This document shows, one piece after another, positions 1-64,000 of a DNA stretch of 64,000 nt. Positions within the stretch are counted from its first letter, which is position 1. Each line of letters begins with the position of its first letter. The DNA lies in assembly GCA_963665235.2 (NCBI GenBank), contig CAXXLX010000001.1:480001-544000 (forward strand), in the 5' to 3' direction. The notes below the pieces were generated by a model. That model was not told where the DNA came from and ran no database searches. It saw only the letters and a program-made list of their open reading frames with translations. A program made the translations under genes and the position numbers. The DNA comes from Candidatus Poribacteria bacterium. GTDB lineage: Bacteria > Poribacteria > WGA-4E > WGA-3G.

Positions 1-36
1 AGCACAACCTGGGCAGAAATTAAAAACGTCAGATAG

Positions 37-75
37 AAAGAAACGGGCGGGCCCCTCATACACCCGTTTTTCTTG
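37..75. terminator. Hairpin, probable intrinsic terminator downstream of the PhyH gene
   Basis: AAGAAACGGG...CCCGTTTTTCTT inverted repeat with A/T tracts. Confidence 0.5.
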
Positions 76-94
76 TCTCTCCGAAATTGCAATT

Positions 95-868
95 TTAGGC
101 GTTAGCAGCATCAACTGCCTTTTGAATGCCCGGCCATTCACGCCAAATATCGGTATACCCATCGTAACCGTTTTCCACACAATCAACATGACGGATACGA
201 AAAATTACCGCGTACCGAACATCAGCCGACGCATTTGGTGCCGCGGAGTGGACTACCTGATGATGTGTCAAAACGACATCGCCTGCCTTGCCGACTATTT
301 GTGTCGGGCCCTCAGGTAGCTCTGGACGCGGCATGCCGTCTGCTAAAACTTCATGCCCCTCTTTTCTGAAATAGTCTGCAAAAAAACTGTGCGATTTCGG
401 CCACACCGTGAAATTCCCGCTATACGGCTCCGGAACATCTGCCAAGTAAACAACCGCTAGCGCTGTGAACCCACGCCGGTACACACCCTTTTCCATACCG
501 TTGCTACCACTTCCAAGTCCATCGAGATGTCCGCGCGGTTCTTTCGCATCACGTGCCAGCGGCATCGGAAACCGAAGGGCTATCTGCGCCGCACCCGGCA
601 CCTGAACATTGCCTTCACCTAACAACCCCTCCGTTATGTTATGAATAGGCGTTTTACGAAAAATATCCACAATCTGCGGAGCATTCCGAATTTCGTTGCA
701 ATACGATTGTGCCCGAAACTTCTCAAGATCCCCTTCGTGCATACCAACTGCACCGATAGAATGGTTAATCATCTTCCGAGCAGCATCCACCATCAACTGT
801 GGTACAACCCCCCGGATTGTGATATACCCGTTTTCATAGAATTCCAACTTCTGTTTTTGCGTAAGCAT
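95..868 (-). CDS. Phytanoyl-CoA dioxygenase (PhyH) family Fe(II)/2OG dioxygenase
   Basis: FYENGY start, HxD (GHLD), PKSH, GDVVLTH..HS motifs; GGAGG RBS before ATG at 868. Confidence 0.85.
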   Translation of the reverse strand: MLTQKQKLEFYENGYITIRGVVPQLMVDAARKMINHSIGAVGMHEGDLEKFRAQSYCNEIRNAPQIVDIFRKTPIHNITEGLLGEGNVQVPGAAQIALRFPMPLARDAKEPRGHLDGLGSGSNGMEKGVYRRGFTALAVVYLADVPEPYSGNFTVWPKSHSFFADYFRKEGHEVLADGMPRPELPEGPTQIVGKAGDVVLTHHQVVHSAAPNASADVRYAVIFRIRHVDCVENGYDGYTDIWREWPGIQKAVDAANA

Positions 869-898
869 GTTTCTCGCCTCCCAGAGATTTTCTAATAA

Positions 899-1373
899 TA
901 CCATTTCTAATTGAAAATGTCTCTTTCTTGTAGCATAAACTTCCAGTTTGTGCTTTCTTGTAGCATAAACTTCCAGTTTGTGCTTTCTTGTAGCATAAAC
1001 TTCCAGTTTGTGCTTTCTTGTAGCATAAACTTCCAGTTTGTGCCGTTCTCCGTTTCATTTCTAACAACTTAATGGTGAATAATTAATACTTTCTTGTAGC
1101 TTTAGGTTTGATGTTGTGAAAATAAAGGGTGTGTCTTCCCCAGTATTTTTGTGCGCTTTTTGCTTGTAGCATACACCGAGGGTGGTAAGGCCCCGTGTGT
1201 GCTTCGGAGGCCAGTTCTGTACCGCCTTTCTTGTAGCATAAACTTCCAGTTTGTGCTTTCTTGTAGCATAAACTTCCAGTTTGTGCTTTCTTGTAGCATA
1301 AACTTCCAGTTTGTGCCGTTCTCCGTTTCATTTCTAACAACTAGTAATGGTAGAATAATTAATAAAAATGGTA
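899..1373. mobile_element. TACCATTT...AAATGGTA MITE (composite) with 4+3 tandem 30-bp REP units
   Basis: TIRs flanked by TAA on both sides; unit TTGTAGCATAAACTTCCAGTTTGTGCTTTC. Confidence 0.8.
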
Positions 1374-1382
1374 TAACGATAA

Positions 1383-1494
1383 TACCATTTCTAATTGAAA
1401 ATGTCTCTTTCTTGTAGCATAAACTTCCAGTTTGTGCCGTTCTCCGTTTCATTTCTAACAACTGGTAATGGTAGAATAATTAATAAAAATGGTA
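1383..1494. mobile_element. Minimal 112-bp TACC MITE with a single REP
   Basis: TAA|TACCATTT...AAATGGTA|TAA. Confidence 0.85.
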
Positions 1495-1727
1495 TAATAT
1501 CAAATATACCCTATTTAGACACTGCATTAAGCGAAAAGTTTATAGTATAATATCAAATATAAAAATCCACTACTAACCTTCCACCTCCCCGGCCCTGCCT
1601 CTCAAAAACAGTTGACATTTTTCAAGCATCTCGGTAAACTAAATCTGTCAACGCTAATTTTCTACTATCTTTTTACAGCGCAATGGACTCTAATATACAA
1701 AAATAGCATAAATAGGAGAAACTCAAA

Positions 1728-1964
1728 ATGATTACAATCCTTCTCATTGTTCTAATTGGGTGTGGAAGCATCGTGGTGACAGTGCTTGGATGTGTATGGA
1801 TGGGCACGTCCTACTCCGCAAAGAAACACGGCTTCCTCCAAGGTGCATCACAACGGGAACTGGAATCACTACAGCAACAGGTAACCCAGGTACGTGATGA
1901 AATTGATGCCCTGAAAAAACAGGTACAAGAACTCATCCAAGTTGCCAAAGGGATTGCCAAGTAA
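1728..1964 (+). CDS. Small single-TM coiled-coil protein
   Basis: AGGAG RBS, N-terminal hydrophobic helix, heptad C-terminus. Confidence 0.7.
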   Translation: MITILLIVLIGCGSIVVTVLGCVWMGTSYSAKKHGFLQGASQRELESLQQQVTQVRDEIDALKKQVQELIQVAKGIAK

Positions 1965-1977
1965 AGGAGGAAAACGT

Positions 1978-2259
1978 ATGACTATTTTCGGCTCTTTTGC
2001 CGTAACCGTCACGTTGATAGTTATGGGAACTATAACCGTTACAGTGCTGGTTGCTAGCAAGTTGATAACTGCACATCTTCTTAAAAAGAAGGGATACCGC
2101 CCGGACAAGGCAGCATCGACGTATCAACAGATACAAACAGATTTGGATCAGGCAGCTGCCGATTTAACGGACATTCGCCTCCAATTGGATGACGTGGCAC
2201 CGGCCCTACTCGATATGGAATTTTTGAAATACGCCCCAGATAACAAGGTGCCAGAATAA
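1978..2259 (+). CDS. Small single-TM coiled-coil protein
   Basis: AGGAGG RBS, same architecture as upstream gene. Confidence 0.7.
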   Translation: MTIFGSFAVTVTLIVMGTITVTVLVASKLITAHLLKKKGYRPDKAASTYQQIQTDLDQAAADLTDIRLQLDDVAPALLDMEFLKYAPDNKVPE

Positions 2260-2626
2260 CCTGCTAATTTGGCGATTAGCTCTTGGATCAGGGCTGTTAG
2301 CAAGAGATGAACCTAAGCCCTCTGACGCACGTCAGAACGCGTATTAGAATCACAAACCTCTTGCCAATTGCTAATTGCTAATTGCCAATCGCCAATGGAA
2401 TTTTTGAAATACGCCCCAGATAACAAGGTGCCAGAATAACTGCTGAATTGGCTGTTGGCAGTTGGCTATTGGAAAACAGAAGGCTCTGACGCGTGTCAAA
2501 AATCTGATTATAATCACAAAATCTTGCCAGGAGAGAAAATAATGAAAATCGCAGATTTTCATCTATTTCTCCTTTCTGCCATCTTGCCAATTGCTAATCG
2601 CCAATGAGCCAATCGCCAATCGCTAA
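2260..2626. repeat. Short heptamer-like repeats (GCCAATC/GCTAATT) plus a duplicated 3' end of the upstream gene
   Basis: GCCAATTGCTAATTGCTAATTGCCAATCGCCAAT tracts; about 2214-2260 repeated at about 2394-2440. Confidence 0.6.
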
Positions 2627-3822
2627 TTACCAATCAACCAACGATGAAACAGCACCTCCTTACGTCCAGGCTCAACAACCTGTAATAAAACCTCACCCCC
2701 CTCTAGAAAATCTACCGCCATGAAACCGGGATGCTGGTGTGCAAACAGTGTACTTTCGCCATTGCCGACGATTGTAGACTTCTCACTAGACGCAAGCCCA
2801 CTCACGAGCAGATAATCGGTAGTATCCCCCTCTAGAACTTGCAGCGAATGCTCATGTCCAGAGGCGTAAATTAAAAGCGGGGTCTTCTTCGCAGTTGAGA
2901 ACGCGGCATTGAGTTGTGAAACCATGTGTTTGTTCCGAACCCCGTTCATATCTTGTTCAGAGCGGACCAGATGCCACCGCCCCAGCGGATACAGCGAACC
3001 GATGAGGGGCATAGGCACCCAAAGCCATTTTTTCACAGTCCTAGCGGGGAAAAGGTGAACCTTCCAATCAAAAAAACCCCCATGCATACCGTAGGTTTCC
3101 AGCGGATGGTGCCCAACAACCATAACAGGCAATTCAGTGTCTAACATCGTTCTAAGTGAAGCTATAACCGCTTCCTCCGCTTCTTGCGGTTTTTCATATT
3201 TATGTAACCACCACTGCGTATCTAGCACGATAAGCCGGACAATAGGCGCGTCTGCCGGAAGATCAAGTCGGACGGGCCCCGGAAGACCACCACGCGGTAG
3301 GAAATTCGGTTCACGGGAGAGAGCATCGTTGATAAACCTCTCTTGTGCAAGAAGCGCGCTATACCCCGCCTTCCTACCGCCTGCCCAATCGTGATTACCC
3401 GGAATGAACAACCCATGTACCCCCGCAGCTTTGACAACTGCTAATTGTGGACCGAGCCGAGATTCCGCCTCGTGCCTCTTCCGGGCTGTCATCCCCTCCG
3501 GGTACATATTGTCGCCAAGAAAAACAGCACTCGTTTTTTCAGGCTCTTTTTCCGCCCACGCCTGGAGTGTTTTTAACACCGGTTCCCCCGGTTTCGGTTC
3601 TCCGCCGTCCCCAAGAAGTAGAACCCGATAGGCAAACGTGTGTTCCGTTACGACAGCCTGCCTCTCGGCAGCCGGAATTTCCGAACGGTAGTAGGGCGAA
3701 GTATGGCTACATCCCGCAATTGTGAGTTGCCCAACCTGAACAACAAACGCCAGTATAAAAATGCCCCAAAGGAGGTAAGAAGAATGTCCTCGGCGGGGCC
3801 TTAGATGTTTGTAAAATTGCAT
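2623..3822 (-). CDS. Calcineurin-like metallophosphoesterase, probably exported
   Basis: GDGG, GDNMY, GNHDW, GHHP, GHEH motifs; N-terminal hydrophobic segment. Confidence 0.85.
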   Translation of the reverse strand: MQFYKHLRPRRGHSSYLLWGIFILAFVVQVGQLTIAGCSHTSPYYRSEIPAAERQAVVTEHTFAYRVLLLGDGGEPKPGEPVLKTLQAWAEKEPEKTSAVFLGDNMYPEGMTARKRHEAESRLGPQLAVVKAAGVHGLFIPGNHDWAGGRKAGYSALLAQERFINDALSREPNFLPRGGLPGPVRLDLPADAPIVRLIVLDTQWWLHKYEKPQEAEEAVIASLRTMLDTELPVMVVGHHPLETYGMHGGFFDWKVHLFPARTVKKWLWVPMPLIGSLYPLGRWHLVRSEQDMNGVRNKHMVSQLNAAFSTAKKTPLLIYASGHEHSLQVLEGDTTDYLLVSGLASSEKSTIVGNGESTLFAHQHPGFMAVDFLEGGEVLLQVVEPGRKEVLFHRWLIGN

Positions 3823-3914
3823 TCGCTTTTAAGATTCCGTGAAGTAGTGGGTCCGGTTAAAATTCGTTTTTATGCCGCGCAGGACTTACGAAAATTTAGG
3901 CGATATCCTCGTTC

Positions 3915-3937
3915 GTAGGGGCGAGGTCCCCTCGCCC
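3915..3937 (+). repeat. GTAG-family REP hairpin
   Basis: GTAG-GGGCGAGG-TC-CCCTCGCCC. Confidence 0.7.
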
Positions 3938-3963
3938 ACTAGGTTTCCCTCTAAATCCGATTA

Positions 3964-5322
3964 TCATAAGGGTTCATCAACGCGCTGCGTAACTCCTGCC
4001 GCTATTAACTGCTTTATCCGAGCTACAATGCTGTTCAGTGGCACATTTTCCTGTTCTCTACTTGCCAAATCACGGATTGCAGCGTTCCCCGCAGCCAACT
4101 CATCCGAACCGAGGATAATAGCGTACGGAATGCCCTTTGCATCAGCATATTTCAGCTGCGTCCCAAGCCGGGCAGACTCAAAATAAACCTCTGTCCGAAC
4201 ACCCGCCTCGCGTAGAAGCATCGCCAGTTTGAGCGACTCTTCCATCAGGTCATCATCAAAAACTGTCATTAATACCTGCGTCACCGTCTTACCTACAGTG
4301 TCCGGAAACATGGAAAACGTCTCCATCACGTCAATAATCCGTTCAATGCCGAAACTTGTTCCGGTTGCGGGGTAGCTCTGCTTGCTGAAACTTCCGATAA
4401 GTTCATCATATCTGCCCCCTCCAGTGAGACTTCCGATTTTCAGTTCTTTAAAAACCGTTTCGTAAATCGGGCCGGTGTAGTATTCCAAACCGCGCACCAT
4501 AGCGACATTTACCTTGTAGCACGTGTCCGGCACACCGAGTATCGTGAGATAACGGATTAACTCGTTCAATTCAGCGATACCCGCCTTAGCTGCTGCTATA
4601 TGTCCGAGCTGCGTCTCAAGTTCACCAAGAACAGACTCTGGCGGTCCTTCAATCTGCAGCAGTGCCAGCAATTTCTCAATCACCGGCTCAGGAATCTCAT
4701 TTTCTTGCAACTCTGCAGTAACACCTTCCAATCCGATTTTATCCAATTTATCGATGGAACGATAGAGACCGCCAAGTTGTTCTGAAGGCACACCCGCGAA
4801 CTCCCCTATCCCCGTAATCAGTTTTCTATCATTGATAGCAATCTCAAATTGCATGAAACCGAGTCGGGAGAGCACCTGATATATGAGACTGACATTTTCC
4901 GCATCAGCTAACATACTCTCGCTGCCGACGGTGTCCGCGTCACACTGAAAAAATTGACGGTAGCGTCCCTTTTGAGGCCGCTCCGCTCGCCACACAGGGT
5001 CAATTTGGTACCGCTTAAACGGCTTTGGCAATTGTGGATACATAGCCACCACTCGACAGAGCGGGACGGAGAGGTCATAGCGGAGCGAGATATCCTCTTT
5101 CCCACCCGGGTGACCCGCCTGATAAATCAGCTTTTCTGCATCCGGACCGTATTTTCCATTGAGCACCTCAGATAATTCAAGTGCGGGGGTCTGCAAGGGT
5201 TCAAACCCAAATTCCTCAAATACTTCACGAATCTTATCTATAACGTACCGCCTCCGAATCATCTGCTCCGGTAAGATGTCTCGCATCCCACGCGGGACGC
5301 GCGGTTTAATAAAGGGTGCCAT
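3964..5322 (-). CDS. hisS: Histidine--tRNA ligase
   Basis: PRGMRD, LRYDL, WRAERPQKGRYRQFFQCDAD, RGLEYYTG, GGGRYD; C-terminal anticodon-binding domain. Confidence 0.95.
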   Translation of the reverse strand: MAPFIKPRVPRGMRDILPEQMIRRRYVIDKIREVFEEFGFEPLQTPALELSEVLNGKYGPDAEKLIYQAGHPGGKEDISLRYDLSVPLCRVVAMYPQLPKPFKRYQIDPVWRAERPQKGRYRQFFQCDADTVGSESMLADAENVSLIYQVLSRLGFMQFEIAINDRKLITGIGEFAGVPSEQLGGLYRSIDKLDKIGLEGVTAELQENEIPEPVIEKLLALLQIEGPPESVLGELETQLGHIAAAKAGIAELNELIRYLTILGVPDTCYKVNVAMVRGLEYYTGPIYETVFKELKIGSLTGGGRYDELIGSFSKQSYPATGTSFGIERIIDVMETFSMFPDTVGKTVTQVLMTVFDDDLMEESLKLAMLLREAGVRTEVYFESARLGTQLKYADAKGIPYAIILGSDELAAGNAAIRDLASREQENVPLNSIVARIKQLIAAGVTQRVDEPL

Positions 5323-5334
5323 AAATTCTCCTCC

Positions 5335-6105
5335 TTAAATGTGTCCAGGAAGTGTTTGACTTCTGCGCCGCCGCAATCCACTTGCCAACGTCTGCTTCAA
5401 TTCTTCAATCTTCTCGCGTTTCCACGAATCCTCAAGCGACTTCGGGTTTGCAATTAACGTCGATTCAGACTCACGCAGCACCTCAATAATTTTCAGATGG
5501 TTTGCCTTGAGCGTACGCGCTGAGCTGCAATTATCAATAATAGCATCCGCCTCCTCCGGCGGTTTTCCCTCTGTCGCCCCGAAAGACAGCATGAGTGTGA
5601 TAGGGGACTGGTAAGTACCGAGCGTGTTCAGACGTTTCCAAGGCGTTAGGATAGCGGGGGCAACACGGTTTTCAGTCTTTTCAAGGATATATTTCTCCGC
5701 TATGTTCAGATATTCGGTAGAAATACGGATGTTTCTATCAGCAAGGTTAACCAAATCCACGAACGTCTTAATGTCTTCTCGCTCCTCTCGAACCGCGAGG
5801 ACAATACTAACGTACCCATAAGCCAACGGCAGTATTTCCTCAACATCCGCATCCGTCTCTTCAACCCAATCCTGTCCTGTTATTCCCAAGTCGTAAAAAT
5901 TGTCCATGCCAACATAGACCGGAATCTCCTGGGGACGTGAAATTTTTATCTGGAATTCGTTATTATTGTGAAAGCTAGCACGATAGGACCGGTCGGTTGA
6001 CTTGTAACCGTTTATTTCGTAACCAGCACGTTGAAACATTTCAAGCGTCTCAGACTGTATAGTGCCTTTCGGCAAAAGTAAATTCAGCACTCTTTCTGTT
6101 TGCAT
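5335..6105 (-). CDS. hisG: ATP phosphoribosyltransferase (short form)
   Basis: LPKG, RPQEIPVYV, DLGITGQDW, TEY, GATE, TLKANHL. Confidence 0.9.
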   Translation of the reverse strand: MQTERVLNLLLPKGTIQSETLEMFQRAGYEINGYKSTDRSYRASFHNNNEFQIKISRPQEIPVYVGMDNFYDLGITGQDWVEETDADVEEILPLAYGYVSIVLAVREEREDIKTFVDLVNLADRNIRISTEYLNIAEKYILEKTENRVAPAILTPWKRLNTLGTYQSPITLMLSFGATEGKPPEEADAIIDNCSSARTLKANHLKIIEVLRESESTLIANPKSLEDSWKREKIEELKQTLASGLRRRRSQTLPGHI

Positions 6106-6136
6106 AATTAGTTTCCCCAATCCTTAAGTAAGGTAT

Positions 6137-6615
6137 ACTATAGTTTGGACAATATCCGTGAGCCGAATCCCCGCTTTCAAAGCCTCTCTGATTTTTCTCT
6201 AAGTGCCTCACACAAGGACAAAGAAGAGAAAAATGGTTTCCGCCGATGGGTCTTCCAAAGCGCGGTTTCCCCAGCGGGGCGGAATGGTTATAGAACGTGA
6301 GCTTGATAATAAATATCCGTTTGCTCTAAACCTTTTTCATCACGAAAAAAGCGGTGTAATTGTAGCATAAACTTCCTAGTTTGTGCTGGTTTTTGCTAAA
6401 ACTACCAGAGAACGCTCTAGGTCAAAACTTTTTTCAAACTCGCGTTTATAGAATGTTGGAACCCGTTGGCAGTTAGCAAGAAGGTTGTGATGCTAAGCCT
6501 ATCTCTGCTGCGCGTCAAAAACCTCTTCCCCGCTTCCACCCTTCCATTCTTCCACCCTTCCACCTATCCCTTTGACAAGAACGTTGTGCCTCCCTAAAAT
6601 TGTCCAAAGTTTAGT
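6137..6615. mobile_element. MITE with AC...GT ends and 7-bp TSD AAGGTAT (IS982-like ends)
   Basis: ACTATAGTTTGGACAAT...ATTGTCCAAAGTTTAGT; AAGGTAT at 6130-6136 and 6616-6622. Confidence 0.75.
6295..6445. mobile_element. Nested 151-bp MITE with 7-bp TSD TTATAGA carrying one REP
   Basis: ACGTGAGCTTGA...TCAAACTCGCGT; TSD at 6288-6294 and 6446-6452; REP at about 6362-6386. Confidence 0.75.
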
Positions 6616-6652
6616 AAGGTATAGGACATTTTTCTCAATATGCCTACCCCCT

Positions 6653-8086
6653 TTAAAGTTCCTCGATGGTGACTACCTCTGTGTCTTCAGTCTTCAAATC
6701 GATTCGCTGCATCGGCTGCGCTGATGCCAAGTGGAGCAGATAATCGTAATTCATTTTGGCAGCATATTCGTGTTGCGCCTGAATGTCGCGTTCCATCAGG
6801 TCCACCTCCACGCTTTTCCCGGCGCGTCTCAATTTTTCAGCGAGACGTTGCGCTTCCGGGATAAGCTCGGTAGAGGTTGTAGCGATAAAATAATCCCTTT
6901 TCGTCTGAACCGGTTCGCGTTGCGTTTCCGAGAACGCTTCCATGAGCGAATCGAATTGGAACGCAAACCCGGCTCCCGGAATTGGTGCTCCACCCAAACT
7001 CTCTATCAGGTGGTCATATCGTCCACCGCCACAAAGTGGAAGATGCCGCGCCGACAACTCAATCTGAAAAACCATCCCGGTATAGAAATCGAACCCCCGC
7101 GTGATGCCCAAATTGATTTCAAACGTCGTAATATCGGAATTTTCCAAACAAGCACAAAGCGTGAGCAGCTCTTCACGAACAGGTTCAGCTGTCCTACCAA
7201 GACGCGTTTCCCATGCCGCCATAACCGAATCCTTATCCCCTCGAATCTTAGCAACATCAATACACTGCTGCGCTATCTCTTCAGAAATATTGAAATATCG
7301 GGACCATCTCGCTTTATAGGTTTCCTCCGCAATCATCGGTAACCTCTCTGCCCAACTCGCAGCATTGTCCTCCGTTAGCTCCTGAACTGTATCCGCATTA
7401 ATCCTGTCCGCTCCTTGATAGTCGGGGCCTTGTAAACGGCGCAGAAAATTCAATTCATCCCGAACCGTTTCCGGCACCAAAAGTTCACTGTCCCCACGCA
7501 GCCGGGCGAGATGGTCAAGGTCTAATATCACTTCACTTTGGTCTTTCGGATTAGGCGTGACCTGTTTAAAAATCTCACGGAACACCCCGGTGTTCCCGAT
7601 TTTCAAAGTCGTTTGTGAGATGTTCAACTTCTCAAGAATCCGCATAGGAAGTGTAATAATCTCCGCGTCAGCAAGCACCGATGTTGAACCAATCAGCTCC
7701 ACACCTGCCTGCCGAAATTCCCACCGAACCTCCCGGTTATCCATCTTCGGCTCCCGCCGCACACACTGTCCGATGTAGTAAAGCTTATGCGGATAAGGCT
7801 GATGTTGTAGTTCTCCGGTGGCTACAATTCGGCAGACAGGGGCAGTCAGTTCAGGCCGCAGCGCGTAATCTACCCGGTCTGGCCCGACAAACGTAAACAT
7901 TTTATGACGTATCTCTTCGCCAGCCTGTACTGACAAAAGCGAGAACGATTCAAACAGCGGGGTCTGAACCTGCGCGTATCCGTAACTTTCAAATGTTTCC
8001 CGAACGATATTTTCAACGAAATTTCGCTGCACCATCTGTTCAGGTAAAAAATCGTTCGTTCCAGCCGGTTTCGTAAACTTTTCCAT
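6653..8086 (-). CDS. hisZ: HisZ-like ATP phosphoribosyltransferase regulatory subunit / HisRS paralog
   Basis: PAGTNDF, LRPELTAPV, EFRQAGVELIG, FYTGMVF, GGGRYD; directly upstream of hisG. Confidence 0.7.
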   Translation of the reverse strand: MEKFTKPAGTNDFLPEQMVQRNFVENIVRETFESYGYAQVQTPLFESFSLLSVQAGEEIRHKMFTFVGPDRVDYALRPELTAPVCRIVATGELQHQPYPHKLYYIGQCVRREPKMDNREVRWEFRQAGVELIGSTSVLADAEIITLPMRILEKLNISQTTLKIGNTGVFREIFKQVTPNPKDQSEVILDLDHLARLRGDSELLVPETVRDELNFLRRLQGPDYQGADRINADTVQELTEDNAASWAERLPMIAEETYKARWSRYFNISEEIAQQCIDVAKIRGDKDSVMAAWETRLGRTAEPVREELLTLCACLENSDITTFEINLGITRGFDFYTGMVFQIELSARHLPLCGGGRYDHLIESLGGAPIPGAGFAFQFDSLMEAFSETQREPVQTKRDYFIATTSTELIPEAQRLAEKLRRAGKSVEVDLMERDIQAQHEYAAKMNYDYLLHLASAQPMQRIDLKTEDTEVVTIEEL

Positions 8087-8137
8087 AGCCGTTTCTCCAA
8101 TAAACGTAAAAGACACTCCGTTGCTATAGCGTCCATT

Positions 8138-8226
8138 ACAAAAAAAAACCTAGTAAACATAGAGCTTCCTCACACAAGACACCGACAGTGCTGTGCAGAG
8201 AAGAGCGGTTAGTCTACCAGGGTTTC
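8138..8226 (-). terminator. Attenuator terminator of the his cluster
   Basis: Minus strand CCTGGTAGAC...GTTTACTAGG stem followed by a T9 tract. Confidence 0.65.
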
Positions 8227-8283
8227 AAGCAAGCTTCGCTTGCTCCGTATGTCCAGCTATCACATCATTCTAATCCGCCCTAC

Positions 8284-8331
8284 TCAGGAATGGAGTGAAT
8301 GGTGATGCTTGAGAAAAAATAACGTTAGCAT
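8284..8331 (-). CDS. hisL: His operon leader peptide MLTLFFLKHHHSLHS
   Basis: 15 codons with 4 His, between a consensus promoter and a terminator upstream of his genes. Confidence 0.8.
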   Translation of the reverse strand: MLTLFFLKHHHSLHS

Positions 8332-8379
8332 AGGTCTTCTTGTCTGTTTTTCTTCCAAAATAAAATTGAGTATATACCA

Positions 8380-8408
8380 ATTATACTCTATCTCAGCACA
8401 AAAGTCAA
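8380..8408 (-). promoter_or_regulatory. Sigma70 promoter of the his leader
   Basis: TTGACT-17-TATAAT. Confidence 0.75.
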
Positions 8409-8692
8409 ATTTTTTCTGAATTAGCGGGTGTGTAAGTTTCGCTCATGTAAAAAGTATGTGCGATTGCTTGTGATAAAGTCAATAGCCATGGGGATTAAAC
8501 TTTTTTAGCAATCATCCTTTACATTAGCCAATATTTTTTATGAAGAAAAATCAAACAGTTCGCAACTAACATAACAGCAACCAAAACATTTTTCGGAGGA
8601 AAGAAGCACGTTTTGCAACTAACCTGATTAACCACTGATAGCGAAAGTGTAACATTTCATTTTTTTGAAATCGTCCAAGGGGGGTGTAAACG

Positions 8693-9890
8693 ACTTACAA
8701 ACATAGACGGGGCGGGCGTTCACGCACATTCAATACCGAGAACCAAATGTTACACTTTGTGTCAAAAGTGTAACATTTACACACAAATAGAACAAAAAAA
8801 TAGGAGACAGAACGATAAGAATTGTAGCACATACTTCCAGTTTGTGCCTCTATAAAGTAGGCAGGACAGATGTTACACTTTGTGTCAAAAGTGTAACATT
8901 TACACACAAATAGAACAAAAAAATAGGAGACAGAACGATAAGAATTGTAGCACATACTTCCAGTTTGTGCCTCTATAAAGTAGGCAGGACAGATACTCGA
9001 AAACCGGCCTCCGATATGTCCCACTTCGTTTTTTATGTGTTGTGAAAAAGATAGGGGTAAATCGCTTGAAAAGCTATACGTAGCGTGCGTTTGTGCGAAT
9101 GCAGCACCGAGAACCAAATGTTACACTTTGTGTCAAAAGTGTAACATTTACACACAAATAGAACAAAAAAATAGGAGACAGAACGATAAGAATTGTAGCA
9201 CATACTTCCAGTTTGTGCCTCTATAAAGTAGGCAGGACAGATACCCGAAATCGGCAGTCGAAATGACACAACGCGTTTTTTTCTGTTGCGAAAAAGAGAG
9301 GGAAAAACCACTTACAAACATAGATAGGGCGGGCGTTTGTGCACATGCAACACCGAAAACCAAATGTTACACTTTGTGTCAAAAGTGTAACATTTACACA
9401 CAAACCGCACAAAAAAGTAGGAGACAGAACGATAAGAATTGTAGCACATACTTCCAGTTTGTGCCTCTATAAAGTAGGCAGGACAGATACCCGAAATCGA
9501 CAGTCGAAATGACACAACGCGTTTTTTTCTGTTGCGAAAAAGAGAGGGAAAAACCACTTACAAACATAGATAGGGCGGGCGTTTGTGCACATGCAACACC
9601 GAAAACCAAATGTTACACTTTGTGTCAAAAGTGTAACATTTACACACAAACCGCACAAAAAAGTAGGAGACAGAACGATAAGAATTGTAGCACATACTTC
9701 CAGTTTGTGCCTCTATAAAGTAGGCAGGACAGATACCCGAAATCGACGGTTAAAATGACACAACGCGTTTTTTTCTGTTGCGAAAAAGAGAGGGAAAAAC
9801 CGCTTATAAACATAGACGGGGCGGGCGTTCACACACATGCAATACACAAAACCATAAGTTACACTTTGTGTCAAAAGTGTAACATTTACA
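8693..9890. repeat. Tandem array with about 246-bp period, each unit with a 34-bp palindrome and a REP
   Basis: TGTTACACTTT-GTGTCA-AAAGTGTAACA six times; GTAGCACATACTTCCAGTTTGTGC five times. Confidence 0.9.
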
Positions 9891-9921
9891 CCGGTTTTGT
9901 ACAAAAACTTTACACACCCAC

Positions 9922-9950
9922 TTGACATTTTTTGGAAAAAATGGCATACT
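9922..9950 (+). promoter_or_regulatory. Sigma70 promoter of the cupin gene
   Basis: TTGACA-17-CATACT with extended TG. Confidence 0.65.
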
Positions 9951-9977
9951 TAAACGAAAACAAATTCGGAGGACGCA

Positions 9978-10610
9978 ATGGGATTTCCTGTTTACGATTA
10001 CCGCACAGATGTCCGGAACGTTTTGGTAACACCCCAGATCCGCTCACGTTTCCTGAGAATGGAACCCGGACAGAGTGCACAACTACATAGTCATGACCTC
10101 GGTCACGAGATTTTCCTGATTCTGGAAGGGCGCGTTGAATTTGAAATCGATGGTGAAACGGAAGAGTTAGGCCCAGGACAGATGTGTGTCGCGCTAGCCG
10201 AGCAGCCGCACAAGGTACGTGTGCTCGGAGACGAACCGATGACGATGTATCTATCTGTCACACCCCATATCCATCCGACACACACACCGCGAACAGAAGA
10301 TGGCCAAAGACTTCCACCCAATTTCGCACCAGCGAGTGCTTACGATGTGGAACCGGATATGCAGATATCCGTGTCGGAGCTCGTTAAGCAGCAGATACAT
10401 GCCTCACAACAGCTTGCAGAACTCACCCGAAGGTGTACGGCGGTCCAGGAAGAAATGGGCAGCCAACTCAAAGCCGCAATTGCCGAAGGCGATGAACAGG
10501 CTGCCGCCGCAGCCCGAAAAGCCATGTGGGAAGCAATGTACCCTGTTTACAGAGCAGCCGCTGAACTAGCCGATATTTGGAATGAACTCGCACCACGCGC
10601 GACCTTGTAG
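9978..10610 (+). CDS. Cupin domain protein
   Basis: HSHD..HEIFLILEG and PHKV cupin motifs; helical C-terminus; GGAGG RBS. Confidence 0.85.
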   Translation: MGFPVYDYRTDVRNVLVTPQIRSRFLRMEPGQSAQLHSHDLGHEIFLILEGRVEFEIDGETEELGPGQMCVALAEQPHKVRVLGDEPMTMYLSVTPHIHPTHTPRTEDGQRLPPNFAPASAYDVEPDMQISVSELVKQQIHASQQLAELTRRCTAVQEEMGSQLKAAIAEGDEQAAAAARKAMWEAMYPVYRAAAELADIWNELAPRATL

Positions 10611-10756
10611 GATACTTTTTTAATTTGATTTACCGCTCTGATTTATGGTAGAATTACAAAAAACGGTCCTATGTGTAAAACGTCCATGCTCTAGGCGAGC
10701 GATGTGGTACCTACTCTCTAAAAAAAGATTTGACATTCACAAAGCGAATGTGTTAT

Positions 10757-11347
10757 CAAGTCCCAGCTACAAAACCCCTGTGCTTTAGCTGGGGGATGTA
10801 GTAGCGGCGCATGAGCTAAAATTTAACTTGACTTTTGCCTTAAAATGTTGTATAATATTAGCAGCTGCTGGTAAAGAAATACGACCCCGTGTTTACGCGT
10901 GTTCTCTACCAATCCCTTGTATTGGGTAGAGCAGTTGCAGCGAACCACAGACACTGCAAGCGGTATAAACTCTAAATATAGACCGGAATTCCCTGTAATA
11001 GGACGGTCTCACTACTACATATAGGTCTAGCTGGCCTGCTGTTGCCAAGTGCCCAAATACGTGAGCGGACTCTCTACTTAGCTGCCTGATAGTCCCCTGG
11101 AGGATACAAGCTATCTCCAGAGTGCGATGCACTAAAAAACTTGTCCTGATTTTTCCGCTAAACGGGAATTTCATGTATTGTAGGGCAGGGCATTGTCCTA
11201 CTTGGAGTAGAACGTGTTAGACTTGTTTTGTGAAGTCCTTCGGGACAGCAAACTGCAAGCGACGTTTGTTGATACCACAATCTACCCAGAGAGGCATTGG
11301 GCTCTTTACTAAGAATCCCCCATGCTTTAGCTGGGGGAGTATGTCAA
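10757..11347 (+). mobile_element. Non-autonomous IS200/IS605 (TnpB-type) element with no credible protein gene
   Basis: TTAT|CAAG left end, GCTTTAGC subterminal hairpins at both ends, right end GAATCCCC...GGGGAGTATGTCAA; internal TTGACT-17-TATAAT. Confidence 0.8.
11180..11347 (+). ncRNA. TnpB omega-RNA (reRNA)-like scaffold
   Basis: Structured right-end region ending in hairpin plus GTCAA; guide would be the downstream flank ACTACATGTATAAAATCGTA. Confidence 0.6.
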
Positions 11348-11747
11348 ACTACATGTATAAAATCGTATAGAAAAGCGTGGAAAATACCTTATTGCGGATT
11401 TTGCTTAACTTAAAATGAACTTTATGTCCCTAAGGTCCTTCGGTAAATGAACTTTATGTCCCTAAGGTCCTTCGGTGCACAAGCGGAGGTATCGTCTGTC
11501 GTTCTCAGCATTTGTAAGCCGGGCCATTCCGCAAGATGTGCTAACCGAGAACCCGAGCCGGTGGGAAAGCACATGAATCCGACAAAATAATCCCCTTTGA
11601 GCTGTCGAAGGAAAGTATATCAGATTGAAATGCCGATTTGCTTCGGTTTCACTTCGTTCAATTATTATAAATTTTTAAGGCATGCGGTTTTTCTTCCGTA
11701 GGTTTCCAAACCGCAAATTACAATAAATTAGCTAAGGAGTATTTTTT

Positions 11748-14609
11748 ATGAAAAACCAATTTTTCAATAGGAGAACCCTGTTTTTCCTATTGGCGATTGT
11801 AACATGTTTGGGATTTACAGCCATGAGTTACGGTGCAGCCACTGTCTCGGTTGATCCCGCTACACTTGAATCCCCAGCGGCCGGGGAACAATTCACAGTA
11901 GATATTACCATAGCAGGCGGCGCAGGCATCGCTGGTTACCAGGTAACCGTAAACTTCGATTCGACTGCGCTCAGTTATGTCTCTATTGCATATCAAGAAG
12001 ATTATCTTGAGAAACCCGCGGACCTATTAAGCCCCGTTACCGTATCTGATAATAGCGTAGTTTTTTGGGCAATAGGTGGTGCGCCGGATGGGGATCACAC
12101 CCTTGCTACGATAACATTTGAGGTTGTGGAAGCGAAAGAATCCGCCATTACCCTATCAGATATTGTTCTTTCTGATGCTGCTTCAGATGCATTAGAAGTC
12201 ACAACAGTAGATGGGGCGATTACTGTTCCCGCGACAGAAGAGCCAACAGACCCAACGGATGAACCAACAGACCCAACGGATGAACCAACAGATCCGACTG
12301 ATGAGCCAACAGACCCAACGGATGAACCAACAGATCCGACTGACGAGCCAACAGACCCAACGGATGAACCAACAGATCCGACTGACGAGCCAACAGACCC
12401 AACGGATGAACCAACAGATCCGACTGATGAGCCAACAGACCCAACGGATGAACCAACAGATCCGACTGACGAGCCAACAGACCCAACGGATGAACCAACA
12501 GATCCGACTGACGAGCCAACAGACCCAACGGATGAACCAACAGACCCAACGGATGAACCAACAGACCCAACGGATGAACCAACAGATCCGACTGAACCAA
12601 CGGAACCGACCGTAGCTACCGTTTCTGTCACTCCCGATACATTTGAATCTCCAGCGGTTGGGGACCAATTCTCTATAGATATTACCATAGCAGGTAGTGC
12701 AGGGGTTGCCGGTTACCAGGCGACTGTAAACTTTGATTCGACTGCACTCAGCTATGTCTCTATTGCATATCGAGAAGACTATCTTGAGAAACCCGCGGAC
12801 CTCTTAAACCCCGTTAATGTATCCGAAAATAGCGTACATTTCTGGGCGTTGGGTAGTGCACCGGATGGTGACCACACGCTTGCTACGATAACATTTGAAG
12901 TGATTGAGGCGAAAGAATCCGCTATTACCTTGTCAAACGTTCTACTTTCTGATGCTGCTTCAGGTGCATTGACAGTCACAACTACAGATGGAATGATCAT
13001 TGCTCCCTCGACAGAGCCACCAGAGCCGCCAGTGGAACCAAAAGAGCAACTCTTTGAAATTACCCTCACCAGCCTCACCGTGGGACCACCGGGAGGACAA
13101 ATCTTTTCGCCACCCATCTTTGCTACACACACATCAGCGGCAAATCTCGGCATGGTTGGGGAACCCGCCAATCCGGCACTCGTCACCCTTGCTGAAACTG
13201 GAGCTGTCTCAGGGTTACTTGCACTTGCTGGAGCCGTAGGCGCGAATACTGCTGTCGCAGATGGGCTAGTTCTTCCGGGCCAGTCCGTTACCGTTCGGTT
13301 AACTGGCAACGCAATGAACAATTCACTTACCGCCGCGGCAATGTTAGTTTCAACAAATGATGGGTTCATCCTTGGCAGTATACCGCTCTACGATGAGGAC
13401 GGTATGCCTGTGTCCACAACGTTGGATTTAATAGCTTTCGATGCAGGTAGCGAAGAAAACACAGAGCTTGCATCCGATATTCCGGGGCCGACCGCTGCCC
13501 TTGAGGAAAACCCAGGCGCAACCAATGCGCGTGTACCAACAGAAGATGGCGTAATCATGCCACACCCTGGCGTTCAAGGCATTGGCGATTTGCCCCCAAC
13601 ACTTTTAGGTTGGACAGAACCGGTGGCGACCCTAACAATCACCCCGGTATCCGATGAAGAGCCACCGGTAGACCCGGAGCCACCGGAACCTACCGAACCT
13701 AGCTATGACATCGTGCTTGAACGCGGATTAAACATGATCGCTGTTCCGCTGATGCCCGAAGAGCCCTACACAGCGGCATCGCTTGCCGAAAAGTTAGGCG
13801 CAACAATTGTCATCAAATTAGAGGCTGACACACAGCGACTCCTCGGCTATTCCGCAGCTGAAGAAGGAGATGGCTTCGCTATCGAAGGTGGAAAAGGGTA
13901 CATCGTCAATACACCCACAGGTGGAACCGTAACATTTACAGGCACTGCATGGAACAACCAAACTGTTGATGCACCCGCTGCACCGAGTACCACCACCGCT
14001 AAGAACGCCTGGGCATTCGTTATCACAAGTCAATTGCATGATAAAGAACCCGGGGCATCTTACACCCTAGTGTCCAAAAACCTTCGCACGGGAGTTGTCG
14101 CAACCAAGAATGTTACCAGCGACGATGCAAGCAGCTCAACTGCCTGGGCAAATCTCGACCTCCAGAGCGTCGTTGAAGCCGGTGATCGGGTTGAAATTAC
14201 ACTCCTCGACGAACGCGGCACCGTTGTCTCCGGACCGTTTGAACGCACAATTCAAACCTCCGATATTCACAACGCATATCTGAGCGTGCAGCTGCGAGTT
14301 GGCGATGTCCGTCCGAACGAAACACTCCTCGGACAGAACTTCCCGAACCCGTTCAACCCCGAAACATGGATACCTTATCAACTGAATCGCGACACCCTCG
14401 TGACCATTGAAATCTTTGATGTTTCCGGGCATTTGGTTCGTACGCTAGACCTAGGACATAAGTCAACAGGCACATACATGACGACTTCAACAGCAGCTTA
14501 TTGGGATGGGAAAAATGACGCAGGCGAAGCTGTCTCCAGCGGGATATATTTCTATGTCCTCAAAACAGAGAACTTCTCTGCAACGCGCAGAATGGTCATC
14601 CTCAAGTAG
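11748..14609 (+). CDS. Secreted protein: two cohesin-like domains, PTD(E/P) linker, Spondin_N-like domain, C-terminal FlgD-Ig/sorting domain
   Basis: Signal peptide; VNFDSTALSY..LATITFEV twice; QIFSPPIFATH..LAETG..TNDGF..FDAGSEEN; NFPNPFNPETWIPYQL..YWDGKN..GIYFY. Confidence 0.85.
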   Translation: MKNQFFNRRTLFFLLAIVTCLGFTAMSYGAATVSVDPATLESPAAGEQFTVDITIAGGAGIAGYQVTVNFDSTALSYVSIAYQEDYLEKPADLLSPVTVSDNSVVFWAIGGAPDGDHTLATITFEVVEAKESAITLSDIVLSDAASDALEVTTVDGAITVPATEEPTDPTDEPTDPTDEPTDPTDEPTDPTDEPTDPTDEPTDPTDEPTDPTDEPTDPTDEPTDPTDEPTDPTDEPTDPTDEPTDPTDEPTDPTDEPTDPTDEPTDPTDEPTDPTDEPTDPTEPTEPTVATVSVTPDTFESPAVGDQFSIDITIAGSAGVAGYQATVNFDSTALSYVSIAYREDYLEKPADLLNPVNVSENSVHFWALGSAPDGDHTLATITFEVIEAKESAITLSNVLLSDAASGALTVTTTDGMIIAPSTEPPEPPVEPKEQLFEITLTSLTVGPPGGQIFSPPIFATHTSAANLGMVGEPANPALVTLAETGAVSGLLALAGAVGANTAVADGLVLPGQSVTVRLTGNAMNNSLTAAAMLVSTNDGFILGSIPLYDEDGMPVSTTLDLIAFDAGSEENTELASDIPGPTAALEENPGATNARVPTEDGVIMPHPGVQGIGDLPPTLLGWTEPVATLTITPVSDEEPPVDPEPPEPTEPSYDIVLERGLNMIAVPLMPEEPYTAASLAEKLGATIVIKLEADTQRLLGYSAAEEGDGFAIEGGKGYIVNTPTGGTVTFTGTAWNNQTVDAPAAPSTTTAKNAWAFVITSQLHDKEPGASYTLVSKNLRTGVVATKNVTSDDASSSTAWANLDLQSVVEAGDRVEITLLDERGTVVSGPFERTIQTSDIHNAYLSVQLRVGDVRPNETLLGQNFPNPFNPETWIPYQLNRDTLVTIEIFDVSGHLVRTLDLGHKSTGTYMTTSTAAYWDGKNDAGEAVSSGIYFYVLKTENFSATRRMVILK
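12238..12610 (+). repeat. Coding 21-bp tandem repeat (EPTDPTD, about 18 copies)
   Basis: Visible in DNA and translation. Confidence 0.95.
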
Positions 14610-14615
14610 GCTTAA

Positions 14616-15010
14616 CACGCCTCCGTCAAATCCCCATGCTTTAGCTTGTGGGATGTAGACGGCTCAGGGCGTTGTTGAAAAATTTAATTTGACTTTTACC
14701 GAAAAATGTGGTATAATTATATCAGCATCGTGGACAGCATTCTCAGACTACACTCTCATGTAGTTGCTGTCCCTCAACCCTGAGAAGTTGCGTGATGCTG
14801 GTGCGAAATCACTGAAAACATTTCGGGATACACCGACGCTACATGTGGAGTAGAATCCCAGTCAACAGTGTGTATCCCCTCAATTCTATTCTAAAACGGG
14901 CAGGCTTAGCTGCCCTAAGTGGAGACGATGTCCGACGAGTTATCCCTCAGGGGTAACCGCTGTTGTCGAGGAAGCACAAGCCCCCACCTTTAGGTGGTGG
15001 GTACTATGAC
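14616..15010 (+). mobile_element. Second non-autonomous IS200/IS605 (TnpB-type) element, no ORF
   Basis: GCTTTAGC left hairpin, TTGACT-17-TATAAT, right end GAAGCACAAGCCCCCACCTTTAGGTGGTGGGTACTATGAC; ends approximate. Confidence 0.75.
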
Positions 15011-15028
15011 CAACTAACACGTAACAAT

Positions 15029-15100
15029 AAAAACGCCCCGACTGCCGGTTTTCCGAGCGTGAATCAATTCCGATTAACGTCGGCGGTGGGGCGTTTTTTC
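15029..15100 (+). terminator. Intrinsic terminator-like hairpin
   Basis: AAAAACGCCCC...GGGGCGTTTTTT. Confidence 0.6.
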
Positions 15101-15110
15101 AATTAATTAT

Positions 15111-15425
15111 ACCTAAGTTGCCACCTAGTAGCACAAACTTCCTAGTTTGGGTCTTCCATAAGGGCGCGAACTAGGAAGTTCACGCTACAATTAACAGCAG
15201 TTTTTGACTAATTAACGCAAGTTGCCACCTAGTAGCACAAACTTCCTAGTTTGGGTCTTCCATAAGGGCGCGAACTAGGAAGTTCACGCTACAATTAACA
15301 GCAGTTTTTGACTAATTAACGCAAGTTGCCACCTAGTAGCACAAACTTCCTAGTTTGGGTCTTCCATAAGGGCGCGAACTAGGAAGTTCACGCTACAATT
15401 AACAGCAGTTTTTGACTAATTAGAT
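15111..15425. mobile_element. ACCTAAGTTGC-type MITE with three tandem ~101-bp units, each an inverted REP pair (REPIN-like)
   Basis: TAATTAT at 15104-15110 and 15426-15432; GTAGCACAAACTTCCTAGTTTG...GAACTAGGAAGTTCACGCTAC three times. Confidence 0.75.
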
Positions 15426-15453
15426 TAATTATACGGTAGAGGTGTCGGTTTTG

Positions 15454-18400
15454 ATGTATCTAAAAAATATCCTATCTATCTCACTCGGACTTATACTCTT
15501 TCTCGCAGCAAGCAACGGAAATGTACTTGGCTACTCCTTTAATCCCCCTGATGGACTAACAGGAGCACCCAATGAAGGCAACTGTACACAGTGCCACGCA
15601 GGCAATGCCCTGAACGACTCAGATGGCTCCCTGATTTTGACTATACCTGAAAACTATTCACCAGGTGAAACCTACGATATTGTTGTCAAATTATCACACC
15701 CAGGACAAAAAAGATGGGGATTCGAAATGACAGCACTGAATAGTAGCGGGACACGCGCCGGCACCTTTGCTACAGCAGATGGAAATACACAAGTTTCTAC
15801 AGCAGGTGGAAAGCAATACATTAAACAGACTCTCTCCGGCGTAGCCACCGATAAAGCAGACTCCAACAGCTGGACATTTAAATGGACTGCACCCACCACC
15901 GATGTCGGAACTATAACATTTTACGCTGCAGGAAACGCTGCAAATAGTGATTTTACCTTCCGGGAAGATTATATCTATACCCAAAAAGCGACATCGGACG
16001 CTCCCCCTATTTATGGGCTTACGCTAATAGGCGTAGGTGCCTTGACAAAACAAACCGCAGATCCAAGTTCAGGTGTTAGTTATACGCTCCAGCTCACGAA
16101 CACCGGCAACACAACCGATACGTTTAAACTATCAACGTCAGGAGCTGTGGCTGCTACCCTCAGTCGCACCACTGTCTCCCTCACACCTAATGCTTCCACC
16201 CAAGTAACAGCCAAAATCGCTGGGACCGCGCTATCGGCTGCGGGAACTTATGATGTCAAGGTTACAGCAACTTCACAAGGGGATAGCGCGCAAACTGCTG
16301 ATATTACAACGACAACAACGGTCCTGCCTATTTACGATGTTACGTTAGCCGGCGTAGGCGCGGTGGCAAAACAGACCACAGACGCAAGCGCGGGGGTTAG
16401 TTATACGCTTCGGATTACAAACACGGGAAATACAACCGATACGTTTAGACTATCAACATCAGGCGATGCGAATGCTACCGTCAATCGAACCTCTGTATCG
16501 CTTGGGCGTGGCGCATCTACCCAGGTAACGGTAACAGTGTCTGACCCTGTGCTATCAACCGCGGGAACTTATGATGTCAAGGTTACAGCAACTTCACAAA
16601 GCGATACAACACAAACCGATGATATTACAACAAAAACCACTGTCCCACCTGTTTACGGGGTCACGCTAACCGGTGTAGGTGCGCTGGCAAAACAGACCAC
16701 AGACGCAAGCACAGGCATCAGCTATACACTCAAAATCACAAACACGGGAAACACAAACGATACGGTTAAACTATCAACATCAGGCGATGCAAATGCTACC
16801 CTTAGCCGGTATGCTATCTCACTTGCGCGCGGGGCTTCCACACAAGTGACAGTGAGGGTTTCTGGTGCTGCACTCGCCGCCGCGGGGAGTTATACTGTCA
16901 AGGTTACAGCAGCATCACAAAACGATACTACAAAAACCGATGACATTACAACAAAAACCACGATCCTCCCGGTTTACGGGGTTGCGTTAGCAGGGGTAGG
17001 CGCACTAGAAAAAGAGACCTCAGATATGAGTTCGGGTGTCAGTTATAGTTATACGCTTCAGGTCAAAAACACAGGAAACACAGATGACACCATACTGCTT
17101 AGCTCCTCAGCAGAAGTCGGCATTGAGGGAAGTGTGCTCGGAACATTCACTCAAACAGGCACACAAGCACAGCAGGTCAGCCAGTTAGAGGTTACACTAG
17201 CCGCCGGAAAATCTGCCGAAGTTATCTTTACAGCAGCAGGGGATGTCTTTACAAAACCGGGCGAATACACAATCGAAGTTACAGCAACTTCGCAAAACGA
17301 TACTACAAAAACCGCCCAAGCAACAACCACTACAACCGTTTTACCTGTTTACGGGGTTGCGTTAGCAGGTGTAGGTGCACTGGCAAAACAGACCACAGAC
17401 GCACGCGCAGGCAGCAGCTATACACTTCGCATTACAAACACGGGAAACACAGACGACACGATACTGCTTAGCTCCTCAGCAGAGGTCGGCATTGGCGGAA
17501 GCGTGCTCGGAACATTCACTCAAACAGTGCGCAAGCACAGCAGACCAGCCAGTTAGAGGTTACCCTTTCCACCGGAACATCTACAGAGGTTATCTTCACA
17601 GCAGCAGGAGACCTTCTTACAAAACCGGGCGAATACACAATCGAAGTTACAGCAACTTCGCAAAACGATACTACAAAAACTGCCCAATCAACAACCACTA
17701 CAACGGTTTTACCTGTTTACGGGGTTGCGTTAGCAGGTGTAGGTGCACTGGCAAAACAGACCGCAGACGCACGCGCAGGCAGCAGCTATACGCTTCGCAT
17801 TACAAACACGGGAAACACAGACGACACGATACTGCTCAGCTCCTCAGCAGAGGTCGGCATTGGCGGAAGCGTGCTCGGAACATTCACCCAAACAGGTGCG
17901 CAAGCACAGCAGACCAGCCAGTTAGAGGTTACCCTTTCCACCGGAACATCTACAGAGGTTATCTTCACAGCAGCAGGAGACCTCCTTACAAAACCGGGCG
18001 AATACACAATCGAAGTTACAGCAACTTCGCAAAACGATACTACAAAAACTGCCCAAGCAACAACCACTACAACGGTTTTACCTGTTTACGGGGTTGCGTT
18101 AGCAGGTGTAGGTGCACTGGCAAAACAGACCGCAGACGCACGCGCGGGCAGCAGCTATACGCTTCGCATTACAAACACGGGAAACACAGACGACACGATA
18201 CTGCTCAGCTCCTCAGCAGAGGTCGGCATTGGCGGAAGCGTGCTCGGAACATTCACCCAAACAGGTTCACAAGCACAGCAGGGCAGCCAGTTAGAGGTTA
18301 CCCTTTCCACCGGAACATCTGCCGAGGTTATCTTCACAGCAGCAGGAGACCTCCTTACAAAACCGGGCGAATACACAATCGAAGTTACGGCAACATCGCA

Positions 18401-19352
18401 AAACGATACTACAAAAACTGCTGAAGCAACAACCACTACAACCGTTTTACCTGTTTACGGGGTTGCATTAGCAGGTGTAGACGAGCTGACAAAAGAGATA
18501 GCGACAGCAGGCGAACCGGTCAGCTATACGTTCAAAATCACAAATACAGGCAACACAGCCGATGTCATAGATATAGCAACGACAGGCGATGCGGCCGCCA
18601 CATTAAGTCAGACCACTATCTCACTATCCGCCGGGGCTTCAGCAGAAGTGACGATGACAGTCCCTACGACCGCACTAGCAACTGCCGGCGATTACGTTGT
18701 CACGTTTACAGTCACTTCCCAGGGGGATAGCACACAAACCGCTAAAACGACAACCACAACCACTCTTCTGCCAGTTACACCGGTTTATAGTGTCACGTTT
18801 GAAGGGGATAGTGAACATACTGGCTCAACCGTGGATGTGCTGTCGGGTGTGAGTTATACACTCACGGTCACAAACACCGGGAATATGGATGACACGATAC
18901 TGCTTGGCTCTTCAGCAGAGGCTGGCATTGAAGGGAGTATGCTCGGGGCATTCGCTGCTATAGATTCACCAGAACAGCGGAGTGGTCAGTTAGAAGTTGT
19001 ACTAGCCGCCGGAACATCTGCCGAGGTTATCTTCACAGCGGCAGGAGATTTCTTTACAAAACCGGGCGACTATGCAATTGAAGTTACGGCAACATCGCAA
19101 GCGGATACCACAAAAACCGCCGTGCTTACCATAACAACAACGATAACCCCTGTACCCTCAGACGTGAATGCTGATGGGGTGGTAAATATTTTGGATTTAG
19201 TGAAAGTTGCCAATCAATTCGGTGAAGTTGGCGATGGTCTCGTTGGGGATGTGAACATAGATGGGCGCGTAAATATCCTTGATTTAGTAAAGGTCTCCTC
19301 CCGTTTCGGTAAGACCCAAGTGGAGATTGTCGAAATCTTGCCGCCCCTTTAA
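15454..19352 (+). CDS. Large secreted protein: Reeler/choice-of-anchor-V-like domain with CxxCH, about nine Ig-like repeats, C-terminal dockerin; one frameshift near 17527
   Basis: TGAPNEGNCTQCH..WTFKWTAP..FYAAGNAAN; TNTGNTxD repeats; DVNADGVVNILDL and DVNIDGRVNILDL; ACAGTGCG vs ACAGGTGCG in the sister repeat. Confidence 0.8.
17335..18480 (+). repeat. Three near-identical 369-bp coding repeats
   Basis: Shadow ORFs at 17743 and 18112 repeat with a 369-bp period. Confidence 0.9.
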
Positions 19353-19380
19353 AAAGCAGCTTAGGAGAATACGTGTGTTT

Positions 19381-19914
19381 ATTGTAGCATAAACTTCCAG
19401 TTTGTGTCCTTTATTGTAGCATAAACTTCCAGTTTGTGTCCTTTATCGTAGCATAAACTTCCAGTTTGTGTCCTTTATCGTAGCATAAACTTCCAGTTTG
19501 TGTCCTTTATCGTAGCATAAACTTCCAGTTTGTGTCCTTTATCGTAGCATAAACTTCCAGTTTGTGTCCTTTATCGTAGCATAAACTTCCAGTTTGTGTC
19601 CTTTATCGTAGCATAAACTTCCAGTTTGTGTCCTTTATCGTAGCATAAACTTCCAGTTTGTGTCCTTTATCCGTATAAACTTCCAGTTTGTGTCCTTTAT
19701 CGTAGCATAAACTTCCAGTTTGTGTCCTTTATCGTAGCATAAACTTCCAGTTTGTGTCCTTTATCGTAGCATAAACTTCCAGTTTGTGTCCTTTATCGTA
19801 GCATAAACTTCCAGTTTGTGTCCTTTATCGTAGCATAAACTTTTAGTTTGGGTCTTCCGTTCTCCGTTTCATTTCTAACAACCGGTAATGATAGAATAAT
19901 TAATAAAAATGGTA
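19381..19914. mobile_element. TACC MITE lacking a clear left end, about 15 tandem 32-bp REP units
   Basis: ATCGTAGCATAAACTTCCAGTTTGTGTCCTTT repeats; same right arm ending AAATGGTA. Confidence 0.85.
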
Positions 19915-19994
19915 TTAGAACGAAGACTACCGAAACAGAAGAACTGTGACACCTGCTCTGACGATTAGGATGTCACTCGATATGGAGAAGAAAA

Positions 19995-21062
19995 ATGGCA
20001 TCAAAATATCGGGTCGGAATTATCGGGTGCGGAGGCATTGCCAACGCCCATGCCCGGGGGTACGAAGGCGTTGAAGCGACAGAGATTGTCGCTCTTGCTG
20101 ACCCTGTCCAAGCAGCCCTAGACAGATTCGCGCATACCTACGGCGTGTCGAGTGAAAATTGCTATTTAGACGCACGGGAGATGCTGGACGCAGAAAACCT
20201 TGACATTGTTAGTGTCGCCACATGGCATAAACTTCATGCACCCATGACAATCGCAGCGTGTGCACGCGGTCCAAAAGCGGTGCTTTGTGAAAAACCGATG
20301 GGTGTAAACCTCGGTGAATGCAATGAAATGTTAATCGCTGCAAACCGAAACAGTGTCAAAGTCGTCGTTGGGCATCAACGGCGGTTCAATTCGGCATGGA
20401 CAGATGCCCGCAACCTCATCGCTGCAGGCGCAATTGGTGAACCGCGCCAGATTATCTGCCACGGTGGACAGGGGCTCCTGAACGACTGCTCACACCTCTT
20501 TGATATGATGCGCTACGTCCTCAACGATGCCGCCCCGGAGTGGGTCATTGGAAACGTCGAACGTAAAACCGACCGGTATGAACGCGATATCCAGATCGAA
20601 GACCGCAGTGCCGGAATTGTCGGTTTCGCAGGCGGATGCATCGGCATACTCATGCAGGAAATCGGCAGACCTAACTATCAGGGCGGCACTGTTTACGGAA
20701 CAGATGGCATCGCGGATGTAACAGAAGGCCGCGTACGCCTCCTCAACAGTAAAACAGCCGATTGGGAGGAACGTCCCTCCGATGGAACGAATCAGCACAT
20801 CGCACAAGCAGCCGAATTGGTCGAATGGCTCGAAGGCGGGCCCGAACACCGGGGCGAGGCGAAACATGGACGTGCCGCCGTCGAAATTATCATGGCAATC
20901 TACGAATCCGCACGGATGCACGAAGTGGTACGATTGCCACTCCGAACACATGCAAACCCGCTGGATTTGATGATTGAAAATGGCGATTTGCCCGTCGAAC
21001 GCCCCGGACGCTACGACATCCGGGCATTCCTATTGCATGGCGAGTCTATGAAACCCGACTAA
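19995..21062 (+). CDS. Gfo/Idh/MocA family oxidoreductase
   Basis: GIIGCGGIA, LCEKP, GHQRRF. Confidence 0.9.
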   Translation: MASKYRVGIIGCGGIANAHARGYEGVEATEIVALADPVQAALDRFAHTYGVSSENCYLDAREMLDAENLDIVSVATWHKLHAPMTIAACARGPKAVLCEKPMGVNLGECNEMLIAANRNSVKVVVGHQRRFNSAWTDARNLIAAGAIGEPRQIICHGGQGLLNDCSHLFDMMRYVLNDAAPEWVIGNVERKTDRYERDIQIEDRSAGIVGFAGGCIGILMQEIGRPNYQGGTVYGTDGIADVTEGRVRLLNSKTADWEERPSDGTNQHIAQAAELVEWLEGGPEHRGEAKHGRAAVEIIMAIYESARMHEVVRLPLRTHANPLDLMIENGDLPVERPGRYDIRAFLLHGESMKPD

Positions 21063-21106
21063 CCTAACACGCGCGAGCGTCTCCACCGCGCACATCAAAA
21101 GAACAG

Positions 21107-22351
21107 ATGCAAATAACACAAGGAATTAGCGTCGGGCTCTCCGCATTGAAGCGGAACAAATTGCGGTCAGTACTCACAACGCTCGGAATTATTATCGGTA
21201 TCGCCGCCGTCGTTGCTGTCGTCTCCGTTGGCGGCGGCGCGGAACATCTCACCCTAGCCGAATTTGAACGAATCGGCGGAGCAACAATGATTGTCTGCTT
21301 CCGACAAGATTTTATTAGAAGAGATGATGGTAAATACGTCCGAAATACACACCCAGCGTACATTGAGTATGAAGATGTCGAATTTGTCCTAAAAAACTGC
21401 CCGACTATCGTAAATGTGTCCGCCGACTACGGAGCAATCGACTTTCCCGTGAGACGCGGATACAACGTACGCTCACTCCAAGTCGAAGGCGTTACCACGT
21501 CATACCAAGAGGTCCATAACTGGTACGTTGAAACCGGAAGATTCCTTGATCAGAAAGATTTGGACAGAAGAGATACCGTCTGTGTTATCGGGTCAGAAGC
21601 ACGAAAGCAGCTCTTTAAACGGGACGACCCAATCGGACAAGAAATAAAAATTAACACAGAAAGGTTCACCGTCATCGGCGTTATGGAGGAGAAAGGCGAT
21701 AAAATGGCGAGCACAGGATGGGATAATCGGGTCATTATTCCGTTCTCTACGATGAAGATTCGCTTCATCGGACAACGAAAACACGGAATCGCCTTCTACA
21801 CACAAGCCGCAAGCTTCGAACAAGTTGAACAGGGCCTCGCTGAACTCAAGGTCGCTATGCGGCAACAACACGGGTCCGAAAAATACTTTGAATACTTCAC
21901 CGCTAAAGAAATCATAAAGGAGGTCGGGCATGTAAGCCGCATCATTCAAGTGCTGCTTGGCGGAGTCGCAAGTATTGCCCTATTCGTTGGCGGTATCGGC
22001 ATCATGAATATTATGCTGGTCTCCGTAACAGAACGTACCCGCGAAATCGGTTTACGCAAGGCTATTGGCGCGAGACGACGCGACATCCTAATTCAATTTC
22101 TGATTGAAGCCATTGTTCTAAGTATTTGTGGCGGCCTCGTCGGTATTTTAATCGGTAGCACCCTCGCCTCCGGCGCAGGATGGATTATCTCAAAATTCCT
22201 GATTAAAGATGCAAGTTGGCCCGCAATTGTATCCATCCAAGCCGCTTTAATCGCATTCGGTGTTTCCGCGTTCATCGGCATATTTTTCGGAATCTATCCA
22301 GCAAACAAGGCGGCAAACCTCACACCAACGGAGGCACTCCGCCACGAGTAA
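21107..22351 (+). CDS. MacB/FtsX-family ABC transporter permease
   Basis: RSVLTTLGIIIG; GGIGIMNIMLVSVTERTREIGLRKAIGA. Confidence 0.92.
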   Translation: MQITQGISVGLSALKRNKLRSVLTTLGIIIGIAAVVAVVSVGGGAEHLTLAEFERIGGATMIVCFRQDFIRRDDGKYVRNTHPAYIEYEDVEFVLKNCPTIVNVSADYGAIDFPVRRGYNVRSLQVEGVTTSYQEVHNWYVETGRFLDQKDLDRRDTVCVIGSEARKQLFKRDDPIGQEIKINTERFTVIGVMEEKGDKMASTGWDNRVIIPFSTMKIRFIGQRKHGIAFYTQAASFEQVEQGLAELKVAMRQQHGSEKYFEYFTAKEIIKEVGHVSRIIQVLLGGVASIALFVGGIGIMNIMLVSVTERTREIGLRKAIGARRRDILIQFLIEAIVLSICGGLVGILIGSTLASGAGWIISKFLIKDASWPAIVSIQAALIAFGVSAFIGIFFGIYPANKAANLTPTEALRHE

Positions 22352-22369
22352 AGTCCATAAGGAGATACC

Positions 22370-23404
22370 ATGAAAAATAAAACAAAAAAAGTACGCGCTG
22401 CTGTCATCGGACTCGGTTGGCCCGGGATGCAGCATCTCAAAGGTTACACAGTTGACCCCCGTTCAGAGGTCATCGCTGTTTGTGACCTCGATGAAAAACG
22501 CACCGAAGAGGTCGCGAAGGAACATAACATCCCGAATACCTATACAAACCATCTGGAGATGTTAGAAAATAGAGATATCGATGCCGTTAGCGTCTGTCTA
22601 CCGAATTTCCTACATGCACCTATCTCTATTGACGCGCTAAATGCTGGCAAACATGTCCTTTGCGAAAAACCCCCTGCCCGAAGTGCAACTGAAGCCAAAG
22701 CGATGGCTGATGCAGCAACTGAAAACGGAAAGACCTTAATGTACGCACTCGTACAACGGTTCGGTGGTAACAGTCAAAAACTGAAGCAGCTAATTCAGGA
22801 TGGCGAACTCGGCGACGTTTATTTCGGTAAAGCGGCTTACGTCCGCCGCCGTGGCATCCCCATCGGCAAAGAGGGATGGTTCGTCGATAAAGAACGCGCC
22901 GGCGGCGGTGCCCTCATTGACATCGGCGTACATGCATTAGACTGTATTTGGTGGCTAATGAACTCCCCGAAACCGGTCGAAATTATGGGCGCGACCTATT
23001 CTCACTTCAAACACCTGGTCCCCGATAATATCAAATACGATGTTGACGATGCAACCTTTGCCCAAATCCACTTTGAAAACGGTGCCACTATTGTCCTTGA
23101 AACTACATGGGCACTCAACCTCCCAGGGGACAACTACATAAGAATAGCAGGAACGAAAGCAGGCGCGAGCCTCAACCCGTTCACCCTTTACACCGAAGAA
23201 GACGGAAAACAGGTAGATAAATCGCTCGAGGCACCATCAATTAACAGTTTTGACGAAGAGGTGAAACATTTCGTGGCGTGCATAGTGGAGGAAACAGAGC
23301 CCATCCCTTCAGCGGAACAGGGGATTATGTTGATGCAGATGCTTGACGGTATTTATGAATCCGCAAAGACAGGACAATCTGTCCATATCACCGACCTGAG
23401 CTGA
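22370..23404 (+). CDS. Gfo/Idh/MocA family oxidoreductase
   Basis: VIGLGWPG, GKHVLCEKP, GGGALIDIGVH. Confidence 0.92.
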   Translation: MKNKTKKVRAAVIGLGWPGMQHLKGYTVDPRSEVIAVCDLDEKRTEEVAKEHNIPNTYTNHLEMLENRDIDAVSVCLPNFLHAPISIDALNAGKHVLCEKPPARSATEAKAMADAATENGKTLMYALVQRFGGNSQKLKQLIQDGELGDVYFGKAAYVRRRGIPIGKEGWFVDKERAGGGALIDIGVHALDCIWWLMNSPKPVEIMGATYSHFKHLVPDNIKYDVDDATFAQIHFENGATIVLETTWALNLPGDNYIRIAGTKAGASLNPFTLYTEEDGKQVDKSLEAPSINSFDEEVKHFVACIVEETEPIPSAEQGIMLMQMLDGIYESAKTGQSVHITDLS

Positions 23405-23467
23405 AAATTTTACGCTTTTAAAAAAAGGTTGACAACTGTCGAAATTTAAGATATGATGTCATTGTAA

Positions 23468-23951
23468 TACCATTTCTAATTGAAAATGTCTCTTTATTGT
23501 AGCATAAACTTCCAGTTTGTGCCTTGTAGCATAAACTTCCAGTTTGTGCCTTGTAGCATAAACTTCCAGTTTGTGCCTTGTAGCATAAACTTCCCTTGTA
23601 GCATAAACTTCCAGTTTGTGCCTTGTAGCATAAACTTCCAGTTTGTGCCTTGTAGCATAAACTTCCAGTTTGTGCCTTGTAGCATAAACTTCCAGTTTGT
23701 GCCTTGTAGCATAAACTTCCAGTTTGTGCCTTGTAGCATAAACTTCCAGTTTGTGCCTTGTAGCATAAACTTCCAGTTTGTGCCTTGTAGCATAAACAGT
23801 TTGTGCCTTGTAGCATAAACTTCCAGTTTGTGCCTTGTAGCATAAACTTCCAGTTTGTGCGTTATTGTAGCATAAACTTTTAGTTTGGGTCTTCCGTTCT
23901 CCGTTTCATTTCTAACAACCGGTAATGATAGAATAATTAATAAAAATGGTA
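23468..23951. mobile_element. TACC MITE with about 15 tandem 27-bp REP units
   Basis: TAA|TACCATTT...AAATGGTA|TAA. Confidence 0.88.
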
Positions 23952-23991
23952 TAAGTAAACTGTAAGAGTATGTCAGAATTTTAAAAAAAAG

Positions 23992-24020
23992 TTGACAATT
24001 TTCGAAATTTAAGATATAAT
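23992..24020 (+). promoter_or_regulatory. Consensus sigma70 promoter (related copies at about 23429 and 26796)
   Basis: TTGACA-17-TATAAT. Confidence 0.8.
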
Positions 24021-24050
24021 GTCCTTGTAAATCATACTTTTATTTGGGGT

Positions 24051-24552
24051 TTGACAATGAAAAACCGACAAGCACAATCGCTATTGAGAAAAGAACGTAG
24101 TAGATGCCTTCGAGCTAGGCAGGATTGTCCGCGCAGAATACCTATCGGTTTCTACATTAACTTTCCGTTAAACCCCCCCCTTAATAAATTTTCTTATTTG
24201 TTAATTATTTTACGTCGTATTGCAGGATTTAAAATCTGCGATATTTCGCGCCCGCACGTACTTCGTCCACGACGAAGTGTACAGTTGCGGGCTTTTGTTG
24301 TTGCATCGGAGTGTACTTCCGTTCCGCATCTGTACCGTGCGTGACAGCGGAATATAATAGGACAGTACACATCGAACAAAACAAATTTAAGGTCTCTGTC
24401 CATTAAACTGTCTGATATAACAGTGTTTAAGGAACTTGATAGTTCACGTAATACTGTTCAATTAGATAACCGAGACCTAATTTACGACACCTTGGAACCG
24501 AGGGAAATCTGTAAATCCCTTTGTGTACCAAAACTATAAGGAGAAATTCTAA
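24051..24552 (+). other. Conserved ~500-nt leader or decayed ORF, copy 1
   Basis: Aligns along its length with 26889-27384; in-frame TGA at 24342. Confidence 0.6.
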
Positions 24553-25002
24553 GTCAATAACCCCCCGCTAAAGCGTGGGGGCTTGTCCAAGATGGTAGCC
24601 ACCCTGTAACTTGGGTGAGGGCAACTTATTGACTACCGTAATATATCGCGATATCGAGGCGTGGCAGCCTCAACGTATCCATTAAAACGCTATAGTCAAG
24701 TGGTAGTTTCTATAGCTAGGTCCTGCTCCCCAAGGGTTGGGTTCATGCGGGTATCGTGATCGGGATGGGGCAATATACACTCCGAAAGGAGACTTACCTG
24801 TTTTCTCAAAGATACCGTGTCAGGTCAAGTAAACAGAAAGTGCGAGTTCTGTTGAACGAAGCAGCACAGTTTGCGAGGAGCGCCTACGGGAAACTTGTGG
24901 CGAAAAAACAACCCGACTCCCCTTTGGGGGAAATCTAAAACGAATAGGAGCGGTGTTTCCTCCCCCGCATAAATGCTGGGGGTTTCCACACCGAATATTT
25001 TG
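24553..25002 (+). mobile_element. Non-autonomous IscB-type (HEARO/omega-RNA) IS200/IS605 element
   Basis: GTCAATAACCCCCCGCTAAAGCGTGGGGGCTTG...TTATTGAC start; terminal hairpin CCCCCGCATAAATGCTGGGGG; followed by ATGA; absent at the paralogous site 27384/27385. Confidence 0.82.
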
Positions 25003-25698
25003 ATGAAAATTATGTTAGTATTAGCAGGATTTATGTTGATGATAGCCTTTGTTATTATCAGCACAAGCGACATGGTATGGGCGGAGGAAGTCTTGGGAAC
25101 AGGAACCGGCTCACTGATAGGCGGCGACCTAACCGACCCAGAAGACGATGGTCAACCTGAAACAGATGACGGTTACAACGCTGTTTTCACAGCCAACGAA
25201 GAACCCGGTTTCGGGGGCGGGGAATCTGCGTTTAACGTCTTCGATAACCGCCTTGGCCCCGGCAATGACAAATGGTGCTGCGGACGTGGCGGCGGCATTC
25301 CGGACGAAGGTCTACACGTGACAGCTGAATTTGACGAGCCGTACGCATTGACACACTTCACCGTATCCTCAGCGAACGATGTTCCTAATAGGGACCCTAC
25401 AGAATGGGAAATTCAGGGGTCGAACGACGGCAAAGAATTCACGACCATCTTTTCTCACAAGGGGGATAGCTTCTGGGATCAGCGACTGCAAGTCGTCCTT
25501 TTTAAGGCTGGAAAAGATTACGACGTTCAAAAAATCGGGTACAAGTTTTTCCGGCATGTTACTTTTAACACCGCAGCGAACCCGGCTGGAGCGTACTTTC
25601 AAATTGGCGAAATAGAGTACTTCGGCGATGATAGTTATCCCGTAGACCCTAGAACCAAGCTCACAACCACATGGGGAAGCATCAAAAACGCCCGATAA
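25003..25698 (+). CDS. Secreted discoidin/F5-8-like beta-sandwich protein with TTTWG tail
   Basis: Signal peptide, FNVFDN..KWCC, SANDVPNRDPTEWEIQGSNDG, FQIGEIEYF. Confidence 0.75.
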   Translation: MKIMLVLAGFMLMIAFVIISTSDMVWAEEVLGTGTGSLIGGDLTDPEDDGQPETDDGYNAVFTANEEPGFGGGESAFNVFDNRLGPGNDKWCCGRGGGIPDEGLHVTAEFDEPYALTHFTVSSANDVPNRDPTEWEIQGSNDGKEFTTIFSHKGDSFWDQRLQVVLFKAGKDYDVQKIGYKFFRHVTFNTAANPAGAYFQIGEIEYFGDDSYPVDPRTKLTTTWGSIKNAR

Positions 25699-25719
25699 GC
25701 ACAAATATCTGACATTTCT

Positions 25720-25761
25720 AAATCGGCTTGAATCCAGTAATAACTGGGTTTAAGCCGATTT
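25720..25761 (+). terminator. Intrinsic terminator
   Basis: AAATCGGCTTGAATCCAGT...ACTGGGTTTAAGCCGATTT. Confidence 0.7.
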
Positions 25762-25932
25762 CCACACAGGTGTCCAATCAGAAACACCCACACTCGGCAT
25801 TAGACTATTTGACACCTATCGAATTTCAACGACAAAACTGCACAAACATTAATAAAGATTGGTATGGTAATGGGTGCAGTTTATTCAAACTCACGTAAAA
25901 GTGAGATTCATTTCTATAGGAGATGGCACATT

Positions 25933-26631
25933 ATGAAAATTATGTTAGTATTAGCAGGATTTGTGTTGATGATAGGCTTTCTTGTTATCGGCACAAGCGA
26001 CATGGCATGGGCAGAGGAAGTCTTGGGAACAGGAACAGCCTCGCTGCTAGGAGGTGACCTAACCGACCCAGAAGACGATGGTAGTCCCGATGCAGACGAA
26101 GGTTACAACGCCATTTTCACAGCCAATGAAGAACCCGGTTTCGGGGGCGGCGAATTTTCCTTTAACGTCTTTGATAACCGCCTTGGCGGCGGCAATGACA
26201 AATGGTGCTGCGGACGTGGTGGCGGCATTCCGGACGAAGGCCTACACATAACAGCTGAACTTGAAGATCCGTATGTATTGACACACTTCACCGTATCCTC
26301 AGCGAACGATGTTCCCGCAAGAGACCCTACAGAATGGGAAGTTCAGGGCTCGAACGACGGCGAAGACTTTACGACCATCTTTTCTCACTCCGGGGATAGC
26401 TTTTGGACTGCGCGACTGCAAGTCGTCCTTTTTGAGGCTGGAAAAGATTACGACGCTCAAACCACCGCGTATCGGTTTTTTCGGCATGTTACCTTTAACA
26501 CCGCATCGAACCCAGCTGGAGCGTACTTTCAAATTGGCGAAATTGAATACTTCGGCGCTGATAGTTCGACCGCTGTAGACGCTAAAGCCAAGCTCACAAC
26601 CACATGGGGAAGCATCAAAAACGCCCGATAA
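25933..26631 (+). CDS. Paralog of the 25003 gene, secreted discoidin-like protein
   Basis: High identity to the upstream gene; AGGAGA RBS. Confidence 0.8.
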   Translation: MKIMLVLAGFVLMIGFLVIGTSDMAWAEEVLGTGTASLLGGDLTDPEDDGSPDADEGYNAIFTANEEPGFGGGEFSFNVFDNRLGGGNDKWCCGRGGGIPDEGLHITAELEDPYVLTHFTVSSANDVPARDPTEWEVQGSNDGEDFTTIFSHSGDSFWTARLQVVLFEAGKDYDAQTTAYRFFRHVTFNTASNPAGAYFQIGEIEYFGADSSTAVDAKAKLTTTWGSIKNAR

Positions 26632-26653
26632 GCACAAATATCTAACACTTCCT

Positions 26654-26698
26654 AAAACGGCTTGAATCCAGTAATAACTGGGTTTAAGCCGTTTTTTT
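26654..26698 (+). terminator. Intrinsic terminator
   Basis: AAAACGGCTTGAATCCAGT...ACTGGGTTTAAGCCGTTTTTTT. Confidence 0.75.
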
Positions 26699-26888
26699 AT
26701 ATCCACTTGAAACCGTGAGGGTGAAAACTTTTTTCAAACTCGCGTTTTTGATAAATAAATCGTCCGGCTGAAAATTTGACGATTTCAAAAAAAGGTTGAC
26801 AACTGCCGAAATTTAAGATATAATGTCTTTGTAAATTGTATGAGCGGAAAACTTTGTTACCGCATATCTCATTTTTCATATCCGGGGT

Positions 26889-27384
26889 TTGACAATGCAA
26901 AACCGACAAGCGACATCACTATCCAGAAATGAACGCAATAGATGCCTTCGAGCTAGGCAGGATTGTCCGCGCAGGGTGCCTATTGATTTTAGCGTATCGT
27001 TAAACCCCCCCCTTAATAAATTTTCTTACTCGTTAATTATTTTACGTATCGCAGGATTTAAAATCTGTGATATTTCGCGCCCGCACGTCCTTACGTCCTT
27101 CGTCTATCACGAAGTACTTGCGGGCTTTTGTTATTGCATTGGAGCGTACTTCTGTTCCGCATCCGTACCATGCGTGCCAGCGGGATATAATAGGACAGTA
27201 CGCCTCGAACGAAACAAATCCAAGGTCTCTGTCCATTAAACTGTCTGATATAACAGTGTTTAAGAAACTTGATGGTTCACGTAATACTGCTCAAGTAGGT
27301 AACCGAGACCTAATTTACGACACTCTGGAACCGAGGGGAATCTGTAAATCCCTTCGTGTACCAAAACTATAAGGAGAAATCTAA
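26889..27384 (+). other. Conserved ~500-nt leader or decayed ORF, copy 2
   Basis: Homologous to 24051-24552; frameshifted relative to copy 1. Confidence 0.6.
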
Positions 27385-28230
27385 ATGAATTTCAAAGCTA
27401 TAAAAGTGGTTTGTATCCTCAGCCTCTTACTTACCTCTATTTGGTACGTAAACGCGGTTGATGCACAACTTGATGAAAACACAGTTGCTGGCATGTGGAC
27501 CTTTGAAGAAGGTGAAGGCACAGTCGTCAAAGACCTCTCCGGTAATGGAACCGATGGAGCGTTTGTTGGTAGCTTAGAATGGGTCGATGCCAAATTCGGT
27601 GGTGGGTTAAAGTTTGATGGCACAAACACTTGGATTAAACTCGGAACAAAAGGTGATGCGGATAGTTTAGCGGCTTTGCAAGTTAAGGATTTAGCAGGGT
27701 TCTCTGTCCACGCCTGGGTCTATTCGGAAGTAGCTCCAACTGGCAAATGCGTTGTTTGGAAAGGCCTTGGGTGTTCAACCTGGTCACAGTTCCGTCTGGG
27801 AACAGGTTCTCACGAAAACGGGGACAACAGTACAAAGGCATCGTTTCACATCCGAGCTGGAAACGGCGGTGCTAGGCTTGAAGTTCTCGGTGATGACCTG
27901 CCTGCTGGAGAATGGCTGCATCTCGTTGGCACCTGGGACGGAACCAAAAATCACATCTACGTCAACGGCGAACTCCAAGCATCCGCAGATGCATCACAAC
28001 CCCCTTGGGCATCCCCTGAAGAGGTCTACATCGGGGCCGACCCTGGCTGCGGTAAGCGGGGACAGTGGAACGGTATCATGGACGAAGTCGCTATCTTTAA
28101 CGTAGCACTCTCAGCCGAGCAGGTTGCAGAGCTCGGGCAAGGTCTTGACGCTGCTTTAGGAAGAGCCACACCGGTTGACCCCATCGGGAAAACAGCAACA
28201 ACCTGGGGCAAACTCAAAAATAGGAAGTAA
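27385..28230 (+). CDS. Secreted LamG/concanavalin-like domain protein with TTWG tail
   Basis: WTFEEGEG..DLSGNG, KFGGGLKFDG, WLHLVGTWDG..YVNG, GIMDEVAIFN. Confidence 0.88.
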   Translation: MNFKAIKVVCILSLLLTSIWYVNAVDAQLDENTVAGMWTFEEGEGTVVKDLSGNGTDGAFVGSLEWVDAKFGGGLKFDGTNTWIKLGTKGDADSLAALQVKDLAGFSVHAWVYSEVAPTGKCVVWKGLGCSTWSQFRLGTGSHENGDNSTKASFHIRAGNGGARLEVLGDDLPAGEWLHLVGTWDGTKNHIYVNGELQASADASQPPWASPEEVYIGADPGCGKRGQWNGIMDEVAIFNVALSAEQVAELGQGLDAALGRATPVDPIGKTATTWGKLKNRK

Positions 28231-28390
28231 CGTGCATGTGTTATGGAATAGAACGGTCTGTTTCGACGCTGTTCCAGAACATCGAAAAACTTGCTTTATG
28301 GTGAAGCGATATATAGCGTGTTCCTGTATTTTTTAGTATATTATCGACTGTTTGTTACATAGACAGTCTCAAAAAATAGGAGAAATATAG

Positions 28391-29233
28391 ATGTTTCTTT
28401 ATAAATGTTATGCGAAACTGACACTCACCGCACTTACGCTCATTTTTATCAGTTTTGCCGTGATAACAGTGCCAACTGACGCGAAAATCGACGAAGCTAC
28501 GATTGTCGGAATGTGGACCTTTGAAGAAGGAAAAGGCAATACCGTCGGCGACAGCTCAGAAAACGAGAGCGATGGCACATTTGTCGGCGATCTGAAATGG
28601 GTAAAAGGTAAATTCGGCGGTGGACTGGAGTTTAACGGAGATACGTGGGTTAAGATTGGGGAGAAGGGCAACGCAGACTCCCTAGCAGCCCTAGATTTTA
28701 AAGCCGCCGAAGGATTTTCAATTCACGCTTGGGTCTATTCTGAAGTAGCACCCGGCGGCAAATGTGTAATCTGGAAAGGACTTGGATGCTCAACCTGGTC
28801 ACAATGGCTACTCGGAACCGGGGCACATGAAAACGGGGACAACAGCGCAAGGGCAGCATTCCATATCCGCGCCGGAAACGGGGGTGCTAGAAATGAGGCA
28901 CTCGGCGCTGAACTTCCCGCAAAAGAGTGGATTCATCTCGTAGGTGTTTGGGATGGAGAAAACGTTTATGTCTACGTTAACGGTAAATTATCCGGTGAAG
29001 CCCCCGCAGCAGGCCCCCCTTGGGCTTCAGGAGAGGAAGTTTACATGGGAGCTGATCCTGGCTGTAATAAACGGTGCCTGTGGGACGGTATCATGGACGA
29101 GATTGTTATCTTCAACGTTGTACTTGCTGAAGCTGAAATTAAATCACTCGGCAATGGAATTGAAGGTGCCCTAGCTGTAGATGCCGGTGGAAAAGCAACA
29201 ACGACCTGGGGTAAACTCAAAGCTGTCAAATAG
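28391..29233 (+). CDS. Secreted LamG domain protein, paralog of the upstream gene
   Basis: Same motifs; KATTTWGKLK tail. Confidence 0.88.
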   Translation: MFLYKCYAKLTLTALTLIFISFAVITVPTDAKIDEATIVGMWTFEEGKGNTVGDSSENESDGTFVGDLKWVKGKFGGGLEFNGDTWVKIGEKGNADSLAALDFKAAEGFSIHAWVYSEVAPGGKCVIWKGLGCSTWSQWLLGTGAHENGDNSARAAFHIRAGNGGARNEALGAELPAKEWIHLVGVWDGENVYVYVNGKLSGEAPAAGPPWASGEEVYMGADPGCNKRCLWDGIMDEIVIFNVVLAEAEIKSLGNGIEGALAVDAGGKATTTWGKLKAVK

Positions 29234-29582
29234 GAATCCCAGGGACATCCACTCCCTACACTAAACATGTAACGTACCGAGGATGCGATGCCTGCGAAAA
29301 CGAAGTAGGTATCGCATTCTCTACCCCTCTTCCACCCTTCCACTCTTCCCACCTTTCCCTTTCACAAAAACTTTACACCCCCAACGCCTTTTCCCTTGAT
29401 TTTTCCACAGAAATTTGTTAGAATTACGTTACAAACAAATGCACAACAAATTGTGGAGACACTTATGGCATCTATTGCTGCATACGATCTTTACACCCCC
29501 AACGCCTTTTCCCTTGATTTTTCCACAGAAATTTGTTAGAATTACGTTACAAACAAATGCACAACAAATTGTGGAGACACTT

Positions 29583-30176
29583 ATGGCATCTATTGCTGCA
29601 CAAACCTACGTTACGCCTGCGGAATACCTCGCTTTTGAACGTAAAGCCCCCTTCAAAAACGAATATCTTGAGGGACAAATCATCGCAATGTCGGGTGCAA
29701 GCCGCGCACATAATCGCATCACAGTGGATATAACAATTCAGCTTGGAAATCAACTGATGGCGCGTGAGTGTGAAGTTTTCGCGGGCGATATGCGCGTACG
29801 ACCGAGCCTAGAAAGCCCCGCATACTTTTACCCAGATGTCGTTGTCGTCTGTGACGAACCGCGTTTTGAGGATAATACCCTTGACACGCTCCTCAACCCA
29901 ATTCTTGTTATAGAAGTGCTTTCACCCTCAACTGCAGCTTATGACCGGGGGGAGAAATTTGAACACTATCAACAGCTGGAATCTTTGCAGGAATACATTC
30001 TCGTCGCCCAGGACCGTGTGCATGTTGAACACTATTTGCGACGAGACACCCAATGGGTTCCAGCAGAATTCCGGGAACTTGACGACGTGCTACCGCTTGT
30101 TTCAATTGAATGCACGCTGCCCTTACGTGCCATCTACAGACGCGTCATACCTACCGCACGAGGTGAAAACGTATGA
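29583..30176 (+). CDS. Uma2 family PD-(D/E)xK putative endonuclease
   Basis: EYLAFE..MSGAS..H, YPDVVVVC, EVLSPST..YDRGEKF..Y. Confidence 0.9.
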   Translation: MASIAAQTYVTPAEYLAFERKAPFKNEYLEGQIIAMSGASRAHNRITVDITIQLGNQLMARECEVFAGDMRVRPSLESPAYFYPDVVVVCDEPRFEDNTLDTLLNPILVIEVLSPSTAAYDRGEKFEHYQQLESLQEYILVAQDRVHVEHYLRRDTQWVPAEFRELDDVLPLVSIECTLPLRAIYRRVIPTARGENV

Positions 30177-31084
30177 AACCAATTCAAAAGGCGATTATTC
30201 CGATTGCTGGATACGGCACACGCCTCTTTCCCGCAACGAAAGCTGTACCGAAAGCCCTTTTCCCAATTATCGCGCCAGACGGTCTCACAAAACCGGTCAT
30301 TCAGTTGATAATTGAGGAGGCACTCGCAGCTGGCGTGGAAGAGGTATGTATAGTTGCCCAACCGCAACAGGTTGAACCGATTACCGACTATTTCTCTGGT
30401 GCCGTGCCAGCCGCGATTCTTGAAAAACCGGAACTGGCGATGATAGTTGACAACTTGACAGAAATAGGCAAGCGGCTGCATTTCGCAATTCAGGCGGAAC
30501 CGAAAGGGTTCGGACATGCCATCTATTGTGCAAAAGATTTTGCCGCAGACGACCCCATCATGATTCTACTCGGGGACCACCTCTATATCTCAGAATCGGA
30601 CATCTCTTGTGCAAAACAGCTGGTAGATGTCTACGCAGCAGTCGGAACATCTGTCACGAGTCTGGATGTTTGTGATGAAAGCGAGCTGGCTCTCAACGGA
30701 ATTGTGCAGGGAACTGCTGCTGCGGACAATCCGGATATTTTCAAGTTAGCACAAATTGCCGAAAAACCGACGGTAGCCTACGCACGCGAACACATGCACG
30801 TCGCAGGCGTATCGGATACACAGGAAACGCCTAGATATCTATGTCACTTCGGCATAGATTTGCTAACCCCACTCCTATTTGACATACTGGATTACAACTA
30901 TCGCAACGAAATTTTGACGCACGGTGAAATTCAGCTGCGGGACGCAATGGCTGAAATGGTAAAGCAGGAGGGCATGTTCGGATACCGCGTCGCTGGCGAA
31001 CGTTATGACACAGGCAACCCACAAGAACTACTGAAAACGGCCTACGCCTTTGGAGGACAAAGCCCCTATATCGGGAAGTGTTGA
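30173..31084 (+). CDS. GalU-like sugar-phosphate nucleotidyltransferase
   Basis: KAIIPIAGYGTRLFPATKAVPKAL, PKGFGHA, LGD, EKP, YDTGNP. Confidence 0.88.
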   Translation: MKPIQKAIIPIAGYGTRLFPATKAVPKALFPIIAPDGLTKPVIQLIIEEALAAGVEEVCIVAQPQQVEPITDYFSGAVPAAILEKPELAMIVDNLTEIGKRLHFAIQAEPKGFGHAIYCAKDFAADDPIMILLGDHLYISESDISCAKQLVDVYAAVGTSVTSLDVCDESELALNGIVQGTAAADNPDIFKLAQIAEKPTVAYAREHMHVAGVSDTQETPRYLCHFGIDLLTPLLFDILDYNYRNEILTHGEIQLRDAMAEMVKQEGMFGYRVAGERYDTGNPQELLKTAYAFGGQSPYIGKC

Positions 31085-31146
31085 CATCTCACTTTGTATG
31101 AACCTGATCCCTATAGTATCCTAACTAAATTTTTCGGAGTTGTCCC

Positions 31147-34100
31147 ATGAACAGCGAGACTATTTTCACCGTCCAGAATAAAAACCTGACCCAGCTTAAC
31201 CAGAACACAGCCGTTGAATTTTTTCAGAAGCTGCTGTGGGCAGAAGCGCGCCGACTCGGTATAGAAATTAGCAAGATTAACGTTTCTCGTTGGGTTAATG
31301 TCCCGGATGGCGGCGTTGATGCGACCGTTGAGGATGTTCAAATTGCAACAGGGCTCGGAATCATTAAGCAAGGGAAAACCAGTTATCAAATTAAATCCGG
31401 TCCATCGTTTAAACCGTGGCAGAAATCGGTCATTAAAAAAGAACTCTTCGGAACAAAAACACCTGAGTTGCAGAACTTAGGAGAAAGTATTCGCGCCTGT
31501 CTTGATGCGGATGGGACTTACGTTTTGGTTTGCACCGGGATAGACTTAGTTGATTCTCTACGTAGAGATGCGCTCAAACATATTGAGGATTTTCTAAAGG
31601 GGTGCGGTTATTCAAATCCCAAGGTTGAGGCGTGGAGTCAGAACACTTTAATCGGTTTTCTTGAAACGTTTCCATCCTTGGCGTTATGGGTGAATGAACG
31701 CGATAAATCAGATTTTCAAACACATCAGAGTTGGGCAGAAAATGATACTATGAAAGCCGCTTATGTTTCAGGGGAACCACAAGACGACTTAATTGCAGAA
31801 ATCCGGGACGAATTACGTCAAAATTATGACACTGTTCACGTGCGTGTGTTAGGTGAACCTGGAATCGGCAAAACAAGGCTCGCTTTGGAAGTCACAAGTC
31901 CAAACGATTTAGCACCGCTTGTTATTTATTGCACAGCTGCTCAGTTTCGGGGCAGCGAATTGATGCGTGAAATCCTCCGAGACGACAGTCAATTCTCCGC
32001 CATCGTCGTAATCGATGAATGTGACCCATCTAGCAGCTCGGATTTCTGGGATAAACTGAGCCATCGTGGGGCGCGAATTAAGTTGATTAGTATCTATAAT
32101 GAGCATGAGGTTAGGGGCGGAGGCATTAGCTACCATGACACGCCATCGCTGAATGACGAGCAGATTCGCAGCATCATTCAGAAACATATAACTATTTCTA
32201 ATGCTGAAGCCGACGGGTGGGGTAAGCTCTGTAGTGGTTCGCCAAGGGTTGCACACGTCATCGGTGAGAACTTGGTAAAGCATCCCGAGGATTTACTTAA
32301 ACCCCCTGGCACAGTTGAAATATGGGAACGTTATGTCGCTGCAGGTGATGACCGTGAGAAGACTGAGCGACAGCGGTTGGTGCTTCAACACCTCGCGCTT
32401 TTTAAGCAGTTTGGCTATGAGCGCTCTGTTGCCAAAGAGGCAGAAGCCATCGCCAAAAAGGTTGAGAAGGCTGACCGGAACATCACATCACACGAATTTG
32501 AAAATATCATCTATGAACTCCGAGAACGTAGGATACTGCAAGGCGAGTCTACACTCTATATCACGCCAAAGGCACTCCAGATTTGGTTATGGACGCAATG
32601 GTGGGAAAGACATCACAGATTATTTAAGCTTGAGGATTTCACCGAAGGACTCCCCCCGAAATTGGTTGAACGGTTTTATGAGATGTTTGTCTACGCTGCC
32701 GAATCGGGTGCGGCATCAAGAACTGTTGAGTACCTTCTCGGACCAAACGGTCCTTTTCGGGATGACGAATATCTGAAGACAAGGTTGGGTAGCCGTTTTT
32801 TTCTAGCATTGGCTGAAGCGGAGCCCAAAGCAGCCTTAAAGTGCTTGACGCGTACGATAGGAACCTGGGATACGGATACCCTTCTTCAATTCACAGATGG
32901 CCGAAGGGACGTAGTATGGGCACTTGGAAAGATTGCTATGAAGCGAGAGCTGTTTGTTGATGCCACGCGGTTACTCCTCGCCCTCGGTGAAGCAGAGAAT
33001 GAAGGTCGGTCAAACAACGCCAGCGGTATATTTGCTGGACTCTTTTCGCCCGGACGCGGCAGAGGCATACCGACCGAAGCATCTCCAGCAGAACGTTTGC
33101 CTGTCTTGAAAGAGGCGTTTGAATCAGGGTCGACAGAACGACGGCTGCTTGCATTGAAAGCCTGCAATGAAGGTTTGGAGCCCGACCATTTCTCATCGAT
33201 GTCTGGGACAGAATATCGGGAATTACGTAACGACATCGACTTTTGGGAGCCCAAAACTTACGGTGAACTTTCTGAGGCTTACCGTCAGGTATGGCATCTC
33301 CTGGCTGAACAATTAGAACGTTTGCCGATAGAAGAACGTGAAGAAGCTATAGGGATTCTCCTAAAACGTGCCCCGCGACTCGCAAGAAACCCGAACCTAA
33401 GTGATACGGTTGTTGACACAATGCAAACAATCGTCGAAAAAGCCTATGTTGATAACAGACTCCTTATTAAAATTGTTGTCGAGTTCCTTCATGATGAAGG
33501 CAACGATTTACCCGATGACCTAAAACAACGTTGGGAACACCTCAAGGATGAATTAATTGGTTCTGATTTCCATTCCATGATGCGCCGGTATGTGGCGATG
33601 AATTTACGTGTAGATACTTTCGACGATAATGAAAATTACCTCGAGGAAGGACATCCAAAAATTCGGACACTCGCCCAACAAGCTGTTGAGAATGCATCTC
33701 TTTTGGAATCGGAACTGCCCTGGCTTGTCACAACAGATGCAAAAAACGGGGACAGCTTCGGATACCAACTCGCGAAAAAAGACAATGGATTTGTCCTTCT
33801 ACCAATGCTTATTGAGGCACAAAGAAACGCGGGGGAAAATGCAAGCGCATTCTTTCTAGGTGGATATTTTCGCACACTCTTTGAAAGCAACGTATCGGAA
33901 TGGGAAGAGCAGCTTGACGCACTGGTTGAGGATACAAGACTAAATGTGTTAGTTGCAGAACTCACGTATCTCTCAGGAATGACAGATCGAGCGGGTTTAC
34001 GACTACTCAAACTTGCCAAAACCGAGGTCATGGATATCAAATACTTTGCATTTTTCTTCGGCAAGCGTACGACAGACAACCTATCCGAGAAAGTCTTCAC

Positions 34101-34944
34101 TGAATGGATTGCATTTTTGCTGGATTGCTCGGACAATTTGGCGGTGTCTATCGCGCTTAAACTGTACCATTTTTACTATATCCATGATAAACAGGAACCA
34201 ACGCCTCCGCGCGACCTAACGTTCCAGCTCCTCACTCGTCCAGCCTGGTTTGAAAACTCAATCCCAAATCAGATGAACCCCATGACAAGTCACTATTGGA
34301 CAGAAATTGCAAATGTCTTCCTAAACCTCTATCCGGAAAAGGATTTAGAGTTCATTGAACAAGTAATCCCCAATTTTGGGAAAAAGGGCACCATTTTTGG
34401 AACATTTACTAATACCGACGCGTCCTCTGTGCTGACTGAGTTGACAAAACGGCATCCAGAGCAAGTTTGGAAACACGTTAGCAAACGCTTAGAGGAATAT
34501 GACCGTTTCTTAGAAAAGTGGCTTAAAGAGGGTAATTCCAGAGATTCTTTTTCAACCCCGGAAGAAACGGGAGCGTTAGCCTTAATTCCACGTGAAAAAA
34601 TTTGGGAGTGGATTGATAACAATGTAGAGGAGCAGGCATGGTATTTCGCCTACAAACTCGTTCCCAAAACCCTTTCAGCAGAAGAATGGCAGGATTCTCT
34701 GACACGTGCCTTCCTTGTTCGTTACGGGGGCCGAGAAGATGTCCGAGAAAACCTAAGCGCAAATTACGGAACAGAGATATGGAGAGGGCTCCGTAGTCTA
34801 CACTTTGAAGCGAAAAGAGACAAGCTGCTTCGTATAAACGAAGGTGAAGACAACGCGAACGTCAAACGATGGCTTGAGGAGTATATACATCAGCTGGAAG
34901 GGAATATTAAACATGAAAGAATTGAGGAGGAAAGAGAATTCTAA
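31147..34944 (+). CDS. Restriction-endonuclease-like domain + STAND-like P-loop NTPase + helical sensor region (Avs/AVAST-like)
   Basis: PDGGVD..YQIKS, Walker A GEPGIGKT, Walker B VVIDEC, GSPR. Confidence 0.75.
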   Translation: MNSETIFTVQNKNLTQLNQNTAVEFFQKLLWAEARRLGIEISKINVSRWVNVPDGGVDATVEDVQIATGLGIIKQGKTSYQIKSGPSFKPWQKSVIKKELFGTKTPELQNLGESIRACLDADGTYVLVCTGIDLVDSLRRDALKHIEDFLKGCGYSNPKVEAWSQNTLIGFLETFPSLALWVNERDKSDFQTHQSWAENDTMKAAYVSGEPQDDLIAEIRDELRQNYDTVHVRVLGEPGIGKTRLALEVTSPNDLAPLVIYCTAAQFRGSELMREILRDDSQFSAIVVIDECDPSSSSDFWDKLSHRGARIKLISIYNEHEVRGGGISYHDTPSLNDEQIRSIIQKHITISNAEADGWGKLCSGSPRVAHVIGENLVKHPEDLLKPPGTVEIWERYVAAGDDREKTERQRLVLQHLALFKQFGYERSVAKEAEAIAKKVEKADRNITSHEFENIIYELRERRILQGESTLYITPKALQIWLWTQWWERHHRLFKLEDFTEGLPPKLVERFYEMFVYAAESGAASRTVEYLLGPNGPFRDDEYLKTRLGSRFFLALAEAEPKAALKCLTRTIGTWDTDTLLQFTDGRRDVVWALGKIAMKRELFVDATRLLLALGEAENEGRSNNASGIFAGLFSPGRGRGIPTEASPAERLPVLKEAFESGSTERRLLALKACNEGLEPDHFSSMSGTEYRELRNDIDFWEPKTYGELSEAYRQVWHLLAEQLERLPIEEREEAIGILLKRAPRLARNPNLSDTVVDTMQTIVEKAYVDNRLLIKIVVEFLHDEGNDLPDDLKQRWEHLKDELIGSDFHSMMRRYVAMNLRVDTFDDNENYLEEGHPKIRTLAQQAVENASLLESELPWLVTTDAKNGDSFGYQLAKKDNGFVLLPMLIEAQRNAGENASAFFLGGYFRTLFESNVSEWEEQLDALVEDTRLNVLVAELTYLSGMTDRAGLRLLKLAKTEVMDIKYFAFFFGKRTTDNLSEKVFTEWIAFLLDCSDNLAVSIALKLYHFYYIHDKQEPTPPRDLTFQLLTRPAWFENSIPNQMNPMTSHYWTEIANVFLNLYPEKDLEFIEQVIPNFGKKGTIFGTFTNTDASSVLTELTKRHPEQVWKHVSKRLEEYDRFLEKWLKEGNSRDSFSTPEETGALALIPREKIWEWIDNNVEEQAWYFAYKLVPKTLSAEEWQDSLTRAFLVRYGGREDVRENLSANYGTEIWRGLRSLHFEAKRDKLLRINEGEDNANVKRWLEEYIHQLEGNIKHERIEEEREF

Positions 34945-35011
34945 GAACTGTTCACCTCACCCGACTATTTCGTACAGCACAAACTAACAGTTTGCACTAC
35001 AAAAAATTACC

Positions 35012-35722
35012 TTAGTCTAAGGTTTCCCCAACCGCTAACGAAATAATTTCCACATCCTGGGATGCTGTCAATTTTCGGAGTTCTTCCGGGGTGCCTGTTA
35101 AGAGTGGAAAAGTGCCGTAATGGATAGGCAAAATCGCCGGCACATTGAGCAATTCTGCTGCGTAAGCCGCCTCACGCGGGCCCATCGTGAAATGGTCACC
35201 GATAGGCAGAAGTGCCAAATCGGGTTGGTAAATCTCACCTATAATTCGCATATCCCCGAAGACGTTGGTATCCCCAGCATGATAGATTTTATACCCGTTC
35301 GCAAACTCAAGCACGTAACCAGCGGGTTCCCCCAAATAGACGATTGTTCCATCTTCCGTTGTGAAGCTACTGCTATGATTTGCTGAAACCATCGTCGCTT
35401 TTACCCCCGCAACCGTTACGGTGCCCCCCTTGTTCATACCTATCGTGTTTTCCACCCCCTGACTGCCAAGCCATCGTGCTATCTCTACGATAGACACAAC
35501 CGTTGGCGTGTGTTTTTTGGCGAGCGAGACTGCATCACCAATATGGTCAGCGTGCCCGTGCGTTATGAGTATCACATCGAGCGTGTCGAAGGTTTTGAGG
35601 GTGTCCGGACAGACAGGATTACTTGCAACCCAGGGCTCCATGAGGAGGGTTTTTCCATCCACCTCAATTTTGACGGTGGCATGTCCCAGCCATGTGAGTT
35701 GAATACCGTTGTTAAGTTTCAT
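35012..35722 (-). CDS. Metallo-beta-lactamase-fold hydrolase (UPF0173-like)
   Basis: WLGHA, THGHADH, YHAGDT, PIHYGTFP. Confidence 0.92.
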   Translation of the reverse strand: MKLNNGIQLTWLGHATVKIEVDGKTLLMEPWVASNPVCPDTLKTFDTLDVILITHGHADHIGDAVSLAKKHTPTVVSIVEIARWLGSQGVENTIGMNKGGTVTVAGVKATMVSANHSSSFTTEDGTIVYLGEPAGYVLEFANGYKIYHAGDTNVFGDMRIIGEIYQPDLALLPIGDHFTMGPREAAYAAELLNVPAILPIHYGTFPLLTGTPEELRKLTASQDVEIISLAVGETLD

Positions 35723-36840
35723 GATGTTTTCTCTAAAATCTCCTTTAATCTTTGTGCGATAATTTCCACTTCACCCGGCATCAAGGTTTGTCCGTTGATA
35801 AGTACGCCGTTTGTGCCTGCACCTGCAATATCTATAGAAGGTTCACCTTCAGCAAGTTGTTGGAGAATTTCGTCGCGTGTGATACCTATCTGTTCAGCGT
35901 CAAATCGGATTTCCGTTCGGGGCATAGGTTGTCCCGCCTCAGATGGGAAGCTTCGATGCACTGAAACTCCTCTGATGTCCTTAAACATCGACGTATAGTA
36001 GGTAACCTGAGCCTCGTAGGATTGCATCAATTGTGTGTGGTCTTGATTCAGGTACCATTCCACGGCAGCCAGCAAGCCGACCATCTCCTCTTTACCGACC
36101 TTCATGCCCCTACCGATGAAGGGATGCGGGGGACCGTTGAATGCAATCGCCTCAATCAGCGATTTTTTACCGACGATGAGTCCACTACTTTGCGGACCGC
36201 ACAACCCTTTTCCGCCGCTAAACAGAGCCAAATCTGCCCCGAGCTGTGTGAATCGCCACAAGTTTTCTGGCGGGGGCAGCTGTGCCGCGGCATCAACGAT
36301 AAGGGGGACACCGTGCCTTTTGGCAATTTCAATAGCCTTTTCGTACGGTACCCAGAGATGTGCTCTACTGGGGTTCGCGAAGTAAAAGATTGCCGCGGTC
36401 TTCTCCGTGATAGCACTTTCAAGGTCCTCAGGCGTTGTGCCGTTTTCATCTCCTATCTCCACGAGTGTGACACCGACCTGTCGCACGGCAAAATCGTATC
36501 CGACTCTACCGTGGCGATGCACAATGACCTCACTTTTCATAGAGTCGTCAAGATGGGGCAATTTCCCACGTTTGGCAGCATCTAATCCCGTGATACAAGC
36601 GGCAGTGCTGAGCGTCAACGCTGCTGCAGCACCGCAGGAAACATACGCTGCTTCGTTATGAGTGAGTCTCGCTATCTCTTCACCGACCCGCTTTTGGAGT
36701 TCAACAATATCCACAAAATGCTTTGAGGCCTCCGCCATCGCGGAGACGACTTCAGGCGGCATGATGGAGCCGCCGAGACGTGTCAACGTTGCGTTCCCGT
36801 TGATAACAGTGCGAATGCCTAAGCGTTTGTAGATTGACAT
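35719..36840 (-). CDS. SelA-like PLP-dependent enzyme
   Basis: VINGNATLTRLGGS, VDAAA, FSGGKGLCGPQSSG, GRGMKVGKE. Confidence 0.85.
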   Translation of the reverse strand: MSIYKRLGIRTVINGNATLTRLGGSIMPPEVVSAMAEASKHFVDIVELQKRVGEEIARLTHNEAAYVSCGAAAALTLSTAACITGLDAAKRGKLPHLDDSMKSEVIVHRHGRVGYDFAVRQVGVTLVEIGDENGTTPEDLESAITEKTAAIFYFANPSRAHLWVPYEKAIEIAKRHGVPLIVDAAAQLPPPENLWRFTQLGADLALFSGGKGLCGPQSSGLIVGKKSLIEAIAFNGPPHPFIGRGMKVGKEEMVGLLAAVEWYLNQDHTQLMQSYEAQVTYYTSMFKDIRGVSVHRSFPSEAGQPMPRTEIRFDAEQIGITRDEILQQLAEGEPSIDIAGAGTNGVLINGQTLMPGEVEIIAQRLKEILEKTS

Positions 36841-36848
36841 GTAGCGGT

Positions 36849-37654
36849 TTATCCGACCTCTTGGCCGTCCAATTTGCCGACGTGTAGGTCAATTTCATCG
36901 CGTGACTCAATTTTCTCAACCTTACCATCCGCCATGTGGAAAATCCGATCGGATACATCGAGCATCTTATGGTCGTGTGTTGCGGTGATAATAGTTACGC
37001 CGTTTTCGTCATTGAGTCGGCGGAGCAGTGCGATGATTTCAAGTCCGGTTTTGGTATCCAGGTTACCCGTAGGTTCATCCGCGAGGACAATCGCCGGGTC
37101 GTTAGCGAGCGAACGCGCAATTGCAACACGCTGCTGCTGCCCCCCGACAGTTCTAACGGTTTATGTTGCACACGGTCCCCCAATCCGACGAGCGAAAGCA
37201 GGTCAACCCCCTTGTCTCTACTTTCGTCAGCACTCATGCCAGCGAAAATCATCGGAAGAGAGACGTTTTCAAGAGCCGTCATGACAGGAATAAGGTTAAA
37301 CGATTGAAAGATATAACCGATTTTCCGACAGCGGAGCCACGCCAGCTCATAAGCGTCAAGTTGGGCGATGTCCACCTCGTCAATATAGACCCTGCCTTCG
37401 GTAGGTTTATCCAATCCGCCAATCATGTTAAAGAGCGTTGACTTCCCGGAACCGGAGGGTCCCATAATAGAGATGTATTCCCCGCGCTGGATTTGGAAGT
37501 TGACACCGCGGAGGGCATCCACAGTTTGCGTCCCCATTTCGTACCGTTTGATAAGGTTTCGGACGCGAACGGTATTCTCCTTCGGCAGGAGACGTTGAAA
37601 TCTTTCAGGTGTTTCAGTGAGTGTCCGTTGTCCACCGCCTATTTCTGTTTGCAT
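36849..37654 (-). CDS. LolD/MacB-type ABC ATPase, frameshifted in a G homopolymer near 37141
   Basis: GPSGSGKST; LSGG then QQQRVAIARSLANDPAIVLADEPTGNLD in the shifted frame. Confidence 0.88.
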
Positions 37655-37715
37655 ATCTATTTTTTCTCCTTTTGTGAGGCATGCAACGGGGAGACCATTT
37701 CGTTTTCGGTTTGCT

Positions 37716-40048
37716 TCAGGAATTAGCACGGTTTCCGGTATTTTGCTTAGCCTCTCGCAGCTGCTCGTATTTCTTCAAGAATTCGGTATGTGCATCCCGG
37801 ACCATGCGGAGTAAATCCGTATATCGCCTGATGTAGATTTGCGACTTCTCCAAATTTTTACGCTTTCCTCTTACGTAAGACGTATCAACCAAATCTCCGC
37901 AAAGGAGATACCCCGTAACCTCCTCAATTTTGTAGTTCGGGTCTGATGTTCGTTGAATATAGTCTCGCATAAAGATAACATAGTCCTCAATTTGGTGGAG
38001 TTCTTCCCGAGAAGCTCTCGATTTGGCCGTTTTATTTCCACAACGACTAGATGTGTGCTTGCTCGTACACAGAGGAAATCGATCCGTTTGTTTTCCGCTG
38101 GTACAGTGCTATCTTCCGGAAATTTATCGCGAAGTAATTGACTATAGGTGACTTCGTCAGCCACCAATGTCCAACGTGGGTCGATGACCCAAGGAAATTC
38201 TTTCAAGAAATTGTGGAGCGTTGGTACTTCCAGGGCGTTGTTTTCAATCAATTCCTGAAGTTTTTCTATGGTAGTTATCCGTCCTTTGGTAACGCGTGCC
38301 ATTTCTTTCGCTTCAACGATTTCCCATTCCCGGAATAAATTGAGAAGCGCATCGATATCTTCAAACGCCGTTTCAGTTAATTCTTCAGCGATTTCCCAAA
38401 AGGCATCGAACTCCAGAAAATCCAGACAGTTTTGGATAAGCGGCTCAAGCTCTTTGGTGTCAGCAATTGGATTTTTCGTAATTGCTTGACGGATGAGTTG
38501 GTCCGCTAGTTTCAATGCGCGCTTATTGCCTGTTGCTTCCGCTTGCTCCTTGAATTTAACATATTGTTCGTTTTCTTCCAACTGCTTTTCTTTATCCTGC
38601 CGGCGCTTTTTAGCCCACAAACTTGCGATTTTATTGACCTTTTTTGCTCCCCACTCTTTGAGAGCAGTATTAGCTTCTGTCTCCCAGACCAATGAGTTGC
38701 GCGTTGTGCTAATCGTATCCTCTCCTTCGTCAACAAATTCGGTATGGAGTTCACCAATAAGGTAAGAGAGCGCGTACTGCTGACCGACAACTGCGTCGAA
38801 AACAAACGGTTCTTGCACAAGTTTACCTCTCGCCATAAGGACAATGCCACGGTTTATTCCATCAATCTTTGATGTTGTTCGCTCTAGGGCTCCAATCCAA
38901 CCCGACACTGTCCAACCTGTTTCTTCCTCTATCTCCACATTATCGTACTCCCACAGGTACGGCTCACCGTTCATATCTTTTGCAAGTAGACGTTTCAAAT
39001 CCCGCTCCTCAACCGAGATTGGGGTACCGTTAATTATCACCTCAAAGTTGTGTTTTTCCCCAATGACAGCGAAACGTCTGGCGAGTCCTCTACGGATTGT
39101 GTCAATTGGAATACGGCGATTTTTGAATTTTGTGAAATATCTGAGTGTAATCTTTGTACCGATAGAGAACACTTTCAGTGGCAGGCAATCGCGGTAATTC
39201 AATAAATCGTTCATCTGCTTTTTCCAAGAGTTCGTCGTAATTCATTCGGAAATGGCTAACCTCTACAACATTTCCTTAGCGATACCAGCGGAAAATTTGC
39301 CAATACCTTTCCTACCCATGATTGGACGCTCGTGAGGCGGCGGTGTTTTGTCAACCTGCTCTTTTTCGCGCCGATCGCGACCGATAATCAAATATTTTTC
39401 TCGCACATCCCTATCTGACATACCGACACCATTATCACTAATGATGATTTCTGAAGTTTGTTGGTTAATTTGCCCCTCTGGGATTGTAATCTTAACTACA
39501 GTCGCATTTGAAAATTTGCCAATACCTTTCCTACCCATAGGAATTTTACGTTCGTGAGGTGGCTGTGTTTTGTCAACCTGCTCTTCCTCCCGCCGATCGC
39601 GACCGATAATCAAATATTTCCGCAATGAAATACCCCTATCTTGTGCTGGATGCACAAAGCGTCCAGAGTAAACATCCGCGCATGACATGCCGATACCATT
39701 ATCACTAATGATGATTTCTGAAGTTTGCTGATTAATTTGCTCCTCTGGGATTGTAATCTCAACTACAGTCGCATTTGCATCCCAAGCGTTTGCAACCAAT
39801 GTTTGGCATCAAGCAAATTCGCGTCAGCCCAAAAACCGTGCTGCTTTAGCATAGAGCAATTCTTCGTAAATTTCTTTTCCACAAGCGTTAATTCTCAACG
39901 AGAATAAAATCCGGAGGGCATTCTTCTACAATTCGCGCAAAGGCTAATAAAAGTACTTTCCGTACATCTGCAAACCGAGGTGTTTAATGGTCCCAATGTC
40001 AAACTTCATCTCGTAGGGGTTTTTCTTAGGAATTTCGGCTTGATGCAT
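37716..40048 (-). pseudogene. Fragmented GHKL (MORC/Hsp90-like) ATPase fused to a PD-(D/E)xK nuclease-like domain
   Basis: IKHLGLQMY, VANAWDANA, DNGIGM, GRKGIGK (duplicated), RIDFLC..VVEIKRP; multiple frameshifts. Confidence 0.75.
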
Positions 40049-40109
40049 AAAGTACCTCTTCAGAGTGTTCTATCAAATACAGCGGAGTCAACCAATTTTC
40101 ACGTGCCGC

Positions 40110-40574
40110 CTACTTTTTCTGTAGGAATCCAAAAAAGCCTCGCTTTTCGGGGACAGGTGTTGTTGCAGTATTCGGTTTCGCGTCTGTCGGTATAGCAAAT
40201 CCGATGAAATTCCGTTTACCGAGCTGTTGTATGAACGTAAAAAGCGACGTTTCCGCCTCCTTTCGGGTCAGTTGATGTTTCTTCTGGAGTGCCTTGATAA
40301 TCTGTGAAATGGTATGCTCCCCATCACACATCTGCCACACATACGCACCTATGCTATCTAGCACGACAACCCGTTTATCGGGAAGCATAAAGAGTTTACT
40401 TGTAAGCCGTATCCAGAATTTGTCTTTCTGCGGAATGACAAGTGAGGCTTCCCCTTTGTCGTCCATTTCCCACGTTATCAGCTGATTCCGTAACGGAAAG
40501 GCTTTGAGGATTTTACCTCTATCTACATCGGGACGTTTTTTGAGTTTAAGTGAATATAGAATTTTGTTGAGCAT
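40110..40574 (-). CDS. PqqD/RRE-domain protein
   Basis: LDSIGAYVWQMCDGEHTISQII..EAETSLFTFIQQL winged-helix signature. Confidence 0.85.
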   Translation of the reverse strand: MLNKILYSLKLKKRPDVDRGKILKAFPLRNQLITWEMDDKGEASLVIPQKDKFWIRLTSKLFMLPDKRVVVLDSIGAYVWQMCDGEHTISQIIKALQKKHQLTRKEAETSLFTFIQQLGKRNFIGFAIPTDAKPNTATTPVPEKRGFFGFLQKK

Positions 40575-40658
40575 GTGTTGTTTTTTTGCCTATTGTTCCA
40601 GTTACGTTCACCGCTAGCGAGGCGGAACTATATGGTGGGTAGGACGAAAACCGCTGCA

Positions 40659-41657
40659 TCAGTGACAATGGATGCTGTCGGCGACCTGTTGTGCTATCTT
40701 TTCAGCATCCACTCGCCCGATAGATTGCACCACATAAATCCGATTGGACTCATAACAGTGTCTTATATGAAAGACAAGCCTTGTCCGTTTGCGTAGTTTG
40801 TCCAATACCAGCACCGGTGCAATCGGGACATAATCGTAGAAGCGCGTCTGCTGTCCAATCAGCGTCAACCATTGGTCACCCTGTACGTCCTGCTGCGTGA
40901 CCTCAAAGCCGTATCCACGAATTGCCTTTGCGTACTTTGCCCGGAACCAAGTCTCTAGGGGTGTCGATTCAGTGCTGTATGCATTCAGCAAGACCTCGGC
41001 GGGGCCATAACGTTCTACGCTAATTTTTCGACTTTTTCCTTTGTTAAATGCAAATAACAGATAGCCGCTGAGCAGTTTCTGACGTTCCAATTTAAAGATT
41101 CTCGGGACAGCGAGCCTGAGTCCATAAGCACTCCAGAGGGTGTGTGTGTCCGTGGCACCGTAGTCAGAAATGGAGTGGAAGATATGTTGAACTGTGGGGC
41201 GCCAGTTCTCTTTCAGCCGTCCCATGACTTGTACGATGGTAATCCGCTTGGCAGTTGGGTTGTGCACAATTAACCCGTTGGCGCGGATACCCCCTTTCCA
41301 ACTGAAACCGATGACAGTTCTACCTTTTAAAAAATCTTCATCCTTGACGAGGTCAACATTTCTTCGGAAGGAGACCTCGCCGGTCCGCTTATAGTTTTTC
41401 CGGACTAATTTGAAGTATTCATCAAGCGTTTTATGGAGGTCAGGTTTTTTCTGACGTGATTTTGCCCATTTGAGTTCTAAGCGTGGCATCTCTGCATCAT
41501 CCATTCGGAGGTACCCATTTTTCTCATCCCCGCTGAGCCCGCTGATTTCCCATGTTGCCGGAATGTCTATTTGAATGCCTGCCCAACCAAATTTTTCAAA
41601 TTCTCTCGTTGAAGAGGATTCTGTTTTAGAGATAGAATCGGGTGATTTCTGCTTCAA
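40659..41657 (-). CDS. Hypothetical protein, co-oriented with the transporter operon
   Basis: 332-aa ORF; no recognised catalytic motif. Confidence 0.75.
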   Translation of the reverse strand: MKQKSPDSISKTESSSTREFEKFGWAGIQIDIPATWEISGLSGDEKNGYLRMDDAEMPRLELKWAKSRQKKPDLHKTLDEYFKLVRKNYKRTGEVSFRRNVDLVKDEDFLKGRTVIGFSWKGGIRANGLIVHNPTAKRITIVQVMGRLKENWRPTVQHIFHSISDYGATDTHTLWSAYGLRLAVPRIFKLERQKLLSGYLLFAFNKGKSRKISVERYGPAEVLLNAYSTESTPLETWFRAKYAKAIRGYGFEVTQQDVQGDQWLTLIGQQTRFYDYVPIAPVLVLDKLRKRTRLVFHIRHCYESNRIYVVQSIGRVDAEKIAQQVADSIHCH

Positions 41658-41691
41658 ATCGGCACCTCAGGATATAGCAAATAACCAAAGT

Positions 41692-42012
41692 TTAATCGCG
41701 TGTGGCAATTTGCTGCCACAACCGAATTGTTTTGTCGTCGCTTGCACTGGCGAGCGTTTTCCCATCGGGACTCCACGCTACTGAGTTGACATTATCTGTA
41801 TGTGCCATCAAAGTTTGCATGAGTCTGCCTGTGTGAGGCTCCCACAATTGAATTTTGTTGTCATTGCTTGTACTAGCGAGCCAACCTTCATTAGGATTCG
41901 GATTCCATGCCAGTAAAAACTCTACCCACCGAGGTATTGTATAACAAGCACTTAGTGATAAGATTACGGCAAACGAAGCGATCATTAACCAGATTAAGCG
42001 GTTTCTAAACAT
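41692..42012 (-). CDS. Short exported WD40-repeat protein, possibly truncated
   Basis: Signal/lipobox-like LSAC; HTDNVNSVAWSPDGKTLASASDDKTIRLW. Confidence 0.7.
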   Translation of the reverse strand: MFRNRLIWLMIASFAVILSLSACYTIPRWVEFLLAWNPNPNEGWLASTSNDNKIQLWEPHTGRLMQTLMAHTDNVNSVAWSPDGKTLASASDDKTIRLWQQIATRD

Positions 42013-42218
42013 ATTTCAATCTCCTCACAAGGCTGGCATGTGCTCTATTTTTTCTTACCTGATTTGTCCATGGTCTCAATTAAGCCATCACCTGCTTTAT
42101 TACATGAAATCGGCCGACAAACCGGCTGTTTCTATTGACAGTTTTCAGAAATCCACCACTTTCATCGGCATTTATTTTGAGGTATCCCTCAACAAATCCC
42201 TAACATCAGATTAAAAGA

Positions 42219-44207
42219 TTAAAACGGTTTAACGATAACAGCCTTAGAAACAAGGGCAATTGCAACAGTACCCATCCCTATCAATCCGACACCGCATGCG
42301 AATCCTGCTGCCAAAACCGGATTGAACATATACCATCGTTTCAAGCCGAACCGCTTAATCATATAGAATCTGCCGATAATTGCGCCGAGCAGTCGTGCCA
42401 CCATACTTCCTGGGTCCGCACCAATTCCGCCGATGATACCGTAGTACCACATAGAGGGATACTTGAAGACCCAGAGCAGCCCATAAATAGCGAGACTGGA
42501 GGTGAACCCCGCGGCGACATAATCCCCGCGGATAGCGTTCAGCATCTCACTATTTCCATCGCGTAGCGATGTTTTCCAGAGGCATTCATTAGTTGCATTA
42601 ATCGGCCACATCATCTGGACGTACGGATATTGTGCAGAAGGTATCGGCGCGATTTTCCAAATAAAGTGCAACACCACAATGCCACTAACGAGCAGAATTG
42701 GCATAATAAGCAGCGTGCCGGCAAGATTTGAGGTGAAGGTTGTGCCGGTGAGTTCTAACACACGCCAGCTCTGCGTTCCCTGTCCATAATCCTCATCCGG
42801 CAGCGGCGCGAACCAGATATCAATTTCTTCATACCGGCTCAGAATGAACGTAATCTCATGAAGGTACGGTATTTCAAACAGGTCGCGTCCGAGTACGCCG
42901 AAAGTTCTCGCCGTGATATAGGAGTTAAGCGGTGTGTATAAGAACGCGTATCCGAGTAAAAAGCTGAGCGGGAAGTTGGGGACCATCCAGTGGATGAGCC
43001 AAACAAATCCCCCCATCCCGATGAGCCAGAGGAGCCCCATTAACCATAGTGGAAAATCGCCTCGCCCGGGAGGTGTAGCCAGTGAACCGCGTTGCCCTGC
43101 CTTTTTCTTGGAACTTCGGAGTTTGAAAAGCATCGGAATAGAAGCCGCCATGCCGACGAGCCCGAGGCTAAACATTTTGCCCATGCCGTAGCTCATCCAG
43201 AAATCGAGGTTGTTGAAAAGTCCAACCCCCCGTACATCGAGCCCAGGGTGCCATTGCCACAGAATGCCGGATTTGTACAGAATTTGCGGGTTCAACACGA
43301 ATTGCGATAGCATCGCCGTAATGAACTCCGACATCATCACCGGGAACGGCATGACGAATCCGATAAGCATCTGTCCAAAATCGGTGCGGAGCGCAAAGAC
43401 CCCCGTTGGCGCGAACCCTTCAATGCTTTGTGTGAAGTCTATCCACGGGATTTTGAGTATCTGAATCGGTTGACTCATCATAACGCCGCTAAGCGCAGGA
43501 ACACCGATATAGATGAACCCCCAGATTAAGCCAGCCATGGAGCCGATGGAAAAGACTTGCCATCGCCAGGTTTCGTTTTTGCCCGTCGTTTCTGCAAGTG
43601 CGGTCGCGCCTTGTGCACTAATAGGTGCCATCGGGTAGGGGAGCCGTTCGAGGTCCGCTGTCAGCCGGAACAGGATGTACTGACCACTGACAAACCGCAA
43701 TGTACCGAGCAGCTTGCCAGCGAGATAGACCCCTATAGGTAGGAGCCAATCGGGGTGCAACAGACTGCGCGTTAGCACGCCTGCGGAATCACCAGCAGGC
43801 ACAACCCATGCGGGAATTTTGTCGGCGATTTCGTAGGACACCGCTTGCGGCGTGTTCACGAAATAGGCATACCAGATAAAGTTCCGGTATTGCATACCGC
43901 TGCCAACCGCGGCACCAGTGAGCCCGAGGAGCATATAGAGCTCCTGTCGGCGCGCAGTGGTAAAGGAACGTCTGGCTAATTCGGTGAAGAGTATGACAGC
44001 GACCCATGGGGCCGCCGCTGCACCGGATTGACCGGATACATAACTGAGATAGATGGAACCGGGCATCATGAGCAGCCCAACAAAGAGCGCGCCGAGGAAC
44101 ACTTTGAGCGTTAATCCGGATTCAAATTCCCGGACACCGCCTTCAATGTCGTACCGTTGTGCCCAAGTTTGCCATTCATCTGCCTGTGAGATTCGTTCTC
44201 TCGCCAA
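42219..44207 (-). CDS. OPT-like polytopic membrane transporter
   Basis: 662 aa with many hydrophobic segments; ERLPYPMAPISAQGATALA motif. Confidence 0.65.
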   Translation of the reverse strand: MARERISQADEWQTWAQRYDIEGGVREFESGLTLKVFLGALFVGLLMMPGSIYLSYVSGQSGAAAAPWVAVILFTELARRSFTTARRQELYMLLGLTGAAVGSGMQYRNFIWYAYFVNTPQAVSYEIADKIPAWVVPAGDSAGVLTRSLLHPDWLLPIGVYLAGKLLGTLRFVSGQYILFRLTADLERLPYPMAPISAQGATALAETTGKNETWRWQVFSIGSMAGLIWGFIYIGVPALSGVMMSQPIQILKIPWIDFTQSIEGFAPTGVFALRTDFGQMLIGFVMPFPVMMSEFITAMLSQFVLNPQILYKSGILWQWHPGLDVRGVGLFNNLDFWMSYGMGKMFSLGLVGMAASIPMLFKLRSSKKKAGQRGSLATPPGRGDFPLWLMGLLWLIGMGGFVWLIHWMVPNFPLSFLLGYAFLYTPLNSYITARTFGVLGRDLFEIPYLHEITFILSRYEEIDIWFAPLPDEDYGQGTQSWRVLELTGTTFTSNLAGTLLIMPILLVSGIVVLHFIWKIAPIPSAQYPYVQMMWPINATNECLWKTSLRDGNSEMLNAIRGDYVAAGFTSSLAIYGLLWVFKYPSMWYYGIIGGIGADPGSMVARLLGAIIGRFYMIKRFGLKRWYMFNPVLAAGFACGVGLIGMGTVAIALVSKAVIVKPF

Positions 44208-44222
44208 ATTGAAGATTCTCCT

Positions 44223-44423
44223 TTAGTCGGGTGAGTTGTCATCTGTATTCGTGTCGTTATTATTCTCTTCACTGAGTTCTTCCCAGAAGTGTGCCATGAA
44301 GATGCCGATAGTCAATATGAGTGCGGCGAACATCTGCCACTGCCAGCGACCCCCTAAGGCGAAAATACTGACGAACCATAAAACAGTCCCGATGATGATA
44401 ATAAGACTCGCTAATTTTTCCAT
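44223..44423 (-). CDS. Small two-TM membrane protein
   Basis: 66 aa, between the giant permease and the OPT-like gene. Confidence 0.6.
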   Translation of the reverse strand: MEKLASLIIIIGTVLWFVSIFALGGRWQWQMFAALILTIGIFMAHFWEELSEENNNDTNTDDNSPD

Positions 44424-44456
44424 AGTTAATAGGTATCAGAGTGTATGCCTACTCCC

Positions 44457-47400
44457 TTAATCTGCTGTCGTCATGACAGGCTCTAATTGTCCGGTGCCCT
44501 CCTGTGTATCGGCACTTTCAGTTCGCCCGCGTTCATGGAATTCTGCTCGAACATCAACACTAAATGTCCGCCAAATCAGCAGCTGTTTCCGCAACAGATT
44601 GAGGAAGCGACGGTTCACCCGTTTCCAAGACGCTATCTCGCCACTTTCACGGTGAACATCTAAGGTAATTTGGTAAAGATCTTCCTCTTCTCCACCGACC
44701 GGTGAGGTAACAAATTGGATGGATTGACTGACCCCCAGGTCGTAAGGTGCCAACCAGACCCGCATACCGATTTGGTAGGAGTGTTCCTCTGATTGCGCGG
44801 CGTCTGTATCTGTAGCGACCGTGCTGAAAGTGACATTGTCAGTATAGAAGTCGCTTGCGGACTCATCAGCGTGTGCGTCGAAGTAGTCCCGCATGAACAC
44901 ATTTAAACCGAGTGCCTCCTCCTGTAGCACGGTAAACGGCAGGTTAAAGTGCCAAACATCGCCCTCCGGTTCCGGCAGTTTCCATTTCCGTTCAATATCC
45001 GGCACCGCCATGCGGGAAGCTTTCAGGGCGGGATAAAGCGTACTGAGCAGCACCACAATCATCACGATAACTGTGGCGACCACCGTTGACATTGAAGAGT
45101 AGTTCAACGTCAATCCGGCAAGCCAGCCGAAGTATACCAATGTTGTTGCAATAGCTTGTCCCATGAGATAACCGAGGACTGCCCCGACAATCGCATAGAC
45201 ACAAGCTTCAGCGAGGAAAAGAAACGCGATATGGACGGGGGCAAGCCCAACCGAACTGTAAATTCCGATTTCGCGCACGCGTTCATAAACCGCCCCGAGC
45301 ATCGTATTTAAGACAATCAGTGCAGCAATCAGAATCGGGACGAAGAGGTTGCCCATGCCGCTAAAACTGGTCATGCCGATACTGCTGTAAAGATAGGTGT
45401 CTTTGTCCCGTCCGACAAAGAAATCTAAAGCGATGCGGTTCATCAGCGGTGCCATAATGAGGTCAAGTTTATCAATTGACGTTAAGAGCGTTGGGTCGTC
45501 CGGTTGAGGCTCCATGTTGACAGCGACACTTCTCAGCGTTCCACCCTGATTCATGACCACCTGATATGGGAGCACGGCAATACTATCCGGGGTGAGGTGA
45601 AGATATTTCTGAAGTTCACCTTCAAGCGTTTCATCACCCGTTCCGCCTCGGCTCCGTTGCTGTTGCATCAATTGATAATCGACGGGGGTGAGTTCCTCCC
45701 CATCGTTATCTGTCAAATCCTTGAATCCGATGCCGAGTACACCGACGACAGTGAAATCCGCCCCGTAAACAGAGATTGTCGCTTTGCCCATGTCGCTTTC
45801 CGTAATTTTCAGGAGGTCCGCCATCCCTTTCGGAAGGATAATTGCGTAGGGCCACTCAGTCGGCCAAGTGTGTGCATCCACGCGATCGAACCATTTTCCG
45901 TATTGAAGATATCGATGGATACCGGTGACTGTGGGTTCCATCTCACTCATCCCGACGAGCATGTTTGCAGCAAAACTCGGGAGTTCCCCCGTAAGGGGAT
46001 GTGTGGGCGGGACTGGGTCGTGGGTGTTGCTGCTTCGCGTCAATTGCACAAACGATTGGTCCCCGGTTCCCGACGACTGATACCATGCGCGCGGAGCGAC
46101 GACGTTCTCCACGGTGAGGACCGGTTCTTCGTCAACGGTTTTGATAAACCCATCTTCTCTCAATGTAGCAATTGCGGCAGGAATGTCGACCGGTGTCTGT
46201 CCCTGCTTCTTGAGCCGTTCGTTTTTCTGTTCCAAAAGCCGTTGTAGTGCGTCAACCGTAATTTGTGTTTTCTGCATATCGTTGAGAATAGAGTTCAGCA
46301 CCGGTTCTTCAAGCGGCCGCCAGTATTGGTCGCGAATAAGCAAACCTGTATAGCGAGGCGTTACCTGCGGCAGACTCGTCCGGTTCGGGCGTAGGAACGT
46401 CCGCACCGATGTGAACGATATGACAGTAAACGTTAGGATAACGAGCGTGGCGCAGGTAAGGATAGTCCGTCCTTTGCGTTTGCGCATATTCGAGATACCG
46501 AGGCTAAACGCCGCTGCACTGGCACTCAGTCTGCCAACATCAGCTTTGTAAACCTTATGGTCCCCCTGCTGGCGGATTTTCTCAAGCTGCTCCTCGAATT
46601 TTCTTACAATAATGCTGATAACAATCACGGTCAGTGCAAGCACAACGAACGCAATCAGGATAATCACAGGCGTTGTCGTTATCTGGAACGCCGGATGTAC
46701 CTGGCTTAGGAAGAAGAAGACTAACAGAAAAATGCCAAAGGTTGCTATAATCTGTTTGTGAATGTTAGGGAAACCGAAGAGCAGCCGTTCCATAAAGTAT
46801 GCAAACGGCATCAAGAGCGCGAGATAGAACATAATCCCGTTCACTACATCGTTGCCTGTGCTTTTCACATCTGGATATGCCCGCGATTCGTACCCCCAGG
46901 CCGCCCGTGCTAATTTGAGGGCTTGTTGATAATCGTTTTGAAGGAGTGCCGTCTCCGCGCGGGTGAGGTATTCGTTAGCGAATTGGTGCAGTTTGTCAAG
47001 ACGGTCGCTACTGATACCGAACCGCTTGTAGAGCCGGGAGCGGTTTTCATCGAGCCACCACATATCGCGAACCACGACATAGGGTGTTAGGCGGATGCTA
47101 CCGTTTTCTCGGACGACGAATCCTTCTCCTGTATAGAGCGTCGGATTTTTCATACCGCTTTTTGTCGCTTTAATTAACAGCAACCGTTTGCCGATTTGCC
47201 CATAAGCCATCCCGACTTTAATACGTTTCTGCGGTTCGCTATAAACCAGGGCAATCGGTTCAGCTGCAGAGACACCCTCCTGTTGCCACGGCTTGGACAT
47301 ACCGAATTTCTCTGGCGGACTATCCGAGAGGGCATCGTATATCTCTAATTCTCGGAGGGTTCGGAGGTACCGTTGGTCGACCAGGTCGTAGATAGTCGTG

Positions 47401-50400
47401 GAAACGCAGGGAAACGTTACCACTCGGCAGCCACGTCTGCGGGTATTGATTGGAACTTTGTTAGGCAGCAGTTTCGCGCCGTAATTTCCGAGGTCGGGGG
47501 CATACACGATATCGCCTGAATCTGGGTCAAGGATATACGCCTCAACCTCTTGTGCCCCGCCTAGTCTGCGTGTTGCCCTACCTTCCATTGCAAGGCCTGC
47601 CACCTCAAAATTGCCCTTGTTATCGCCCATCGCGAAGAGGTCCCCGCGCACCCCCATCATTGTCTTGTGTTTCCGGCGGAGCGTCAAAATAGGATAGGAT
47701 ACCGGCTTATTCGGGAGTGCTGAATCGCGGGCATCAAATTCAACCACATCGCCGAAGAGGTTGCAATAGAAATTACCGACCCGTGCAGCGGTCGGCATTT
47801 GCGGGTCCCGCAAGGCCTGAATGAGTAAAGAGGCTAATGTTTTTGCTTGCTGATGCAGATTACCATCTTCGCGTAGGTCAACCCGTTCAATTGTATCCAG
47901 AGGCGTATCTGTCAGGACACGCGCATCTTCAATCGTTGCAAAGGCTATACCTGTTTTTCCGACTAACGTTGCCACTTCACTATCAAAGGCGATCTTTCCG
48001 GGGATGTAGGTTTTCCACGTCTTGCCGCCGCTAGCAGAAATGGCATTGACAAAGTTAGAGCTGCCCCCAAGTCCAACGATAGAAATTAGCGTTCTAATGT
48101 CCTCTATTTCATCTTCGGTGAAGGTATCCGGGTCTTCGTGCCGGAGCCTAAGCATTGCGGGGAGTTGTGCTATCATGCGGATGCTATTTTTTCGGCTTTT
48201 CTTTGCATTGCGGACATCGTTTCGGATAAACCGTTCCACCTCTTTACGGATGTAGTCCATATCCTTCAGCATATCTTCAGACGGTTCTCCGCGGTGTTGC
48301 CACTGTTCGAACTGCATTCTCATCAGGCGGCTGACTCCCCCTAATCCCGTTAATTTGCCGTAGTGTGCGCTGAGCAGGGTTTCAAGGGTTTTCCCTTCAA
48401 GTGCTTCCTTGTCCGAAATTTGGCTAGCGACACCCCATTGGCGGGCCATCACAGCTTGTCGGATTTGGTCATCCGTTGCTTGCCACAGTTTTCTCACACG
48501 GACACCGAAATCCGCATCCGCCGCATAGGCCGCTAATTTATTTCCGATGCTTGCAAATTCACGCCGCAGCACAAACTCGGGTTGCTGGTCATAGAACCAC
48601 CCTTTGTTAAAAACACCAAATTGGTTCGATTGCGAAGAGAGGTCGATGCTACAAAAGAGCGAGGTATAATAGCGGTTGAAAAGGTCTTGAAGGGCAATCG
48701 CAGCTTCAATCTGTGCAATTTTGTCGTTGTATTCCGCCTCACTAATCCGCACCATTTTTTCCACACGACTCTGAATGTTCCGAAGCCTTGCATTCCTCAA
48801 CGTCAACATGTTGTCCCGGAGGAGCCGTTTGGTCTCTGCATTGAGGTCGGATGTGAGCGTTGGTAACTGGATTATGAGATTTTTGAGCGCGTTCACATCT
48901 GCTGTGGCACCCTGCTTCACTGTCTGTAGCAGGTGTTCTTCTGCCAAATATGCGGATATAGCCGCGCGTGCTACTTCTGCCTGCTCAACTTCAGCACTTG
49001 ACAGGTAGCTCTCTAAAATAAGCCGTTCCTCCGCTAAATATCCACGGGCTAGCGTCGCGTGTGATTCAAGCAGTTTTTCAAGCCGTTCCTGTTCGAGGCG
49101 GGCGTTGCGAAGCGCAATTTCAAAGATGCCCTGCTTATCTCGGACGAGGTCAGCAATAAGGATGTCGGTACTTTCTCCGCCGCCCACTACATCTTTAGAC
49201 GTTCTCTCCTGAGCACGTTCTTCCGTTAAACGTTGCCGGAGTTGAGCGTTTATTGCGTCTATCCGTTCTCGAGAGTTTTTCGTAAGATAGCGGATTTGCA
49301 AATCGGGTGTCAAGGTATGTTCAGGCGTGTCGCGCAGCGCATTGATAGCCGCCTTAATTTGGTTAGCGGGCATAGCCGTATCGCCAAGAGGCTCCTGCTG
49401 ACTGTCGCCGGATAACTGCCGACGGCTAACGAGTGCCTGCTGTGCTTTCAAGAGGAGAGCTTGCTCTTGGGCGATACTCGCTTCACGCGACGCAGTTGCT
49501 GAGTTGCCTATAAGCCGGCGGGCATCTCTCGCTTTTTTCAGGTCGGGCAGATTCAGGTGCCGGTCTAGGATTTTATCCGGTGTCCACATCAACGCAAACT
49601 TTCGCGTGTCGCTCAGCTCCCAATTGGCAAGTGTTTTATTGAGTAGTTCTATGTCCGGTATCAATTCAGGGGGCAAATCTGTCGGTGTCGGTATCTCATA
49701 ACCATCATTTCGTTTCACTGGCAATAGGTATGATGTCCTTGGATGCGTTCCGTATCCATCGCTCAGTTTGCCCGCTTGAAGCTCGCGCTCCAGCTTGTCC
49801 ACTGCCCAGGTGTCCAATCGGGCGATAGGTAAGGCGATAGTCTCTATCAATTCACGTTGCGCGGTTCGGCTGCTGTCTAAGGCAGATGTACGGACCTGTG
49901 CAAGTCGTTGCACAATATGTCGGAGAAAGTGTGTTGTTTGGAGTGCCTCTTTTTCAAATCGGATAAGGTTTGCGTTACGTTTTGATTTTTCCTCTTCCGT
50001 GAATCCCTGCTTTTCCCGTTTCCTATTTCGTGTGACCCGTTTTTTCTGCTGTTCAGAGAAATCGCGTTGCGCTGCATGCAGCGACTCAATTTGTGAACGT
50101 GTCGTTGCCAAGGCTGTTAACGTTGTTGCCAGTGAGTCTATGTCCGCTTTCACGCCGTGTATATCGTGAAAGAAATCCGCAGACAGGTCGACGAGCGTGC
50201 TTCGGTCGATTGAGAGGAGCAGTTTGCGTCCTAATTCTTCGAATTCAATAATATCGTTGGATAACCCACGTCTGAGTCCTTGCAAAGTCGGTGTTCCTGG
50301 GGAATCGGTTGCGGACCCGACAATATCTTGTCCGATACCTTCCATGAATGCGCGCATGCCTGCTAAACCTTGGAAATGCGCGTCAACCGCCACAAAGAGG

Positions 50401-51839
50401 ACAGAACGTCCTGGACGGTATTCAGGTTTCTCGAACAAGCGTGCAAGTTCCATAAGCACCGCAATCCCGCAGGTTGGGTCAGCCCCAGGGGCAATTGCGG
50501 GAACAACAGACATGGAATCATAGTAAGCGGTGAGGACGACCAATTCATCCCGCAAGATAGGGTCACCGCCTTCAAGGAAACCTCGGATATTTTGTCCAAC
50601 CCGGCGTTCCCATGTCATTTTACCGCTGACACGCACGTTAACTTCGCTATTAGAGAGCCGTTCTTTTAGTGCGGCTGCATCCGATTTTGTAATCCAAAAC
50701 CGGGGAATGTTTGCGGGAACGGTGAGAAATTTGTTCTCTGCTTCACCACGGATAGTTGTTTCCGGTTCAATAAAAACAACTGCCGATGCTCCTAACATCG
50801 CGGCATTAATCCAACGTGTCCCGGAATTAAACGCTGTCAAGACTATCGCGCCCTTTGGTATGAAAATGTCGGCCTCGCTTGCAGCAATGAATTCACCGAC
50901 TTCGTCAATCTGTCCATCTTTATTGTTATCCAGTCCATCTGTCGCATCGCCCGGAATTTCGTCTGTCCAGCCGTTCGCGTTATTGTCAATGCCATCTGTT
51001 CCCCACCCTACGATTTCAGAGAGCAGCGGAATTTCGCCATATTCATCAACCATCCCATCTTCATCGTTATCAATACCATCAGATGCCTTCTGAAGGTGGC
51101 CGTTCAGAACATCGTCCGTAATACTCGCTTGTGTGACGCGATAACGTCTCGATAGGGTAGAGAGCGTATCCCCCACCTGAAGCGAATACCAGAAACCGCC
51201 CACATTGCTGCCGTTGAAATCTGATAGTTGTGCATCGTCAACGTCCAACAGCGGCCCCGTGAGCCCCCCTGTCGGTATAAAAACCGTGTCACCTACCCCG
51301 ATAGGAGTGGATAGGAAGCGGTTTCGTGAATTCTCCACGATGTCTGTCAAGGAGACAGCATAACTCTCCGCAATCTCCTCCAAAGTTTCACCCGCTTCAA
51401 CCGTATGTTTCACCCCATCCGCTATGAGAGATGTCCTGACGAGGTTGGGCCACAACGGTTTGAGCGTGAACGTCTCCAGCACTGTTCCATCAGGCGCAAG
51501 CACCTCCAGCGCACTATTCCCGTGGTCAATGGGAACGGTGATTGAAAACTCACGGCTCTCTACGTTCTGCAAACCGCTCTCGACAAAACGGTCAAAGACG
51601 TATTTGCTGCCACTAGCTGCTTGCGGGTAGCCTGTGACGCGACTGGAGAGACTCGCCATGCGAGCGAGGTCTTTCCGAATATTGCGAATGGAGAGTTCAC
51701 CACGAATTTGGATGGCAGCCGCCGATAAACCGAGGGCACGTTCTCCTTCCGCTGCATAGCAGCTCTTGGGAGTCGGGTTGAACGCAGAAAAACCCGACAA
51801 GAAAATTAATAGAGTTATAAGGACATATATCCGATTCAT
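44457..51839 (-). CDS. Giant membrane protein: two LysM, Asp-rich Ca-binding-like repeats, M28-like peptidase fold with long helical insertion, FtsX permease domain
   Basis: HTVEAGETLEEIAESY, YSLQVGDTLSTLSRRY; DG(I/L)DNxxxGxxDE three times; VLTAYYDS..APGAD..ELAR; VYERVREIGIYSSVGL. Confidence 0.8.
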   Translation of the reverse strand: MNRIYVLITLLIFLSGFSAFNPTPKSCYAAEGERALGLSAAAIQIRGELSIRNIRKDLARMASLSSRVTGYPQAASGSKYVFDRFVESGLQNVESREFSITVPIDHGNSALEVLAPDGTVLETFTLKPLWPNLVRTSLIADGVKHTVEAGETLEEIAESYAVSLTDIVENSRNRFLSTPIGVGDTVFIPTGGLTGPLLDVDDAQLSDFNGSNVGGFWYSLQVGDTLSTLSRRYRVTQASITDDVLNGHLQKASDGIDNDEDGMVDEYGEIPLLSEIVGWGTDGIDNNANGWTDEIPGDATDGLDNNKDGQIDEVGEFIAASEADIFIPKGAIVLTAFNSGTRWINAAMLGASAVVFIEPETTIRGEAENKFLTVPANIPRFWITKSDAAALKERLSNSEVNVRVSGKMTWERRVGQNIRGFLEGGDPILRDELVVLTAYYDSMSVVPAIAPGADPTCGIAVLMELARLFEKPEYRPGRSVLFVAVDAHFQGLAGMRAFMEGIGQDIVGSATDSPGTPTLQGLRRGLSNDIIEFEELGRKLLLSIDRSTLVDLSADFFHDIHGVKADIDSLATTLTALATTRSQIESLHAAQRDFSEQQKKRVTRNRKREKQGFTEEEKSKRNANLIRFEKEALQTTHFLRHIVQRLAQVRTSALDSSRTAQRELIETIALPIARLDTWAVDKLERELQAGKLSDGYGTHPRTSYLLPVKRNDGYEIPTPTDLPPELIPDIELLNKTLANWELSDTRKFALMWTPDKILDRHLNLPDLKKARDARRLIGNSATASREASIAQEQALLLKAQQALVSRRQLSGDSQQEPLGDTAMPANQIKAAINALRDTPEHTLTPDLQIRYLTKNSRERIDAINAQLRQRLTEERAQERTSKDVVGGGESTDILIADLVRDKQGIFEIALRNARLEQERLEKLLESHATLARGYLAEERLILESYLSSAEVEQAEVARAAISAYLAEEHLLQTVKQGATADVNALKNLIIQLPTLTSDLNAETKRLLRDNMLTLRNARLRNIQSRVEKMVRISEAEYNDKIAQIEAAIALQDLFNRYYTSLFCSIDLSSQSNQFGVFNKGWFYDQQPEFVLRREFASIGNKLAAYAADADFGVRVRKLWQATDDQIRQAVMARQWGVASQISDKEALEGKTLETLLSAHYGKLTGLGGVSRLMRMQFEQWQHRGEPSEDMLKDMDYIRKEVERFIRNDVRNAKKSRKNSIRMIAQLPAMLRLRHEDPDTFTEDEIEDIRTLISIVGLGGSSNFVNAISASGGKTWKTYIPGKIAFDSEVATLVGKTGIAFATIEDARVLTDTPLDTIERVDLREDGNLHQQAKTLASLLIQALRDPQMPTAARVGNFYCNLFGDVVEFDARDSALPNKPVSYPILTLRRKHKTMMGVRGDLFAMGDNKGNFEVAGLAMEGRATRRLGGAQEVEAYILDPDSGDIVYAPDLGNYGAKLLPNKVPINTRRRGCRVVTFPCVSTTIYDLVDQRYLRTLRELEIYDALSDSPPEKFGMSKPWQQEGVSAAEPIALVYSEPQKRIKVGMAYGQIGKRLLLIKATKSGMKNPTLYTGEGFVVRENGSIRLTPYVVVRDMWWLDENRSRLYKRFGISSDRLDKLHQFANEYLTRAETALLQNDYQQALKLARAAWGYESRAYPDVKSTGNDVVNGIMFYLALLMPFAYFMERLLFGFPNIHKQIIATFGIFLLVFFFLSQVHPAFQITTTPVIILIAFVVLALTVIVISIIVRKFEEQLEKIRQQGDHKVYKADVGRLSASAAAFSLGISNMRKRKGRTILTCATLVILTFTVISFTSVRTFLRPNRTSLPQVTPRYTGLLIRDQYWRPLEEPVLNSILNDMQKTQITVDALQRLLEQKNERLKKQGQTPVDIPAAIATLREDGFIKTVDEEPVLTVENVVAPRAWYQSSGTGDQSFVQLTRSSNTHDPVPPTHPLTGELPSFAANMLVGMSEMEPTVTGIHRYLQYGKWFDRVDAHTWPTEWPYAIILPKGMADLLKITESDMGKATISVYGADFTVVGVLGIGFKDLTDNDGEELTPVDYQLMQQQRSRGGTGDETLEGELQKYLHLTPDSIAVLPYQVVMNQGGTLRSVAVNMEPQPDDPTLLTSIDKLDLIMAPLMNRIALDFFVGRDKDTYLYSSIGMTSFSGMGNLFVPILIAALIVLNTMLGAVYERVREIGIYSSVGLAPVHIAFLFLAEACVYAIVGAVLGYLMGQAIATTLVYFGWLAGLTLNYSSMSTVVATVIVMIVVLLSTLYPALKASRMAVPDIERKWKLPEPEGDVWHFNLPFTVLQEEALGLNVFMRDYFDAHADESASDFYTDNVTFSTVATDTDAAQSEEHSYQIGMRVWLAPYDLGVSQSIQFVTSPVGGEEEDLYQITLDVHRESGEIASWKRVNRRFLNLLRKQLLIWRTFSVDVRAEFHERGRTESADTQEGTGQLEPVMTTAD

Positions 51840-52480
51840 TAAACACCTTAAAGGCAAATATCGCCGTTTCTTGATAAAAAATTCTTTCATCTTAAAGTTC
51901 ACATTTTTATTATACCAAAATTCTTAAGTTTTTGTCAACAAAAAAAAATAAAAAACGGATGTGTCAACATTTTGTACTTATGTGTCAGTCTACCCTATAG
52001 CTCTCCACCGTTTGTAAAAAATGACGTTGTGATATTTGGGGCATGAGCTTAGTCGGGGCCTACAACGGTGGCATACATCCAAAAAACGGATACGTCATTT
52101 TGGGTTTCCACGCCTCCATTCCTATATCTATCCTTTGGGCCTCCAAAAAGTTTACACATCCCCAAAAAACGTTCCCCCTTCCCACCTATTCGTTTGACAA
52201 AAATTTTACATATCAAAAAAAAATTTGCTTTTTAACGTTTTTTAGGTTAAAATATATTTAACGTTTTTATTCTGTTTCATCTTTTTTATCGGACCTGTGC
52301 TATCGGTTCGCTTAAAAAGTTGAAAGAAAAAAACACGGTTCACGATACACAGACAGATTCCAACTGTCAACGTATCCTGCTTAGCCTGATAATAAGAGCG
52401 AGTTTCTGCTCGCGATTTTTGTGTCAAAATTTTCTAAACGTATACACTGCTTTATTTACAACGAATGAAAGGAAACAGTT

Positions 52481-52873
52481 ATGAGTAAAGATGAAACCGT
52501 CTCTCGGATAAAAAAACGGCGGCTTGAACTAAGCATGACACAGACCCAGTTAGCGAAAATCGCAAACTTAACACCTGCAGCCATCTCACAGTTCGAGTCT
52601 GGGACCCGCAAACCCTCTTTTAACACGCTCGCTGGCCTGTCCGAGGCCCTAAAGGTAACAACAGATTATCTTCTCGGTAAAGAGGAATTGCGATACGATG
52701 ACCTTCTTGCGGACCCGAAGGTTAGTCTCATGTTTAGAGGCATGATGGAATTCACAGAGCGCGATAAGGAAACCCTCTATGAGTTCTATAAATTCCTCAA
52801 GACACAAGCGGATGATGCTACATCAGATGCCACATCAGATGCTACATCAAGTGAAGGTTCATCGGGTCAATAA
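52481..52873 (+). CDS. XRE-family HTH regulator
   Basis: RIKKRRLELSMTQTQLA..ISQFESGTRKP..TTDYLLG. Confidence 0.92.
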   Translation: MSKDETVSRIKKRRLELSMTQTQLAKIANLTPAAISQFESGTRKPSFNTLAGLSEALKVTTDYLLGKEELRYDDLLADPKVSLMFRGMMEFTERDKETLYEFYKFLKTQADDATSDATSDATSSEGSSGQ

Positions 52874-53432
52874 CCCCCAGCTAAAGCATGGGGGCTTGTC
52901 CCTGATGTCCGCCAAGGCTATCACAGGGACGAGGGTAACTTGTTGACTACCGTAATATATCGCAGATGCTGGACGTGGCAGTCCAAAGTATGGTTATCTA
53001 AAAAGGTGGCTTGTTTGTGGTAAAAGCAAGTTGCTGAAGGGTGCTCCCCAAGCCTTAACCCACTACGCTTATGTGATCGGGATGGGGCAATATATACCCG
53101 TGTAAGCGGAGAGCCCGAGAGGGTCCTTACCTGCTTTCTCAAAGAGACCGTGTCAGGTCGGCTCGGAGATGGTGACAGCACTGAAGAGCAGGCTGTTTGC
53201 CTGAATACTGAAAAGAAGCAGCACACTCGGAGAGGATCGCCCACGGGATTGTGGCGAAAAAACAACCCGAAGGAGGAAAACGAATGAACTTCGTTCATTT
53301 GTTTTCCCTCCCCCCCTTTGGGGTAATCTAAAACCGAAAAAGAGGCGGTGTTAGGAGGAAAGCTAATGAACTTCGTTCATTCGTTTTCCCTCCCCCGCAT
53401 AAATGCTAGGGGTCTCCACACCGAATATTTTG
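52866..53432 (+). mobile_element. Second non-autonomous IscB-type omega-RNA element
   Basis: Same GTCAATAACCCCC start and CCACACCGAATATTTTG end as 24553-25002; followed by ATGA. Confidence 0.82.
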
Positions 53433-54356
53433 ATGATGCGTAACCGATTGCACTCTGCGAAGGATAGCCCCGCCGCCACGGCGTGGGCCCTCCTTCGCGA
53501 CCTCGATATACAAGAATTTCCAATCGAACCGAGGCACATCGCAAGTGCCCTCGGTATAGTCCTATGGGAACGTGAATTTGCGGGTAATTATGATGGATGC
53601 CTCATGCGCGTTGGAGATGCGTGGGGTATTCTCATCAACGCGCAAATTCAGTCCGAAGCCCGGCGGAACTTTACAATCGCCCATGAAATTGGGCATTACC
53701 AATTGGAACGCGATACGGAAACCCGCTCCTGTTCCCTAGATGAACGGTTAAACGCCGTAACTGCGGAACAGCGTGAGGACACTGAAGAGACATCCTCACA
53801 GAAGCGGGCGCATCTGCTTAGTGAACAGCGCGCCAATCAGTTTGCCGTTGAGTTGCTAATGCCAACCCCTATGTTTTTGGCGGACGCAGCAGGGCTGACA
53901 GAGGTCGGATTGCCAGCCATTACTGCCCTTGCTGAGCAGTACGGCACATCTTTGACGAGTACCGGCATTCATTACACCCGCCTCTCCGATTTGGTTTGCG
54001 CAATAGTGTTCTCGGAAGCTGGAATTATTCGTCACTTCGCCTACTCCGATGCATTTCGCGAGAATAGGAACTGCTATATCGCTATCGGCCAGACGCTTCA
54101 TCCTGAATCGCTCGCTTATCGGTTAGCGAATGAAACCCGTAAGGAGCCACTCATAGGACGGGTCCCGCTCAGCTGTTGGTGCCGACCTAATCAGCGTCGT
54201 AGGCATAGTAATAAGTATTCCGCCAAGGGGGCCGTAACCACAGAAATTGTAGAACATTCACTACGAATTCCGAGTACGAACCGCGTGATAACGTTTATCC
54301 ATTTTCCTATTGAGGGTGTGATGCCATCTCACAGTGTCATAGTACCCACCACCTAA
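53433..54356 (+). CDS. ImmA/IrrE family metallo-endopeptidase
   Basis: RRNFTIAHEIGH, EQRANQFAVELLMP. Confidence 0.9.
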   Translation: MMRNRLHSAKDSPAATAWALLRDLDIQEFPIEPRHIASALGIVLWEREFAGNYDGCLMRVGDAWGILINAQIQSEARRNFTIAHEIGHYQLERDTETRSCSLDERLNAVTAEQREDTEETSSQKRAHLLSEQRANQFAVELLMPTPMFLADAAGLTEVGLPAITALAEQYGTSLTSTGIHYTRLSDLVCAIVFSEAGIIRHFAYSDAFRENRNCYIAIGQTLHPESLAYRLANETRKEPLIGRVPLSCWCRPNQRRRHSNKYSAKGAVTTEIVEHSLRIPSTNRVITFIHFPIEGVMPSHSVIVPTT

Positions 54357-54452
54357 AGGCGGCGGATTTGACAGGGGAGCGTTAAAATAGCGCGATGCGC
54401 TATCACAGGTAGGAGCGGATGGGATATGAAGAATGCCTGCTACCTTCACATG

Positions 54453-55496
54453 TCACGGGAGCAGACAGATTTTTCCGAAATTTTGACGCGCCTCCAAAAG
54501 ACGATGCGCTTCAGCTGCCTGCTGTAAAGGCAACGTGCGGTCAATGATAGGACACAACCGCTCCTGTTCTAAGAGGCGAACGAGGGTGCGAAGCTCGGTG
54601 ACGGTCCCCAATGCCGACCCCATGAGCGTCAGCTGTTTTTGATACATTTTCCGGATGTCGATTTGCCCTATGTTGCCTGTTGTAACACCGCACGAAACGA
54701 GTCTGCCGTTTTTCGCAAGGCTGCGGATGCTCTGTTCCCAGGTCGCAGCCCCGACATGTTCAAGAACGACATCAACCCCCCGCCCATCTGTTTCGGCTAG
54801 GATAACCTCTGAAAAATTTACGTCGGCATAGTTAATGGTAACGTCTGCGCCGAATTCCTTGGCGCGTGCCAATTTTGCATCTGTGCTAGCAGTCGCAAAG
54901 ATGCGCGCCCCGACTAGCTTGGCGATTTGTAAGCCGGCACTTCCGACACTTCCCCCAGCACCGAGTATCAGTACATCATCACCTGCGCGGAGCTGTGCGC
55001 GCGTGATAAGCATGTGCCATGCGGTGAGATAAGCGATAGGCAGGGCAGCAGCGTCAACAAACGACACGTTATCACCTATCCGAATTGCGTTTTTGGCTGG
55101 GGCCTTAACGAACGCAGCATACCCGCCATCTATCTGGAAGCCGAGCAGGTGTTGCGTCCCACACAGATTTTCGTACCCGTTGATGCAGTCGCTACAAACA
55201 CCACACGGGATACAAGGAGCGAGGAGTACCCGGTCCCCGATAGTGAGTTCCGAATGTGTGCCAGAAATTTCAGCGATTTCACCTGCAATGTCGGAACCGA
55301 GGATATGCGGTGCGCCTGTCTCTGATAATTTCTGTTTTATTTCAGGCCGGTCGCGCCGCGCGTGTATATCGAGATAGTTAACAGCGCACGTTCTAACTTT
55401 AACAAGGATTTCATCACGGTCAAGGGTCGGTTCAGCTACGTCTTGATACTGTAAAACGTCAATCCCGCCCTGTTCTGTAAACGCCAGTGCTTTCAT
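54453..55496 (-). CDS. Zinc-binding alcohol dehydrogenase family (MDR) protein
   Basis: PHILGSDIAG, CGVCSDC..C, GAGGSVG, FGKICL. Confidence 0.9.
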   Translation of the reverse strand: MKALAFTEQGGIDVLQYQDVAEPTLDRDEILVKVRTCAVNYLDIHARRDRPEIKQKLSETGAPHILGSDIAGEIAEISGTHSELTIGDRVLLAPCIPCGVCSDCINGYENLCGTQHLLGFQIDGGYAAFVKAPAKNAIRIGDNVSFVDAAALPIAYLTAWHMLITRAQLRAGDDVLILGAGGSVGSAGLQIAKLVGARIFATASTDAKLARAKEFGADVTINYADVNFSEVILAETDGRGVDVVLEHVGAATWEQSIRSLAKNGRLVSCGVTTGNIGQIDIRKMYQKQLTLMGSALGTVTELRTLVRLLEQERLCPIIDRTLPLQQAAEAHRLLEARQNFGKICLLP

Positions 55497-55534
55497 TACA
55501 AATCCAAATTGTAGGAGGTGTATGCCATACACTA

Positions 55535-55686
55535 ACCTAAGTTGCCACATAGTAGCATAATCTTCCAGATTGTGCATATTTGTGGGCAAATTGGAAGTGA
55601 ACGGGACAAATATTAGCTCATTATCGGCATATTTTCAGTAAAGACGGTGTTTCCAGGTCTAAAAACTTATAAGTAGCAACTTGGGT
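55535..55686. mobile_element. 152-bp ACCTAAGTTGC MITE with 7-bp TSD TACACTA and one REP
   Basis: ACCTAAGTTGC...GCAACTTGGGT; second copy at 55888-56338. Confidence 0.82.
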
Positions 55687-56025
55687 TACACTATCAAACC
55701 GCTAAATATTTAACCATTATATCGAGATAGTTAACAGCGCACGTTCTAACTTTAACAAGGATTTCATCACGGTCAAGGGTCGGTTCAGCTACGTCTTGAT
55801 ACTGTAAAACGTCAATCCCGCCCTGTTCTGTAAACGCCAGTGCTTTCATTACAAATCCAAATTGTAGGAGGTGTATGCCATACACTAACCTAAGTTGCCA
55901 CATAGTAGCATAATCTTCCAGATTGTGCATATTTGTGGGCAAATTGGAAGTGAACGGGACAAATATTAGCTCATTATCGGCATATTTTCAGTAAAGACGG
56001 TGTTTCCAGGTCTAAAAACTTATAA

Positions 56026-56321
56026 TACCATTTTTATTAATTATTCTATCATTACCGGTTGTTAGAAATGAAACGGAGAACGGAAGACCCAAACTAAAAG
56101 TTTATGCTACAAGGAGGCACAAACTGGAAGTTTATGCTACAAGGAGGCACAAACTGGAAGTTTATGCTACAAGGAGGCACAAACTGGAAGTTTATGCTAC
56201 AAGGAGGCACAAACTGGAAGTTTATGCTACAAGGAGGCACAAACTGGAAGTTTATGCTACAAGGAGGCACAAACTGGAAGTTTATGCTACAAGAAAGAGA
56301 CATTTTCAATTAGAAATGGTA
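56026..56321. mobile_element. TACC MITE (reverse orientation) with seven 30-bp REP units, nested in another MITE
   Basis: TAA TSD shown by the empty site at 55670-55672. Confidence 0.9.
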
Positions 56322-56361
56322 TAAGTAGCAACTTGGGTTACACTATCAAACCGCTAAATAT

Positions 56362-57171
56362 TTAACCATACGCGCCATGACTGAGAAATCCGAGCAGCCG
56401 TCGGAGGCGCGGGGATGCGTCCCGATATACAGATTCCGGCATCGTATAATTTACGAACGGATAATATTTATGCCCTACTAATCGGCGCGCATAAGTCACC
56501 TGTGTGATATATCGGGTGCGTTGACTTTGATTCGGACCGCCGCGGTGCCACACCTGATTGTTGAACATAATGACACTTCCCGCTTTGCCGAGGTTATATT
56601 GAATCTTTTCTTCCCATTGCGTTCCCTCCATCGGATTTGGCGGCGATGCACCGAAAAGATGTGACCCGGGAATAACCTCTGTCCCGCCATGTTCAATCTC
56701 CGTAACATCGGTGAGATAGTAGTTCGCAGTAAAGAGCAGTACAGGAAGTTTGACGTTCGTCGGCGGTGCACCTTCTGTGACAATATAGTGCGGGGAGTCG
56801 TCTTGATGCCAAGTCGTAATGCCGCCGCCGGGGCGCGTTTGAAACGAGTTGTTGTGAATGACGTGGCATTCTCCCACAATAAGTGCCTCGGCAAACGAGA
56901 CAATCGGTTCAATTTCAAACAAACGCAGGTTTGCCGGGCTGTGTTCAAACATCCGATGACAGAGATGCATAGTTGATGTGCGGTTTCCGCCGTTCAAACC
57001 GTTCGGATTATTCTCAAGTGACCATTCTAAATCCTGCCGAAGTTCATCGCAGTGAGCGGGGGTCAACACATTTTCAAGGAATAGGCAGCCATCCCGGTGG
57101 AACGTCTCCACCCATTCTTGGATTCTTTCAGGAGTGACGTTCTGTTCTGACAAGTAACGCGTTTCAGACAC
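56362..57171 (-). CDS. PhyH family dioxygenase
   Basis: FHRDG, WHQD, GGTEVIPGSH, WHRGGPN. Confidence 0.88.
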   Translation of the reverse strand: MSETRYLSEQNVTPERIQEWVETFHRDGCLFLENVLTPAHCDELRQDLEWSLENNPNGLNGGNRTSTMHLCHRMFEHSPANLRLFEIEPIVSFAEALIVGECHVIHNNSFQTRPGGGITTWHQDDSPHYIVTEGAPPTNVKLPVLLFTANYYLTDVTEIEHGGTEVIPGSHLFGASPPNPMEGTQWEEKIQYNLGKAGSVIMFNNQVWHRGGPNQSQRTRYITQVTYARRLVGHKYYPFVNYTMPESVYRDASPRLRRLLGFLSHGAYG

Positions 57172-57250
57172 GAAGCACCTCTTTATTATGGAAACCCATA
57201 CAGACAACGTTGAAACCCTGCCAATATAGGTTTCCTGCTTGTAGTATAAC

Positions 57251-57589
57251 CTATCCCATCGCTGCGGCGACGATAATGCCGAGCGAGATTAAGACACCGG
57301 CAACAGCGATACCTGCAGCGGTGTTGTTCTCTTCAGCTATCTGACGGTTCAGGTCATACGGGGTTGCCATATCGAAGACCTTATACCCAATCATTAAAAT
57401 GATTAAGCCAGCGATGCTAAAAACTATCACTAGAATGATATCCCTGGCAATCCCTTTCAAATCAAACAGTCCGTCTTCTTGTGGGGCGGCCTCATCTTGT
57501 GCCTGAACAGTCGTTACAAATAGCGTGAAGACACATAATGATACCATGACCAAACAAAATGTAGTTGATACGATTCTTTGCGCTTGCAT
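57251..57589 (-). CDS. DUF350-like membrane protein
   Basis: YKVFDMATPYDLNRQIAEENNTAAGI. Confidence 0.8.
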   Translation of the reverse strand: MQAQRIVSTTFCLVMVSLCVFTLFVTTVQAQDEAAPQEDGLFDLKGIARDIILVIVFSIAGLIILMIGYKVFDMATPYDLNRQIAEENNTAAGIAVAGVLISLGIIVAAAMG

Positions 57590-57609
57590 AGTTCCTCCAA
57601 TAGATTAAG

Positions 57610-57633
57610 GTAGGAGCGAGCTCCCGCTCGCGA
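57610..57633 (+). repeat. GTAG-family REP hairpin
   Basis: GTAG-GAGCGAGCTCCCGCTC. Confidence 0.6.
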
Positions 57634-57658
57634 TTAACCTGTGTGATACTCACAACGC

Positions 57659-58918
57659 CTAAAGGCGTGTGCTTCTTTGCCTCCTCAGGGGAGGCTTACT
57701 TGATTTGAGCCCCGAAAACGGTGACCACTTATCAAGTCGACGCAGGTGCGGATTAAACCGAACACCTGTGGGGGATACCACAGCCCCGACTACAGGGTTG
57801 AAAAGCCAGCCCTGATACTTTGTCAAAATGTTGCTTGCCCACACAACGTCTCTGTGTCCGTTCCAACCGCATTTAGAACAGTGGTAATTTCTGCCACTCG
57901 GCTTCTTGCGATTACGGCAACTCGGACAAGTTTGTGAGGTATAGGCTTCGTTTTCTGTCTCAACGTTGATGCCTACCGCTTTTGCTTTGTAGGTTATCAG
58001 GTGTTCGATTTTTGAGAAAGACCACTGGTGCAACTTCTGATTGGCGTTTTTGCTATAGTTAATAGATTGTCGTATGTGCTTAATGTCACCAATGACAATC
58101 GTTTCTATCCTTCGCTCTCGGCAGGAAGAAACAAATCGAGACGTGATTTTGTGACGCATATCACGTAATTGATTAGCAAGCGATGCAAGCGTTCTATCTT
58201 TAGCACGTTTTAGTTTTTTCCAACGCTTGCTATAACGTTTGCACCTTGATAGTTTTTGGTTGATTTTCGCCTTAAACTTTTCGCAATACCTTGCTTTACT
58301 TCGGATTTCGCGGCCGTTATAAATCTCGGAATTAAGTCCATCAAAAGCAACAATCGGATGTATTTCGCCCATGTCCACAGCAACCACAGGACCCGCTTTT
58401 ACTTTTGTCCGCTTCGGTTGCGTTACGTAGGTTGCGTGGAACTCGTATTGTTTCGTGGTTCGGTTATAGACAAGTGAGACTCCAGCGGGCACTTTCTTAT
58501 GGAACTTCTTATCAATCTTAATCCAGAGTGGGTCTCTGCCTTTGCCCAGAGAAAGCCGTAGCTTACCGTGCTTGTAGGTGATACCTGTAGCACGCCACGT
58601 GAAAGTATGGAACTTATGCTTTGGAGGCTTTGCTTTGGGATTAGAAGCTTTATTAGAAAAGAAAGAACGCCTTGCACCGCAATAGTCGTCTATGATTGCC
58701 TGAACGCTATGGGCATGGCAGGGATACCGCTTGAATTTGAGATATGCCTTAAGTCCACCGTCTGAAATCCAAAAGCCTTTTCGCCTGTGTGTTTTGAACG
58801 CAAGCGATACCGTTTTTGAATAGATACGACCGCCAAGCCGATTCATCTCGTCTAACTGCTCTGTAGGCTTGGCGGTTCCTATGATATAAGTGAGATAATC
58901 ATTTTTGGACCTAGACAT
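57659..58918 (-). CDS. tnpB: RNA-guided endonuclease TnpB
   Basis: AVDMG, IVIGD, EAYTSQTCPSC..CSKC, HRD..ASNI. Confidence 0.92.
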   Translation of the reverse strand: MSRSKNDYLTYIIGTAKPTEQLDEMNRLGGRIYSKTVSLAFKTHRRKGFWISDGGLKAYLKFKRYPCHAHSVQAIIDDYCGARRSFFSNKASNPKAKPPKHKFHTFTWRATGITYKHGKLRLSLGKGRDPLWIKIDKKFHKKVPAGVSLVYNRTTKQYEFHATYVTQPKRTKVKAGPVVAVDMGEIHPIVAFDGLNSEIYNGREIRSKARYCEKFKAKINQKLSRCKRYSKRWKKLKRAKDRTLASLANQLRDMRHKITSRFVSSCRERRIETIVIGDIKHIRQSINYSKNANQKLHQWSFSKIEHLITYKAKAVGINVETENEAYTSQTCPSCRNRKKPSGRNYHCSKCGWNGHRDVVWASNILTKYQGWLFNPVVGAVVSPTGVRFNPHLRRLDKWSPFSGLKSSKPPLRRQRSTRL

Positions 58919-59324
58919 TCTTTTCATCCTCAATATACTTTTTGACAACTTCTAAGGATACACACCCAACCGACGATATGAATTTGGAACGCGTCCACAG
59001 AGAGGGTAAACCGGATTTTAGGTGTGGAAATCCCTCACGCAAGACTTTAGAGGTGAAACCTTTTAGCATCCAAACTGTCCGAGTGACTGGCACTTTCGGA
59101 TTGGTTTCTATGATAAGATGCACAGGGTCTTCCATCACCTCACTGGCACACACCTTAAAATCTAAATCGGTTTGTTTGGAGCATATCAGATGATGCAACC
59201 GTTCTTGTATAGGTTCGGTTAAAACCTTGCGCCGATACTTCGGACACCAGATAACAGGATACTGACAACTATAGACAAGGTTCGTATCAGAATACCAACT
59301 CTTTTCTGGGTTCTTAATAAACAT
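58911..59324 (-). CDS. tnpA: IS200-type Y1 transposase with degenerate HUH motif
   Basis: WCPKYRRKVL, DPVHL instead of DHVHL, LKG, LWTRS, KKYIE. Confidence 0.88.
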   Translation of the reverse strand: MFIKNPEKSWYSDTNLVYSCQYPVIWCPKYRRKVLTEPIQERLHHLICSKQTDLDFKVCASEVMEDPVHLIIETNPKVPVTRTVWMLKGFTSKVLREGFPHLKSGLPSLWTRSKFISSVGCVSLEVVKKYIEDEKNV

Positions 59325-59487
59325 TATACTATATCCTTTATCTGTTAGTTTCTCTAATATAGGATAACATATTTTTTAGATAATGTCAACTATTTTAGCT
59401 GTCACAGAGGCACGGGCGTTACGGGGTTGGACCCACAGCTAAAGCAGTGGGATTGTTAAGTGAGTCCCTTCAGTTTACGAATAGCAG

Positions 59488-62400
59488 TTATTTAAGCAGT
59501 TGAAACTGCATTTCTGCTGTGCTGTGTAGCTGTTTAATCAGGATAGCGTCTTTTTCGTGAAGGTACCGCCATCCGGATGTGACATCTTCTAGGGACTCAA
59601 CTTGCGGAATATCGTAAGGCGCGTCCTCTTTATCTGCATCATGCTCGGCACCCTCTGTTTGTGCGGGGTGAGTCGGGTGTGCACGAATGAGAGATGGGGC
59701 TTGTCCGTACCCGGTAATCAGTGTGTGACTGATTTCGTTTTCCGCGTAGTTCAGTGTCCACTTTAGTTCCCCTTTTCGGGAGGTGTTAACATCTTCCGGT
59801 TTCGCGCCGGAGCTGAGATGGATTGAGCCTGCAATTGCGGTTTTGATGCCCGGGTCAAGTCCGCGGAGCGTATAGACATTAACCATAATATCCTCAGGAT
59901 TGAGATGCGGTCCCTTGCCTTCGGTGCAGAATCCGTAGAATCCATCGGGGTATGTGCCTTTCAGTTCACCCTCTGTCCACTGCTGGTACATTGCACTTAT
60001 GGTGATGCCTTCAGCAATGTCGCGCCATTTTTCATCCCGTTTGTGCCGGTCCAGTTGTTGCAAATAGTAGGCATAGACCAGTCCGTTCCACTGCACTGGT
60101 ACCCCGAACCATGGGTGCGTATGAAACGTTGTGCCGAAAACGGGTATGGAGCCGAACAGCATTCCCGGTCGGTCCGGCAGATACCAATGATATAGGAAGG
60201 GTAGGCCCGCCTTAGCCCAGTATTCCGCGCGTTTCAGATACGATTTATTTCCGGTGATTTCGTGTGCCTCAATGTATGCCCCAATTGCATAGGCGGCAGC
60301 GAGAATATCCGGCTCATACAATGGGCATTCCCATGTTTGGGCACCCCGCGGCACCGAAAAACGGTTCATGAAGGCGAGTGCTTTTTTACCCGCTTCGAGT
60401 GAGACACTGTTCCCGGTGATGCGTGCATGTTTCAAGAGTTTTAGGGCATTCACAGCACACGTTCCGAGGACAACATCGCCCGGTGTTCCGAGGCTTTCTG
60501 TCCGTTCCGATGCTGGTTGAAACGCCCAGCTGCCATCCGCTGCTTGCGATGATAGCAAGGGTGCCACTTCGTCTTCATAGTGTGCCAATGCGGCCTCTAA
60601 GTGTCCGACATAGAATGGAAACTCTCCGCTGAGAATATGACATGAACCGCGGGCTACCAAAGCTGCCGGGCCGCCTTCGGCGACCGTTTTATCTGCTATC
60701 TCCATGACTCGTGCCTTAACAGGGTCAGATTTGGTGATGAGGTAATCGTACCAAAGTAAGGTTGCAAATCCCGGTTCGTTCTGTGAGGGCCAATCGGCAC
60801 AGTGTCGCGATTGCCGTGCCTCTGCATCCCAGGTTGTGTCCATGAACCCGTGCCGTGAGAGGAGTAGCTCCTCTTCATCGCTGCGCGGTGGGTTTAGCGG
60901 TGCTGGGGTGCCATACGCGGATGTCCAATGCGTTACTGCGTCTAAAATTGTGGTATTTCCATCTGCAATAATTTCACACGCCAAGGAGATAGGACGTTCC
61001 GGGGTGAATGTATAGGCTGTCTCAGCAACCCGTTCATTCTCCTTGACCCATTTCGGTACAGTGGGTAAGAAGAGTCCCATTAAATGATTTTTCTCTCGGT
61101 GATACGAATTCGGGGAGGCGAATACAGCGGAGACGTTGTGTTCCTCGCCATCCCAACTTTCCAGGGGATTCCAAGCGATACCGACAATTGATTTCTGCAA
61201 CTCAACCGCCATAACAGGAACAGTAATTTTATAGGGGTGCGGGACTAACCGGTTGTTGAGCGGAGGTGCTGCGTCTCTGGGATTTGAAGAGGGTTCTTCG
61301 TTTTCTAAGAATTCCAGCCCGGGAAACAGCGCAGCCGCTTTTTTATCGCGCATGCTTTTATGTCCTGCATAGATTTCTGTTCCTCGGAAAGCGAGCAACT
61401 CCCGGGGGCTATCCACCGTTAAGCGATATGCTGCTTTGATACGTCTAGCATCTTCAGTGAGCGTTAGCAGGAGTTGAAGCGTCCATGTTACGCCATCGGC
61501 ATCCTTCTGTTCATCGGATAGTCGGACAATAGCTTCGCCGAGGCTGTTCCCTGATAGGTAAACTTCACTTGGAACAAAAGTGAGATTCTGCTGTGTATCT
61601 GTCCGAGCTCCCTCCTGCTCGGGCTGTTCTTTTGATTGAGAAATGTAGGTTGCTTCAGCGATTGTTTTGGAGGTTGCTACTTGGTGATAGGTATTCCCTT
61701 TCGCTACGAAAACGGCATAATACTCAAAGCCTTCCGGTATGTCTATTTCTTGTGAGCGGAGGCTATCGCGCTGTGTGCCATTGTGAACCAAAACGATGCG
61801 GAGATGTTTATTGCCCATCACGACGTGTTCGTCCTGTTTGTAGGTATGGAGCTCCGGTATCACTTTTGTTTCAAGTTTCGGTAATACTGGTCGGATGTCA
61901 ACTGTACCCTTTACCTGTTTCTCACCGGTATGTTGCTGTGACTTCAGCGTAACACTGAATTCGGCACTATTTGAATGTGAAATCCCGTTTGCCTGCCAGA
62001 ATAACGTCGTTGTCTCACCGGGGGCGAGTGCATTCACGTTGTGTGTAGGTTTATCACGTTTGAGTTTCAGCTCGCTGATACTCAGACGTGTCTTGCTGTC
62101 CTTGGTGAGGGGCCCCGCCCCGGTATTTTTCAGAGTGCATTGTACTTCAAACGCCTCCCCTACACCGACAACAGCGGATGTTGCGCCGACGCTGACTATC
62201 TCTAATCGCGGTTGTGCTGCGTAAAGCGTTAAGTCGAGCGGCTCGTCTGCTAATTGCTTATAGATTTCACCTGCAATTTCGGAAGCAGGGGTGAAATCAG
62301 CACGATTGAACGTAAACACGCTGTGCTGATTCTCGTCGAATTCGGCAATAGCAATACCGCATTGCAATTCCGGTGTGGATACCGCTCTCCGCCTCCCTCT

Positions 62401-63579
62401 GCCCCTCGTACGGGTACGCTTCCTATCACGTCCTTCACCCCTTGTAGTTAGCTTCAGAAGTGTCGGTTTACCCCATAGTGCCCACGCGTAGCTGCTATTT
62501 CCTTCAACGTTACAGTGCGTGATGAAGGTGATGTTCACTGTTTTATCCGCGTAATCTGTTAACTCTATCCCGTTTTCCGCCCAACGGCATTCGGTTGACA
62601 CAGCGTCAAAATGCGGTTCGCCCGAAATTTCGATACAGAACTTAACCCCGCCCGGTGGTCGCTCCGCGTCATCAAACACGATGCCATCACGGAGCCCGAC
62701 ACTGAAATGGAGAAAAAGTGCTTCGTTCTCGGCAACGGAAGGGAGTGCTAATTCGTAGTTAATTCGGGCAGCATCGGTTGATGATGGGTGTCCAAACAGG
62801 GCAGGTTTTTTTACGCCGCCTGCTGAATCTGCCAAGCTTGCTGATACCTGCTCCGCCCCCTTATATGTGCTATCTTCAAACATCGCTACGAAATCGTACA
62901 CTTCCTCGCTTGTCCCCAGCTTATAAGACACCTCAGGTTCACTTGGGCCGGGCGTTTCTTTATCGTCAGATGCGGCTTCTGATTCTGCAGTCTCACCATC
63001 CGTAGACGCGCTTTGTAAGGGCTCAATCGATTCTAAAGGTTTAGATATCTGATCTTCTTCTGTAGGCGTGCTCTCCGGAGCATCAGATGTTACTTCAGCT
63101 GTCTCTGCCTCGGCCGCTTCAGGCGTTTCAGTAGGAACGTGCTCCTGCTCGCCATTTTCCACATCTGAACTCTGTTCTGTGGGGGCATCATCGCCCGCGA
63201 CTTCTTCAACAGGGTCAGCAGAATCAGGGTCAGGCGTTTCAGTAGGAACGTGCTCCTGCTCGCGACTTTCCATATCCGAATCTTGTTCTGCTGGGATATC
63301 ATCGCCCGCGACTTCCTCAACTGGCTCAGCAGAATCAGGATTAGGCGTTTCAGTAGGGACGTGCTCTTGCTCGCGACTTTCCATATCCGAATCTTGTTCT
63401 GCTGGGATATCATCGCCCGCGACTTCCTCAACTGGCTCAGCAGAATCAGAGTCAGGCGTTTCAGTGGAGGCGTGCTCCTGCTCGCGATTTTCCACTACGG
63501 GTTGTTCAAGTTCTTCCTCGTCATTATGTGTTTCTTCTTCCATTTTTCCTATGAGAAAATGTTGGAAAAACGTCAGCAT
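59488..63579 (-). CDS. Large hypothetical protein: acidic N-terminal repeats, NPCBM/CARDB-like domains, C-terminal alpha/alpha-barrel-like region
   Basis: 39-aa EQEHVPTETP..VEEVAGDD repeats; LKNTGAG; YLKRAEYWA. Confidence 0.65.
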   Translation of the reverse strand: MLTFFQHFLIGKMEEETHNDEEELEQPVVENREQEHASTETPDSDSAEPVEEVAGDDIPAEQDSDMESREQEHVPTETPNPDSAEPVEEVAGDDIPAEQDSDMESREQEHVPTETPDPDSADPVEEVAGDDAPTEQSSDVENGEQEHVPTETPEAAEAETAEVTSDAPESTPTEEDQISKPLESIEPLQSASTDGETAESEAASDDKETPGPSEPEVSYKLGTSEEVYDFVAMFEDSTYKGAEQVSASLADSAGGVKKPALFGHPSSTDAARINYELALPSVAENEALFLHFSVGLRDGIVFDDAERPPGGVKFCIEISGEPHFDAVSTECRWAENGIELTDYADKTVNITFITHCNVEGNSSYAWALWGKPTLLKLTTRGEGRDRKRTRTRGRGRRRAVSTPELQCGIAIAEFDENQHSVFTFNRADFTPASEIAGEIYKQLADEPLDLTLYAAQPRLEIVSVGATSAVVGVGEAFEVQCTLKNTGAGPLTKDSKTRLSISELKLKRDKPTHNVNALAPGETTTLFWQANGISHSNSAEFSVTLKSQQHTGEKQVKGTVDIRPVLPKLETKVIPELHTYKQDEHVVMGNKHLRIVLVHNGTQRDSLRSQEIDIPEGFEYYAVFVAKGNTYHQVATSKTIAEATYISQSKEQPEQEGARTDTQQNLTFVPSEVYLSGNSLGEAIVRLSDEQKDADGVTWTLQLLLTLTEDARRIKAAYRLTVDSPRELLAFRGTEIYAGHKSMRDKKAAALFPGLEFLENEEPSSNPRDAAPPLNNRLVPHPYKITVPVMAVELQKSIVGIAWNPLESWDGEEHNVSAVFASPNSYHREKNHLMGLFLPTVPKWVKENERVAETAYTFTPERPISLACEIIADGNTTILDAVTHWTSAYGTPAPLNPPRSDEEELLLSRHGFMDTTWDAEARQSRHCADWPSQNEPGFATLLWYDYLITKSDPVKARVMEIADKTVAEGGPAALVARGSCHILSGEFPFYVGHLEAALAHYEDEVAPLLSSQAADGSWAFQPASERTESLGTPGDVVLGTCAVNALKLLKHARITGNSVSLEAGKKALAFMNRFSVPRGAQTWECPLYEPDILAAAYAIGAYIEAHEITGNKSYLKRAEYWAKAGLPFLYHWYLPDRPGMLFGSIPVFGTTFHTHPWFGVPVQWNGLVYAYYLQQLDRHKRDEKWRDIAEGITISAMYQQWTEGELKGTYPDGFYGFCTEGKGPHLNPEDIMVNVYTLRGLDPGIKTAIAGSIHLSSGAKPEDVNTSRKGELKWTLNYAENEISHTLITGYGQAPSLIRAHPTHPAQTEGAEHDADKEDAPYDIPQVESLEDVTSGWRYLHEKDAILIKQLHSTAEMQFQLLK
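63130..63490 (-). repeat. Coding 117-bp tandem repeats (three plus a partial)
   Basis: Visible in DNA and protein. Confidence 0.85.
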
Positions 63580-63688
63580 TTCATATCTCCTCTGCTCAAA
63601 GTAGTAGGCATTTTTGAGTATTAGGGCAAGCAGCCTGCTCCTAAGGTTTCCGTAACAACGTTATAGAAGCGAGCTCGCGATTTACAAG

Positions 63689-64000
63689 CTATTGCTTTTC
63701 TTGCCACCGCTTTTTTTGCTGCTTCATTTCAGCGTTGAGAACAGGGTCAGATGATGGCGTTTGGTTTGCCGCGTCAATGAGCCAAACCCCGTCTTCGCTC
63801 TTCAGCACCGGTTTCCGTTGTTCAACAGGTAGCACGTCAAACGGTTTATGCGGCTCTATCTGATACCAATATGCGACAGAAGATGTCTCATTGCTGAGAT
63901 GGTTGCCGTGTCCGTGCTCAATTGTCACCCGAATCTCTTTCTCAAAACGGATGGGATTTTCAAGATGATAGACATACGAAGTTTGGTAACCGTTGGTATC
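63689..64000 (-). CDS. DUF2961 (GH172-like) protein, 3' part only
   Basis: YVYHLENPIRFEKEIRVTIEHGHGNHLSNETSSVAYWYQ. Confidence 0.8.
   Translation of the reverse strand, partial: DTNGYQTSYVYHLENPIRFEKEIRVTIEHGHGNHLSNETSSVAYWYQIEPHKPFDVLPVEQRKPVLKSEDGVWLIDAANQTPSSDPVLNAEMKQQKKRWQEKQ

Follow-up and report, generated by a model that had tools for sequence, protein, structure and literature searches.

A block of co-oriented genes in the genome of a Candidatus Poribacteria bacterium, a sponge symbiont, raises the question of whether a giant FtsX-type permease and the membrane and soluble proteins encoded next to it form one system at the cell envelope, and if so of which kind. The window analyzed here is a stretch of 64,000 nucleotides. 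ORF calling, with domains assigned by Pfam and NCBIfam, confirmed all the genes named in a preliminary description of the locus as co-oriented ORFs on the minus strand, where that description had placed them. The features are as follows:

52481..52873, plus strand: XRE-family HTH gene (Pfam HTH_3), divergently oriented
51909..51938, minus strand: sigma-70-like promoter, the sole 12/12 match, directly upstream of the giant gene
44457..51839, minus strand: giant permease gene, 2460 aa from ATG 51839
44223..44423, minus strand: 66-aa protein with two hydrophobic segments and an acidic tail, traced in relatives by tblastn
42219..44207, minus strand: 662-aa polytopic OPT-like membrane protein, its OPT affinity coming via relatives
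41692..42012, minus strand: WD40-repeat gene fragment of 106 aa (Pfam), with a lipoprotein-like signal
40659..41657, minus strand: 332-aa soluble protein, predicted tandem of PsbP/Mog1-like domains (AlphaFold2, Foldseek)
40110..40574, minus strand: 154-aa stand-alone PqqD/RRE protein (PF05402, E 1e-11, 45.5 bits)
37871..39799, minus strand: decayed BbrUII/HgiDII-type restriction enzyme in two ORFs (Pfam, NCBIfam)
36849..37729, minus strand: MacB/LolD-type ABC ATPase gene, frameshifted (Pfam, NCBIfam)
35719-36840, minus strand: DgaE/SelA-like PLP enzyme (NCBIfam)
35012-35722, minus strand: UPF0173-type MBL-fold hydrolase (NCBIfam)

None of the core proteins reached an NCBIfam equivalog cut-off, and no match to a characterized transporter emerged; the cluster corresponds to no characterized system and has never been characterized before.

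Conservation of the gene cluster

The features of the cluster are far beyond chance, since homologues of the OPT-like protein are 57-96% identical across Poribacteria and for the micro-ORF encoding the 66-aa protein the median dN/dS is 0.09 (over 17 evaluable pairs, with dS near saturation). The preliminary description had made its reading depend on synteny elsewhere, and such synteny was found when 75 loci (67 of Poribacteria type and eight others) were compared. The order in the 67 loci is giant, OPT-like, 332-aa, PqqD and ABC ATPase gene, and it is kept wherever it can be evaluated (giant, 66/66; 332-aa, 65/65; PqqD, 62/62; ABC, 61/61), despite insertions of more than 400 bp at three junctions (13/65, 8/65 and 7/63). 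The same five families occur together in one locus of Armatimonadota (L075) and one of Desantisbacteria (L073), rearranged in the latter but still clustered, and the giant/OPT pair is also present in Planctomycetota; in all, the cluster is conserved in at least four bacterial phyla. Outside Poribacteria, the giant gene adjoins the OPT-like gene in six of the seven loci where this can be judged, and two loci with the pair (L071 and L074) have no 332-aa or PqqD gene within the flank examined. The set of subunits is not identical in all phyla, since L073 and L075 contain an extra small FtsX permease that is absent from Poribacteria. No conserved gene presents itself as encoding a substrate, and the TTWG-tail proteins suggested earlier as candidates are linked to it by subclade synteny only.

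One could suppose that the genes are mere neighbors of unrelated function, in a cluster that is decaying in this genome: a frameshift disrupts the ATPase gene, mobile or decayed insertions lie at three junctions, and one locus of Armatimonadota (L069) has the OPT-like gene alone, without the giant. This supposition is very improbable, because the order persists at every evaluable locus of the 67 despite the junction insertions, clustering recurs in two further phyla, even where rearranged, and the two halves of the ATPase are contiguous and in frame in all 63 relatives having both. Judged by gene order, the cluster is a vertically conserved module and not a chance neighborhood.

Several neighbors do not belong to the core. 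The ATPase-nuclease remnant reported before is indeed present, and is here specified as the leftover of a decayed BbrUII/HgiDII-type restriction-modification island between the PqqD and ABC genes. Its two pieces lie at 39263-39799 and 37871-39214, contain an internal tandem duplication and together comprise a GHKL ATPase and a nuclease; at the same junction L013 has an intact island of a C5 methylase, a 655-aa enzyme and an N6/N4 methylase-HNH protein, and L003 likewise matches the remnant. The WD40 fragment, which sits in an insertion of about 560 bp at the OPT-like/332-aa junction (median in relatives, about 69 bp), was not matched by tblastn at any of the 75 loci compared and is outside the module. 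The SelA-like and MBL genes do follow the ABC gene in this genome, tightly packed, but they are subclade-specific neighbors and not core, being found in 36 and 38 of the 67 Poribacteria-type loci, respectively, and in none of the eight others. In 26 of the 67 loci a homologue of the XRE gene is found upstream of the giant; it is possibly a local regulator.

The giant permease

The giant ORF extends over 44457-51902 and has 2481 codons when counted from GTG 51902; residue numbers below follow this count, from which 21 must be subtracted for the 2460-aa protein. The promoter at 51938-51909 (TTGACA, 18 nt and TATAAT, with TG) and a 2460-aa database entry point to ATG 51893 or 51839 as the real start. 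Promoter-motif matches in the region are not above chance in total (20, versus 19.5 in shuffles), and a crude motif search found the promoter conserved in just two of 49 related loci. The protein consists of a signal anchor (18-36), an ectodomain (37-1685), three transmembrane (TM) helices (1686-1765), a MacB-type module (1813-2289) and a conserved cytoplasmic C-domain of about 190 residues (2290-2481). Pfam matches to LysM, to part of Peptidase_M28 (profile positions 1-78 of 193) and to FtsX (PF02687, residues 2188-2298) bear out its earlier description as a protein of about 2460 aa with these three domains. Four parts can be distinguished:

50340..51680, minus strand: N-terminal M28/PA-like putative pseudo-peptidase ectodomain, residues 75-521 (Pfam M28 at 438-521, and LysM)
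48378..50222, minus strand: charge-rich insertion of about 600 residues (561-1175), an alignment gap versus L073 and L075
46848..48377, minus strand: ectodomain part conserved across phyla, residues 1176-1685
44460..46847, minus strand: membrane and cytoplasmic part, with three extra TM helices, a four-TM MacB/FtsX-type module with periplasmic domain, and the C-domain

Compared with short homologues, residues 75-210 and 350-521 are conserved blocks. In PDB sequence searches the M28-like domain matches Vibrio aminopeptidase and, weakly (E 1e-3 to 5e-2), GCPII, NAALADase-L, transferrin receptor and Nicalin. All four alignable metal or catalytic positions are replaced (His97 to Tyr, Asp117 to Pro, Glu151 to His and Glu152 to Phe), and the alignable positions of the L075 giant are replaced likewise. 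With these residues lost the domain is classed as a pseudo-peptidase, and the ectodomain core appears to be an M28/PA-type peptidase fold without alignable metal or catalytic residues. Peptide or protein processing by this domain, as proposed earlier, is thus unlikely. Receptor-like relatives exist in the M28 family, namely the transferrin receptor, nicastrin and Nicalin.

In Poribacteria the M28-like domain is interrupted by LysM and helical insertions, which are absent from the L073 and L075 homologues. The Poribacteria-specific insertion at 166-345 holds LysM and three DGxDNxxDGxxDE repeats; in the L073 giant a discoidin (F5/8 type C) accessory domain replaces LysM. The insertion at 561-1175 (EKRQ 28%, G+P 6%, with heptad-like patches by a crude score) is probably helical or coiled-coil. 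Residues 1176-1685 have no PDB or Pfam match, and their start probably completes the M28-like domain, to judge from M28 motifs.

An extracytoplasmic domain of about 1,650 residues and four extra TM helices precede the FtsX module, in which the coupling-helix motif ERxREIG is conserved. The profile of the giant family (alignment A3) matches MacB (2e-16), LolF, YtrF and LolC, and MacB_PCD is detected in the relatives L062 and L073; on these matches, on the FtsX match and on the ATPase, which resembles LolD, YbbA, MacB, DarD and FtsE, rests the assignment to type VII ABC systems. We tentatively favor the reading that the cluster is a new branch of the type VII (MacB/FtsX) ABC mechanotransducers, in which a receptor-like ectodomain, an OPT-superfamily permease and cytoplasmic peptide/protein adaptors would be coupled. 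The earlier label of a translocation machine was an interpretation, and published abstracts describe MacB/FtsX-type permeases as mechanotransducers, not classical transporters.

The fusion of LysM and a long helical segment with a degenerate peptidase domain on an FtsX-type permease parallels the coiled coil and LytM domain of EnvC, where LytM is degenerate too. The cluster might then be a self-contained FtsEX-EnvC-like regulator of cell-wall hydrolysis, in which the ATPase would act through the helical stalk, the degenerate peptidase domain would bind and activate a peptidoglycan hydrolase encoded elsewhere, and the OPT-like protein would import the wall peptides set free; an FtsW/RodA gene directly before the PsbP-tandem homologue in Armatimonadota L072, a single case, also speaks for this. 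It is unlikely all the same. LysM and the helical insert are confined to Poribacteria, with no equivalent in L073 or L075, and so cannot account for what the ancestral protein did. The cluster has no conserved hydrolase gene, FtsEX systems have no OPT-like, PqqD or PsbP-like counterparts, and the ATPase scores higher with the LolD, YbbA and MacB models than with FtsE.

The OPT-like permease and the 66-aa protein

The 662-aa protein has no Pfam match of its own, even at E<=1, and its OPT affinity comes from relatives and is weak for the window protein itself. PF03169 is carried by five of 120 listed homologues; two of the 17 members of alignment A1 match OPT (best E, 7e-8); the L075 orthologue, at 24.3 bits, falls just short of the cut-off (25.8); and in the nearest Atlas clusters, annotated 'peptide transporter family', 17-33% of members carry OPT. 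These matches weakly suggest that the protein belongs, distantly, to the OPT (oligopeptide transporter) superfamily. The protein has at least 564 relatives, and eight non-Poribacteria loci were examined; within Poribacteria its gene is always directly downstream of the giant gene. The 66-aa protein, matched by tblastn in 61 of the 67 Poribacteria-type loci but nowhere among the eight others, is by this distribution an accessory restricted to Poribacteria.

The OPT affinity of the permease, and the fact that the M28/PA fold normally binds peptide N-termini, would suit a system for nutritional capture and import of peptides, in which the ectodomain binds free N-termini and feeds the OPT-like importer, and the cytoplasmic binders receive the peptides. 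The lineage-dependent carbohydrate-binding accessory domain (LysM in Poribacteria, F5/8 type C in L073) also fits. We regard such a role as quite improbable, because a catalytic apparatus that could produce the peptides is missing, importers are not known to use ATP-driven MacB-type modules, and known peptide uptake systems give cytoplasmic adaptors no role.

The cytoplasmic proteins and the ABC ATPase

By hydropathy, neither the 332-aa nor the PqqD protein has a hydrophobic segment or signal sequence. The 332-aa protein belongs to no Pfam family, and its relatives form 643 representative clusters at E<=1e-3. Its AlphaFold2 model (mean pLDDT 92.3) matched PsbP (E 4e-6), the two-domain T6SS immunity proteins TplEi/Tli4 (E 1e-5) and Mog1 in Foldseek, and hhalign aligned its halves with each other at a probability of 97.8%; as modeled, it is an internal duplication of two PsbP/Mog1-like domains. 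The full pattern of the family's Cys/His motifs occurs in 51 of 78 members, and the window protein retains the second set only. PMC4524185 presents the PsbP/Mog1 fold as typically a protein-protein interaction module, and DUF1795, a family of that fold, as an accessory protein associated with effectors.

The PqqD protein exceeds the PF05402 cut-off, and its profile matches the structures of PqqD (3g2b, 4e-6) and of the lasso-peptide RRE TbiB1 (1e-5), whereas all NCBIfam PqqD-type models are below cut-off. Its conserved N-terminal extension (P-x-R-N...W-E) lies outside the PqqD model (alignment A4). None of the 34 window ORFs scanned against Pfam belongs to the radical SAM or YcaO families, and the PqqD protein stands without RiPP enzymes nearby in other phyla too, in agreement with what had been noted earlier for this locus.

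Export of a RiPP-like or bacteriocin-like peptide is a further conceivable function, with PqqD/RRE binding the leader, the MacB-type pump expelling the product and the OPT-like protein serving as conduit; DarBCD, the MacB-type exporter of darobactin, would be its analogue. PqqD/RRE membership counts for it, as does the ATPase, which resembles both DarD and the ATPase of a bacteriocin exporter without reaching either cut-off. RRE domains bind peptides in the cleft between alpha3 and beta3, and recognize precursor peptides, according to PMC12710340. However, the clusters of Poribacteria, L073 and L075 have no conserved gene for a precursor peptide, a modifying enzyme, a membrane-fusion protein or an outer-membrane duct, and the 66-aa ORF is a membrane protein found only in Poribacteria; export of this kind has a rather low probability.

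The ATPase belongs to the LolD/MacB family, as described before (best NCBIfam matches: LolD, YbbA, MacB, DarD and FtsE), but its gene is not intact. A G6 run (37140-37145) within the LSGGQ signature carries a frameshift: the window has 11 nt there versus 12 nt in relatives, one base having been lost. Either the system is inactive in this genome or the assembly contains a homopolymer error.

In the type VII mechanotransducer that we favor, cytoplasmic ATP binding and hydrolysis would drive the FtsX module and thereby move the ectodomain, as in FtsEX, LolCDE, MacB and YbbAP. The pseudo-peptidase would serve as a receptor at the cell wall, binding a ligand (a peptide or a protein) and letting it go again; anchoring to peptidoglycan would fall to the LysM domains in Poribacteria, with the long helical insert as a stalk. 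The ligand might be handed to or from the adjacent OPT-like permease, and on the cytoplasmic side a peptide might be held by the PqqD-type domain and the PsbP/Mog1 tandem, unless these dock on the permease or ATPase.

Comparison with known systems

Each half of the modeled 332-aa protein matches the fold of PsbP, Mog1, Tli4/TplEi and the DUF1795 Eag accessory proteins, and its predicted two-domain arrangement is that of the T6SS immunity proteins Tli4/TplEi; it differs in its low sequence identity (8-15%), the lack of a signal sequence and the family-specific Cys/His motifs. The PqqD protein shares PF05402 and structure matches with PqqD and lasso-peptide B1 proteins (TbiB1), but has an N-terminal extension, and no radical SAM, YcaO, lasso or PQQ genes are nearby in any phylum examined. 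Like OPT family members (PF03169), the 662-aa permease is polytopic and about 660 aa long, and a minority of its close relatives reach the Pfam model; unlike them, it has no model match itself and is paired with the giant in all Poribacteria. By hhalign it shows no similarity to the DUF6785/DUF6784 protein of L073.

The M28/PA fold is apparently shared with GCPII and with the pseudo-peptidase receptors (transferrin receptor, nicastrin and Nicalin), the receptor members having lost catalytic residues as the giant has. The giant differs in being bacterial and fused to an ABC permease; its matches are weak, and nicastrin is not among its PDB sequence matches. FtsEX-EnvC (and PcsB, CwlO and RipC) likewise combine an FtsX-type module with a helical stalk and, at the wall, a degenerate domain of peptidase fold. 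For FtsEX-EnvC, PMC7668044 documents mechanotransmission through the periplasmic coiled coil to LytM. In contrast to these, the giant fuses everything in one chain, its dead domain is M28/PA and not LytM (M23), and its LysM and helical parts are lineage-specific.

A general framework is given by the type VII ABC systems (MacAB-TolC, LolCDE, FtsEX-EnvC and YbbAP-TesA), for which published abstracts describe mechanotransmission and envelope-side action. Common to both are the FtsX-type four-TM module, with its periplasmic domain between TM1 and TM2 and its coupling-helix motif, and a separate LolD/MacB-like ATPase. To these the giant adds four extra TM helices, an N-terminal ectodomain of 1,650 residues and a cytoplasmic C-domain of 190 residues, and in place of a MacA, TolC, LolA, EnvC or TesA-type partner the cluster has an OPT-like permease, a PqqD protein and a putative PsbP/Mog1 tandem.

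Gene organization of the cluster

An ORF survey of the window, which derives from a Candidatus Poribacteria genome, revealed a row of co-oriented ORFs on the minus strand, running from 36849 to 51902, with two further genes of the same orientation beyond it.

Table. ORFs of the row and of the two genes beyond it
44457-51902, minus strand: giant ORF
44223-44423, minus strand: 66-aa ORF
42219-44207, minus strand: 662-aa ORF (OPT-like)
41692-42012, minus strand: WD40 fragment, 106 aa
40659-41657, minus strand: 332-aa ORF (PsbP-tandem)
40110-40574, minus strand: 154-aa ORF (PqqD)
39263-39799 and 37871-39214, minus strand: broken restriction enzyme, two ORFs
36849-37729, minus strand: ABC ATPase
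35719-36840, minus strand: DgaE/SelA-like PLP enzyme
35012-35722, minus strand: MBL-fold hydrolase

A perfect match to a sigma-70-like promoter is located upstream of the giant ORF, at 51938-51909 (minus strand). The GTG at 51902 lies too near the -10 element for a start codon, which leaves ATG 51893 or ATG 51839 as the true start, the latter giving the 2460-aa form found in the protein database entry; residue numbers below follow the 2481-codon ORF (subtract 21 for the 2460-aa protein). A crude motif search of the relatives recovered the promoter motif of the giant gene in 2 of 49 loci. Divergent from the giant gene is an XRE-family HTH gene (52481-52873, plus strand), and beyond it an ImmA/IrrE (M78) metallopeptidase gene (53403-54356, plus strand); a homologue of the former precedes the giant gene at 26 of the 67 loci, and one of the latter is present in 6. 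The Rfam scan returned nothing besides one sub-threshold match to the HEARO (IscB-associated) RNA at 52866-52991 (plus strand; 29 bits against a gathering threshold of 83, E = 0.011), which is probably a chance match. A TnpB/IS605 OrfB gene is found at 57659-58948 (minus strand).

Conservation across related loci

An alignment of the 662-aa family, used to scan species-representative genomes, found at least 564 relatives; the 80 best matches, which fall into 75 loci, were analysed. These comprise 67 Poribacteria-type loci and eight others (five from Armatimonadota, two from Planctomycetota and one from Desantisbacteria). The nearest relatives of the 662-aa protein, among the homologues listed, are Poribacteria MAG proteins with 92-96% identity.

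The giant gene lies upstream of the OPT-like gene in all 66 evaluable Poribacteria-type loci, and the genes for the 332-aa protein (65/65), PqqD (62/62) and the ATPase (61/61) follow downstream wherever they can be evaluated. The 66-aa gene occurs in 61 of the 67 Poribacteria-type loci and in none of the eight others.

Table. Core genes in the eight other loci, in order
L067, L071, L074: giant, OPT
L069: OPT alone
L070: giant, OPT, PsbP-tandem (short contig)
L072: contig starts at OPT; PsbP-tandem 4 kb off, right after an FtsW/RodA gene
L073: PsbP-tandem, PqqD, small FtsX, ABC, DUF6785/6784 protein, giant, OPT
L075: giant, OPT, PsbP-tandem, PqqD, small FtsX, ABC

The five core families thus occur together in L073 and L075, and the conserved module asserted in the preliminary description is borne out by this and by the gene order kept in all evaluable Poribacteria-type loci; that these are neighbouring genes with unrelated functions is highly improbable. 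The SelA-like and MBL genes, which follow the ABC gene in the window, do not belong to the module, being present in 36 and 38 of the 67 Poribacteria-type loci, respectively, and in none of the eight others. Identity of the L073 and L075 proteins to those of the window is 39-42% for the giant protein, 41-45% for OPT, 24-25% for the PsbP-tandem, 37-38% for PqqD and 70-75% for the ATPase. The small FtsX permeases of these two loci (L073 969-1640; L075 13338-14180) are orthologues of each other, with 223-280 aa and no large external domain, and no counterpart of them was found in Poribacteria. A DUF6785/DUF6784 membrane protein is encoded beside the giant gene of L073 (2708-4729); it shows a weak feature resemblance (0.86-0.88) to the 662-aa protein in the Atlas, and kinship of the two was rejected by hhalign (probability 0.2%). 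In the Armatimonadota (Zipacnadia) locus L072, at 4868-6973, the PsbP-tandem gene starts one base after the FtsW/RodA gene ends, a single case that hints at a link to the cell wall.

Insertions and the broken ATPase gene

Insertions of more than 400 bp were found at the junctions in 13/65, 8/65 and 7/63 relatives; gene order is nonetheless kept. The PqqD-ABC junction recurrently takes up a restriction-modification island, which is intact in the related locus L013 (8321-12854), where it encodes a C5 methylase, a 655-aa GHKL enzyme of the BbrUII/HgiDII type and an N6/N4 methylase-HNH protein, and is also matched in L003 (about 13600-18400). The window retains at 37871-39799 just decayed pieces of the BbrUII/HgiDII-type enzyme, with a tandem duplication of 220-267 bp at 39291-39777. 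In the product of the WD40 ORF (41692-42012, minus strand), about 1.5 WD40 repeats are accompanied by a lipoprotein-like signal. The ORF is situated within an insertion of about 560 bp between the OPT-like and 332-aa genes and has no counterpart in the 75 related loci. In a deep Poribacteria-type locus (L058, 4300-6100), about 1.8 kb of small ORFs and a TTWG-tail gene fragment occupy the giant-OPT junction.

The ORF beginning at 37729 matches the LolD, YbbA, MacB, DarD and FtsE models just to the signature motif, and the remainder of the ATPase (QQQRVAIA onward, via Walker B and the H-loop) lies in a different frame, down to 36849. The window has TCGGGGGGCAG (11 nt) at 37140-37145, in place of the 12 nt TCN GGN GGN CAG of all relatives; the frameshift is the loss of a single base of a G run inside the LSGGQ signature. 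All 63 relatives that have both halves keep them contiguous and in frame. The frameshift could be either a real pseudogene or a homopolymer assembly error; no long homopolymer runs were found at the other suspicious ORF overlaps of the window.

The giant protein

By hydropathy, a signal anchor (residues 18-36) of the giant protein is followed by about 1,650 residues of ectodomain and by three TM helices (1686-1765); then come a further one (1813-1831), a 355-residue external loop, three more TM helices (2187-2289) and a 190-residue tail. Pfam assigns FtsX (PF02687) to residues 2188-2298 (47.1 bits; cut-off 25.5), and its other matches are LysM and a partial Peptidase_M28 (residues 438-521, profile positions 1-78 of 193). 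A profile of residues 1640-2481 matches MacB (2e-16) and also LolF, YtrF and LolC. MacB_PCD gave no Pfam match in the window protein at E<=0.01, and is found in the orthologues of L062, a related locus (39.5 bits), and L073 (32.7 bits), both above the cut-off of 27; moreover, the coupling-helix motif ERxREIG of MacB is conserved in the family. From these MacB-type profile matches, the orthologue domains and the motif, the C-terminal half is predicted to be a type VII ABC permease module. The adjacent cognate ATPase has an ABC_tran match, with LolD, YbbA, MacB, DarD and FtsE as its best NCBIfam models, and by this putative FtsX module and ATPase the gene module is of the type VII ABC kind.

None of the core proteins reaches an NCBIfam equivalog cut-off: the giant protein scores 31 bits for LolC (cut-off 473), 29 for MacB (966) and 21 for FtsX_actino (250), and the ATPase, of which only the N-terminal piece was scored, 141 for LolD (308) and 114 for FtsE (265). 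An internally duplicated FtsX in the ADOP/YbbP style was also considered, and the comparison of residues 1669-1779 with 2169-2309 by hhalign (probability 0.4%) does not support the first three-TM block as a second FtsX repeat.

As for the ectodomain, 280 residues of the Armatimonadota orthologue (L075) align to the PA-domain M28 aminopeptidase 2ek8 (E = 5e-9), with weak alignments to YwaD and Nicalin, and the window protein aligns to Vibrio aminopeptidase, GCPII, NAALADase-L, transferrin receptor and Nicalin. At His97, Asp117, Glu151 and Glu152 of the Vibrio enzyme, which serve as Zn ligands and general base, the window protein has Tyr, Pro, His and Phe, respectively, the remaining two ligands being outside the alignment; the L075 orthologue shows equivalent losses against 2ek8 (H to Y, DD to ES, EE to GH). 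The M28-like domain is best read, from these alignments, as a pseudo-peptidase, and the "processing" proposed in the preliminary description, as far as it is ascribed to the M28 domain, is not supported. A fused, FtsEX-EnvC-like hydrolase regulator is rather unlikely.

The blocks kept in the L075 (1529-aa) and L073 (1634-aa) orthologues are residues 75-210, 350-521 and about 1175/1284-2475. Compared with these two, residues 166-345 (LysM and three DGxDNxxDGxxDE repeats) and 561-1175 (rich in charge, poor in Gly/Pro) are Poribacteria-specific insertions, the second of which probably splits the M28-like domain; the L073 protein has an F5/8 type C domain in their place. Residues 1176-1685 are conserved across phyla, and the region 1160-1700 gave neither a PDB match at E<=0.1 nor a Pfam match.

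The OPT-like, 332-aa and PqqD proteins

The 662-aa protein has at least 10 hydrophobic segments. It has no Pfam match of its own, OPT (PF03169) included, at E<=1. Among the 120 homologues listed, PF03169 is assigned to five, including one with 71% identity to the query, and 2 of 17 aligned relatives match it (best E = 7e-8); the L075 orthologue falls 1.5 bits under the OPT cut-off. The nearest Atlas clusters bear the name "peptide transporter family", and 17-33% of their members carry OPT. The protein is tentatively placed, by homology, in a distant branch of the OPT superfamily, as a predicted transporter.

The 332-aa protein belongs to no family in Pfam or NCBIfam, and its own family comprises 643 representative clusters at E<=1e-3. 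An AlphaFold2 model from a 78-sequence alignment (mean pLDDT 92.3) matched PsbP in Foldseek (E = 4e-6, probability 1.00, TM-score normalised to target 0.54-0.66), and further TplEi/Tli4 (two-domain T6SS immunity proteins), Mog1 and Apa; the PsbP/Mog1-like assignment of the modelled structure is one of fold only, without sequence-family membership. By hhalign (probability 97.8%), its two halves arose by internal duplication. A C..C..DH / H..C..CH pattern, present in 51 of 78 family members and represented in the window protein by the second set only, suggests metal sites.

The 154-aa protein matches PF05402 (45.5 bits; cut-off 23.4), its profile matches the PDB structures of PqqD and the lasso-peptide RRE TbiB1, and its N-terminal extension is conserved. 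Since neither it nor the 332-aa protein has a hydrophobic segment, both are presumably cytoplasmic. No precursor peptide, radical SAM, YcaO or lasso cyclase was found among the 34 window ORFs scanned or in the clusters of L062, L073 and L075, in agreement with the earlier remark that RiPP enzymes and precursors are missing near PqqD. RREs are described as peptide-binding domains in PMC12710340, and PMC4524185 describes the PsbP/Mog1 fold as a protein-interaction fold in T6SS accessory proteins. Whether read as a peptide exporter, which we regard as decidedly unlikely, or as a peptide capture and import system, to which we give equally little credence, the module would make use of such domains and of an OPT-like permease.

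TTWG-tail proteins and other features of the window

Four secreted-looking proteins encoded on the plus strand (24973-25698, 25864-26631, 27385-28230 and 28391-29233) end in the common tail K(L/T/A)(T/A)TTWGxxK followed by 3-4 residues. Two of the four contain LamG_3 domains and give a weak TafC-fimbrial match. Neither a family nor literature was found for the tail; a regex search counted 43 such tails in long ORFs over 31 loci. Similar genes occur in many close Poribacteria loci, immediately past the MBL gene and on the other strand from it, and are absent from distant ones, and the LamG neighbour in L073 has no tail; the proposal that these proteins are candidate substrates of the cluster is an unsupported lead.

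Elsewhere in the window, a second, ordinary MacB_PCD+FtsX permease of 414 aa (21107-22351, plus strand) is flanked by GFO/IDH/MocA oxidoreductase genes (19995-21062 and 22370-23404), with no ABC ATPase among the neighbouring ORFs scanned. A protein with a cohesin domain and a T9SS-type C-terminal sorting domain (11748-14609, plus strand) is followed by Ig-like repeat proteins (15442-19352, plus strand), one of which has a dockerin end, and this Poribacteria genome seems to have a cohesin-dockerin pair here. A 1265-aa protein (31147-34944, plus strand) with the P-loop motif GEPGIGKT has no Pfam or NCBIfam family, and homologues in just 3 of the 75 loci.

Possible mechanism and relation to known systems

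In short, the conserved module comprises a type VII ABC permease with an apparently dead M28/PA ectodomain, a putative OPT-superfamily permease, two soluble proteins of binding type and a MacB/LolD-type ATPase. The preliminary interpretation is upheld in part: the module and the envelope location proposed for it hold, and translocation is a hypothesis. A limited literature search found no published description of it. The reading that we find most plausible, with somewhat less than even confidence, is a type VII ABC mechanotransducer with a receptor-like ectodomain, an OPT-like partner and cytoplasmic adaptors. The ATPase cycle would move the giant ectodomain by mechanotransmission, as has been reported for MacB, LolCDE, FtsEX and YbbAP (for FtsEX-EnvC, see PMC7668044). 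At the wall, the pseudo-peptidase may serve as receptor of a ligand that is a peptide or protein, and lineage-specific carbohydrate-binding inserts would anchor the ectodomain there; the OPT-like protein would serve as a membrane conduit or partner, and the PqqD domain and PsbP/Mog1 tandem would act at the cytoplasmic face.

A more detailed version, which we offer as doubtful, is an envelope machine in which a type VII mechanotransducer with a nicastrin-/transferrin-receptor-like pseudo-peptidase is physically coupled to the OPT permease, the ATP cycle gates how a peptide or protein ligand is captured and passed between wall and cytoplasm, and the PqqD-type RRE and a Zn-binding PsbP/Mog1 tandem are cytoplasmic peptide chaperones. 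If true, an RRE would be working in transport and not in RiPP biosynthesis, and this would be the first ABC-energised OPT system.

A PqqD/RRE protein outside RiPP biosynthesis would matter for genome mining that uses RREs as RiPP markers, and the module would give a first functional context both to a large family of bacterial OPT-like proteins and to the 332-aa family, whose 643 clusters have no Pfam model. Within Poribacteria, a phylum of sponge symbionts, the module is present in every evaluable locus, and it is found in Armatimonadota and Planctomycetota too; the last two include cultured species, so that a cultured carrier, should one turn up, might make experiments on the module possible.

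The few type VII ABC systems serve different ends, namely efflux, lipoprotein extraction, hydrolase control and lipid extraction. The known uses of their mechanism would be extended by a new branch that has three new partner types and a receptor-like ectodomain of 1,650 residues. The module resembles these systems in its FtsX module and ATPase, whereas it adds TM helices, an ectodomain and a C-domain, and all of its partners differ.
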